From: Geosiphon pyriformis uo1
Taxonomy: Eukaryota > Fungi > Glomeromycota
Direction of reading: 5' to 3'
Assembly (NCBI GenBank): GCA_016748015.1
Contig: JAAOMT010000706.1
Coordinates: 536,850 to 600,849, forward strand
DNA length: 64,000 nt
Shown here one piece after another: positions 1-64,000 of the stretch. Below the pieces are notes generated by a model. That model searched no databases. It was not told the origin of the DNA and saw only the letters and a list, made by a program, of their open reading frames with translations. Within the stretch, counting starts at the first letter, position 1; each line of letters opens with the position of its first letter. A program made the position numbers and the translations under genes.

Positions 1-363
1 AAGAAACACCACGAGATAATCACGACCTTTACAGGTTTCTAATTTTTTAAGGGTTGGGTTCGAATTAATTTTGAGAATTTCTTGGATACAGGTAGGGATC
101 TTCTCAAAAGTGACTGTTCGGTTAAGAAGGTCAATTAAGTGTGGGAAAAGGTTGCGTAGAATTCCCTGTTCACCAGTTTCAAGCATTGGTGTAACAAGTT
201 GATGAAACTTTGAAATGTCCAATTCTTCGCAAACAAAATGAGTGGAATCAAACTTCAAAGGCTTCGTTCCAAAGGTTAGATTAAAAAATTCTGTGAGAGT
301 AAGAGAATTTTTCCCAGATTCACTAAAATCATCGTCAAACTCGCCGTCAGACTCTTCAAACAT
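1..363 (-). CDS. Partial unknown protein-coding region running off the window start
   Basis: Open frame from ATG at 363 (MFEESDGEFDDDFSESGKNSLTL...) with no stop to position 1; GC higher than the flanking AT desert; no recognisable motif. Confidence 0.45.
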   Translation of the reverse strand, partial: MFEESDGEFDDDFSESGKNSLTLTEFFNLTFGTKPLKFDSTHFVCEELDISKFHQLVTPMLETGEQGILRNLFPHLIDLLNRTVTFEKIPTCIQEILKINSNPTLKKLETCKGRDYLVVFL

Positions 364-2370
364 TTCTTCACGTCCGTCTTTGAAATTGTTCAAGAGTTTT
401 AGATACAAATTGAATTAATATATTCACAAGAGCCTAAAATTTACCCTCTTAATGGCTATTTTAAAAGTCTTCTGTGCTCTGATTTGGATATAGGCACTGA
501 AGTTTAGAGATTGTCAAAAACTAACATTATAGGCTTTTTGTTCAGATAAATCGAAAATAAGAAACATAGAAAGTTCATTTATACCTCCTGTAGTAGAACA
601 ATGAGGAAAATAAATTGTGATTCAGAAAATCGCTAACAAAGTTTTATGAGAATACTAATTAATAGTTTACTTCCATAAACTAACTAATATCAATAACGGA
701 ATGCCTTTTTAAAGTTTTCTATCTCTGCTACTTATTATATTTTCCCAAAAATCTTTATTCATAATATCTCATATTCAACTATTACATGGGAGATTAAAAA
801 TTCTGTTACGAATTCTAGGTTCATGGTGAAAATTGAGTCGCTGATTATAAAAAAAATTTTCATTTATTTTGTAAAAATTAGTGTTAGCCTTTGAGCTCTA
901 TCTAAAAAAAAATACGATAACACTATAATGCTTTTACAGAGATACTTTTCTTTGATTTTTCAATTTGCAGCTGCAAATATAATAGTATTTTCAAAGTTGT
1001 TTTTTTTAGAAAAAACATTTTATAATATGATTACGAATTAATAAACTTTATACAGCTAATTATAAACTAAAAATTGGTTTTATTTCGTATGATGACCGAT
1101 TAGTAAGTCTGAATAATTAAGATAACAAAACTTCAATGACAGTTTTTAAACAAGATATTTATAAAAATTTAATATTTTAACAATAGTCAGCCAAAACTAT
1201 TATATATGGCATCTTATACGAAAGAGTTATGCTAAAAATGTTTCAAGTTTTTTAAAAAAAATACAATAATTTAAGAAAGATTTAAGCAATATTTAATTTT
1301 TTGCAATTGAATATTCTCAAATATCGATATTTATCAGAAAAAAACTTTCAGAATTCTTTTTATTAAAAATCGAATCTTTTTAAATTTCATAAACATTGTT
1401 ATTAAATTTTCATATAATATGGCGCAAAATACCTAAGAAATATTGGCTTCGTTTATGTAGTAAATTATGATTACTAAATTTAGGATAGATATATACTATC
1501 CTTATTTTTGGAAATATGTTAGTTATGCAATATTAAACTAGCCAAATTTAAATGAGTTTTTACAGCTGATAAAATGAAAATCTAGCAAAAATAATTTTTT
1601 TGATTTTGTCTTTCAAAGTAATTATTTCATAAATCAAACTATTATTTATCGAAAACCAATTCATTGCTTCAACCAAATTTATGAGCAATTTTCAAGCAGC
1701 AACGAAAAAAATCTTTGTATCTGATTCAAATTTTACAAGAAATAAATAAAAAATTTACTTATTAAAAAAATTTGATAAGTAAAACTATAGCTTTGGCAAA
1801 AATTTAATTAACAATTAAGCCAACGGCTTTTTTAAAAATAAGTAATTATTTTAGTTAATTTTTATTTTTATGATTAATTTTATTTCTTAGTTTTTAGCTT
1901 AATAAAAATTTCTTAAAAAAAATTATTAGTCTTATTAATAAATAACTAGAATGTTAACTTAATTAATTTTTTTTTTAGTTATAGAAAATATTTTGAATTT
2001 ATAAAAAAAAACATTGCACTTATTAGAATTATTTTAATATTATAAAAAACTCTTTATACACTTTTAGATATTTTTTAAATTGAAATTAAGACTTTATAAC
2101 TAATTTTTTTTATTAAATAGTTTAATATATATTAATTTGCTTTTCTATTTTTTTATCTATTAATTCATTTTTTTATTACTTTGATATATAACAATATAAT
2201 TAATAAATAATAAATATAATAATAAAATTAAAAAAATTCTTATAATGTTATTTTTATGAATAATAAATTAATATATATAATCATAATAATAAGCTTTGCC
2301 AATATTGTTTTTTTATATTAAATAAATAATGTTGAATAAATTTAAACAACAAAACCGTTATAATTATTAG

Positions 2371-2448
2371 TGTCACATTTATTTTAGGCATGTATATGCA
2401 CTAAGATCGTAAATTGTGTTTGAACTACACTCATATAAACAAAAAAAA
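2371..2448 (+). mobile_element. Short decayed poly(A)-tailed retroposon tail (SINE-like or 5'-truncated LINE)
   Basis: Ends attgtgtttgaactacactcatataaac-A8, resembling the tail gttgtggttgggccacactttgttaaagcat-An at 12558-12670; flanked by aattattag (2362-2370) and aattattgg (2447-2455). Confidence 0.4.
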
Positions 2449-2646
2449 TTATTGGCTTAATTATTGTTTTAGTTTTTAACTAAGTTGTTAATTTTGATTA
2501 TTCATTTTTTATTATATTAATTTATTAATTTTCGTTTATTTATTGCTTTTAGCTTAGAATTTTTAAAAATTACTCTTAAATAATTATATAAACAATTACA
2601 TATTTTGAGATATTAAATAATTGAATTGTTGCATTTAATTTTGGAA

Positions 2647-2716
2647 TTTTTTTGTTGCACAAGGTTTTAACCAACCACCGACAACCCAACTATTGTAGAT
2701 CGCGCGTGATCAGCCA
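2647..2716 (-). mobile_element. Short GC-rich poly(A)-tailed retroposon module
   Basis: Minus strand starts tggctgatcacgcg (compare ggctggtcacatg motif) and ends in A7; CpG-rich island in an AT desert. Confidence 0.4.
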
Positions 2717-3025
2717 ATTTAAAGGAATTAAATAACTAATAATTAGCTAATTGATAATAAAAATTAAAGAAAATTTTATGATGTTTTTAATTCAAATTAC
2801 AAATTTTTTAATAAATGTTGTTATAGTTTTTTTAAAAATTATTTTTTAACAATTGTTATAGCTATCTTTTAATAACTATTTTTTATCTTTTTAATTGTTT
2901 TTTTTTATTTTCATAGCTATCTGACTTTCAATGTAAATAAGTTGATTGATATTTCCAATAAAAATATAATAATCACTCGTAGTTTTTAATTTCAAACATA
3001 TAAATATAATTTAATTTTAAAAAAC

Positions 3026-3026
<1 letters not shown>

Positions 3027-3061
<35 letters not shown>
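3027..3061. repeat. (AAT)n microsatellite
   Basis: About 11 consecutive AAT units. Confidence 0.9.
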
Positions 3062-6000
3062 TTTAAAAGATTTTTATTTCTTATTTTGCAAAATACCAAA
3101 ATTAAATATACAACAAAAAAATATTCAAATGAAAAACATTAAAGATAATGCTTTCTTTGTTAAATTAAAAATCATAAATTATCTACATGTTTAATCAAAA
3201 TTAATAATTAAAAACCATATAATCTTTGGTCAAGCGAAATTAATTAAAAAATTTTATCAATAATAATTCTTAATATTGTTTAAAAATATACTATTAATAA
3301 TCTAAATTTTGGTGCTTGTGTTCAAAATTTTAAATTGTGAAAATCAAATATAAGTTTTGAAAATTTTTAAAAACATATTTTGCTAATATTACCAAATTAA
3401 AATTGAATATTTTAAAGATTGTATTATACTTAAATATTATGTTAAACATAATTGTATTTTTGTAATCTATTAAAGTATTGTTTTTTAATTAATCTTGAAT
3501 TTTCACAATTTTGTCAAAATTTTAATCATATAAATCTATTTGTTTAGAAAAAAATTTACAAACCAAACAATGAGACATACAGCATTAATAAAAATGATTT
3601 CAACTTAAATCAAATGGTTTTTGCAAAGAAAAATAATACATATATAAAACTAAAAATGCCAAAATTTATTTGTAAAAACCAAATTAAAAAATTTATATTA
3701 AAATTATATATTAAACAATTATTAGTATTATTATTAACCAAAAAAATAACTTAAACTTAGCAATTTTCAACATATTTTGTTTTGAAAGTTAAGAATTTTG
3801 CTTAATTTATAAACATTGATTATTTTTAAAAAATTGAAAAACTATTTTATCACAAAAAACACCAGAAATATATAACAAAAATATGTAAATTAATTTTTTG
3901 CTTAAATTAAATATTTTTAAAATATTAATATAAAAATTATTTATCATTAATTGAATTAATATTTATGACAAATCTATCACAAATAAAACACTTATAACTT
4001 CTCTCAATATTATTGATAGAATTACTTTTGTTATACGAATTTGAAGTTTTATTAAGCCCATATTAATTTATACAACTTAAACAAAAACAGTAAAAATTCT
4101 ATTGTTACAGTTAAAATTACAATTAATATATTTATAAAACTATTTTAATTATTTAAATTATCTATTAACCATTAATATTACATATTTTATCTACACTATT
4201 TTTAAAGGTTATTATTATCCAATCATTAATTTTTTTAGAAAGTATATAAGCAAAATCATAGAAAATACTATCCTTAATTTGATTAATAACACACTAAACA
4301 GTTCAATTTTTTTTGAATTTTCGAATTTATTAAAATTAGCTTATAAAGTAAAAAACTTATTTTTGTAATTTATTAATAAATAACTGTTTTTAAATTTTTT
4401 TTGAAAAATCAACAACTGTGATTTTAAAATTGATCACATTAATTAAACTACTTGTATATTTAATTTGTTTCTTTGTTAAAAAAAAAATTGTTAAATTTAT
4501 ATTTTTATAAGTAAATGTCAATAAATAGCAAAAAAAAGGTAACTAATGACAATATAAGTTTAACTAAAGAATGTTTAACAAAAAAAAATTGAATATTAAT
4601 TAATGTAATTAATTTTATAATTACAATTGTTAATTTTTTTTAAGAAAAATTTGAAAATTGAGAAATAGTTTATAAAAGTTAATAAAAGATAACACAATAC
4701 TGCAATTCTATGTATTAATTAATATCTTAGAATTAATAACAGATATCAATTATTTTTAAAAGTTATTATTTTAAAACTAAATAACCAATTTGGTTAACAA
4801 TCAAATTATTATCAAATTCATAATTAATTAACAAATGATTTTAAAAATATGTTGACTAATACATAATGCGCATAAAATATTCTGAAATCTTAAAAAAATT
4901 TAAGAATAATATAATTATAACAAATTATTATGCATATTAATTCAAAGCATATTTAATTTTTGAATTAATAAAGTCATTATGTTTTTAACATTCCAGTCTT
5001 AATTATGTAAAATAACTATGCCAAAAAATCAATTAATATTTATGCAAAGTTGAAATTCTAATTTTTAATTCAAATTGTCTCTTTAATTAATATTAAATTA
5101 AAAAAGGCTGTTACACTGTTTTTATTCAAATAAATTTTTAAAAACCTGAAATTTTTTAACTACGAGCTTTTTAATAAAGTTCTAATTTAATTCAAAATTA
5201 CTTAAAACATTTATTTTATTAAATCTGAAATTTCTTAAAAATTTTACATAAAGATTTTATTTCTTGGCTTTGATATTACCATTTGAAAATATTATAAAAT
5301 CATTTTTAATTTCCATTATTAACTTATCATTATATTATTATTTCAATTTTTTATGAATTATTAAATTATCATCTTATTAATAATCCAATTTTGTAATAAT
5401 TTATGCAAATTGAAAAAATACTCAAAAGCATTGAAGCATTTACAGTAATTTTTGCAAAAATAATATAATAAAAAATTAGTAATCTATCTTTTAAAACTAT
5501 AAAAAATATATTAATTGATAGCTTATAAGTTTTAACATTTAAAATAAATACAATTTATTAAAATAATTTTTTTTGGGTTAAATTAAAATTAACCAATATT
5601 AAAATTCCTTTTGAAATTAATTTAACATCAAAATTTTTAAGAACTGCTATTATTAAAGTTCGATAGCCTTAGAAATAGCCTCACTACAGGACTTGAAAAA
5701 AAATTTTGTAACCACTAGACATTTCTAAAAGCAGGAAATTCAGTAGTAATTGCTAATTACAAAATTAAATGAATTATCAAAGAATTTCAGCATTGATAAA
5801 TTACAAATCTTTTAAACATTTAGAAACAAACACATTAACAGCTTTACAAACTACAATTAGCATTAATGCTTTGACAAGAGGAAATTTTTTCAGTAATACT
5901 AACTTTGCATTAAACTTTAAATCTTTAATTTTAAAAAAAAATTGCTTAACTTTTAACAATTTTCAGAGAATCAAATTTATTCTACACAATTATTTTCTCA

Positions 6001-6189
6001 TAAGTAAATACAAAAAACTTAATCAATAGGCAAAAGTTACTACATATAAAACTTTTACCCAATCTGAATCAAATAAAATTTAAATAGAAGCCCGTGTGAT
6101 AAACTTCATTTCCACTATTTCCAAAGTGGAATTAATTTCCAACTTTTACATAATTCACATTAGAAATGAATCTGTTTGTCAAAGAATGT

Positions 6190-7080
6190 AACAAGCAAAA
6201 GCTAATCTCCTCCTGAACATTCTGTCCCAAAATTAAGTAAAAGCACTACTTTCACTATCTCAACGATAGGGAAAAGTGAGCGCAAAAGCGGTAATGGTTG
6301 TGAAAAAATTACGGGACATATGTAGCTACTAAACTAGATAAATTTCATATCGCACAATTGACAGACATTTAAAATCACTTGGATATATAAAAAATTTACC
6401 AATTACTACACTAATGCTCACCCAAGTTGAAAAGGAGGAACGTATCGAATGGGCCAAATCTTATCTTAATGATAACTCGAAAAAACCTTATTTTCAGATG
6501 AAACAGCATTTCAGCTGTTCCCAAATACAATTGAAAATTAGTAAAAGGGAAAACGGCCAATTCGGCCAAGACAAAAAGATTGTTGCATGGGCGGTTTTTC
6601 TGTGAAGGGAAAAATCAGCTTATTTTGTTTCTAGTGCATCATGGACGCTAAGTTTTATATTGAAATTTTGCAACAACATGTTGGGGAAATAAATGGAATA
6701 CTTGGAAGAAGTGCGCTTTCAGCAGGATAACGATCCAAGCAATACAAGTCGAATAGCGAAGGCGTTTATTGGGGAAAATGTACCCGAAATTGTTGACTGG
6801 CCGTCATGTAGCCAGGATCCAAATCCTATTGAAAATCTGTGGCAATTGTTAAACCTGAAGTAGAAAACGAATACCGCAAAATATGGATATTTTGGAGCGA
6901 TATATGGTTGAAGAATGGAATTTTTTGCCGAAAATTATGTTGATAAATTAGTGAGTTAATTATCGAGAATGAAAACGAAAGAATTGCATATTAAATTTTA
7001 AATCAGAAATTGTTTATTTTTTGTCCTACTGTCCGATCAATCACAACTTTTAAAGTCATGCTATCATTTTTGGCTTCTGA
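6190..7080 (+). mobile_element. Degenerate Tc1/mariner (IS630-Tc1) transposase remnant
   Basis: Frameshifted motifs: TIDRHLKSLGY, ERIEWAK, LFSDETAF (D1), FQQDNDP (D2), DWPSCSQDPNPIENLW (E); boundaries approximate. Confidence 0.85.
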
Positions 7081-7724
7081 TAACTCCATCTATTCATGGA
7101 ATTGTTAATGCCTTGCATCAATTTAATCTAATTTAGTTAATTTAATTTAATTTTAATTTAGTTCTATGCAAAAGAATTAACTCGCCCAAGGTTAAATGAT
7201 TTCTATGACACATCTCGAGATAATAGAAAAAGAATTTCAATAGTCCTTTAATATAATATTTTAACAATGATTGGTTTGGGGATTTGGAGAATTTTTAGCA
7301 ATCTGACGTCTATTACGGTAATGCCTTTCATTAAGGTTATTCCTTAAAAGTTTGAGTCATACTTTTAAGTCGAAATCCCGGAAAATAAAACTGCACGCTT
7401 CTTCAATATAGTAATGATCAACTCAAGCACTAACAGACTTTTTTATTTTTTAGCCTTTGGCGTAAATATGAAAACTTGCTTTTGACCAATTGGGTTGTAG
7501 TTTGCGAGAGAATCTCTTAAAAATTTAGGATGGGATCTCATGATGACCCAAGGTCAAAGTCTACCAGAGATATTAATTACAACTTTTTGAGATGACCAGG
7601 ATCCCTGGCGACGGTATCAACGATGCGACACGAATTTAGAATAAAAACTCATCCTAAATTTTGCATTAAAGGTTGAACCAAAAGTTAACACACCGATTTA
7701 TTCATCATTTCATACTACAAAATT

Positions 7725-9342
7725 ATGAGCATTTTCCAACTTTTACCACCACTTCCCACCCAGCCGTATGAAAATCCCACAAATGGAACATGTCCATCGC
7801 GACCAGATGATATCCCGTTGGAATGGTGGAATGTTGGATTAGCATCGACTTTTATTCTCATCAATGGTTCAATTTTAAGGATTATTGAAAGACTTTGAGC
7901 AAATTTATTCTTTATGATCAATTATAAATAATCTTTTTCTTTTAAAGGGGTGATTTCCATTTGGTTGGGATTGCAGTTGGAGAGATCTTTGATTATTAGC
8001 GCGATACGATGTGTCGTGCAGTTGACTATAATGGTAAATTTTTCAAGACAAATATTTGCAAAAAAATTATTATTTTAAAATGACGTTTGTATAGGGATTG
8101 GTCCTTGAAGATGTATTCCGTACCTCACATCCCATATACATCATGGCATTGGTTTGTAAGTATTTTCATCTTGGATAAGATCAATCAGGAGTTTCCACAA
8201 TTCTTTGCTGGCGAAAACTTTGAGAATTTGACTTGAAATTCTATCCATGCTACAAGTGTTGCTGATTTTCTTTGGAACAAATGAAATTTTCTTTAATAAA
8301 AGCAAGCGCAGACATTCTGGAATGGTAGATTTTCAAAATGATGTACTGTTTATATTCTATAAATACCTTGCTAGTTTATTTTTCTCATATTTTTAGTATG
8401 CGTCAACATTGCTTTCCCTAGGCACCAGCACTTTGATTGTTGGAATTATTGGTATACTTAATTTTTTCTTTCAATATAATAGTCCATCACATTAAAAATC
8501 ATTTATTAAATTCAGGAACACGATATGCAATATCCCAAAGCCCATTCTGGGAACCGCAAAAATTTATTCCAACTATGGGCATGCTAGTTGGAAACTGTAT
8601 GTCGGGTATAGCTGTTGGTGTTTCCTACTGTATATCACAATTGAGGTATGTTCTTTGTTTAAATAAACATACCATGCCTGTCATTTAACTTTGACTCATA
8701 ATATTTTAAGTGACCAGCGGGAGAAAATTGAGACCTTTTTATCATTCGGAGCTAGTAGATGGGAAGCAGGCCGTCCTATCGCAATTGAAGCCATTCGATT
8801 AGCCCTGTTGCCAACTATTAATAGTATGAGGCATGTAACTATCAGAACGCTTGAATCACCTTAATCTTTCGGATTCATTTATTGATATCAAATATTCCCT
8901 ACATGATATAAATGATTAGTGTAATTGGTCTCATTTCGGTTCCAGGCATGATGACAGGTCAAATAATTGCAGGGGCCCCAATTATGGATGCAGTGAAATA
9001 TCAGCAAATATTGATGTTTATGATTTCAGGGGCAACTGCTTTGGGTGTTCTCGCTGCCGTATTGGTATGTCAGAGATTGATGAATTAAAATTCTATTCTA
9101 AAAGCTAAAATTAAATATCTTTTTAGACCTGTATATTTATCGTTCTCGACCGCTCACATAAACTTCGTGCTGACAGGATTTCGAATTCAAAGCCGTTCAT
9201 TTACCAGACATTGAGTGAATATGGTCATAAGGTTCTCACAATATTGTCTGAATTTGAGCATGCAATTTTCAGATGTCTTTGTTTTTTTCGAAGGACGAAA
9301 ATCGATGAGAGGCGGCCATTGCTAAGGCAAAGTCAGGATTAG
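7725..9342 (+). CDS. UPF0014 family membrane protein (FetB/STAR2/ALS3-like ABC permease-type), multi-exon
   Basis: Spliced peptides IISAIRCVVQLTIM-GLVL, FIPTMGMLVGNCMSG, IETFLSFGASRWEA, LLPTINSM-SVIGLISVPGMMTGQIIAG, AVKYQQILMFMI; introns with GT/GC-AG ends; stop TAG 9340-9342. Confidence 0.9.
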
Positions 9343-10759
9343 GGTTGCTCGATTAATTAGTAACATGTTTAAGTTTTCTCTTTAGAATGCTTTATTTGTA
9401 TAAACAAGTCATTCTTACATTCATTAGAAGAATTAAGTTAATTTTCAAATAAAATGTTTTGTTTTTAAATGCTAAATTATTTCATGCTTCGAAATATATT
9501 CTGCTTTAATAATATATCTTGTTCCCTAAATATTTCTAATTGAATCTGATAAATCGGTTTCTCAAAACCAAAATATCTAATTTTTTTACTGTGTTTGAAA
9601 GTGAAAATAAAAAGATTTGGCTTTTTTCTTGAAAAGAAAGCTTTTGATTTAAAAATTAAAAATTATATTTTAATCTATATCAATTAATAAAACCAATTAT
9701 CTTACATCTAATATTGGTATACAGGGATTCTTCATTATTATTTATTTATTTTGAATATAAAACATATTTATATAAAATTCTTTTTGACAAGCTATGTTCA
9801 GAATTATAAGCTTCACATAATTATTCTTTTTCATAATGTTATTCACTCGTTCTTTCCAGAGATTAATAAAAACCAAAATAACGACAATAATTCGAACAAT
9901 TGGGAACTTTAAGCTTATGAATCAGGGGTGCTAAAAATTACTTGGTCAAAGACGAATTTAATTTGGCTTTCCAAATCTTGAAATTAATGGAATTTAAGAG
10001 TCATTTTGAAGGTTTCACGTTTAAAGTCTAGATATTGATTTGAGTTAAACAAAAAACACACAAAAAGTCCATTATTTGAACTTTCAAAAGACCAAAGTCA
10101 AATATATTCTGTGTCTGTTCATATTTATGATGACCAATGGTTTCTCAACAACGCGTTTAATCGAAATTACAATTTGAAGAAATGGGATATTAAAGTAACT
10201 AAATTTTACAATATTCTTTATCTTTTGAAAAAAGAAAATAAAGGCTTTTGGAAATATTTTTCTTTTCTTGATTTCGAACTCTTTTATACATAAATTGATT
10301 TTAAGAATATCTTTCTGAAATGAATTTTGAGTTCATCAAATCCAAAAAATCTTCAATTTTCATATTATTTTTTCAATTTTTAGTTGGTCAAAAATCTTGT
10401 TCCTTTTGTGAATTTTTGGCTATTTTAAATTTTTCATATTCATGGCAACTCAAAACAAGATACTGAAATTTACCGAGGAATTTCATGCAGAATCTTCTTA
10501 AGATAATGGCTTTGAAATGTCCCAAGGTCTTAATTTTAATTTTTTTTCCAAATTCAGATTCAATTTTTCTACCGTACTTTTAATTTCAAAACAGAAATTA
10601 CGCTCAAGTTATTAGAAATTAAAGTTTGATAACGATTTCTGAAACATTAAAGACATGAGCATCGCGATATTAACTTTCGATATTTCAGACTTTCTCGAAA
10701 CCTTGTCAAAACTTAATAATTATAAAAATGGTTAAATTTAACGATCGATAAAGCCTTTT

Positions 10760-12234
10760 TTATAAAGAAGGACAAGCTCGAAAGGTAAAAGTAAAAGGAA
10801 CTGGGTCAATAGTTCGATTAGATCGATCAAAACCACCCATGTTATATGGTCCGTAATGAAGTCGTTCATCAAGTTCTTTTTGGTTAACTTGATTCAAACA
10901 TAACTATTTTTAAAACCCAAAGGTTTCTCTGATAAGCAAAAAAAAATAAAAACAAAACTTTAAGGAATTCATAAGAATCAAAACGCTAAACTTACTGCCG
11001 ATTCTTCAAGAACATCATTCGTCTTATACCCAATACACTCAAAAATCGGTGGATAATCCTTTGTTTTTTTTGAATAATTCCATGCACGACATGCACAATC
11101 TTCAGTTCCTAACCAAAATTCTTTTGCAGGATGCATGAAACTAGCTGGTGAGATGATGCCTCGATCAGGAAGTGTTGGAATAATGTCAAACGTATTCGTC
11201 ATCCGAAATACTTGGTTAGGCATCAATTTATTTATGTGATCTGCGAAAGCTCGATTTCCTACCCTTGGCATTCCAAATGTGTATATTTTAACGAATAAAC
11301 CGTATTTTTGTCGAAACAAATCACCCGCAAAAAGAGCGTAAACTGAAAAAGAATTTCTTTTTAGTTTTAATTACAAAATCTCGAGACATTTCTCACAGAA
11401 CCTCACCACCACCGAGCCCAAACCCCACAACTTTGAGGTATCTAATTTTATCTTTTTTTTCTCTGGACTCTTTTAGAAGTAAGAACTTTTTTTCGAGCTC
11501 CTCTTGAGCTTTCAAGAATTTTTCAAAGTATTGTTGGTCGACCCTAAGAATAAAATCATTTTAGCAACTATTTCCAAAAGTAAATCATCCTAGCAGTTGA
11601 ATAAAGTAATAGACTCGAAATTTCTAACAAAATTACTTGGCCTCTTTGACATTGAAATATGGTGATGTTGGTTTTCCTTTATCCCTTAGTTCTTTTGCTG
11701 TTAAATCTTTTCCTCTTATTTTTACTAACCAGCAACCACCTTTTAAATTTATCCGGCTAATTTGAGCTTTTTTTTTTTGGAATAAAGAAAGTAGATCAAA
11801 AATATTAATGAAACATTGACCTGAAGGGTCTTCAAGAATTGAATGGTATTTTTCAACGAACCATACACATCATCAGTAAGTCGAAACTCTTCACCACTCA
11901 AACACGAAGCTTCTTGGGCATATTTTGCGAATTTTTTTATATCTATGACATTTGTCTCATCAATTTTAGTCTGATGTCGTCCTGGCAGCCGTTCTTTAAT
12001 TTCACCCCATCTACCAGGACCCAAGTTTTCTTTTTGAGCCCGTCGGATTATTCGAGTTTGTTCATTGTGGTAATGACGTTCAAAAAGCTCATGATTCGAG
12101 CCCATAGATGAAGATTCAAATATTGCATTCACTGCTAGCCTAGGTATCCATGAAAAAATGGGATTTGTGATAATATATGATATCAGCAGAAGAAGCTGGG
12201 AGGTTCTAGAGGAGTTCTTTAGCGATAGATTCAT
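10760..12234 (-). CDS. Secreted class-3 lipase-like protein with degenerate nucleophile elbow (GFGLGG), multi-exon
   Basis: Hydrophobic N-terminus; FAKYAQEASC; KVVGFGLGG|VYALFAG; IYTFGMPRVGNRAFA; DIIPTLP; last exon CLNQ...LHYGPY; stop at 10760-10762. Confidence 0.85.
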
Positions 12235-12557
12235 CTTTTAATTTTCGTACTCTGTCAAATGGCTTTTTAATAATTGTAATGATCGAAAGATTATCCGGAA
12301 TATAGTAAATTCGTCTATTCTATTATTTGCAATTAAAAAATTAAATTAAATTAAATAAAATAAAAATTTTTCATCGTCCATCGAAAAACTTGTGTGATAA
12401 AAGATTAGAAATCTTTCATGTTTGGTTTTAACATTAATAGTTTTTGTGATTTTTACATTATCTTATTAATTCTTGTATTGGAAAACAGTTCATTGAAAAT
12501 ATATATTAATTATTATTACACAGATAGTTTATAATCGATTATAATCTGTATAATCTG

Positions 12558-13200
12558 TTTTTTTTTATGCTTTAACAAAGTGTGGCCCAACCACAACCTC
12601 AAATCATACAATGAAGAATCACTATACAAAAGGCGTGGCTCACGCTTTTTGCTACATGTGACCAGCCACCCGAGCCTGTCAAAGCCAAGCCAAACCCGCT
12701 AGCCATGACCATCATTCTAGCAAAAGTATTCTCACTAATAGGAGATCATAGATTACTATCAATTATATCATCATCAGAAAAACCATCTACTTCACAATCT
12801 ATCTTAATATTAACAATATCCTAACTCAAATTCTAACAATTCTTCCAAAAATGACAACATTTTTATTAATTGCAAGAATTTTTTTACTTATTTAGCATTT
12901 AAAAAAGAAAAAGCACCAACCAACTTTGTAACCAAAAGAACCAAAGCATTAATAAATTCAATAATAGATTTGACCAGCAAAGTTAATTTAGCCAATTCAA
13001 ATTTCAAAGAAGCCAATTTGAAGTTAATTGCAGAGTTAACAATAACTACAAAAGTAAAAAAAACCAAAAAAACAATAGTCTTGGCATATAATTTTGTACA
13101 AATAAAATAAGACTTAAAAACTTTGAAGCCAATTACAAATTTAAACAAAAATTTAAAAATAAAGATATTTTATAATTAAAAACTGAATAATTTAAATTTT
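12558..13200 (-). mobile_element. Older, heavily decayed copy of the ORF1-only LINE-like family (3' part with poly(A))
   Basis: ORF 12888-13148 (KVFKSYF..LYAK...KLASLKFELAKLTLLVKSIIEFINALVLLV) aligns by eye to 42133-ORF (KIFKSHF..SYAE...RLNSLEKQISDLAALVKSIVESVGSLVALM); tail homologous to 43020-43138; poly(T) at 12558-12566; right boundary unclear. Confidence 0.75.
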
Positions 13201-13607
13201 AATATTTAAAAGTTTTTTATTAAATATAACTTTTTTTAATATATAAATTTGTGTTAAACTAAATTGACTTTATTATCTTGTGTTAAATATAAATAAACTA
13301 AATATGTTTTTGTTAAGTATAATTTTAATAAGAAGTTTTTTGATTATGTTAAAAAAAATGTTATTATGATTATTATATAATAGTAGTTAATATATATATA
13401 TGCCAAAAACATATTTTTATCACTTATTTTGTAGTTTTTAATGATAAAACTTGGGTTTAAATTGTTAATAGAATTTTTTTTAAATTTTATTTGATGGTTT
13501 TCTTAATATTAATTTATTTATAAATGTTAAATTTTTTCTGTTATTTTGATTTTTTTGAAATTAAGATTAAAACTGCTAAAAAAAAAACTCTTTGTCTCCT
13601 TAATTTT

Positions 13608-14889
13608 ATGACCACAACCAGAGCAAAGAGTAAAAAGACTGTATCTGAATCTGTTCTGAGATATCTAATAAAATTTCAACCAGAGAAGCTCTCTTTGTTG
13701 TAGAAGCAACTAGGCAAAACGTTTTAGAAGTCTTCCCCTTACCCAGTAATCGTGAAAAGCTGCCTTTGGTAGCCACTAAATCAACTTCCTCATTTTTGGC
13801 TGGTTTTTCACCAGTCAAAGTTCCCTCAAAGAAACACATTTGGGTTAGTCCCAGTGTTGCCTCCACTCTAACTAAGAGCCCAAAAGTTTTTAATAATAGG
13901 CCAGTAAATAAGCTGGTCTTCCCCTCTATAGATTCAACACTTGGTGCTTCTGGCACCACCTCTTTAAAAAAAATGGTTAAAAAGACCAAAAGTTCTGAAA
14001 AGTGGGAGCAGTCACTTGTCTCTGCCATTGTTACACCGAACCCCTTTGTGGTTCCCAATGAAATCTTAGATAAGATCTTTGTAGTATCATTTAGCACATT
14101 ATCCAAGATGGGCCAAGATCAACCACTGGCTGTGTTGCCAAATGTGGTGTCTTCCAGCAGATCATCACTGGTTTTAAAAGCAAAACAATCTCCTCTTGTT
14201 GGGTCATCTGTTCTTGGGAACTGGACTGATCAAATGGAAACTGATTCATCTCCTCCTCTAGTTTTTGGTGCTACTTTTGGTGGTGCTTAGAAAACTATTA
14301 TTAGTCGTCAAAGATTTGCTAGGTGAATGGCCTTCATTCTGGTGCCTGATGTTACTTTTAAAATCAAATTGGCTCATGTTAAGACTGTTTTTCAGTCTGT
14401 GCATGGTTTCTTGAGTGCTAAATCTGTCTCAAAAGACAATGTGAAGTTTTTCTGTGTGGAGTTTGCTTCTCATCAGTCTTTGAAAGCTGTGTTTCTGGTT
14501 GAGCTTACAAGTTCTGTTCATTTGACCACTCTCAAAATTGCCAAGTCTTTAGTGGTTTCTGAATCTGGTTCCTCTTCTGCTGCTGTTGTGCTGCATAATG
14601 TACCTTTGGATGTGTCTGCTGCTAATGTTAAGTTGGCTCTCAGTGTGTTTGGTAGTGTTACTCATGTTGTGCTGAAGCCTGCTGGCATTTGGCAGTATGT
14701 AGTGGTTTATTTTAAAAAGTTGGACTCTACTGTGTCTGCCTTGAAGCATTGGTCAGTCTTGGTGGGTAAGGATAGTGTTAGAATCCTCTCTCTGGTGAAT
14801 CAAAATGAGACTATTTTGTCTCATAATAAGTTTAAAACCAAATTGGTCAATCTTCCTCCTGGCTGTACCACCTTTGAAATTAGTGATAT
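13608..14889 (+). pseudogene. LINE ORF1-like protein, 5' part (RRM-like domains)
   Basis: ATG 13608, frameshift and stops; RRM-like segments VVLHNVPLDVSAANVKLALSVFGSV and KLVNLPPGCTTFEISD. Confidence 0.75.
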
Positions 14890-15605
14890 TGTTATGGGTT
14901 GGAGTAACAAGCTAATGGATAGCAAGGGAGAACAAGATTGTAGGGTGATGAAAATAATCAAAGGGGATTCAACTTCAATGAGTGAATTGAATGAATATGG
15001 ATTCAATGTGTGAGATCAGTCTCATAAAATATCTCAGTTGCTATTCTTTTCAAAAGATAACAAGGGAATCTGAAAATAGAGGAATAGTTCGTACTGTCAA
15101 CAATTGATCACCACTGGTATTAATTCTATGCCTTCACATTGGTGCTCTTAGAATTCAATATCAGATATCAATTTGTGCTCTTCAGTCACGTTTATACAAA
15201 TAGTTTTCAAATACTACAATTATTCAAACAGGAAAAGGCCAACAAGTAATCTTTTATCCTAAGATGTTCGAATACTTAAAGGTAAGGAAAGAGAAATTAG
15301 TGATAAAAGAATGTTTGAGATAGAAGTTTGTTATTTTATTTCTTTGATTCTTATCTGAGAGATGATTTTTTACAGTTAAGAGACTCATCACTTATATAGC
15401 TAATAAAAGTGGTCAATGACCAGGTCAATGACTAGGTCAATGATTAGGTCAATGATCAGGTCAATGATCAGGTCAATGATCAGGTCAATGGTTAGGTCAT
15501 TGATCAGATCAATGATCACTATCTAAAAATAGAGTGGCTAATTATATAACATTAGTGGCTAATACATGTAATAACTAATAAAAATTATGGGTTTCAACTA
15601 TAATA
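14890..15605 (-). repeat. Element A 3' LTR (contains 12-bp ggtcaatgatca tandem array at about 15410-15517)
   Basis: Direct repeat of 21940-22276 plus 41821-42151; adjacent PPT (minus strand ttagagaggatga). Confidence 0.92.
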
Positions 15606-15733
15606 TCATCCTCTCTAAAGAGATTGAGCTCTGGCAAAATCAAGCTATTTATAGGGTATTCTAATTAAAGGGTTTTGTCTAACTCAAAACTAACTAGTTT
15701 GTTGAAGTTTTTTGTAAATAAAATGTATAGTAC

Positions 15734-16231
15734 TTAAGGCAAAATAAGCTTTGTATCCAAGAGACCAAATCTTTGTATAAGAGTTTTGGCTCTTCTTGTA
15801 ATGGTTAAAACTCTTGGGACATCTAAACATATAATGCCCAAAATTTCCACTTGTATCTCTGAAGTTGTTTTCTTTATGAGCTTTATTTCTTCTATGATTT
15901 CACCAAGATAACCATAGAGTTCTAGTTGTCTTCCATATGACAAATTTTTGTCTATGGACAAGATTTCCTTAATTGTTTTTCCAATTGTTATGGAAGGTGT
16001 AAGTATTGCTGCTGTTATGCTTTCCAGCAAATACTTATCTATTTTGCTACCAATTTTTTCTCTTCTGGTAGTGGTTTTCTTTGATCTAATAACAGTATGT
16101 GTTCCACTGTTATCAGTTATGGTGGTTTGTTTTCCAATGGTTAGAGTAGCATTTGGATAATTTTTGATCCAGTACTCATGGAGAATGTAGAAAGCGTTTT
16201 GAATGTTTTGATCTAGAAAATAATTGTTCAT
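15734..16231 (-). pseudogene. Element A accessory ORF downstream of integrase (unknown function)
   Basis: Long open frame (MNNYFLDQNIQNAF...) between the integrase end and the PPT; start approximate. Confidence 0.6.
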
Positions 16232-16269
16232 GTCGATTAAAAATACCTCTGTTTTGGGAATAGTGCATT

Positions 16270-17601
16270 TATTTATACTTGGTTTTTGCTGATCATTTGA
16301 GTTGGTATTACCACAACTGGTAACCAATTAGGTTGTTTGTGATATTTCTTGAGTCACGTGCCATGAACAGGGTGATTATTGAAAATTGTTCCATATTGAT
16401 CTTGTAAGATATAAGAACTATTGTTCAAAACTTTGTTGACTATAAAGGGTTCTTTTCACTGACTAGAGAATTTATTACCATAGACATTGTCTCTGTTTGA
16501 ACGGTATTCTAAAACTAAGTCACCAACACTTAAGGAAAGTGTTTTATATGTTTTCTTTTTCTTAAGATTCTCTTGGAATTGTTTTATCTTTTCAAAGGCA
16601 ATTATCCATGCTTCTATTAATGAGTTAAGAATGGTACCAAGTCTTCTTTGCAAAATGTTTTTGTAATTCCCTATTGTTATTTCTTTAAAGAGTATTGTCT
16701 CAATGTCAGTTTCTATTAGTAGGATTGCCATTTGTCCATAGAATAGATAAAAGGGTTCATAACTTGTTATGTCATAATTCACAGTTCTATAAGCAAACAA
16801 GGCTGAAGGCAGTACTTTGTCCCATAAGTTTGTTTCTTTGCTGGTTTTGGCTAGAGTTTCACATAGTGTTCTATTGAAACATTCTACTAGGCCATTTGTT
16901 TGGGAGTGATAAGGAGAGGAAAGTTTGTGATGTATTCCCATTTTTCTGCAAAGTTCTTCAACAAGTGTACTGAAAAAAGCTTTTCCTCTGTCAGATAAAA
17001 GTTCTTTGGGGCAGCCATGGCAACAAATGATATCTTCATAAATGAAATTGGCTATTGAGACTGTTGTTTGGTCTGGATTGGCTCTTGCTTCTACTCACTT
17101 TGTAAGATAGTCAGTAGCTGTGATAATGTATCTGTTGCCATCAGGAATTATTGTTAAAGGTCCAACAATATCTATACCAATTCTGTCAAAGGGTTGACCA
17201 ACAGAGATTGGATGGATATCTTCTTTGCGATTGGGTTTTCTTCTTCTTTGGCAGATATCACAGATTTTGATGTATTCAGCAATGTCTTTTCCCAAGGTAG
17301 GCCAATAATAGCAAACTAGAGTTTTCTGAATTGTTTTTGTTTTTCCAAAGTGTTCAGCTAATGGATCAGTGTGCATATTGTAAATCACAATTTCTTTTTC
17401 TTCAAATCTGATAACTCTCTGAGAGCAATTAGGATCTTTTCTATTTCTTTTGTATAACTGGTTCTGGTGAATCAAATAGAAATTTGATTGTTTGTGCAAA
17501 TGTTCTCTTTGTTGTTGTGTGTATTTCAGTGGGTATTGTCCTTTACCCAAAAATTCCATTAAGGCAGAGTAGTTGTCCAAGTTCATTATCATGTTTGTCA
17601 A
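16270..17601 (-). pseudogene. Element A integrase (HHCC, DDE, GPF/Y-type C-terminus)
   Basis: MHTDPLAEHFG...CDICQ; IGIDIVGPL; SSPYHSQTNGLVECFNRTL; GDLVL; several in-frame stops. Confidence 0.9.
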
Positions 17602-17655
17602 AAAAAAGGGAAATTACTAATAATTAAGTTGGTTTGATTTGAGAGGGTTGTTCTG

Positions 17656-19080
17656 TTACTGGATGGTAAGTTTGGAGAGAGCATCAGCATTTTGATGATT
17701 AGCTCTTTTGTGATGTTGAATATCATAGTCAAATTCATCCAAGTGGAGTATCCAGTGAGTTATCCATTTGTGTTCTAGCCTCTTTTTGTTGCACAGCCAA
17801 ACCAAAGCTTGGTGATCTGTTACCACCAAAAACTTCACACCAAGAAGATACTTACTCCAGTAACTGGTGGATCATACTACTGCTAAGCATTCTTGTTCAG
17901 TGACTGAATAGTTCTGTTCTGCTAGGGAAAAAGTTCTACTGGCATAGGCTATGGCATGTTCTTTGTCATCTTCATCTTTCTGGGAGAGAACAGCACCAAG
18001 TTCAAAGCCAGATGCATCAGTGTAGAGGATAAAGGGTTGATTTAGATCAGGTTGCTTGAGAATGGGTTCTGTAATCAGTTTTTCCTTTAAAGTTTCAAAG
18101 GCTTTTTGCTGATGTGTTTCCCAATAGTAATTGACATTTTTCCTAAGTAGCTAATTGAGAGGAGAGGCGATTTTGGAGAAATCCTTGACAAATTTGTGAT
18201 AATAAGAGGCCAAACCAAGAAAAGAGCGTAGTTCATGAATGTTCATTGGTTGTTTAATGTTTTGGACTTTTTCAACTTTGGCTGGGTCAGGAAAGATTTC
18301 ATCTTTTGTGATAAGATGACCAAGGAACTGGGTGGATTGTCTTCCAAAGAAAGATTTGATTAGGTTGATCTTGAGACAAGCATTCCTGAGGAGGTCAAAA
18401 ACCTTTTGCAAATGTTCCAGATGTTCATCCCAGGTTTTTGAGTATACCATTATGTCATCCAAATAAACTAGAACAAAGTTCTCCTTGACTGATTTAAATA
18501 CTTTATCCATTAAGCATTAAAAGTTGGGAGGTGCGTTAGTGAGACCAAAAGGCATGATTGTGAATTCATAAGTGTCATACTTAATGATGAAGGCAGTTTT
18601 CTTTCTGCTTTCTGGATCCATCTCTACTTGCCAGAATCCAGCAGTTAAGTCAATGGTTGAGAAGAAAGCAGCATCTTTGAATTGGTCTAACATTACATCA
18701 ATCTTGGAAAGTGGGTACATGTCTCTTTCAGTGATGGCATTTAATTGGTGGTAGTCGACACAGAAGTGTAGTGTTTTACCTTTCTTGGATACCACTACAA
18801 CTGGGAAAGCCCATTTACTCTTGGTTTTTTGTATGAATTCAAGTTTTTTCATCTGGTTTATCTCTTTCTTGATAAACTCATCATTGTGCCAATTGGATTG
18901 ATAAGGCTTCAAATAAATGGGTCAAGTTTCTCTGATAGTGATAGTGTGTTGTATTACATGGGTACGTCCAGAGATATCACCTTCTTTGGAGATAACTGGG
19001 CTATTTCTAGCCAGCAAATTTTCAATGTCTATTTTTCTTTCTTCTGGAGAGGGTTTTTTTTGTTCTACAGCCAGTAATTG
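17656..19080 (-). pseudogene. Element A reverse transcriptase-RNase H
   Basis: FCVDYHQLN, MPFGLTNAP, VYLDDIMVYS, LYTDASG, TDHQAL, NADALS. Confidence 0.95.
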
Positions 19081-21887
19081 GATTTCAGGTGATTTATTTT
19101 CAAAAGACTTCTGTACTTCTTTCAATTCTTCTCTGGGTATCAAACTGATTAATTCCCAATCTCTGTAATAGATCAGGCATGATTTGCATTCATTGCTTGG
19201 AGAATACAAGGGTTTATTGCACCAACACCAGGCACAAGGACCATGTCACCAAAAACTGTATTTGGTTTTCTTGCCAGGTTTTCTTTCAAAGGTTCTTCTA
19301 AGAATATCATAATAAGGCCAGCAGATCAGCTTGCCATTTACAATGATTCCTTCTTTGTCTGCTTTAACATTGTCCAGTGGTTTGCCATTGCTGATAAAGG
19401 TGATATAAGCAAGTTCAGCAGTTTCTTCTTGCTCTTCTTGTTCTTTTTTTTCATTGCTCTCTTCATCATCTGATTCATCTGATTGTTCTTCTTCTTGGTT
19501 TTGTTTGGGTACAAGGGGAGTTGTCCAATAGTGACACTTAACCACAATGGGTTTCTCACCACATCTGATGGTTAATTCACAAAGTTCATAATCAAGCAAA
19601 GCTTTTGCTTTCTTGAGCCATTCATTGTCAACAATGATGGTGTATTTCTTGGCTTTAGAAACTTCCATGTTAGTTTCAATGCTGATTCCATTGATGCAGA
19701 CAGAAACAGCTTTGGCAATACCCAGTCTTTTCTTTTTGTCACTATGTATGTTGGTCATTGGTCTAGTGGAAGGTTCATCAATCTTTCTACCAATTGCTTC
19801 TAAAAAGTGTTTGGCAATGACACTAACAGATGATCCACTATCCAAAATTAAGTCAATGAAGTATTCAGCCACTTGGGCTTTACAAATTAGAGGGGTAATA
19901 TTGCTGTTGTCAGCAAGTCCAGCTTGGCAAGAGCACTTGTTGGTTTTTGGTGTTTTCTTTTTTGGAATCAAAGATTTGCGAAAATCTTTTCTGAACTGTG
20001 AATAGATCATTAACTGGCCAAAGGTAATATGTGCTGGGATTTCCATGAGATTTTTGACAATGGAATAGAGTCTAGATTTTTGTACAATTTTTGTGGGTTC
20101 CAACTTTGGAGGATTCTTAAAAACTTTAGCCTTTGGTGGCTCATTGTTATCAGCAACAGAAGTTAAGGCTTTGTTGAGGTCTAGAACAAAATCAACTTTG
20201 GCTTTCTTTTTCTTTCTGGTTGGTTCTGAGGTGTTGATTGCTAGTTTTTTCATGTCATGGTCATCATCAGTTAAGTTAAAAGTGTAAAAAAAGTTTTCTT
20301 CTGGTTGGCTTGTACTCTCACCCTTTGGAGATGCATCTACCAGTTTAAAGGCTGATAAACAGTGGCTTCAACTAGGGGATCCTCTCCAAAAAAATTGATG
20401 TTGGCATGATTGAATCTTTGATTGGGAATATTATTGTTGGGTCTGTTGTTTTGGTTGTCATTGTTTCTGAGAACTGGAGGAGGCAGTGGAGAATTGTTGC
20501 AATCTTTGGAGAAATGTCCAGTTAATCCACATCTATAATACACAGAAGGGCTATGATTTTGCTGTCTTTGATAAGGAGATTGCTGGGACTGATTAAAATG
20601 GTTTTCAAATCTGGGTCTTTGTGGTTGCTGGTTATCTCTAACTGCTTGGGCTAATGGTTCTAATAGCTGAGCAAAATTTACTGTAAATCTATCTATTAAT
20701 TGTTCATTTGGGTCTTGTGTCTGGGCAGCAAAAAAAGTAGTGGCCATTTGAGGAGTAGAAGCCATAACAGGAGCAGAAGCAAAAACTGAAAGTGTGGATC
20801 CCAAATACATTCTTTGGTTGTCTTCAATTTTTTGGGCAAATTTAATGGCCATATTCATGGTGGGATTATCTTTTAAAGCCAAGAGAGGCCAAAGAGCATA
20901 CAATAAATCAGTTCTCAATCCTTTTGTAAAGGAGTGGATCTTTTGCTCTTCAGTCCAGTTTCTACCAGAGTCTACATGCTTGATGAGTTTTTTGATTGCT
21001 TTGGCATATTCGGTCACAATTTTACCAGGACCTTGGGTTTTTTTTTCTAATTCCATATGCCATTTGGATATTAAGATTGGGGTTTTAAATTTGTTTTCAA
21101 ACCGGATTGTGAAAGAGGTGTTGTTTTCTCCGGCATTTGCTGGCATCTATCTAATGATTCTTTGATGGGCATTAGCATCAGTTTCCTGTGAGAACCAGGT
21201 AGCAGAAGAGCCTTGAAGGTAGCCACCAACAATTTGAAACTTGTACTCATCATCATATTGGTTGGCTGTAGCAGCTCTCTCAAAGTCATCCAATCATTCA
21301 ATTAGATCTTGGGCATCATCTTTGAATAATGGTAATGGGATGTTGTTTCTTCATCCTAAAGCAGTCTGTATACCTTGGAGGGCAATCAGAATGTTTTGTT
21401 GCAGAAGGTTTTGAGCCATTGGTTCAGGTGTAACTGTTTGTGTGAAGTGTTTTGATTCACTTGAAAAGAGATCAAAAACAGAAGCAGTTAGATAGCTTTC
21501 TTCTTCTGTTTCAAGAGGAGTTTCTGTTGATTGATGAGCAGCAATCCAAATGTGAATTTGATGATTCAGATATTCAAAATCAGGAGGCTGTTGTTCAAAG
21601 GTTGCAGAATATAAAAGCTGATTGATACTGTTGTTTCTTCTTTCAAAGTTGTCTTCAAAATAAGCTTGGTTAAAGTAATAGATTGTATAAGCTGTGAAGG
21701 TTTCAGCTGAATGCTCATTCAAAAACCAGTTCCAAAAGTCTTGGAATTGTCTGCTAGATTGTTTTTCAATGGAAAAGCAAATCAAACAGAAGGGCAAAGG
21801 ATTAAGTTCAATGAAATCAAAATTGTTTTTGTTGTGTGCTTTAATGTGTTCTTCTGATTGTTGTGGCAGGTATGAATAATTGCTCAT
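19081..21887 (-). pseudogene. Element A gag (CA, decayed CCHC) and aspartic protease
   Basis: FTKGLRTDL; YYRCGLTGHFSKDC knuckle; LILDSGSSVSVI protease motif. Confidence 0.88.
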
Positions 21888-21916
21888 ACAATAGGAAACA
21901 AAATGGATTTTGACAA

Positions 21917-21933
21917 CCTCACAGGGAGCACTA
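21917..21933 (-). promoter_or_regulatory. Primer-binding site of element A
   Basis: Minus strand tagtgctccctgtgagg, 6 nt from the LTR; near-identical to element B PBS. Confidence 0.7.
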
Positions 21934-21939
21934 CTTTTA

Positions 21940-22276
21940 TGTTATGGGTTGAAGTAACAAGCTAACAGATAGCAAGAGAGAACAAGATTGTAGGGTGATA
22001 GAAATAATCAAAGGGAATTCAACTTCAATGAGCAAATTGAATAAGTATGGATTCAATGTGCAAGATCAATCTTATAAAATATCTCAGTCACTATTCTTTT
22101 CAAAGGTAACTGGGGAATCTGAAGATAGAGGAATAGTCTGTACTGTCAACAATTAATCACCACTGGTATAATTCTATGCTTCACGTCAGCACTCTTAGAA
22201 TTCAATATCAGGTATCAACTTGTACTTTTCAGTCACATTTATTCAAATAATCTTCAAATGCTACAATTATATACAT
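21940..22276 (-). repeat. Element A 5' LTR, left piece (interrupted by element B)
   Basis: tgttatgggttgaagtaacaagc matches 14890 onward. Confidence 0.92.
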
Positions 22277-23167
22277 TGTTACTCATAAAAATATAGGAAA
22301 TATATTAACATAATTATTAGCCAATCAGAAGTAAGCATAGTAAATGTGGAATTCCAGGATTCCTCTTAGGAATTGCAGGATTCCAGGAATTTCAGGATTT
22401 CCAACGAGGAATTGCAGAATTCCAGAATTCCAAGATTCCTCTCAAAGGAATCACAGGATTCCAGGAATTCTAAGATTTCTGTCGTGAAGAATCAAGGAAT
22501 TAAGGAATCTCAATTATGTATATATAGCAGTAGTGTTAAAACAGAAAAGACAGAATCGATATTACAGAATCCTTAGCCAAGAAACCAATCATTAAATAAA
22601 TAATTATTCCATATTGCAATTCACTATTTACTATCAACACTTCATGTTGATAGTAATTGCTACTTAACTATGCTGGAACAATAGCTCTTGATCATGGCTA
22701 TTGACGAGATACTAATGGACCAAATTGTCTTGGCTTATTTTCTTTATTTTCTTTATTTTTATTTTCTTTATTTTATTTCCTTTCTTTTTTTGATTTTGTT
22801 GTTGTATACTAATTGATTAAAAGATTAAGTGCTGAGTTATTGATGTCAAGGATAGCCTGGTAAAAGACCCAGAAATAAGGGTAAAATTTTATATATATTA
22901 TCAGATAGCTTACCAAAAGGGCATGACTGCCAGACTAAATCTGGCCACCACGCTGAGAAAAAAATTGGGAAAACCACTTGAGAATACAACCACTATCAAC
23001 CTTATTGAATCTCTGTCTATTATACAAAGAACTCCATAACAAAACCTTCAGATCAACCAAAACCTTCAGATATCATACCTTCCGCACATCATTCACAAAA
23101 GTAGCTTTTGAGCACCAAGTTATGGGTTTGTTATTCAATTCCACAACAGAAATAATCATCTGTAACA
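22277..23167 (+). repeat. Element B 5' LTR (internal ggaattccaggattcc repeats)
   Basis: tgttactcata...atctgtaaca; matches 40927-41820. Confidence 0.93.
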
Positions 23168-23169
23168 TT

Positions 23170-23186
23170 TGGTGCTTCCTGTAAGG
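23170..23186 (+). promoter_or_regulatory. Primer-binding site of element B
   Basis: tggtgcttcctgtaagg, 2 nt after the LTR end. Confidence 0.8.
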
Positions 23187-23199
23187 TATAATTCTACAG

Positions 23200-25990
23200 A
23201 GAACCAGCACCGACAACACCAAATCAAAAGTGGCAGAATCAGAAATTATAGGAGTAAACCATTTAGGATTCACAAAATCCTTATTTCAACACTATTGTCA
23301 ATACTTGGGATTAAACCACAATCATATATCCACCGAATCAGCCTTCAATTTCTATGTCAATGAAAAAATTTCTTCTTTATTAGGAACACCAGTGAATACT
23401 GAATCAGCAAGAAAAACTTTCTATAAGGAATTAATTCAAAACACCAACCTACCAACAAACCATAATTTTGCATCCATTATCACTGAGATCAACAAAGAAA
23501 TTGAACACTACACTCAACAAAGATATCCAATTACATATGTTAGTAAAGGCAAGGAAAAATTACAAACACCAGCAGTAATACCCAGAAAAATACAGCCACC
23601 TGCTTAGAAGAAAAACAGAGTTGAATTCCCAAGCAACCCACCCTATCACTATACACCTGGAAGCGCCATTAACATATCATCAACAGACACATTCTCATCA
23701 ACTGCAACATCAGCATTTAGACAATTCTCATTCCAAAGTAGACAAAGGAAAACAGAATTGTTAGAACCATATGGCGAATACTTTGAGGGATTTAATTTGT
23801 GATTATCAACCTCATCAGGACTTTGATCACCACTGCCTCTACCAGATTTCAGAATCTCTAATCCATGGGAAGCAGCAGAATCAGAAAAGAAGGAAGAAGA
23901 ATCAGAGTATCAAGAATTCACTTACCAGCACCCAATCACTGAAAACCCAGAAGTTAAAACCCCGAACCTTCAAACTTAGCAACAATTAGAAAATCCGGAA
24001 ATTGAAACTCCGAATATTTGAATGCCGCCAAATCAAAGAAATTAAAAACCCAAATTAATTAATCAGCAAAACTTACCTCCAGTAATCGTCATCAATCAAC
24101 TGCCGATTAATCCCATAGCCAAACCTATACAGCAGTCACTTCAGCTACCACCCCAACAGCCAAGACCACAACAACTGCTTCAACAGCCACCACAACCACC
24201 TAACTTAGATCCAATGGTCTACGCACCAATTGCAAAACTTGACAACTTTATGGGCGAAGAGAATAACGCTCAAGTATGGCTGAACGATATAGAAAAAGCC
24301 ATCGCAGTCAACAGATGGAATGATGCTCGAGCAATGTAAGCCATTCTCTACTTTCTCAAAGATACTACCAATTCATGGTACCAGAGCTTGATTAATAAAC
24401 CACAAGATTTTAATGCCTTTAAAGCAGAATTTCTAAGATACTTCAGCAACAATAACAGCATCAATCACCTAGTTAATGCATTCACCACCATAAAACAAGG
24501 AGAAACTAAAGCAGTCACCACTTACCTGAGATGCTTCCATCGAAACCTATGCCAAATTCAAACAATTGACACCAATTATTTCACAGCACTACAGATATTC
24601 AATCAGTTTATCTATGGTCTGTGCAGCAGCATCTTGCAACATGTACATCTGTTGCATCCAGGCACTCTTTAAGATGCAGTCACACGTGCCAGAGATTTTG
24701 AATCTGCGGAGTCAGAGGCTAACCACGCCCAAGCCATTAATCTAGTAATGAACGGATCATCTGAATTGGATTCCAAATTGGAGAAGTTCAGCAAATCAAT
24801 CAATAAGAGATTGGAAGGATACTTAGCTGACAATCACGCCATTTATCAGCCTCCACAACAACACAATAATCAAGGAAACTCTAATTGTGTCCAAAATCAA
24901 CCATGTTCATCTCCATCAACCAATCGACAGTGGCAACAGGAAATGCATATCTGCCACTATTGTGGTAAACAAAGACATATCCAAATTGACTGTCATCAGC
25001 GTTTAAATAACCAACAATCGGAAAATCAATATCGCAACTCTGATCGCCGGTTCCAAACTCCGAATCAGTACCCAAATCAAAACCCACCCGCTTACCTACT
25101 AGTGACGCAGTCATTAGTCTATCAGTCTCCAGTATATCAACCTCCAATTTATCAGCCGCAGCCACAAGTAATATATCAACCACAGCCACAAATAATCTAT
25201 CAACCCCAACAGATCCAAACACCACCTCAAAGCTTACCACCCAACAGAACTCAAAGACCGAGAATGACTCAACAGAGCTGGAGATCGGCGATAGTAGTCC
25301 ATCAACCAATCCCCAATTCTTCACAGCAACTATCTGGATTACGCCAGTGGAATTCGGGTACCAGTCAACTCCAGAACCCGAATTCCCAGAACTATTTAAG
25401 TCTTCTGATCACCCCAGAAGATGCTTCAACCAGTAACCTGGCATTTACCCAAAAACAACCACTCACCAGTAATATCCCACCCACTACTATCACCAAAGAC
25501 AAGTCATTGGCCACTATCTTCCCATTCGAATTTGAGAAAACAGCTACAATGCCATTATTTAGTGGAGCCATTCTTGAAGCCAAACCAATTACCACAATGT
25601 ATACTGATGCCAAAGTAGAAGGACAATTCATCAAATTAATTCTGGACAGCGGTTCTGCAGGCAGCATAATCACGAGACAACTCATGGATCAATTAGGTTG
25701 CCGAGTTAATCAAGCTGCCAGTGCCAGAATCATCACAGCCGATGGAGTGACCAAAACTCCAATCGGCGAAATTGACGACTTTCCTTTTGAAGTCAATGGC
25801 ATCATGACTTCCATTAAAGTTCTAGTGATGGAAGCCACTCAATACCAAGCTCTCGTTGGTAATAATTGGCTATCCAAAGTCAATGCAACATTAGACTGGA
25901 ACACTCAGAAACTTCAGCTAATGTATTAGGGCCAACACATACGTGTTCCGGCCATATATGGCCACTTTAAAACTCCTCCAAGAGAGAAAC
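23200..25990 (+). pseudogene. Element B gag and aspartic protease
   Basis: Helical N-domain; capsid-like FTTIKQGETKAVTTY; CHYCGKQRHIQIDC knuckle; LILDSGSAGSII. Confidence 0.88.
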
Positions 25991-27210
25991 TATTGATTGA
26001 ACTGGAGGAGGAGAAAGAAAAACCTACCTGGGAAGCCTACCAAGTGTCATGGATGGATGAAAAGCACAACGAACTACTGCCAATACTCTTCTGGGACGAC
26101 AGCAATAAGAGAAAAGGGAAACAGAAGGAAGAACTTACTTGGGAAACCGATGACCTGACATGGACTGACAACGATGAGAGTAAACTGACTTCAAGCTGGG
26201 AATGAGAAGAGGACAAAGAAAATAAAGGAAAAGGGAAAAAAAAAGAGACCACCCAAACCATCACCGCTTATAATAATACCTACACTATTCCACAACAATC
26301 TACCTATTGTCGACCTAAGCTTATATGCATCGATTGTGACAAGAAATTGTCATCAATGGGCGCATGCTGTAGTGACAATAAGGAATACCACACCACAACA
26401 AAATTCTACTGTCGTCTATGCTTATTCGAATGCTTCGGACGACCAAAAAGGCAAAGAAAATGGAATAACCAACCTTGTCTCGCTTGTGGGGAGACTCTGC
26501 TAGATGAAGGGATGTAAAACAACATCCCAGAATGTGGAGGAATGTGCGATGTATCGTGTCAATACACGATTCTAATAAGTGATTGGGTAAGGAAAGAAAC
26601 CCCAATAGAAGCAGTCTGGAAAAAAGCCATGCAGCAACTGGACAGTTGTCCACATGATGACGACAAAATTTGGCAAATGACACTTGCAAAAATCGAAGGG
26701 GCGACACCAGAAGAGATAAAAATGATCAAAGACAACCTCTCAGAACTTTTAGAGCTTGACTGGGACACAGAACCCATCATAAACCTCCTGGATCCGGAAC
26801 AGTTCCATGAACACTACCAAAAATTAGCACTCACAAGGAAAAAACAAGAACAACAATTAGAGCAGTTGAACGCTCGACTATGTCAACACTGCCTAATTCC
26901 CTGTGACTTCCAGTATTGTGAGGAGTGTGACCTCATTTACAATCCACCATCACACATGATCTACACAATCCCAGAAGAGGAAGAACCAATCAGCAGCTGT
27001 GTGTTAGAATCAGAATTGCCAGTCAATCAAGATTCAAACTCTGACAATAATGATGACAACAATGGTTCAAGCTCCATTCAAAATGGCAATGACAATGACA
27101 GTGATTCCAACTCAGATACAAACTCTGAGTTAAACTATGAACAATATATTGCACTACCAGATCTCTCCAAGGAACAAGAGTTGAAATGGTATAGTGACAA
27201 TGGGAAAGGT

Positions 27211-27606
27211 ATTATGCCAGAACGTGTGCATAATACTGATGCAGGGTTTGATCTGAGATATCCAGGAAAAAATGTCATCAAATTGGAACCACATTCACAC
27301 ACCTGCATTGATCTAAAAATAGCACTAGAAATTCCAGCAACAACAATGGTTTAATTAGCATCTAAGAGTAGTTTAGCAAAAAGAGGGATTAATATAAGAG
27401 GAGGAATAATTGATGCGGGATATGTAGGAAATATCATCACCATGCTACAAAATGACTCAGAAAAAGCCTATGTAATAGAGCCCAATAAAAAGATAGCACA
27501 GGCAATATTCCTGCCTCTGGTTAAAATAGCTCAGTTAGTATCAGTGAGAAAGCGGGAGGAATTAGGAATAACGGCAAGAGGAATACAGAGATTCAGATCC
27601 ACAGGT
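27211..27606 (+). pseudogene. dut: Element B dUTPase domain
   Basis: Five trimeric-dUTPase motifs: DAGFDLR, ASKSSLA, GIIDAGYVGNI, KIAQAIF, ARGIQRFRSTG (decayed RGxxGFGSTG); one stop. Confidence 0.93.
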
Positions 27607-28176
27607 AGAATAGATGTACCAGTTAACATGGCAGAGGAAGAAATTGTTGGCCAAGGAGAAATTATCTCAACTGGTCAAGCTATTTCTATTCCACTATATA
27701 GCCAGTACATGTTAGCAATAGAAAGGAAGGAAAAGGAGCAAGAACAGATTTTTGAAGTGGAAGCAATCCTTTGTGAATCAGGAGAGATTGGATTGATCAA
27801 TCTCCACATACCAGCCAAAAGCTATAGCAGCATAAAAATTCCCATCTACAACAACACTGGCAATGTTATCAACATACCAGAAGGAACCACCATCAGATAT
27901 CTAACCACAGAAATAGAAGACCAACCACCAAACCCCATTCCAGACTTTCCACAACTTTGTGGATATGTTGACATCACATCACAAACAATCTATGGATGAG
28001 ACAAATGTTATTTGCTCCAACCAGAACAATTAAAACAAATGAACATGGGAAACTTAGATCCACTCCAATGTATGCAGCTCAAGATGTTACTCAACAATTT
28101 CAATGACATCTTTGCCAGTGAAAATGAGTTTGGCCAAACTGACATCATCCAGCATTAGATCAAGACTAAAGATGCA

Positions 28177-29439
28177 ATGCCAATCAAACAAAGAGCATAC
28201 AGAGTACCACCAGCCAGCCACAAGATTATTTGTCAAGAAATAAACAGAATGCTTGACAATGGGCTAATTCAACCATCAATGAGTCCATGGTCATCATCAA
28301 TGGTACTCGTTCGTAAGAAAAATGGAAAAATCCAGTTTTGTGTAGACTACAGGAAACTCAATAGTGTAACTTGTGAAGACAGTTATCCAACTCCACGAAT
28401 ACAGGAATTATTCGATGCTTTTGGTGGGAACAAATGGTTCTCCACATTAGATTTAGACAGTGGTTACTGGCAAGTAGCCATGAATCCAGCTGACAAAGAG
28501 AAAACGGCATTTACTACTAGATAAGGGAATTTTGAATTTGAAGTGATGCCATTCGGCTTAACCAATGCCCCAGCAACTTTCCAATGGCTAATGGAAATCG
28601 TGTATACTGGCTTATTGTGGAAATCAGTAGTTGTATACTTGGATAACACCAATGTATTCTTAAAGACATTTGATAATCATCTTCATCATCTTTAACAAGT
28701 GTTTGAAAGACTAAAAAGAGCAGGACTGAAGTTAAATGCGACAAAGTGCTTCTTTGGCAAGACGGAACTCAAATTCTTGGGACACATAGTCGGCAAAGAC
28801 GGCATCAAAATGGATTTAGAGAAAATAGAGATAGTAAAGAACTTTCCAGTACTGACCAATATAACAGAACTGAAATCATTCTTGGGATTTGCCAGCTACT
28901 ATCGTCGTTTTATCAAGAACTTTTCCAAGATAGTAGAGCCACTCAATCAACTACAAAACAAAAATGCAAAATATGAATGGACAGAAAATCAACAAGAAGT
29001 TTTTGATATTCTGAGGAAAAAGCTTATCCAAGCTCCAGTGCTGATCTATTCAGATTACAGCAAACCATTCATCATTACCACCAATGCATCCAGCCAAGCA
29101 TTGAGAGCAGTATTATCTCAGAGAGAACCGAACGGCAGAGAACATCCAGTAACATATGCCAGCAGAGATTTAACACCAGCCGAAAAGAACTATGGAACAC
29201 CGGAACAAGAACACTTAGCAATATACTGGGCCATCATAAAATAGAAAGAATATTTGAGCCAGAAGTTTAAAATATACACAGATCACAAGGGATTAACATC
29301 ACTCCAAAAACAAGAATTTGGAGATAGAAGACAGTCAAGATGGAAAATGGCACTCGCACCATACAATTATACTATACATTACAAAAAAGGAAAAGACAAT
29401 AGAAATGCTGATGGTTTATCACGAATAAGACAAATCTAA
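28177..29439 (+). pseudogene. Element B reverse transcriptase-RNase H
   Basis: FCVDYRKLN, LDLDSGYWQ, MPFGLTNAP, YLDN (decayed YLDD), YASR, TDHKGL, NADGLSR. Confidence 0.95.
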
Positions 29440-29502
29440 AAACATTTCAACCCAAAAATATAATAAAACTAGAACAATACCAATGGAAAAATACAACAAA
29501 AA

Positions 29503-30885
29503 ATGAACATACAAAAATATCAACAATTGCAACATTATCTAAACACTCAACAGTTCAAGGAGAATTTATCTCATATGGAATGAAGGAGTATCAAACAACA
29601 ATCAAAATATTTTATCACTCACCAAAATATACTTTATCAGAAAAATAGAAGGAATCCAGATCAACCAATCAGAGTAATTATGGAGCCAGAAAAAGAGACA
29701 ATATTATTCAACATGCACTCAAATCCAACAGCAGAACATTTTCACAAAGAAGCAACCATGAAAAGAACTAGAAAAAGATACTATTGGCCATCAATGTACC
29801 CAGACATCATTCAATATGTTCAAAATTGTGATGCTTGTCAGTGAAGAGAAGGAACAAGACCCAGTGAACTATTAAGACCAATCAAAATGGGACAACCATT
29901 TGACCGTATGGGAATTGATTTAGTCGGACCATTAACAATTACCAGCAGAAACAACAGATATATTGCAGTAGCCATAGACTATCTTATTAAATGGCCAGAA
30001 GCCAAAGCAATTCAAAGAGTGGATGCAAAATTTGTTGCTGAATTCGTTCATTAAAATTTGATCTGTTAACACAGATGTCCAAAAGAACTACTATCAGATC
30101 AAAAAATCCACTTTGTAAACAGAACACTAACAGAATTAAGTCAAAGATTTGGGATTAAAAGACTATTGTCATTACTATACCATCCACAAACCAATGGATT
30201 AGTAGAAAAATTCAACAGAACGTTGTGTGAAGCAATAGTCAAGCTCAGCCAAGAAAACCAGAACAATTGGGATTTGTTCATACCATCAGTACTATTTGCT
30301 TATTGAACAATGAAACAAGATACTACATAAGCAACACCATTTGAATTAGTATATGGGAGAATAGCAACATTACCAGTAGAGAGAGAAATTAATACATATC
30401 CAGCTGAACCAATAACAGAGGAAAATTTTCAAGAAACATTGCTGAAAAAAACATATGACTTAATGGAAACATTGGAAAACAAACAAAGAAGAGCAGCTGA
30501 TAATATCCAAAAGTCACAAGAAACACAAAAAGAAAGACATGATAGTCAACTAACAGACAAACCAGTTGAATTCAAGATCGGAGACAAAGTATTACTACAT
30601 CGTACCAAAGCAGAAAAACAATGGAGTGGAAAATTTGACCCCAAATAGGATGGACTATTTCACATAGAAGAAATTCTAGGAAATGGAGCTTACAAATTAA
30701 GATTGGATAACAAAATTTTAACTAAAGCAGCACATGGAGATCAACTGAAACCATATCACAACATCATACTACCATCTACCAGTAATATTCCACAATTAGG
30801 AGTACAGAGAATACTGGTCCAACCAGATAAGATTCCATGAAATCTGGAACCAATCATTATTATCGACAACAACATGTTAAATTGA
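29503..30885 (+). pseudogene. Element B integrase
   Basis: ATG 29503 MNIQKYQQLQHYL; MHSNPTAEHF..CDAC; GIDLVGPL; YHPQTNGLVEKFN; FKIGDKVLL; ends EPIIIID. Confidence 0.9.
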
Positions 30886-30920
30886 TCCATCAAAAGAATA
30901 TATAAAGACATAGTAGATGC

Positions 30921-31774
30921 TGTTACGGGATGGTTTTCTTGTTATATTTAATTGCTAATATCCCGCTTTAATTGCAATCAGTCTTTCGTGAGTTCCTCAA
31001 TTCTATTTGTGTGATAATGTCACTGTTACACTGAAGGCTTTCTTTTTACTGTTGCGATGTAAGTTATTCTTTAATTCTTAATTGTTGTGTGTGTTTATGT
31101 ACTCCTTCTCAGAGGCTGAACTGAAATCTACCCACTGTTTGGGGTCTTCTCTGAGGCTATCCTTGCAATTGCCTGATGTGTTTCTCTAATCTAGAAACAC
31201 AGAATGTTAATGGTCTTTAGCNNNNNNNNNNNNNNNNNNNNAATTAATAACAACGTGAATAATCTTGATCAAGGATTATTCTTCCAAGGAATTCAGTTGA
31301 TGAATGATAGTTTCATTCAATAAATAATACAAGTAAGTTTCTTAATACTTTGGGTTGTGATAGTTCTATTTTAAATATTCTTTTTCATTTCTTTTTGATT
31401 TTTAAAGGTTTCTTGGGATATTTAATTTGAAAGTATGATTTAAAGTGGAGTTTGTTGGATAAAATTGGATCTGTTGTTTGATAAGTTATGATTTTTATTA
31501 CTTGATTGATTATTTCTCATATTAAAACTACTGTATATATACATGTTTGTAGTTCTATGAGAAAATACTTTCTTTTTGATATTTCAACCTGGTGTTTGCT
31601 GCTATCACCAGTTGGTGTTGGCTGCTATTGTGAACTGGTGCTTGCCACTATCGCGAGATGGTGTTTGCTACTATGTTAATCATTACTTTTCTAAGATTAT
31701 TACTGTGCTATATTATGATTGAATAGTTTGTATTATTTTTATGATTCTTTTTGCTAAATTCCTAAACCGTAACA
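30921..31774 (-). repeat. Element C 3' LTR
   Basis: tgttacggga...ccgtaaca; contains an N gap. Confidence 0.9.
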
Positions 31775-31787
31775 TTATCCCCTCCTT

Positions 31788-32540
31788 TCAAAATTGAGCT
31801 CCATCGAAATCGAAGTTAATTTCTTTATTAAATTCTAAGTTACTATAGTGGTTCAATACTGTGTTATTAATTTGTTGTTGTAATTCTTGAAATTGCGAGT
31901 TGGTAAGTCGTCCAATACTGTTGGTTGTTATTATGTTCATGGTTGGGTCCAACAATAATTTATAACAGTTTTCAAATGCTTTGAAAATTCTGTAAACTGT
32001 TTTTGAATGGAATGTAGTGTTGGTTTTTCCAATGAAAGGTTCTAATAGTTGGATAGTTGTTTTGTCAAACATTCTAGTTGAGTCTTTTGAGTATAATGTT
32101 TGTATGTTCAAGTGCTTTCCTAGTTGATAATAACAGTAATTAATTGGGAATTTCGTTTTCAAGTTGCTAAATGTGTCTGGTGTTAATTCACTTATTTTTA
32201 TTTCTTCCATTATTAATGTATTGCCCAATGCTATCTCTAATTTTTCAATAACTTTGCTAATAAATTTGTTGTTATATTTGGCAATATTATATGGTTCGAA
32301 ATTATGTTCTTTTCTTGTTTTTGGATTTTCTATTGTTCTTTTTATGTATGTTATTTTGGAGCTATTAACTGTGATTTCTAGATCGGATTTTAATTGTTAT
32401 AAGCTTTTAACTAATTGTTGAGTTATATTGTTGATGTTTTCTGGAATAAGTATCATTGTTTTAATTTTGACTGTTATTTTGGAATCTTTTGCATGCATTT
32501 TTATGGTTGTTAAATCATTTTTGCTGTGATCTAAGATTAA
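31788..32540 (-). pseudogene. Element C accessory ORF after integrase (unknown function)
   Basis: Same frame as the integrase C-terminus; FPINYCYYQLGKHLNIQTLY...GRLTNSQFQELQ...DFDGAQF. Confidence 0.8.
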
Positions 32541-33881
32541 TTATCTTTTCAAATAATATTCAATTAAAACTATTGGTTCTAAATCTTGTGGAATTTGTTC
32601 TAGTAGAATTAAAGATAATTGTGTTCCAATTCTGGGTGTTTTTGTTGTTATTACTGGTTTACTGTAATAGAATTTCAGCCGGTTACCATGTGCTGCTTTT
32701 CTTAATATTTTATCATCTAGTCTTAGCTTGTATGCTCTATTTCCAAGTATTTTGTGAATATAAAATAGTCCATCCCACTTGTGATCAAATTTTCCACTCC
32801 ACTGTTTTTCCATTTTTGTACGATGCAACAATACTTTATCTCCAATTTTGTAGCTAATTATATTATCTGGTAACTGGTTATTATGTCTCACTTTTTGTTG
32901 TCCTTGTGATTGTTCAATATTTTGTGCTGCTTTTCTTCTTTTGTTTTCTAAAGTTCCCATTAATTCGTATGTTCTTCTAAGTAGTGTTTCCTGGAATGTT
33001 GCTTCTGTGATAGTGTCACTTGGATAAGTTGGAATAGTAAGTTCAATGGGTAATGTGGCTTTTCTTCCATAAACTAGTTCAAACAGTGTGAATTGTGTAG
33101 TATCTTGTTTTACTGTTCTATATGCTAATAGTACTGCTGGTATGAATAAATCTCATTCTTTTTCATGTTCATTACTAATTTTCGCCAGTGATTCGCATAA
33201 TGTGCGATTAAATCTTTCAACTAATCCATTTGTTTGAGGGTGGTATGGTGATGACAGTGGTTGCTTGATTCCAAATTTTTGGCTAAGTTCTTTTAAGGTG
33301 CTGTTTACGAAATGTGTGCCTTGATCTGATAGCAATTCTTGTGGACATCCATGTCGGCAAATTAAGTCTTCATGTACGAATTGAGCTACCGAAATAGCAT
33401 CAGCTGTTTTAATAGTTCTAGCTTCTGGCCATTTGGTGAGATAATCCATGGCTACTGCAATATAACGGTTGTTTCTTGTTATTATTAGTAAGGGTCCAAC
33501 TAAATCAATTCCGATTCTGTCAAATAGCTGTCCAACTTTTATTGGTCTTAATAATTCCGTTGTTTTTGCTCCTCCTCTTTGTTGGCATAGGTCACAATTT
33601 TTTATGTATTGGATTATGTCTGAACTCATTTTTGGCCAATAGTAATGGCTATTTGCACGTTGGATGGTTGCTGTTTTTCCAAAGTGGCCTGAATGAATAT
33701 CTGAGTGCATGTTAAATAAGATAGTTTCTTTTTCATCCGTGGTTATAACTCTTAATGGATTATCTGGATTTTGTCGATTCCGGTAATAAAGTATGTAATT
33801 TTGGATGAAATAGTGTTTTGCTAATTTTTGGAGCTTAATTAGCTCTTTTACTGGCATTTCTTCATCTATTTGTAGTGTTTC
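32541..33881 (-). pseudogene. Element C integrase
   Basis: MHSDIHSGHFG..CDLCQ; GIDLVGPL; SDQGTHF; PYHPQTNGLVERFN; KWDGLF. Confidence 0.93.
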
Positions 33882-33921
33882 NNNNNNNNNNNNNNNNNNN
33901 NNNNNNNNNNNNNNNNNNNNN

Positions 33922-35102
33922 GTGTCAAAGTGAACACAACTCCAGACTACTGCTAAGCATTCAAGTTCATGTGCTGCGTAGTTTTGTTCTGCCGTACTGA
34001 GACTTCTGCTAGCATAAGCGATTACACGTTCTCTTCCATTATTATCTTTTTGTGACAGAATGGCTCCAAGTCCAGTTCTAGAGGCATCTGTGGCCAAAAT
34101 GAATTTCTTGTTGAAATTCAGATAGATCATTATTGGTGATTCAATGAGCTTTTGTCTAAGGTACTCAAAAGCTTTTTGTTGTGCTTCAGTCTATTCAAAC
34201 TTCACATTTTTAGATAGTAGGTAATTAAGGGGTTTGGCAATGTTTGAAAAGTTTTCTACAAAGCAGTGGTAGTAAGATGCGAGTCCTAAAAAGCTTCTAA
34301 TTTCTGAAACGTTTCGAGGTACTAGAAAATTTTTCACTTTGTCTATTTTTGATGGATCTGGTTTTATTCCATCTTTTCCAACTACATGTCCTAAAAATGC
34401 TAGCTCATTTTTCTCAAAGAAACATTTTTCTAGATTTAGTTTAAGTCCAGCGTGTTTCAGTCTCTCAAAAACTTGTTGTAAATGTTGGAGATGATCTGTG
34501 AATTTTGACGAGAAAACATTTGTATCATCCAAGTAGACAACAACGGATTGCCACAGGATTTCGGAGTAAATTACGTCCATTAGTCTTTGGAATGTCACGG
34601 GAGCGTTTGTTAATCCAAATGGCATTACATTGAACTCATAATTGCCATTTTGTGTTGTGAATACTGTTTTATGTCTGTCCTTTGGGTCTATTTCCACTTG
34701 CCAGTACTCACTGGTCAAGTCCAGTGTAGAAAACCATTTTGCTCCTCCAAAAACGTCAAAGATTTCATCAATTAACGGTATTGGATATGAGTCTTTGGTT
34801 GTTTTGCTGTTTAGTTTGCGATAGTCAACACAAAATCTAATTTTTCTGTTCTTTTTCCTTACTAAAACAACTGGTGAGGACCATGGGCTCATTGATGGTT
34901 GTATTATTCCTTTTTCCAACATGCTTTGGACTTCTTCTCTGATAAAATTATGCTCCATTGGTGGGACACGGTAAGTGCATTGTTTTTCAGGTCTGGCGTT
35001 TTCAGTGGGGATTTGGTATTAAACCAAGTTGGTTCTTCCAAATTCGCCATTTCTTGAAAATATATCAGAGTATTTTAAAATTAATGCTTTTAATTGTCGC
35101 TG
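33922..35102 (-). pseudogene. Element C reverse transcriptase-RNase H (3' end in gap)
   Basis: RFCVDYRKLN, MPFGLTNAP, VYLDDT, ATDASRTGLGAIL, YASR. Confidence 0.95.
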
Positions 35103-38100
35103 TTAGTCAGAATCCATTGTTCCAATGTTTAATTTGGCCAATTTTTCTGGTGTAAATTGATAGCATTCTACCGGTTGTTGCCAATTTATTGAAGTGAATT
35201 CACAGTAGAGGGCAATTTTTGGGAAATTTAGAATTTCTTGTGGTGTTGACGTGTTTTCTAGCTCCGTTCCGAGGTATCCAATGATGGTATCTTCCAGAAT
35301 GTAGACAGGTTCTTCTGTGGTGTTTGTGATAGGAATTTTTATCCATTGAGCTTTATTAGCTGGAATAAAAAGGTTAGTAAGTCCTATGAGAAACTGTTGG
35401 CAAGTTTCTGGGTAGGGCTCAAATATTAGGTCTTTTTTTTTAATTGTCTTTTTTATTCTTATTTCTGATTTTCCATATGGTAGGAGTGTGATGGACTGCT
35501 CATTTTTAATTACTTCGCCTTTTTCCTCTATTGTTTCAGCAAAATTCGCTTCAATTCCTTTTTCTGTTGATCCGAAACCAAAAGTTCCTCTCGTTGTTTG
35601 TGACAATTCCTCATGATTTTCCACTGGCATGAATTTCCCAATTTTTACCAATGGTAGGAAAATTNNNNNNNNNNNNNNNNNNNNTTTTATTCTTATTTCT
35701 GATTTTCCATATGGTAGGAGTGTGATGGACTGCTCATTTTTAATTACTTCGCCTTTTTCCTCTATTGTTTCAGCAAAATTCGCTTCAATTCCTTTTTCTG
35801 TTGATCCGAAACCAAAAGTTCCTCTCGTTGTTTGTGACAATTCCTCATGATTTTCCACTGGCATGAATTTCCCAATTTTTACCAATGGTAGGAAAATTGC
35901 TTGTGCAATCTTTTCCTTAGATTCAATGGTATAAGGCTTTTCTGAATTGTTCTGTAGCAAAACCATCAAATTTCCAGTGTATCCAGAGTCAATTACTCCT
36001 TCTTGAACGCTTATTCCTTTTTTCGCGAGGCTTGATCGTGACGCCATTTGAACCATTATTCCTGGCGGAATTTCAACTGCTATTTTTAGGTCAATTTTGG
36101 TGATGCTCCTGGGTGGTAACGTTGTGGATTGGTCTTCTAGATAACATAGATCGAATCTGGCGTCAGTTGGATGGGCTCTTTCGGGTATTATTCCTAAGTG
36201 CCCGTTGTCGAAGTATCGGATGTCGGTCACCTGTTCTATGTCGGTATAGGCTACAAATTTTTCTGACTTGGGACCGTCAAGTGAGTTTTGTTGATTTATT
36301 GATTGATTTTGAGACTGCTGATTCTCAATTTCCATTTTTCTTTCTAAGTTCCTTTTGTCTTGACACTCTTCACAGCACTGATTTTGGCACGGGATGAGAC
36401 AGTTTTCGCAGAGGTAAGTGTTGATTTGGGCGAGGTATTGTTCTTGCTCTTGTCGAGTGGGGCATAGTTGTTGGTAGTAGTCCTGGAATTCGTCCACTGG
36501 GTCGAACATGTTGTAGCTGGCGACTTCGTTGGCTACTTCAGCTGACTCTTTCCAACATCGTATTTCTTCGGTGGTTCCTCCTCTTACTTTGACTTGTGCG
36601 GTGTTGTACAACTTGTCCTCATCATGTGGGTAGTGCTGTAGTCTTTTTAACACTCTGTTGAACGCTGCTTTGAATGGCATTCCTCCTCTTACCCAGTCAC
36701 AGATGAGGATCGTGTATTGGCAAGTTGCATCACACGTTCCTCCTCTGCCTGGTAAGTCATTCCAGTCGCACCCTCTTGGTAACGGTTCTCCACAAGCAAG
36801 GCATGGTTCCTCGTCCCATTTTCCGTGTCTTTCTGGGTAACCGTATTTTTCTTTGTTACAATGGTTACAATAGTAGTGGGTGGGATTTCTTGGGTCTTTG
36901 TCTGGTGCGCTGCACGCAGTCATAGACGAGAGTTTTTTCTTGCAAACTGAGCATTCTAGCTTTGGTCTGCGTCGCTGGTGGTTTCTTTGTGAACTTACCT
37001 GGTTCCATTCGGATCTTTCTTTGCTGGTCCACATTGGTACGGCTGGTAGTCCTGTTCTTTGGTTATCAGCCCAAGAGAGCTGATAGGTTTCAATGGCTGG
37101 TAGTGCTAGATTTTCCTCAAATTCGAAGATAGGTTTTTGGTTGGCGCTGGGTTTTTGGAAGTGGCCACAGGTGGCTGGAATTTTGGCCTGGTGGCCATTA
37201 TAATTGATCAGAAGCTCTTGGGTGGTCCAGTCTAGGGTGGCGTTGGCTTTTGTTAGCCAGTCATTCTCTACTAACGCTTGATATTGTGTAGTGTCCATTA
37301 CTAATACTTTTGTAAGTATTACTATGCCGTTAATTTCGAAAGGGAATGAGTTGATTTCGCCATAAGGCAGCTTTGTACTTCCATCGGCTGTTATGATTTG
37401 GGACGTCGCGGCATGATCAACTTTGAAACCCAGTTGGTTTATTAGTTGAAGCATTACGATGCTTCCAGTGGATCCGCTGTCTAAGATAAGTTTGATTGGG
37501 GTATTGTTTACAATGGCTTCTGTATACATAGCAGTGATTGGGCGTTTTTCGTCCAATGCTGCTCCACTGAACATAGCCTCGTTTTCCTCTAATTCAAAAG
37601 GAAAAATAGCTGCGAGGCTGCTATCTTTGGTGGCAACTGCTGGTGGTATTGTCTGGCTCAATTTGGAGGAATTCTTGGTTCTGTTTATGTTTCTACCATC
37701 ATTGTTTCCGATGATCAGGTTTTCCGGTATATTAAGGTAAGTTTGTTGATAATTTTGGTAGTTTGGATTGGTTTGCTGATTGGTTCCAGCGCGGTTTGGA
37801 TTCCTCTGGACCAACGCGTTCTGGTTCCACATAGGCTGATTTCGGGCCTCGGGACGCCAATTCGGGTTGGCTATCATGGGCTGTTGCTGGTAAGCTCCTT
37901 GATTTTGATACGTGGTGGGATATTGGCATGGTATTGGCATGTACTGGTTTCTGGGCATTTGGGGTGGCACGTAGTAATTCTTTTCGCGTGTTTCCTGCAT
38001 CATTTGCATTCGACATTGACTAATCAAATGTCCTACGTGTTTGCAAAAATGGCAGGTGCATGTTTCTGTTCTGAATTCCTGGCATGACGAGCAATTATTT

Positions 38101-39143
38101 CAACTGTCGCTGACTTCCTGGCTGCGTCTTTGGGGTGGTTGGTATGTATTTTTTCTCGGATCCGGGATGAGGTAACTTTCTATTTTCTTAGAAAGTTCCT
38201 CCCCTAATTGCGTTACTCTTTTCTCTAATGTTTCTGTCTTATTTTCCTCCATTACCATGTTAACCATTTGACTATGGTTAGCTTCTTTCNNNNNNNNNNN
38301 NNNNNNNNNNNNNNNNNNNNNNNNNNNNNNNNNNNNNNNCTGTGCCTTTCAGGAAGAAAGGTAATGTTTGAATTGCTCTTTGGTCGTTCCAGTTATTTGT
38401 CTGGATGGCTTTTTGTGCTTCTCTGAGCCATGTGTACACGTCCATTTCTTCTTCCTCTCCTGAGAAATCTGTTAGTCTTGCAATGTATGGTGTGGTCATT
38501 TCGTTGCTGTTTTCTGCTGGTGGGTTTATTGGTCTAAGAGGAGGTGGGATGATATTTCCTTGAGCGTTCCTAAAGGTGGCTTCTCTTATATCTGGTTCTT
38601 CCTCTTGATCACGAGTTTCTTGGTTTCTGGACTGGCTGCTTGTTCCAGTGACTGGTCTTGTGATTGTTTTTTTGCTGGTCTCTTTTTCGGATTCTGATTT
38701 AGACTCCTCTTCACGGTTTTCAAACCCCGTTCTAAATTTTGGCTGAAAAAGAGGGTTTTGGAATAGTGATGAATATCCTCCTGTAATTGGTATGTCNNNN
38801 NNNNNNNNNNNNNNNNNNNNNNNNNNNNNNNNNNNNNNNNNNNNNNTATTGGAAAATTTTTGTTGGCGTATTGCTCAATTTCTCGATGGATTTTGACAAT
38901 AGTTGCGGCTATTACTGCTACTTCTTTTGTAGTGTATTGTGATAATTTTCTATACAATCTAAGTTTTGCGTCGTGTGGTTCTTCTTCCTTTTCTATATGA
39001 TAATTTATTCTGGCATTGATATAATAAGTGAGGGCAGATTCTGCTGGACAACACCCTTCTGGTAATCCAAGATCACTCTGATTTTGTGTGTAAATAGCAC
39101 AGCAGAATTCAAGAACAGTAAGATTAGGAGTTTTTGTCACCAC
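35103..39143 (-). pseudogene. Element C gag-protease-Cys-rich domain-dUTPase polyprotein region
   Basis: 974-aa open frame with LILDSGSTGS, repeated CxxC pairs and dUTPase motifs; continues in frame into RT across decayed stops. Confidence 0.9.
35795..36195 (-). pseudogene. dut: Element C dUTPase domain
   Basis: PERAHPTDARFDL, ASRSSLA, GVIDSGYTGNL, EKIAQAIF, TRGTFGFGST. Confidence 0.95.
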
Positions 39144-39225
39144 TTTTGTCTTTTCCTTTTTAGCAATGAATTATTGCTAATTATTATTTCCTTTTTGATT
39201 TTTTTTCTTCGTAGGGTTTACCAAA

Positions 39226-39630
39226 TGTTACGGGATGGTTTTCTTGTTATATTTAATTGCTGATATCCCGCTTTAATTGCAATCAGTCTTTCGTGAGTTC
39301 CTCAATTCTATTTGTGTGATAATGTCATTGTTACACTGAAGGCTTTCTTTTTACTGTTGCGATGTAAGTTATTCTTTAATTTTTGATTGTTGTGTGTGTT
39401 TATGTACTCCTTCTCAGAGGCTGAACTGAAATCTACCCACTGTATGGGGNNNNNNNNNNNNNNNNNNNNNNNNNNNNNNNNNNNNNNNNNNNNNNNNNNG
39501 CCACTATCGCGAGATGGTGTTTGCTACTATGTTAATCATTACCTTTCTAAGATTATTACTGTGCTATATTATGATTGAATAGTTTGTATTATTTTTATGA
39601 TTCTTTTTGCTAAATTCTTAAACCATAACA
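39226..39630 (-). repeat. Element C 5' LTR (gapped)
   Basis: tgttacggga...ccataaca; PBS tggtaaaccctacg at 39210-39223 (-). Confidence 0.9.
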
Positions 39631-39634
39631 ACGC

Positions 39635-40283
39635 GACAGGAAATATCAGAAAAATAGAAATTACAGACAACATTCACTCACTAGCACAACAACTCTTTCA
39701 ATTAATCCAACACCAGGAAATGGAGATTACAATCAATCAACAAACCATTAGATATCAAGATACTAGAAAAACATTTCAACTCAGAACACAGAAGAAAACT
39801 GAAAATACTGTGGACAAAATCATGGCGAAAGTAAAATTAGCAATAAAAAAATTGACAAAAGAGTCACTATACTAAGAGTTGACTAAAGAAACTTGGAATT
39901 GGTAGATACAACAATTTCCACAAAACTATTGTTATTTTTACTTGGGACAACATGTAAATATCCAGAATCTATATACGGATAAAACAAAGTGATTATTTGA
40001 CAAAAGAATACTACAACAATTAGAACATTTTGTGGGAAAGAACAACTTATTCACACAAGCCTGAGCCATATACCGAATACACACAGCATTTCAGGATAAA
40101 CCAGAAATATTGCTCAACAGAGCAATGGATATGGTGACTAGTAATCAATTGGGAAAAATTACCAATGCTCAATTTGAAGAATTACAGACCCAAATAACAC
40201 AAGTAATTCTTGAAAATGAAATCCAGGAAATACTTCAAGAGAGAGAATTACATGAGTTAGATTTCGACGGAGCTCAATATTAA
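39635..40283 (+). pseudogene. Element B accessory ORF after integrase (5' part at 30874-30920, split by element C)
   Basis: Rejoins as YKDIVDA-TGNIRK; FPQNYCYFYLGQHVNIQNLY...GKITNAQFEELQ...DFDGAQY is homologous to element C ORF 31788-32228. Confidence 0.8.
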
Positions 40284-40297
40284 AAAGGAGGGAATAA

Positions 40298-40926
40298 TGT
40301 TACTTATAGAAATATAAGAAATATATTAGCATAATTATTAGTCAATCAGAAGTAAGTGTAGTAAATGTGGAATTCCAGGATTCCTCTTAAGAATTGCAGA
40401 ATTCCAGGAATTTCAGGATTCCCAATGAGGAATTGCAGAATTCTAGAATTCCAGGATTCCTCTCAAAGGAATTGCAGGATTCCAGAAATTCTAGGATTCC
40501 TGTCATGAAGAATCGAGGAATTGAGAAATCTCAATTATGTATATATAGCAATAGTGTTAGAAACAGAAAAGACAGAATCGATACCACAGAATCCTTAGCC
40601 AAAAAACCAATCATCAAATAAATAATTATTCCATATTGCAATTCACTATTCACTATCAACACTTTATGTTGATAATAATTGCTACTTAACCATGCTGGAA
40701 CAATAGCTCTTGATTATGGCTATTAACAGGATACTAACTTATAAACATCTTGGCTTAATTTTCTTTATCTTCTCTTTATTTTTTTATTTTTATTTTTTTG
40801 TTTTGTTTACTAATTGATTAAGAATTAAGTGCTGAATTATTGACATCAAGAATTGCCTGGTAAAAAACCCCTGCAAGTGAGTAAAACACATAAAAAATTA
40901 TGGATTATTTACCAGAAGATTGCCAG
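40298..40926 (+). repeat. Element B 3' LTR, first partial/chimeric copy
   Basis: Starts tgttacttata after the PPT; diverges from the B LTR after about 40737; ends at gccag. Confidence 0.8.
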
Positions 40927-41820
40927 TGTTACTCATAGAAATATTGGGAATATATATTAGCATAGTTATTAGCCAATCAGAAGTAGACGTTGTAAAATGT
41001 GGAATTCCAGGATTCCTCTCAGGAATTGCAGAATTCCAGGAATTTCAGGATTCCCAATGAGGAATTGCAGAATTCTAGAATTCCAGGATTCCTCTCAAAG
41101 GAATTGCAGGATTCCAGAAATTCTAGGATTCCTGTCATGAAGAATCGAGGAATTGAGAAATCTCAATTATGTATATATAGCAATAGTGTTAGAAACAGAA
41201 AAGACAGAATCGATACCACAGAATCCTTAGCCAAAAAACCAATCATCAAATAAATAATTATTCCATATTGCAATTCACTATTCACTATCAACACTTTATG
41301 TTGATAATAATTGCTACTTAACCATGCTGGAACAATAGCTCTTGATCATGGCTATTAATGAGATACTAATGGACCAAATTGTCTTGGCTTATTTTCTTTA
41401 TTTTTTTATTTTTATTTTTTTTATTTTATTTCCTTTCTTTCTTTGATTTTGTTGTTGTATACTAATTGATTAAAAGATTAAGCACTGAGTTATTGACATC
41501 AAGAATAGCCTGGTAAAAGACCTAAAAATAAGGGTAGGATTTTATATATATTATCAGATAGCTTACCAGAAAGGCACGACTGCCAGACTAAATCTGGCCA
41601 CCACATTAAAAAAGAAATTGGGAAAACCACTTGAGGATACAACCACTATCAACCTTATTGAATCTCTGTTCATTATACAAAGAACTCCATAACAAAACCT
41701 TCAGATCAACCAAAACCTTCAGATATCATACCTTCTACACATCATCCACAAAAGTAGTTTTTGAACACCAAGTTATGGATTTGTTATTCAATTTCACAAC
41801 AGAAATAATCATCTGTAACA
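40927..41820 (+). repeat. Element B 3' LTR, second full-length copy
   Basis: tgttactcata...atctgtaaca; variant first 70 bp, B-type remainder. Confidence 0.85.
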
Positions 41821-42151
41821 ATGTCAGAAAAAGGCCAACAAGTAATCTTTTATCCTAAAATGTTCGGATACTTAAAGGTAAGGAAAAGAAAATTAGTGAT
41901 AAGAGAGTAATTGAGATGAAAGTTGTTATTTTTATTTATTTGATTCTTGTCTGAGAGATGATTTTCTACAGCTAAGAAACTCATCACTTATATAGCTATT
42001 GAAAGTGGTCAACGACCAAGTCAATAATCAGGTCAATGGTCAGGTCATTGATCAGGTCAATAATCACTATCTAAAAATAGAGTGGCAAATTATGACATCA
42101 GTGGCTAATACATGTAATAACTAATAAAAATTATGGGTTTCAACTGTAACA
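41821..42151 (-). repeat. Element A 5' LTR, right piece
   Basis: aaaaggccaacaagtaatcttttatcct...caactgtaaca matches about 15233-15605. Confidence 0.92.
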
Positions 42152-42155
42152 ATAT

Positions 42156-42999
42156 GATTTCTCAGATTGGTGGTCAAACATGTTTCATCTTTTGTTCTTC
42201 TGATTCTGGTTATCATTTCCAGTTTGCTTTGGTTACATTTGACTCTCAAGGCGATTTGGATTCTGCTGTAATCAAGACTGGTATTCTAAGAAAATGCTGT
42301 ATCTGGTGGGAAACTCCTGGCTGCCGGCACTGCTTTAGGTGTCAAGAAATGAGCCATCTGGCTGTGAATTGCAAAATTTTCTCACCTTCTACTCCCAAGA
42401 TTTCCAAGATTTTCAAGTCTCATTTTGTGGGTTCTGCTTCATATGCTGAGACTGCTGCTTCTTCTGGTCTTTCTGAGTTTCCTTCTTTAGTGGCTCTTTC
42501 GGCGCCTTCTGCTGCTGATCCTGCTGTTGGTTCCAGATTGAACTCTTTGGAAAAGCAGATTTCGGATTTGGCTGCTCTGGTTAAGTCTATTGTTGAGTCT
42601 GTTGGTTCTTTGGTTGCTTTGATGTCTTGTCTTCTTAATGATAATGCTGTTAAAGCTGTTCAGGTCGAGAAAGATATCATTTCTATGAAGAGTGCTGCTA
42701 ACAATTTTGCTAATCTTATGGTTGGAGTTTCTAAGAATATTGCTTGTCTTAGATCTGAAATTGACTTTGGTGGTATGGATTATGATGGTGTACTGGCTGC
42801 TAAGCCCTTCTTTTTAAGTGAGGACACTGTTGAGTGTGTTATTGCTTTGTGGCGGATGTCTGGTGCTAAAACCAGGAGCAATATTGAATTTACTAGATTG
42901 TTTCTTAGTAAGTTTATTTTTGACTCTAGGAATCTGAATGGTATCATTGAGATAATTTGTGGGTTGGGGTTATTCTCACCTACTTTTGATTCAGCATAG
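42156..42999 (+). pseudogene. LINE ORF1-like protein, 3' part (RRM end, CCHC zinc knuckle, coiled coil)
   Basis: FALVTFDSQGDLDSA; CFRCQEMSHLAVNC knuckle; heptad RLNSLEKQISDLAALVKSIV; stop 42997-42999; no RT follows before poly(A). Confidence 0.8.
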
Positions 43000-45219
43000 T
43001 GTGTTCTTAATTGGGTTAAGTGTCTGATCACATGTAGAAAATACATGATTTACGCCTATAATGTAATCCCTTTTGTGGTATTATAGTTTTAAGTTGTATT
43101 TGGGTCTCGCTTATTAAATAATATAAAAAAAAAAAAAACTGCTAAAATAAAATAATTAATTTGGTATTTAAGCTAAATTTTTTGTCTTTGTTTGCTTTTT
43201 GGTTGTTTTTTTTTTGGATTTTAGATTTGATTTAGTTTTTTAAATAATATTTTTTTTTATTTTTTTTAATAAAATTAATGGTTTTTTTAAAACTTTGGTA
43301 TATTTAACATTTTTGTTTTGAAATTAAGTAGTTTAAAAACCAAAATAATTAAGCTTATAAACTTTTTTAACATTGTTTTATTAAGATTAAATGTTTTATG
43401 TATTAATAATAATATTTATATTTCTTTTTTTAATAACTGATTTAATTTAAAAAATTATTATATATAATATTAAAAATATAAACAATTATATAAAACAAAA
43501 AAATATTTTTAAATAACATAAAACTTTGAAGAATATAATTTTAATAATAACAAAAACTAATTTAAAAAATAAATTTAAATTATTTAAATTCTAAAATTAT
43601 AGTTATTGTTATTATTATTATTATTACTAAATATATAAATAAAATTTTATAATAACTAGTCAACTTTTATTAATCTGTTTATTATTTAGAATTTAGTTTT
43701 TAGTTATGATTTTAGAATTATATATTAAGATTTTTTTTAAAAAAAATTAACTTAAATACATAATATAAATTTTATAATAGCTAAAATTTTAAATTTAAAG
43801 TTAATTAAAAAAATTTTATTGTAAAAAATTAAATCAAAAAACATATAATACTTAACAAAAATTTTTAATAATAAAAACCATATAGTTTTTTTATTTATGT
43901 AAATTTTAAAGTTTTTGATAATATTATAATAAAAAATAATTTAAATAAATTTATGACTATAATTAATTGTTTTTTAAGCAAAAAACTGTAAACATATTTT
44001 TGTATTTTTAATAAAATATGAAAAAATTACAATAAATTTGTTTTAAGTTTGTTATTAAAGTTATTAAATATATGTTTATTAATAAACAAAGTTTTTAATA
44101 TTTAGTATAAAGCTTAAATATTGATAATTTTTAAGCAATACAAATAAGATGTTTTAATTAAAATTACAAAAAAATTCTTTTAAAGATTTTATTTAACTAT
44201 ATTTTTGATATTTATAATAAATTAAATTTTTTGTGTAAAAACAATTTTTTAGTTCTAAAAAATATTTTAAATCAATTGTTTGTTTTTGTAGTTAAATCTA
44301 TAATCAAAAATATTTAAAAAAAAACAAAAAAATTTGATTAATATTACAAAATATGTACAAAGCATATAATTTGTAAATTAACTGTATTTAATAAACAGTT
44401 TATACAAAATTAATATATAATAAATTTTTAATTTCTTTAAATATTTGTATAAATAACTATATTAACAAAATTATAATAAATTTTAGTTTATTTATAAGTT
44501 ATACAGGTTATAATAATTTAAAATATGATTTTTTTTTAAAAAAAATTTTATAATTTATTTTTGTATAAGATAAAAAAACATAAAAACATGTTTAAATATT
44601 AAGTAGACTTTAGATTTGTAATAAAAAACTGGTAGAATTAAATTAAAGACAAATTTATATTTATATTTAACTAAAAATATTTTTGTAAATAACATAATTT
44701 AAATTAAAAATAATTATACAGTAATACAAAACATTTTGAATATTTTTAGTAAATTTTTTAAAATTAATAATATCATTATAATATAAAAAAAATAATAGCT
44801 ATACTAATTAATCTTAAAATTAAAAATATTAACTTAAGTATTAATGGTTTTTGTATTTTAATTGTTAAAATAAATAAATTTAATTACTATTTAAGCATAT
44901 TTTTATCAATGAAAAAATTTTTTAATTTTAATTTAAAGACTTATTTATATGTAAAAATTTTTATTAATATAATTTTACAGAAAAATTGTTTTTAATAAAA
45001 CAGTTTTTGTACTTGGTTTAACAATTATACAGTTATAAAACTCAATTTAATTTGTTTTTAAGAATATTTGCAAAAAATAAAATTGTTTAATTAGAAAAGT
45101 TTAAAGTTTAAAACTAATTTATTTAAAAAAATTTTATTTAAGATTATTTATTATTATTATTATATAACTTAAAGTCTTTTAAACAAATTTAAGCTAAAAA
45201 AAAGTAACTTAAATCATAA

Positions 45220-45330
45220 TTTTTTTTATTAATTAACGAGTAAAGCTTAACTGCTATCTAGTACATAGAACCAGACTAAGTAACTCAAACTAAATACGGC
45301 TTACACTCTTACTACATGTGGCTAGCCACC
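45220..45330 (-). mobile_element. Standalone about 105-bp poly(A)-tailed retroposon (SINE-like) sharing the LINE tail motif
   Basis: Minus strand ggtggctagccacatgtag...A8; TSD cataatttt at 45215-45223 and 45330-45338. Confidence 0.7.
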
Positions 45331-46559
45331 ATAATTTTGTCGAAAATTCTTGGCTGGTTTTTTAAATACAAATAATTGAGTTTACAAATTTTATATTAAA
45401 TATACTAAAAATAATAATTAATTTCTTAAATAATTTTTTTGTAAATATTATAAATATTTTTTTGGATTGTAATATAAATTTGGATAATAATAAGTTAAAT
45501 ATATTTTTATTTTAAAATAATTATAATAAATATATTAAAACATTTAAAGTATTTTAGAATTATTAAATTTCTTAAGCATTTTGAAATTGGTTTTGCTAAT
45601 TAATTTTTAAATAGTCATAATATTTGCTTTATATAAAAAAATTTCTGTTATTAAAAGCACTTGAATTTAATAAATGTGGTGTTTTTTTTGGTTTTTACAT
45701 ATATTAAGTTTTATTTTGGATGATAATTCTGTTAAATCTTAGTTATTTTTATCAAAAAATTTATTTAAACAGAATATACAAAGTTTAAGTAATTATAATA
45801 TTATATTTTTAAGTTTTAAAAAGACTTGTTTACTTAAAATTTTAATATTTATTGATAGTTTAATTAAAAATATTGGTTTTTTAGTGTTATAAAAAGAACT
45901 ATAACTTATTTTTTAGATTTAAATTTAAGTATTAATATAAAAGTTCATAATTTATTATTATTTACTTTGGCTGAATTATAGATTATAATATGAGCTTTTG
46001 AATATATTTTAATATTAAGCTAAATAATTATTAGTTCAAATAATTAGCTATTTTTGAATTTAATTACTTTTAATTTTTACAATAATTATTAATTAAATAT
46101 TAATATATATATAAAAAGTCAAATAACAAAAATATTTTTGTTAAATATTTAAAATTAAGAAGCATTTTGGTATTTTAAACAACAAATATACTAATGTTAA
46201 CAAATAAAGTAATTTTTTAAATTTAGTGTTTTTAGTTAGCATAAAAAAATATTTAGTAGCAAAGTTATTTTAAATAATAAAATTAGATATATTAATTCAT
46301 AAAAAATATTAATTAGTACTGTGTTTTTATATGATTTTTTAATTAATTAACAAAATTATAACTAGTTTATACATAAATAATTGTTAATAATAATAATAAG
46401 ACAATTGTGCAGTATAATCTATTTAAGTGTTTTATGTATTTAATATAGTTAAATAAATATTTTAGATTATAGTTTTATATGTAATAAAAATTTTTTTACT
46501 TATAAATATCTATTAAATAAGTATTATTTTTTTTAAAAAATTCAAATTCAAAGCTAATA

Positions 46560-49500
46560 TACATAGAATATTTTGAATGTTCTAATAAGATATATAATAA
46601 AAAATAATTTCCAATTAAAATTAAAAAGTATTAACTTTATTTTTATTTATAAAATGAGTATCATAAAACTATATGTAATTAAAAAGTTCATATTGCAGTT
46701 CCTTATAACAAGTTACTCAATTTATGTAATATTGAGTGTTATAGAAATCATAATCTTAATCACATCTGAAAAAAACCACACTGAATGACCAATTTAATTA
46801 GAAAAACCATCTCAAATAAAATTAAAAATACATTATCTTTAATGATTGCAACTGGTAAGTTTAAGTATAAATTTGTAAAAGTAATTGAATTTTATTAATA
46901 TTAATTATTTTTAGAATTAATAAATAATGCGAAGATTTTGAGCACAAATAATAGATTTGCAAATCAAGTTCAACCAATTTCTGCTCAATTTGCACCTAAT
47001 CTTGAGACAATTCAAAATGCTGTCAAGTATGATAAAAAGTTACATTATCCAAGTGTGTTAGAATTTGAAAAAGTAAAAAATTGGTCACATTCACTTTATT
47101 AATAGGTTTGTTTTCTAATGGATACTTATAAGGCTGAAAGTGTTGTCATATCAAAACAATATGGAATTAAGGATGCAAAAAATTCTAAGGATCAAGCTGT
47201 ACTTCTTGGTGTTGCATCTACAGTCATGTCAAAGCTATTATACAAATATCCAAATTTTTTGTCTCTAGCCGTCACAATAGCTTAAAATTCTCCAATACTA
47301 TCTTTATGGTTAAATCAGATGAACCATGTGGTCGAGTTTTAGCAATATTTATAAGTAATAAAAAAACAATACCAGTTATTGATTTAATTTTCGAGCAGGT
47401 AAGTTGTATAATAGTTTTTGTTCGATTGAAATTTTCAATTTATAAATTGTACAATAATTCTTTATATTAAAAGTTTATTGAATATAGTTGTAAGAGCAAT
47501 ATTCACTCAAATCCCAAGTGGTTAGCTATAAATAAATAGAATTCTTATTTAGTAACAGCCAAGAAACATTTTCCAAAAACTCAAGTAGTCTTGTGTAATT
47601 GGCATGAAGGTGAGCTTTTTTAGATTTATTGGGTTTTATATTTTAATCTTATAATATTATCATTTTGTAGCTGATGCACTCAAAAAATGGTTTGCAAAAA
47701 ACTTGAATGATCAATGGCTTAGAGATCAGACATTTTACCAATTTCGATTTGTCAAATGATTTTGAGATCAAGAATTCAATCAACGGAAACTTACTTTTTT
47801 AAACTCGCAAAAATTCCAAGCTGCTATTGAGATTAGAAATTTAGCTATTGTGAAAGCTATTACGACCTATTTTCAATTACATTGATTCAGCCAATGGATC
47901 GGTTAGTAAAAATAATTTGATTTTATAACTTATATTTCATATTAATACCATAATATTCTAGATACTTGGCCAGATTATAAGCATATTGATTGTTCTATGA
48001 AAACAAATATGTTATTAGAGAGTTATTTTAAAAAGAATATGATACTACATTATTGGGGAAGATACACCAAATCTTTACACTCAAATCTTGAAAAAATTAC
48101 TACGTCAATGCGTGTTGATGCCAAAGAAATGGAAAGGTAAAACACAAGAAATTTTGTAAAAACTATATTAAGTTCTTTTTTAAAAGGTTTTGGCAAGGAG
48201 AAAGCAAAAATCTAACAAAATCAAAGTTAGAATGAGAAAAAGAAAAAATAAATCAACAAGGAGAACTGTTATATAAAAAAAATTTGGTATAAGGTAAATA
48301 ATCATTATGTGTAATCTTTTCTCTTAAAAACAATTTATCATTCATATTGCTTTTAGAAATTGATCAGTGTACCTAGAGTGTTATCCGGTTTGCTAGCATG
48401 AATGTTACTTTTCAACACGCTAATAGTGAGCTAAGAGATGATTCCAATAAAGAAAACTTCGAGAATTTAGAATCAGAGATTCCTGAAGCAATTGATAAAG
48501 ATTCCATTGAACAATGGATAAAAACATTATATGTTACATGTAAAAATGGAAAGTTTGCTTGTCCATGCAGTTTTAATTTCATTCGAGATCATGACTGTCA
48601 GGATATTGTAGCTGTTCGTCTATTCATTAAAGAATCTAAGATAGAGAGGTAAAGCTTCTATTACTTTTACTTTTAGTGAATCTATGTTTCAAAAGTAAAT
48701 ATCTTGTTAGTTTATTTAATTTCTTTTAATAATAATATTGATATATCATTTTCTCTTACAGATATAAATTGCAAAAGTTAATATATATTTTTATTTTATA
48801 TAGTCTATATAATAATCTGTCTTTCCTATGTAAGTCTGCTGCTGAATTATCTACAACCAGTTCTCTCAAGTCTTATCTTTGTCAGAGGGATGCTAATGGC
48901 CATACTGAAAACGAGCTTAGATTACTCCAAAAGAAAGATCCTAAAAATAACAGGAAAACCCGATTAATACCACAAGAATCCATTCAGCTTCAGGATACAG
49001 TTTTAGACAGACCTTATTACAAAGCACAGATCGCTGAGATTAATTTTTTAAGATGGTAATACTAAGCAATACACGCTTCAATTAGCTGATATTATTAGAT
49101 ATGCTAATGAGCCATTAAAAAAAATCGAAGATAATATGACTGCTTTTTTTATGATCTTTTTTCTCCAATAATAAATTTATAACTTAATAATTGAAGAAGC
49201 AAATTGTCTCTATGCAGTCAGCTCTGGTAGACAAAGACTTTTATGACAATTCGATTGTTCCTACGATGCCATATGGTGGAAATTAAGGATTGCGCTTGAT
49301 TTGTCCAGTGGATAACCTTAATTCAAAGCGCCTTCAACAACCAAAATATCTATAAACAAGCCGTTTCTTTTGCTGAAATTGAACCAACTTCGCAAACAAA
49401 TCATCTTTGAGCTCATGAAACAGAAACAATGGATTGAAGCCAAGATTCTTTGGATTGCGAATTTACCGCCATACGGGAAGTTAATAAAAGAAGAACAGTT

Positions 49501-50756
49501 GGATTTATTCGAAGGGCTTTCGGAACAATTTTTTGAACAGTTTTTTCATGACTCCTTGGACCAGAATCTTCTTGTTGTCAAAATTACAATAATGACCATG
49601 TGCAGCTCTGACTACTGCCCAAAGAAAGTCTTATTCCCAGTGAATTGCTTCGATATTACCCTAATGTAAGTTCATTATATATCTTTTATTTTACGTGACA
49701 TTTTTCCTTATTTTTTTTCATTTTGCTACAGTCGATATATTTATATTAATGAACATAATTTAATTTGTAGATAACCGCAGGTTCTGGTATTATCAGAAAA
49801 TGATTATTTTGAATCTTGTCTTGAACACTGGCAAAATCCTTATGTTATTGCATGCAAATTAGAATTCAAATCGACAAACGGAGAGGCTCTAAAAAACATT
49901 CCTACAAATGCTTATATAACTGAAAAATGCATATCATTGGAGACTGGAAAGCTTGAGTAAAGTGTCTATATTTTTTCCTCTATTTTCACTTTGCATTCTA
50001 ACCTTTTCTTAGGTATTTTTACCGATGCACAGGTGATACCGTATCAAAAAGACAAATCGACCAACGACTGCCTCTAATCTTTGTCATCAATGGTACGGAA
50101 ATTAGCACTATTAATGAAAAGACGTCTCTTCAGAACAAAGATTTACTGGAAGAAATCAATTTTCCTAAAGGAAATCAAATTACAAAACAAAGGTAAATTT
50201 GAATTAAGTTTATCCCTTACTGTATTTATTTATTAATTTTTAATATAGATATCGCCTCATGGGAGTTTCTTTTTGCAATGGCATCCATCATATTGCTGAT
50301 GTTTGTTTCGAAAATATTAAAAATTCTGGCTGGTATCAATACGATGGGTTGCAAAAAACCTACAAAGCAAGGGCAATGACAATTGGAAGTTCGCGTCCTC
50401 CTCCCAAAAGTGTTTATACAATAGATTTTGTCATCTATGAAAAGATTTAAGTTTTTTGCAATAAAAACTGATCGTTATATGTAATAAAGAAGGATCTCTA
50501 TTTTTAAGCTTACCTGTTTCAATAATAACAGTAATACTTGTTTGAATTTTCCATTCAAAGTACTTTCAATTGGGACTGCCCTCAAAAGGTGCCGTTGCTC
50601 TTATTAAATGTCTATTTATCGCAGATTTCACTTGATACAATCACGGGGTTTACAGGTTTTTACCCTATCACAGGTTTTACCCAATCTATCACAGGTTTTA
50701 CATTACATGACTGATTATCGCAGGTTTTACTATTTGTTATATCAGATTTCACCCTG
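46560..50756 (+). mobile_element. Degenerate intron-containing Mutator-like element (MULE DDE, SWIM, C-terminal USP-like protease domain); left end not located
   Basis: GRHNSLKFSNTIFMV (D1 region), WLAINK (D2), VVLCNWHE (CxxH), FACPCSF...DCQDIVAV (SWIM-like); subterminal tatcrcaggttttac repeats 50607-50756 ending ccctg. Confidence 0.75.
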
Positions 50757-50904
50757 TCGTATTATAATTAAGACCATATCATATTTTTTTCATCAAGTAA
50801 TTGAATTTATTGAATCAAATATAGGCAATGACATGATGAAGAAACCAAGACATAGAAATCTCTTTCTATTATGAGTTTAGTGTTAGAGGGAAAAAGAAAA
50901 AGCC

Positions 50905-53107
50905 TTACCGCTTCTTATAAACACAAGGTTTCAAAAGATCACCCGCTTTTGGTAACAAGGATGATCTGACCCTCATGGGATTGGTTTTTGTAAAATTGAT
51001 TATTACAAACATTTTGTTCGTATTATCCTAAAAGAATTTCAATCAGTTAAGAAGAAACCATTTTTAATCTTTTCAAAAATTATCTAAAAGTTTCATGCCT
51101 TATCAATGAACTTAAAGCCAATCTCGCCTAATAAATTGACAAATGCATCCATGTCAGAAAATCGACTGACGACTTCAGCGATCTTCAATTCACCGCTTGA
51201 TACGAAATATCAAAGATTAAACAGTGTCAATACTGAAATACGTGCAAGAGCATAGAGATAACAAATAATACTTTGGTTTTAATGTGCGATGAGCTTCTTT
51301 CAAAAAATCAATATAATTGGTGCCCATTAAAGACAGACTAAAGATGGCGATGTCAAACAAGCAGTCCGGGACTGGGAGCTAAATGAAGATTAGTAAAAAG
51401 ATGTTTTGTTAAAGAAAACTGAAGATGATGAAACTAATTGGATCAATTGTATATAATGTAATTATTTTCTACATACCTTGGCAATATCACATGCGATGAT
51501 CCGATCATGTTTAGCAATTAAATCAAACGACAAAATCTTATTAGGGGCTTCTTGGGCTATCTTAGCCTCTCCACATCCAAGATCAGCTACTAGCGAATCA
51601 GAAGATTTTGTTTTCAGATAATTAATAAAGATATCGACAGGATTCGCAGGCCAAGACTCAACGACCGAGCGAAATCCATCGTGATACTGAAAGGGAATAA
51701 AAAACATTAGTTATTCGCTATATTTACTAGGTCGTCGGAGATTATCAGGAGCCCACCTCAGCAAATGTTATAGGATTCTCATCAAATAACTGACGTGCCG
51801 ATGACCCGGTAATCTTATAGAGCTGCTCATTTATCCATCTAAACCGTCCTTCTGACAATCTCTTTTTCAACCTCTCTTGTAAAGAAGTATTGCGGTTTGG
51901 CAATGGTTTCTTATCCTCCTAAAAAAAAATTTTTAATTCCCATTAAAGCTATACTGGTTCATATTTATTAAGAAATAATTACCTTATGTGTAAGTTCAAT
52001 ATTCTGCGCTAACTCAACGCTATTACTTTTTTTCTTGTCATTTAGCAGGAGATTTCCCTAAAATATGGTCGTTTAAATTGTCAGCTTGCTTGCAGTTAAT
52101 CTAATAAATATTTTCCATTTAAACTAAGCGGGTGGATTGACCTTAATTTCTTCTGATTTCTTCCCTTTTAATTGCGTTTCAGCACGTTTTTTCATCTCAG
52201 ACCACTTGAGCCCAATCTCTTCCCTAAAGTTATCTGATATCTTTTCTTCACCAAAAATAGAAATTTCCGATTCTGATTCTGATTCCGATGGATAAAGGTT
52301 TTTGAAATTAGAAGAGAGCTTTTGATTTGGTTTCGAATTTCCCGGTTGCGATGAAGAGGGTTCGGCACGGTTTGGTTTTCTGAGGATTTTTTGTTTGTTC
52401 TTGAGTTTTGTTTGATGCTCTTTCTGCTGTTGCTGTGGTTTGATCAATTGGTCACTTTGCTCTTTCTGCTGTTGCTTTGGTTTGATCAATTGGTCACCTT
52501 GCTCTTTCTGCTGTTGCTTTGGTTTGATCAATTGGTCACTTTGCTCTTTCTGCTGTTGCTTTGGTTTGATCAATTGGTCACTTTTTTCTGAAGAAGCCTG
52601 AAGTAATTTTTTCAGCCGTAGTTGATATTCACGATTATAGGCTTCTAAGGATCGCTCTAGTTCAAGTTTCGTCTCAGGAAATCTAACCTTCTTTTTCAGA
52701 GAATCCTTCTGAGAGGGGTCTTGCTTTGGTTTGTCATTCTTTTGCGGCACCTCTGGTGTCCTGGCTTTATGATTGGCAGTTGCTTGCAGCAACTTTCGCT
52801 TCTTGCTACCAACTTTAACAAGTTTTTTTTTCTTAAGAATCTCTTGTTTCTTTTTTTCGGGAACCAAAAGCTTCTTCGCTTCGGCCTCAACGTTCAATTT
52901 TCGTTTCTTGCTTCCCTTTACTTCAACGATTTCATTTTTTTGTTTTTCCTTCTCACCATTGGTTGTTTTTTTATCGAGGGTTTGCTGTTGATCTTTTTCC
53001 TTGCCAACTGCCTTTTTCTTACGTTTTTTACGTTTATCTTGGTTTCCTGCACTGGTTTTGGCTTGAGCAAGATACTTCTCAAGAGTCACAAGAGTGTTCG
53101 TGGCCAT
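50905..53107 (-). CDS. RRP8: Ribosomal RNA-processing protein 8 (25S rRNA m1A methyltransferase), multi-exon, long Lys-rich N-terminus
   Basis: [71 protein letters not shown]-stop. Confidence 0.93.
52416..52582 (-). repeat. 42-bp coding tandem repeat ([14 protein letters not shown] x about 4) in RRP8
   Basis: Near-perfect repeats visible in DNA and protein. Confidence 0.9.
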
Positions 53108-54388
53108 ATTCACAAGAATCGATTGAAAAAAAAAATGTCAATTTCTAAACAGTATGTCATGTGATTTGAGTGACAAATAAGCGTCATATTGATCGCTAAA
53201 GAACAACTTTGTGGGTCTATTACCACCATTTTTTGTAATTCCTTTTTAATAAAAAAAACATTCTGAACTCCATACTCCATTCCAAGGTTAGCTCTTTAGC
53301 TAAATTTGTTAAGAATTTCTAAAGTTTATTCTCGATGCTGCAAAAGTCAATAACCAAAAATAGAGTTTCGATTTGAAGGTTCAATAACACAATGCCTTTG
53401 ATCATTTCATGGTGAAAACCATAATGAGTCTACAGGCTTTAATGATAACTCGGCACACAAAATTATCAGGCGCATTAATTGCCTTGAACAAATTTCAACT
53501 TTTGAAAAGCACGTGATAGGCATTTTTTAATGTTCGCCCGATGTTTTCGATTATCTGCGCATATATATATATATATCGTCACGCGTTAGCCTTTATGACT
53601 CAACTCCTGAGAGCTTAGCACCCATTAAATTTTCGCTGGTCGGTTACTTAAAATTATTCTAAAAACTATTAAAAATCTGTGTAGCAATTTAAAATTTTAA
53701 TTTACCATTTTTCCAAATTCGTCATGCCCAATTGGTCATCGAGTATACGCTGTAATACCTTTCTATCTGCAAAATAGTTTTTATGATATTAAATCCCTTC
53801 TTATGTAACACATGAGAACAAGTAGAATCAATTTATTCTTGATACACAACAATGCATATTATCGGCTTTCGAGCATATCATTACAACAGTGCATACGCGT
53901 GAAATATAAAACCACTCAATCATGAACAGTTTGGTTGTTTTCCAATTTTTGCTCTTGCTGTAAGTTTAGCTCGTTTGCTACACCCAACCTTCTTTCTTTC
54001 TTTCTTTCCTTTCTGTCTCATTGATCGAGAGTTTATGGGTCTCTCTTTCTTAGACTGAAATACCATCACCATTCTCATCCCTAAACCTTTTCCTTCTTTT
54101 ATAGAAAGGAAAAATTCTTTATTCTCGCTTCTAAATCGTTGTTGTTTTTTCCTTATATTTGATACTCTTACTCTTTGAACCTATTAATCTTTCAGAAGTT
54201 TTTGTCGTTTTCAACCAACTCTCTCTATTAATAAATATCCACCCCCCATAATTCTTTCTATAGTTCCTCCAATAGATTTGGAATTTACATCAACTAATCT
54301 CAAAGACAAGTAGATTCTTCGTTCTTAATAAAACCCAATTCTCTCTTTCCATAGACACATAAATACATACATACATACACCCTATAAA

Positions 54389-55330
54389 ATGCAGCCTCTC
54401 TTCACACCATCATTCATCCTTTTCAGCTTTCTCTTTTCATTCTCAAGCTCCCCGACTCTAATTTCAGCTATTCCATCCCTGACGAAACGTGGGGAATTCA
54501 AGGGAGAGGGAACTTATTATAATCCAGGAATGGGTGCCTGCGGTCAAAATAGTGGTGCCTCGTCGTTCATTGCTGCGTTGAATAGACCACAATGGGGGAA
54601 CCCGCCGAACCCAAATGCTAATCCAATATGTGGAAAGCAAGCTATTGTCACCGGGCCTAAAGGAACTACTACGGTTACCATAGTAGATTTGGTAAGTCAA
54701 GTTTTTCAAAAACTTAATCAGATGGGTTTCAATACATAGCTTCCCTTTTTAGATGAAGTTTTTAACACTCCTAACATTCATCTCCTATTAATGAAGTGCC
54801 CCGAATGCGCATTTGGAAGTCTTGATCTATCCCCCGCAGCATTCAATCAAATAGCAGACCCATCAGCTGGTCGTGTCCCAATCTCCTGGATATTCGCAGG
54901 TGACGCGCCAGCCCCATCTCCATCTCCACCACCACCACCACCACCACCACCAACTCCAAAGGTTACAGTAACCACGAGTTCACAAACATCTACAACAACA
55001 ACCTCAACTTCCACTTCAAGCACGACTAGTACCACCTCATCGACCACCACCTCATCAACCTCAACGTCAACATCATTATCGAGCTCATCACATATTTCTA
55101 CAATAAAAATGCCAATAAAGCAATTACCACAAATTGCTTTCGCTTTCTTTAATGGCGAGCCAGCGGACATATTGACAGCAAGCATGACAAACGGATCAAA
55201 TGGCTCAACAGTAAGCTCAAATACCAGTGAGCCAACAGCTCACCCAGACGCTAAATCTCCCATTCGGGCTGAATCCTCCCCAATCGTTAAGATTTCAGAT
55301 TTAACGTCATTTCAGACCCCCTCGTCATAA
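54389..55330 (+). CDS. Secreted RlpA-like double-psi beta-barrel (expansin/loosenin-like) protein with Pro/Ser/Thr-rich tail
   Basis: Signal peptide, KR site, GEGTYYNPGMGACG, TVTIVDL|CPECAFGSLDLSPAAF; intron 54692-54796. Confidence 0.9.
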
Positions 55331-58300
55331 AACAGAAATCGTAGATTAAAAGGCCTTTCAGAAACGATGAAGGTTTTAAAACTTGCATCGAGTTAGAAAT
55401 AAAGAATCATTAGAAATTTGTACAGATATCACAACTAATAATAAAATAATTTACAATTGATACACATAAATCCTTATTTTACTTTTAACCTGGCATTTTA
55501 TACGAATAATTTAGTTTTATTATATATTATGAAAATAATTGGTGTATATTTTTATCGAGTTAGATTGTCTTATATACAGAATTAAAGGAATAAACTGTGT
55601 GACTTTAATTCTTGAAATCAAAGGAGTCTAAAAATCAAGAAAGTGAAAGTAAGTGTAGCTTTTGACTGAATTTTCGAATTCGGCATCGTTTCATATTGGG
55701 CTTTAATGAAATCAATAGAATAATGTGTTTTGGTTTAACATTTTCAACGAGAGGGTGATTGTCACTTTTATGACACTAGTTCCACCTAAAGCATGATTGA
55801 TTCGAAAGTCAATTGGGTTTTAGCATATCGCTGATAGCCATCTTTAATTGAATATCCAAAAATCAATTATTAGCTGGTCTCTTGAAATTTATTTATTCCA
55901 CTTGGCCTTTAAAGGGTTAGGGTTAATCAAGACTTCAAAATGAAAATAAAATATCAGAAAGCTTCAAATTTGATCTTGTTGATATTGTAAAGAATAAAGA
56001 ATCCATATGTTAAAATCCAGAAATTTTAATCATTTCTTAAATCTCGACAGGTTAATCGAGTAAAAGTAAATGTTCGAAATTTTTTATTTTATTTTATTTT
56101 ATTTTATTTTATTTAATTTAATTTTATTCATTCAATTATAAAATGTCATTTAATTTTAAGAAAATATAGCATTCAGTTTAAATCTTTATATATACTGTTA
56201 AAGGAAGAGTTTTTTCTCAAAAAATTTTACTCTCTTTGCTTGAACCCTTCTAGCAGTGAATTTATAAATCTTGTTGACTAATGTGACTTGTGGTTGTATG
56301 AATCATGAGTTGAAAGAGTTAATGTCTAAATTGCTAATTGAATTGTGTTATTGTCTTCCTCAAAGAGCTATTCTTGGATGTTCAAATTTACTATATAATT
56401 AATAAATAATGTTTTCAATGTTAAATCTTTTTAATTTGGTGTCCAGATTTCAAGTGGAGATAAAGATTATCCAAACTATTAAAAAGATATTTTTGATGAA
56501 TTTATTGAAATTTAGAAAATATATTATAAAAAACTTTTAATTACATGTAAAATGATTTAAATAAATTCTGATCAAATTAATTAAACATATTAAGAAAAAC
56601 TTTAATTAGGTACATAGCATGACAAAAATAACTTGTTAATTTAAAAAATTTATAAATTATTATATAAATAAATATTGTATTAATTTGAATTATTTTAAGA
56701 TAATAAATATTTTAATTTTTCATCAAATCTTTGTTTTCGTGATTTCAATTTAAATGTAATTATTGAATAATAGTTTAAAAAATAAAACATTTTAAAAAAT
56801 TTATGGCGTGGAAATTTATCGTTCATAAAAATAAATAATTAAAAAGAAACCTTAAATATTATTTGGTTTTCCAATTAAGACTTTCTAAAGACTTGATCGT
56901 TATGAGTTAAATGATTATGTGCATATATGACCAAAATCCATGAGAAAAGAAGATAGTTGTGAAGTTGAGTTAAAAATAAAGATGGCATTCTTATGTTTTC
57001 ATAATTTTCATTGTAAAAGGTGTGTCATAGCATTTGATCTCATTATTGCCATCGGGTATTTTCTTGGCATCTTGGCAATTATCAAATATGGTAATGATAA
57101 ATATAACAGTCACAATTAATCTCCATGATCAATTGCTAGCTGTTATTCATCACTATGAGCCATTGTCATTGTTTATTTGAAAAACATTCGTTTTTTACTA
57201 GGCCATTGAATCCCAAAAATGATATCATAATTGAATAGTCCGCCCTTTTGGCAATTTCAAATCGACCAGCCGATGTTAGATTATTACTCAATTAGGAATT
57301 TGATGTTTCGACAGCAAGTAACCTATCAATATTTCATCATGATGATTCTCAAGTTGACGAGCTCTTCCGAGAGCAATAATGGAAAGAACAATGAAATGCT
57401 TAGATTCCAAAACAGTTTGAAGTTTCAGTGGTAAAACTCAATTATCACATTATGATGCTCATTTAATGAAACCCTTTAGTGAAATTAACTGGATAATCAA
57501 ACAATATTATAGAAAAAGTCAGGGGTTCAAAATCTTTAAACGTCACTATTTTCTCCTGCCAAATGATGTTGTACTAACCATAATTTCATAGCATAATAAA
57601 ATAAAACCAATAGAATCTGTCTTGAACGGCAAATAATTACTTCTTAAAAGATTCGGAAATTTATACTTATGAAATTTCCAGCTTAAGATTTTGGAAAAAA
57701 GGTTTCAAATGTTATGCTTAAAGGTATTTTATATATTTGATTAAATATTTAAAATATAATAAATTAATAATAATGATATTATTATTATTGTTGTTATTAA
57801 ATCAATATTTCCAAGTTTTTTGGTATTATACAAGTATTCAGAAATTCATAAAAATATATAATGATATATTAAGATGTTAATATAATATATAATTAATCAA
57901 AATAAAACTTTTGTTAAATTGAATTATTATGATAATACTTTAAATCAATTTTTTTCTAAACTATTATATAAGATTATCAAATTGACACTTTTTGATAATA
58001 AAGTTGTAAATTATATATCAAAACTAAAAAGCCAAGAAGAAAATATACATTTTTGGATTAATTTGTCGCACCCAAGAAATTGAACCCTGGCATCGAATGT
58101 TCATTTTTTCAGATGCATATCCCATTTAAGGATGACAAATTGAAATTTCACTCCTTTATGCTGATCTTATTTTGGGCTAAAAATAATTTCAGCCGGTTAA
58201 AAGCACTTCTTGTCGGCGCCAAGCTTTTTTTAAACATTTACCATATTAGTAGCCAAAGTAGATTCCTAATTTAACGTCATCACAGAATCACTATTGGCTC

Positions 58301-59295
58301 CTTATGAACTTATTGTATGATGAGTAAAAAGATCAATCCAAAAAAACCTTCAGTCCTACAAGATCTATCGGTGATAGTCAATCGATCTCCTTAATAATCA
58401 CCATTAGTGAATATTTCTTTTTGTATGGTAATTATCAATTTGGAATAATCTTTTATTGCACTTATCAAATCCATCCTCAAATTTATCTTCTTTATCGTTG
58501 CGTGTAAATTACATATTGTGTACCCTAATATAATGTAAAAAATGTCTAAATTTAAATAGTAAATGCATAATTGTTTCCTTACCTATTTCGTTTTCACCAG
58601 AGTTGCCGGTCCTCTCTCTCTCTCTTTTACACAAACACCAAATATTTTGTATTTCATTTCACCACTCCTTCCTTTTTCACATCGACCCCACCTCTCTAAT
58701 TTTTTATCACTTGTCTTTTCAACTCCTCCCGCCTTCTCTTATTTTACTATATACAAAATATATAATAGGCTGTATAAAACTACTTGATTACCAATCCTAT
58801 TCGTCCGAAAGCTCCGTCTTGTTTTCGTAGATTAAATACACATTAAAATAAAATTTCCTTCACTATTTATCTGACAAAAATATAAATACAGCTTGCTTCA
58901 ATGACAAGCAAGTCATAAATACAAAAGCGGAAATAAAGCTAAACAATATTCCATTATATACGGTAATAAGAAAAAGAACCGCAAGAACTCTGTAACATAC
59001 ATTTTCAAAGATAACCTAGCATACAGAATAACATTAAAAACCAACTTTCCAGAGCATCTCAAAGAAGGCCTGAATTAGATTTGAAGTTCCCTATTTGTAT
59101 AGTGAACTTATTTCCTCATTCAAATCAAGAACAACTTGATTCGTTGATACACTACTTGACTTGGCAGAAAAAAACCAGCTAAAAGCAAACTCAGACATTC
59201 AAAAATTGAAATCAGGATATTTTTTAAAGTTTTACTCCTAGGCTTTTACTAGTAACGCTTCCCGAACATTTGTTGCTAGTAGAGCATCTACAAGA

Positions 59296-60886
59296 ATGAA
59301 ACCAATAATACGAAAACGATGCTTACCGGTCTGGCTCTTGTTCCCTACTGCCTTCCTCCTATTAACCCTCTTTCCACCCCGAGCGATAGCACAATGTTAT
59401 GATCATGATCCACTAGACATGAAACATAAGACACCAGTCAAATGTCCAATGGTCACAGATTCCAAATCATTAGAAAAGCGACAAGAATTATTGAGTGCAG
59501 CAAATTCGACTAATATGTTTCAGGTCTTATTCACCTGCGGTATCAATAATAAGAATACGTGCAATAAAGTGAAGAATGCATTTCTGACTGCCGGAAAAAT
59601 CATCACCGCCACTTTGGTACTCAAGTCGCCAATTATAGTAAATGCAACTTATATGGATTTTTGTAAATCAATGGGTGATTGTGGAAGTTCACAAGGATAT
59701 TTGACGCTAGGTAAGTTATGATTCTTTCTATAAGCGAGAGAATTTGGAGTGATGTCACATTGTTATAATTTATAATCACATGAAGTGGTCATAATTAATG
59801 ATTGTTTATGATTTACAGGAGGCGCTGCACCAGCTAGAACAATTCCAATGAAAGATCTTGACGGAAAACAACGATTCTATCCACAAGCACTCGTAAAACA
59901 ATTCGGTTATGATACCCACCGACAATTCACCACATATGATATTACGGCATTATTTAATTCTGTCACAAATTTTTGGTTTGACAGCGATCCAAATCCAATC
60001 ACACCAGCACAATCCGACTTTTTATTCGTCATACTTCACGAATTGATCCACGGCTTAGGGTTTACCTCAAGTTGGGACGATTACTTGAACGTTGAACCGG
60101 AAGCTTTGACACCCGACCTTGGTGAAGGAATTGAGAACGGTCGTAGTACCTATCAATTTGTTGAATATGCTTTTGATCAGTATATGGTTGTGATTCCACA
60201 AAACCGTAATGCTACGTCATACACGGACGCATTGAATACTTTTTCAACCAGTTCAAGATTCAGTGATATCGACACTTTCGCGAATGCGTTTGTAGAATCG
60301 TCACAATATGATACTGCAAAAACAATGTTTAAATATGCTATCACTAAGAATTCTCTTGGATTTTTGCTTAAAGGAGCAAAAAGTCCTCAGGATGCCCTTA
60401 TCCTTGAGACTAGTCTCGATCCATATCAACAAGGATCAAGTATAAGTCATGTGGATTACAAAACTTATACAAATACAAGTGATTTCTTGATGAGATATTT
60501 GCAAGATCGAGGTGTTTCCTTGCAAGACGCTATTTTGGCCGGTGGCAATTATAAAGGGGGACCAATTGGACCGAAGTTGAAGATGGTTTTAGAAACTTTG
60601 GGGTAAATAGATTTCAAGAATTATCTTCACATTTGATATTTAAAAAAAATAACAATTTAGATATTTATTTGCTCTTGAAAATTTACAATTTTCTCTTATC
60701 AGATACGCAACGCAAGATAATCCAAATCCTTACAAACCACTTCCATCAAGCAGCAATACATCGAGTAAATATGGCGGATATTCGTCTGCAATCTCATATA
60801 AAATATTCAGGAGTTCGTCTTTCCAATGGCGTGCCATTGCTTTCATCCTTTTGGCATGGTTCTCGCCACAAATTCTTCTATCATGA
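59296..60886 (+). CDS. Secreted, probably GPI-anchored zincin-like metalloprotease (HELIHGLGF), 3 exons
   Basis: Signal peptide; LHELIHGLGF; GSSISHVD; introns about 59711-59818 and 60603-60702; Ser-rich spacer plus hydrophobic C-terminus ending at TGA 60884-60886. Confidence 0.8.
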
Positions 60887-61960
60887 TAAATATTATGCGA
60901 ATGAATTTAAAGACAATTAAAAAATGTTTAATATGATTAACTCTCATTGAACAATGGGCAGTGGGTAAATAATAGTGAAGTTAAAGATGGGTCTGCAACT
61001 CAATTTAATAAATGGGATTGGGGCTTGAAAACAATAGCAGACCTATCTTTAAGTGAATCTTTTCCGCCTATATAGAATGCTTTTATTTCAAGACATTTTT
61101 TCAATTTCAGCATACGGTTCTTATCAAAAAACCGATAAGATCTTGAATCATAGTAACTTTCTCTTGTACAATTTTCATGATCTTCGCATATCCTCAACAA
61201 AACTTTTATAATCAAGCATTTATCCCCTCTTCCATTATAACAAGATTGAGTTGTCATTAAAAGACTGGAGCAGAGTTATAAACACGCAAAACAAAAATGT
61301 CTATCTAGATTCCATACAACATCATTTGATAGCGTCTTTACCTACATATCTCGTAAAGTTGAGTTACACACTCAAAGATCCTTTTGTTAAAACCTCTTGG
61401 ACTTTTTCCCGCACACCTAATAAAATAAAATTTCCTCTTCATAATAAATTTCGTCGAAAATTTAATGGATAATTATTAAGACAAAAGGCTATTCCATTTA
61501 AAGATACCTGACATGAGCGGGTATAATTCTTGTCAGAAATTGAGGAGTCATGTAGAGCCAATAATAGCCGCCAGTAAGTTGGCCACGTTTCCACGTGGAT
61601 GAGCCTTAAAACTTTATGTCAGAATTTCCTTATTAGATACATATTTACAGATTCATAGATCTGCATTTAGTCATTTTATTGGCACGTGGAAATATTTCTG
61701 CAGAGTCCATAATGGATTCTAAAAAATTTCAAAATGCAACCTATTCTTCGAGACGAATATTTATTTGATAATATTGCTAGCACAAAAATAGCATGTGATT
61801 AGAATCACATGCTATTCGACTAAGAGACAGGCCAAATCAGAAAAGTTCCTGCATATTTGAACTGAAGTTAATTTTGAAAATGAAGTTCAAAAAGAATCGA
61901 ATTGAAACTTACTATGATAAAATGTACTCATCCTTATCCTTCCTTGAAGATGAACCTTGT

Positions 61961-62806
61961 CTATTTTTTACGTCCAAACAAGCCAAACCAACCTAGTACT
62001 TTGGCAAATACTCCCACCCTTTTCCCCACTTCTTCTTCTAATTTTACATTCGCGGCAGGTTCAGCCTTCTTGGGAAGAACTCGCTGCTGGATTTTCTCGA
62101 TTCCCGCTAATTTATTGCCCTTGTCCCCTCTTTGTTCCTTCTCAACAGACGGCATCAAAAAGACATCTGGTGTTTCAACTTCTTCCTTAATTCTACTTTT
62201 TTCCATCTCTTTTATTTTCTTAGTTTCCTCCGGCTTTTTCAATTCAGATTCCTTTTTCCTTTCAATGGTAGTTCCGCTGCCAATAAAATTTGAATATCCT
62301 GCGAATGGACCCCCCATTGATGCTGCATATGTCTTTGCAAACTCTTGCACATCATCCTCTAGTCCTGCGGCGCGCATTTCATTTGCCACCTGTTCTAAAA
62401 TTTGCCTTACCTCACCATCCATCAACAGTTTTGCCATTGTAGTGTAACTAGGCATTTGTCCAGTGGATACATCAATGCCACGTTTCGTCAACAATGAGGT
62501 CATTTCTTTGATGGAATTGATTAGTTGGGGGTGTGATGCAAGTTTTTGAAAAAACGGATGATCAGGTGGTAAAGTCGGAAAACTTGAAGAAGAAGAAGTT
62601 GGCGTCGCAAAGCGAATCGGTGTCGTAGACAAATATCGAGTATTGGTTGATGAGAGGATATGTCGGAAAAAGAACCCCATAGTTGAAGTTGGTGCATAGG
62701 AGATTTTGTGTAAAGGGGTTTTATGGCTTAGAAAGCTTTTGAAAATTTGATTGACTCCTCTTGTATTTAGATTATTTAGCAAAACCTTTGTTCTTATACA
62801 CGACAT
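61961..62806 (-). CDS. Unknown protein with mitochondrial-presequence-like N-terminus
   Basis: 281-aa single ORF; Arg/Ser/Thr-rich, acid-poor N-terminus; no recognised domain. Confidence 0.7.
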   Translation of the reverse strand: MSCIRTKVLLNNLNTRGVNQIFKSFLSHKTPLHKISYAPTSTMGFFFRHILSSTNTRYLSTTPIRFATPTSSSSSFPTLPPDHPFFQKLASHPQLINSIKEMTSLLTKRGIDVSTGQMPSYTTMAKLLMDGEVRQILEQVANEMRAAGLEDDVQEFAKTYAASMGGPFAGYSNFIGSGTTIERKKESELKKPEETKKIKEMEKSRIKEEVETPDVFLMPSVEKEQRGDKGNKLAGIEKIQQRVLPKKAEPAANVKLEEEVGKRVGVFAKVLGWFGLFGRKK

Positions 62807-64000
62807 ACTTTTCTAACGGCGAAAGAAATAGGCCTATATACCAAGTTAGAAATTTTGGGTTATACAAATAAATGATGAGTCATGAACTCGATTTGTTTAG
62901 GTTGAGATCGTGGGAATCTCATGAAACTTAATGACCCATAATGCTTTCCGAAATTAAAGAATAAAATTTGAAAATAATTATTTCTTAAAAACAAACTATT
63001 GAATAATGGTCATGATTAATAAAAATAATAAAACTTAATTATTTGAAAATTAGTTAAATATTTTTTATTTTAATAATTCAAAATATAATAATACAGTTTA
63101 GTTATAATTATTAATTCATAATTTTGATAAAAAACTTTTTCTATTATTTATTCTTAAATTTTAAAAGTTTTTTATTTTTATTTGTTTATATACTTACATT
63201 ATTTCATCTTCTAATTTTTTGTTCAAAAGTTAGCAGCTATATTTAGTGTTATTTAAGTATATTTAATAAGAAAACTAATAATAATGTTAGTTTTAATTTA
63301 AAAAAATATTGTAAAAAATAAGATAAAAAAAAATTAAAAACTTTAATATTAATAATAATGTAATTTTAAATAAATTTGTATTATTTAATCATAAGCATAA
63401 TATTGTAAATAGAAAGAAGATAAATAAACTTAATATTAAAAATATAAATAAACAATTTTAGAATAAAAACATTAAAAACAAATTTGATTAAAAATATAAT
63501 AATAATTTTTCTTAATATACCAAATTATAATAAGTTTGATAATAATAAAAAAATAACTATAAAATTATTATTATTTTTTATTAAAATAAGCATTTTGCTA
63601 GTTTTTTATTCAAAAAATTGTTTTTTAATTAAAAAAATTGTATATAGTTTTTATTAATAATAAATTTTAAAAATAATCAGATTAATATTTATTTTTAAAT
63701 TAAGTTTAATTGTAAAAAATTTTGATTGTAAAAAAAGTTTAGTTTCATATAATAATCTTAAGTATGTAAATATTTATTTAATTTAAAATATAGTTATTAA
63801 AAAAATTTTTTTTAATATTTTAAAAAAAATTATAATTATTGTACTTTTTAAGTTTAATATAATTAAATTAATTAAAATACAGTTAATTAATCTTTAATAA
63901 AAAACTGTAATTGAATTTATTAAATTAAACTAATAAAGAACTTTCTTTCATTGATCCCCTGGTCACAACGAGAGCATAGAGTCGTCACTGAAATAGCCTT

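What the first reader, a model, noticed from the sequence alone, without database searches (positions are those of the whole stretch)
22277..41820. Fungal Gypsy elements with a retrovirus-like accessory set: dUTPase inside pol between protease and RT
Seen: two divergent elements (B, dUTPase at 27211-27606; C, at 35795-36195) carry all five trimeric dUTPase motifs in frame between PR and RT, while the related element A lacks the domain. Known: dUTPases are accessory genes of betaretroviruses, non-primate lentiviruses and ERV-L, and are rare in Ty3/Gypsy retrotransposons. Inference: with the Cys-rich domain, separate integrase ORF and ORF3 reported below, this defines a distinct lineage. dUTPase may limit uracil in cDNA in a host with low dNTP pools or deamination-based defence.
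Basis: partly seen in the sequence, partly recalled or inferred. Interest (0 to 1): 0.85.

Follow-up and report, generated by a model that had tools for sequence, protein, structure and literature searches.

The report
Fungal Gypsy retrotransposons carrying a dUTPase
Two dead, nested jumping genes in this fungal DNA carry the remains of a dUTPase between protease and reverse transcriptase, which likely kept uracil out of their DNA copies; that layout is already published for other fungi and animals, and what looks undescribed is the wider family, whose integrase is a separate gene.

Summary
Real, but the headline is known. Elements B and C (C inside B, B inside A's LTR) each hold a dUTPase between protease and RT; A has none. 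Both copies are damaged: B has an in-frame stop and broken motif 5, C broken motifs 1 and 3. The host is almost surely Geosiphon pyriformis. PR-dUTPase-RT is in print for Postia, rotifer and planarian Gypsy elements. New here: an intact metagenomic relative (L003) has Gag-PR-Cys-dUTPase-RT-RH in one frame, then a separate integrase gene and ORF3. The dUTPase is under purifying selection between families (B/C dN/dS 0.24) and 20 element dUTPases form one branch, so one capture is likely. The dUTPase does not define the lineage: the split integrase and an ORF3 also occur in A, and 55 of 67 scoreable relatives lack dUTPase. No env; 'retrovirus-like' overstates. RT could not be tested against GyDB/Repbase. 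This scan has reported both traits before on other DNA.

The parts
22277..23167 (+). Element B 5' LTR (TGTTAC...TGTAACA), followed by a TGG-type primer-binding site near 23170-23186
   Evidence: 92% identical to 40927-41820; ends and PBS read
24340..24672 (+). B gag capsid core (part), same frame as pol
   Evidence: PF03732 E 1.6e-9, PF19259; frame
25585..25968 (+). B aspartic protease
   Evidence: PF13975 E 1.1e-9; B/C dN/dS 0.10
26353..26943 (+). B Cys-rich domain (approximate limits), one stop
   Evidence: phmmer with C's domain E 3e-54; B/C dN/dS 0.19
27202..27606 (+). B dUTPase, dead: stop at 27352, motifs 2 and 5 altered
28105..29439 (+). B RT and RNase H, ending in a stop at 29437-29439 four codons after the RNase H end motif
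29503..30885 (+). B integrase as its own ORF, ATG 63 nt after the RNase H stop; several stops; no chromodomain seen
   Evidence: B/C dN/dS 0.19
39631..40283 (+). B ORF3 (main part; its start lies before 30921 and is cut off by the insertion of C)
   Evidence: 36% identical to C ORF3 over 223 aa, E 4e-44
40298..41820 (+). B 3' end: polypurine tract just before 40298, a partial LTR (40298-40926) and a full LTR (40927-41820)
39226..39630 (-). Element C 5' LTR, collapsed over an N gap (39450-39499)
   Evidence: 98% identical to the ends of 30921-31774
37158..37541 (-). C aspartic protease, downstream of gag (about 38874-37600, two N gaps)
   Evidence: PF08284, PF13650
36354..36968 (-). C Cys-rich domain, 205 aa, stop-free; predicted to fold (pLDDT 81), no clear structural match
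35793..36200 (-). C dUTPase, open but with motifs 1 and 3 altered
35451..35898 (.). 214-bp exact duplication around a 20-N gap: assembly artefact that repeats the dUTPase C-terminus
33922..35045 (-). C RT and most of RNase H; the RNase H/integrase junction is lost in the N gap 33882-33921
32541..33881 (-). C integrase (H2C2, core, SH3-like end), no chromodomain
   Evidence: PF17921, PF00665, weak PF24626
31788..32540 (-). C ORF3, unknown function, ends at the polypurine tract
   Evidence: no Pfam hit, only a sub-threshold NCBIfam row
30921..31774 (-). C 3' LTR; 4-bp target duplication ATGC (30917-30920) / ACGC (39631-39634)
14890..22276 (-). Element A (oldest, no dUTPase): 3' LTR 14890-15605, ORF3, separate integrase, RT-RH, PR, gag, and the first part of its 5' LTR (21940-22276)
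41821..42151 (-). Rest of A's 5' LTR, displaced by the insertion of B; A's target duplication ATAT/ATAT

Best explanation
B and C are dead Ty3/Gypsy LTR retrotransposons with a decayed dUTPase between protease and reverse transcriptase, which an ancestor likely captured once and which likely hydrolysed dUTP inside the particle so that RT put less uracil into the cDNA. Shown: the nesting, the domain order, the lesions, purifying selection between families, and an intact relative (L003) with Gag-PR-Cys-dUTPase-RT-RH in one frame, integrase in its own ORF and an ORF3. Inferred from retroviral dUTPases: the polyprotein is packaged, the protease frees the dUTPase, three copies assemble, and dUTP is turned into dUMP plus pyrophosphate at the site of reverse transcription; being in the Gag frame it would be made one per Gag. 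Inferred from trees: the dUTPase bearers are one sub-lineage (or a few lineages sharing one captured gene) of a larger non-chromoviral clade, probably of Mucoromycota, that is marked by the separate integrase, not by the dUTPase. The enzyme is a helpful accessory, not a requirement: A multiplied in the same genome without it.
For: Domain calls. dUTPase fold for the L003 domain: best rows all dUTPases, Z 12.6, rmsd 4.1, 116 aligned. All five motifs intact in L003, L002, P0133, P0137, P0138, P0144. dN/dS for dUTPase: B/C 0.24; 12 other between-family pairs 0.12-0.29, two with saturated dS; for comparison B/C integrase 0.19, protease 0.10, RT 0.08. 20 element dUTPases form one side of a branch, SH-aLRT 97, in a 57-row tree with phage, prokaryote, one lentiviral and one copia-type row. 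RT-RH monophyly of 8 dUTPase bearers is not rejected (AU p 0.38). B, C, P0015, L003 and P0137 share the C-terminal part of the Cys-rich domain. In the 102-row RT clade none has an integrase core fused; 76 end within 40 aa of RNase H. Role of retroviral dUTPases: PMC4531489 passages.
Against: No activity was measured. dS is near saturation, so the ratios are rough; the one close pair (L001/L005) gives 0.62 on 9 changes, and 3 of 9 variants in the L003-family dUTPase are non-synonymous against 2 of 12 elsewhere in that ORF. The deep RT tree is a star: the 102-row clade has 94 in FastTree but is open in the careful 41-row tree, and FastTree needs 5 changes of the dUTPase label. P0142 has a dUTPase outside the element branch, so at least one more capture or fast divergence. 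The dUTPase tree holds no eukaryotic cellular dUTPase and none of the published fungal or rotifer element dUTPases. One Rhizophagus clarus gene model in the clade (P0398) has the integrase N-terminus joined on. One search saw only proteins of 485-1544 aa.
Confidence: 0.75

Rival explanations
1. These are simply more members of an already described dUTPase-bearing fungal Gypsy clade (PosPlaTy3-5, Phanerochaete elements, Tmt1) or of a Repbase family, so nothing about the lineage is new.
For: Same PR-dUTPase-RT order in print. G. pyriformis LTR expansion (41.2% of the genome) is published. GyDB and Repbase could not be searched.
Against: The paper's dUTPase tree is of chromodomain-bearing elements; C and L003 have no chromodomain; A, B and L003 have a separate integrase ORF, which the sections read do not describe; the three Tanacetum rows, taken here as plant chromoviruses by inference, lie far from B/C.
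Confidence: 0.12
2. The dUTPase (with the Cys-rich domain) is a cassette that moved between RT sub-lineages by recombination, so the bearers are not one lineage.
For: Bearers sit in four unresolved spots of the RT tree, five with P0142; the PR-RT interval varies from about 175 to 820 aa in the clade; P0133/P0292 have their small Cys motif after the dUTPase, not before.
Against: AU test does not reject one clade (p 0.38); the groups within the dUTPase tree (B+C+P0015; L003+P0137; P0133+P0292; P0138+P0283) match those of the RT tree.
Confidence: 0.25
3. The domain is kept for a non-catalytic job (trimer scaffold or spacer in the polyprotein) or is nearly neutral cargo.
For: 55 of 67 scoreable relatives and element A lack it; P0283 and P0291 deviate in motifs 1 and 5; a truncated, inactive dUTPase is conserved in BIV.
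Against: The catalytic Asp of motif 3 and the C-terminal P-loop-like motif 5 are kept across families that are only 50-60% identical.
Confidence: 0.1
4. The dUTPase counters a deamination-based host defence.
For: The elements show heavy transition decay: 62 of 64 differences between B's LTRs are transitions, and CpG observed/expected falls with nesting age, C 0.60, B 0.37, A 0.07, flanks 0.81-0.87.
Against: That decay is seen between LTRs of one insertion, so it came after integration, and it hits A, B and C alike. A dUTPase acts on the free nucleotide and cannot remove uracil or thymine made by deamination in DNA (established knowledge).
Confidence: 0.05

Closest known systems
PosPlaTy3-5 of Postia placenta; Phanerochaete chrysosporium elements; Tmt1 of Tuber melanosporum (PMC2864245 passages and section 5; the 2008 papers known only through these citations)
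   Same: Fungal Ty3/Gypsy elements with a dUTPase; PosPlaTy3-5 has it between PR and RT; independent captures were already proposed.
   Different: Described with chromodomain-bearing elements; here no chromodomain, a separate integrase ORF, a 200-aa Cys-rich domain, an ORF3 and a Glomeromycotina host. Direct RT comparison not possible.
Rotifer Juno, Vesta, TelKA (PMC5408684 passages and section 3.1) and planarian Burro (PMC6431247 passage)
   Same: dUTPase between PR and RT; Juno also has a Zn knuckle in that interval; rotifer elements carry an ORF3.
   Different: Animal hosts; Pol includes integrase; ORF3s are env, GDSL or DEDDy types, none matched here.
Retroviral dUTPases: betaretroviruses, non-primate lentiviruses (PMC4531489 passages)
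   Same: Five-motif trimeric dUTPase inside a retroelement polyprotein; the model for the function.
   Different: Other positions (NC-fused or between RT and IN); 36% identity to the one lentiviral row and no grouping with it; no env here.
YPYY-integrase Gypsy groups (Athila/Tat-related, Gypsy-1_RO of Rhizopus, DGLT-A) and Ginger1 transposases (PMC2836005 passages)
   Same: Integrase N-terminus here resembles the YPYY motif by eye; TGTNR ends; 4-bp target duplications as in Ginger1.
   Different: These are LTR retrotransposons with RT; the resemblance was not tested by alignment or tree.

Membership tests
Ty3/Gypsy (Metaviridae) LTR retrotransposon | Two LTRs with TG...CA ends, PBS, PPT, target duplication | tested here: met
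   TSD exact for A, 3 of 4 for C, 2 of 4 for B (read as CpG decay, an inference)
Ty3/Gypsy (Metaviridae) LTR retrotransposon | Order gag, PR, RT, RH, IN with Gypsy-type domains | tested here: met
   Pfam
Ty3/Gypsy (Metaviridae) LTR retrotransposon | Integrase cut from the Pol polyprotein (usual, not strictly defining) | tested here: not met
   Stop after RNase H and own ATG in A, B, L003; hidden by an N gap in C
Homotrimeric dUTPase | Five conserved motifs | tested here: met
   Intact in L003, L002, P0133, P0137, P0138, P0144; damaged in B and C
Homotrimeric dUTPase | dUTPase beta fold | tested here: met
   Model of L003 domain pLDDT 75; Z 12.6, rmsd 4.1, 116 aligned to 8y1q
Homotrimeric dUTPase | Trimer and dUTP hydrolysis | not testable with these tools
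   needs an assay; no complex prediction was run
Chromoviruses (incl. the described dUTPase-bearing basidiomycete elements) | Chromodomain after integrase | tested here: not met
   No PF00385 in C or L003; B's integrase C-terminus was read but not scanned
Chromoviruses (incl. the described dUTPase-bearing basidiomycete elements) | RT groups with PosPlaTy3-5, Tmt1 or Phanerochaete elements | not testable with these tools
   No GyDB/Repbase; the paper's DOC supplements are not held
Retroviridae or env-bearing errantiviruses | env gene with membrane anchor after pol | tested here: not met
   ORF3s: no Pfam hit; best 19-residue hydropathy 0.27-1.05 for B, C, L003 and 1.65 for A
YPYY-integrase Gypsy / Ginger1-related | YPYY motif before H2C2 and integrase phylogeny | tested here: inconclusive
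   N-termini look alike by eye; no reference sequences to align

The most novel reading that the evidence does not exclude
B and C belong to an undescribed, widespread Gypsy clade of early-diverging fungi that makes Gag to RNase H as one protein and integrase from its own gene, and one sub-lineage of it captured, independently of all published cases, a dUTPase together with a multi-zinc Cys-rich domain of unknown fold; the stand-alone YPYY-like integrase with 4-bp targets could be the living link between Gypsy elements and Ginger1 DNA transposons.
Probability: 0.45. Interest if true: 0.62.

Novelty: new variant of a known kind. Interest (0 to 1): 0.38.

Why it matters
The dUTPase alone adds one more independent capture to a list begun in 2008. 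Its value is as a natural comparison: elements with and without the enzyme multiplied in the same fungal genome, and an intact element (L003) exists, so the open question of what a dUTPase does for a non-infectious retrotransposon can be tested. The larger point is the clade: an integrase made apart from Pol must be translated and packaged by a route not in the textbook Ty3 cycle. It also explains many 'hypothetical' Geosiphon gene models with dUTPase domains as transposon debris, which matters for gene-family comparisons in mycorrhizal fungi.

Tried and rejected
No whole genome was held, so copy number and dN/dS across Geosiphon copies could not be computed from DNA. Viral collection: no locus for P0015 or for the dUTPase motif pattern. 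Donor of the dUTPase: best viral matches 35-46% and prokaryotic 34-45% identical; PDB hits from bacteria, poxvirus, yeast, chlorovirus and lentiviruses score alike; no donor can be named. Cys-rich domain: no Pfam or NCBIfam family, ESM Atlas best 0.77, Foldseek no match at E 0.001 in PDB or BFVD, VIA-align best Z 5.3, with the first 45 residues weakly like LIM/ZZ/GATA zinc fingers at Z about 4; this does not show a new fold. L003 ORF3: Atlas first hit 0.93 to Mucoromycota hypothetical proteins (24 of 30 hits in the unnamed set); a closterovirus coat protein row at 0.93 with 153 shared features is a lead only and was not followed. ORF3s of A and L003 are not detectably related to B/C ORF3 (best E 0.077-0.16). 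No RNA holder listed for L003. The PMSF tree of 127 rows did not finish; FastTree and LG+G4 trees were used. A frameshift between dUTPase and RT, noted by another agent for another family, is not seen here: B, C and L003 keep one frame. Literature: no paper held with Geosiphon + dUTPase or Glomeromycotina + dUTPase + gypsy; searches listed none that, from title and abstract start, describes this clade; the two Geosiphon genome papers are not held, and I recall, unverified, that the 2021 one lists dUTPase among enriched Pfam domains. The DAM-retrotransposon preprint had nothing relevant.
Full report
Anatomy. Self-comparison shows three nested LTR retrotransposons. A (minus strand) runs from 14890 to 42151; B (plus, 22277-41820) sits in A's 5' LTR; C (minus, 30921-39630) sits in B just after the start of its ORF3. 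LTR identity rises inward (A 78-88%, B 92%, C 98%) and CpG observed/expected falls outward (C 0.60, B 0.37, A 0.07; flanks 0.81 and 0.87), both as the nesting predicts. Ends are TGTTA...TAACA. Target duplications are 4 bp: ATAT/ATAT for A, ATGC/ACGC for C, ACAT/ATGT for B; the mismatches fit CpG decay (inference).

The observation. Pfam finds the dUTPase in C (E 3.6e-25) and in the open half of B's domain (E 2.6e-12), after the protease and before RT, in one frame; C passes the TIGR00576 cut-off. A has none. Neither copy is intact: B has a stop at 27352, KSS in motif 2 and RFRS in motif 5; C has ARFD in motif 1 and a Glu for the first Gly before motif 3. B has 9 stops from 24673 to the end of RNase H, C has 3. 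The repeat of C's dUTPase tail at 35451-35664 is an exact duplication beside an N gap, so an assembly artefact.

Host. Of the 120 listed hits (271 in all) to C's PR-Cys-dUTPase stretch, 119 are Geosiphon pyriformis gene models, the best at 86%. The host is therefore G. pyriformis or a close relative (inference). LTR elements cover 41.2% of that genome (PMC11952901, passage). Of 74 dUTPase domains among fetched Geosiphon-type proteins only 2 keep all five motifs; some of the 74 are unnamed, and 4 of 4 such proteins checked were G. pyriformis.

Intact relatives. Protein searches gave open PR/dUTPase/RT proteins from metagenomes. A motif scan of metagenome contigs gave 5 loci. L003 is a whole element assembled as a circle: one 2018-codon frame with Gag (CCHC), protease, a Cys-rich stretch, dUTPase, RT and RNase H, ending 6 residues after the RNase H motif; integrase in another frame with an ATG overlapping the end and a second ATG about 35 nt after the stop; then a 198-codon ORF3. 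It is held by freshwater-sediment and soil metagenomes. ORF3 looks like Mucoromycota hypothetical proteins, a lead on the host only.

Selection. Nei-Gojobori dN/dS for the dUTPase is 0.24 between B and C; of 15 pairs among six sequences, 12 give 0.12-0.29, two are saturated and the one close pair gives 0.62 on 9 changes. B/C values for other domains are 0.08 (RT), 0.10 (PR), 0.19 (IN), 0.19 (Cys-rich). dS is near saturation, so these are rough, but the domain was clearly constrained while the families diverged. Within the L003 family 3 of 9 dUTPase variants change a residue, against 2 of 12 in the rest of the stretch. The model of the L003 domain has the dUTPase fold.

Lineage. In a FastTree of 127 RT-RH rows (1 of 128 dropped for length), a 102-row clade (support 94) holds A, B, C, L003 and one Rhizophagus clarus model. 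None has an integrase core fused; 76 end within 40 aa of RNase H, 19 carry a longer tail without integrase likeness, 7 could not be scored, and the Rhizophagus model has the integrase N-terminus joined. Caveats: the search saw only 485-1544-aa proteins, some proteins may end at contig ends, and the clade is open in the careful 41-row tree, though the AU test does not reject it (p 0.72). dUTPase is present in 12, absent in 55 and unknown in 35 of the 102; my searches enriched for bearers, and among rows alone it is 5, 54 and 35. B and C are sisters (100/99) and A lies elsewhere. The bearers form four supported groups with unresolved relations; holding 8 of them together is not rejected (AU p 0.38, 4 rows left out). 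In the dUTPase tree (57 rows: 20 element rows including 6 of the 74 Geosiphon-type domains, 34 of 95 viral and prokaryotic matches after thinning, P0142, one lentiviral and one copia-type row) the 20 form one branch at SH-aLRT 97, and P0142 lies outside. One capture is the simplest reading. The donor is untested: no eukaryotic cellular dUTPase was available, and PDB hits from all kingdoms score alike.

Other cargo. The 205-aa Cys-rich domain had 263 hits among 50%-identity representatives; the listed ones are nearly all Geosiphon-like, with three divergent ENA proteins. Its C-terminal part is shared with L003 and P0137. It is predicted to fold (pLDDT 81, pTM 0.56) with no clear match. A and several dUTPase-less relatives have a different small Cys knuckle between PR and RT, which L003 also has. 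ORF3 of B and C are 36% identical; no env features.

How it likely works. Shown: architecture, selection, fold. Inferred from retroviral dUTPases (PMC4531489, passages): the domain is packaged with Gag, released by the protease, forms trimers and lowers dUTP where cDNA is made. Untested: activity, processing, how integrase is translated. The deamination idea fails on chemistry, and the transition decay here (62 of 64 LTR differences in B) came after insertion.

What is known. PosPlaTy3-5 has the dUTPase between PR and RT, and Phanerochaete and Tuber elements were reported in 2008 (PMC2864245, passages and section 5; its DOC supplements, which hold the structures and the dUTPase tree, were not available). 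Rotifer Juno, Vesta and TelKA (PMC5408684, passages and section 3.1) and planarian Burro (PMC6431247, passage) have the same order. PMC2774666 mentions the chromovirus case (passage), and dUTPase is enriched with retroviral domains in Entomophthora muscae (preprint passage). Searches found no paper on this in Geosiphon or Glomeromycotina, but the Geosiphon genome papers are not held. Earlier AI notes of this scan report the dUTPase and the split integrase on other DNA; I had reached that reading before looking and do not count them as support.

Verdict. The feature is real and was functional, the position is published, and the novelty lies in the host clade and the split integrase rather than in the dUTPase. 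New variant of a known kind; interest 0.38.

Noticed in passing
window 22277-23167 vs 40927-41820; 14890-15223 vs 21940-22270: LTR differences are almost all transitions (62 of 64 in B, 36 of 38 in A). CpG sites are hit hardest (15 changed, 6 unchanged in B) but CpA, CpC and CpT contexts also change (47 sites), hinting at non-CpG methylation or a RIP-like process.
   Followed up: partly
window 29483-29506: In B a 7-codon mini-ORF in the spacer after RNase H ends in a TGA that overlaps the integrase ATG (ATGA); could be chance.
   Followed up: no
L003 773-763 (minus) and 728: Two candidate integrase starts: an ATG overlapping the end of the RNase H frame and one about 35 nt after the stop.
   Followed up: partly
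P0352: A relative in the same RT clade has a NUDIX (MutT-like) domain in front of the protease, another nucleotide-cleaning type of enzyme.
   Followed up: no
P0311, P0312, P0331, P0335 and others: A sub-clade (support 97) carries a 60-400 aa tail after RNase H with no Pfam or integrase match.
   Followed up: no
P0143: A copia-type polyprotein from an ENA assembly has a dUTPase between integrase and RT.
   Followed up: no
window 23170-23186 and 21917-21933: A and B share nearly the same primer-binding site while C's differs; the tRNAs were not identified.
   Followed up: no
window 40298-40926: Partial tandem copy of B's 3' LTR, 99% identical over 300 nt to the full copy: assembly artefact or recent duplication.
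   Followed up: no
window 10978-11370 (-), 54740-55330 (+), 52124-53137 (-): Host-like genes outside the nest: Lipase_3 exon, a DPBB_1 domain, and an ORF with a 42-bp tandem repeat.
   Followed up: no
window 1001-6000, 43001-47000, 63001-64000: Very AT-rich stretches (10-19% GC) with no long ORFs.
   Followed up: no
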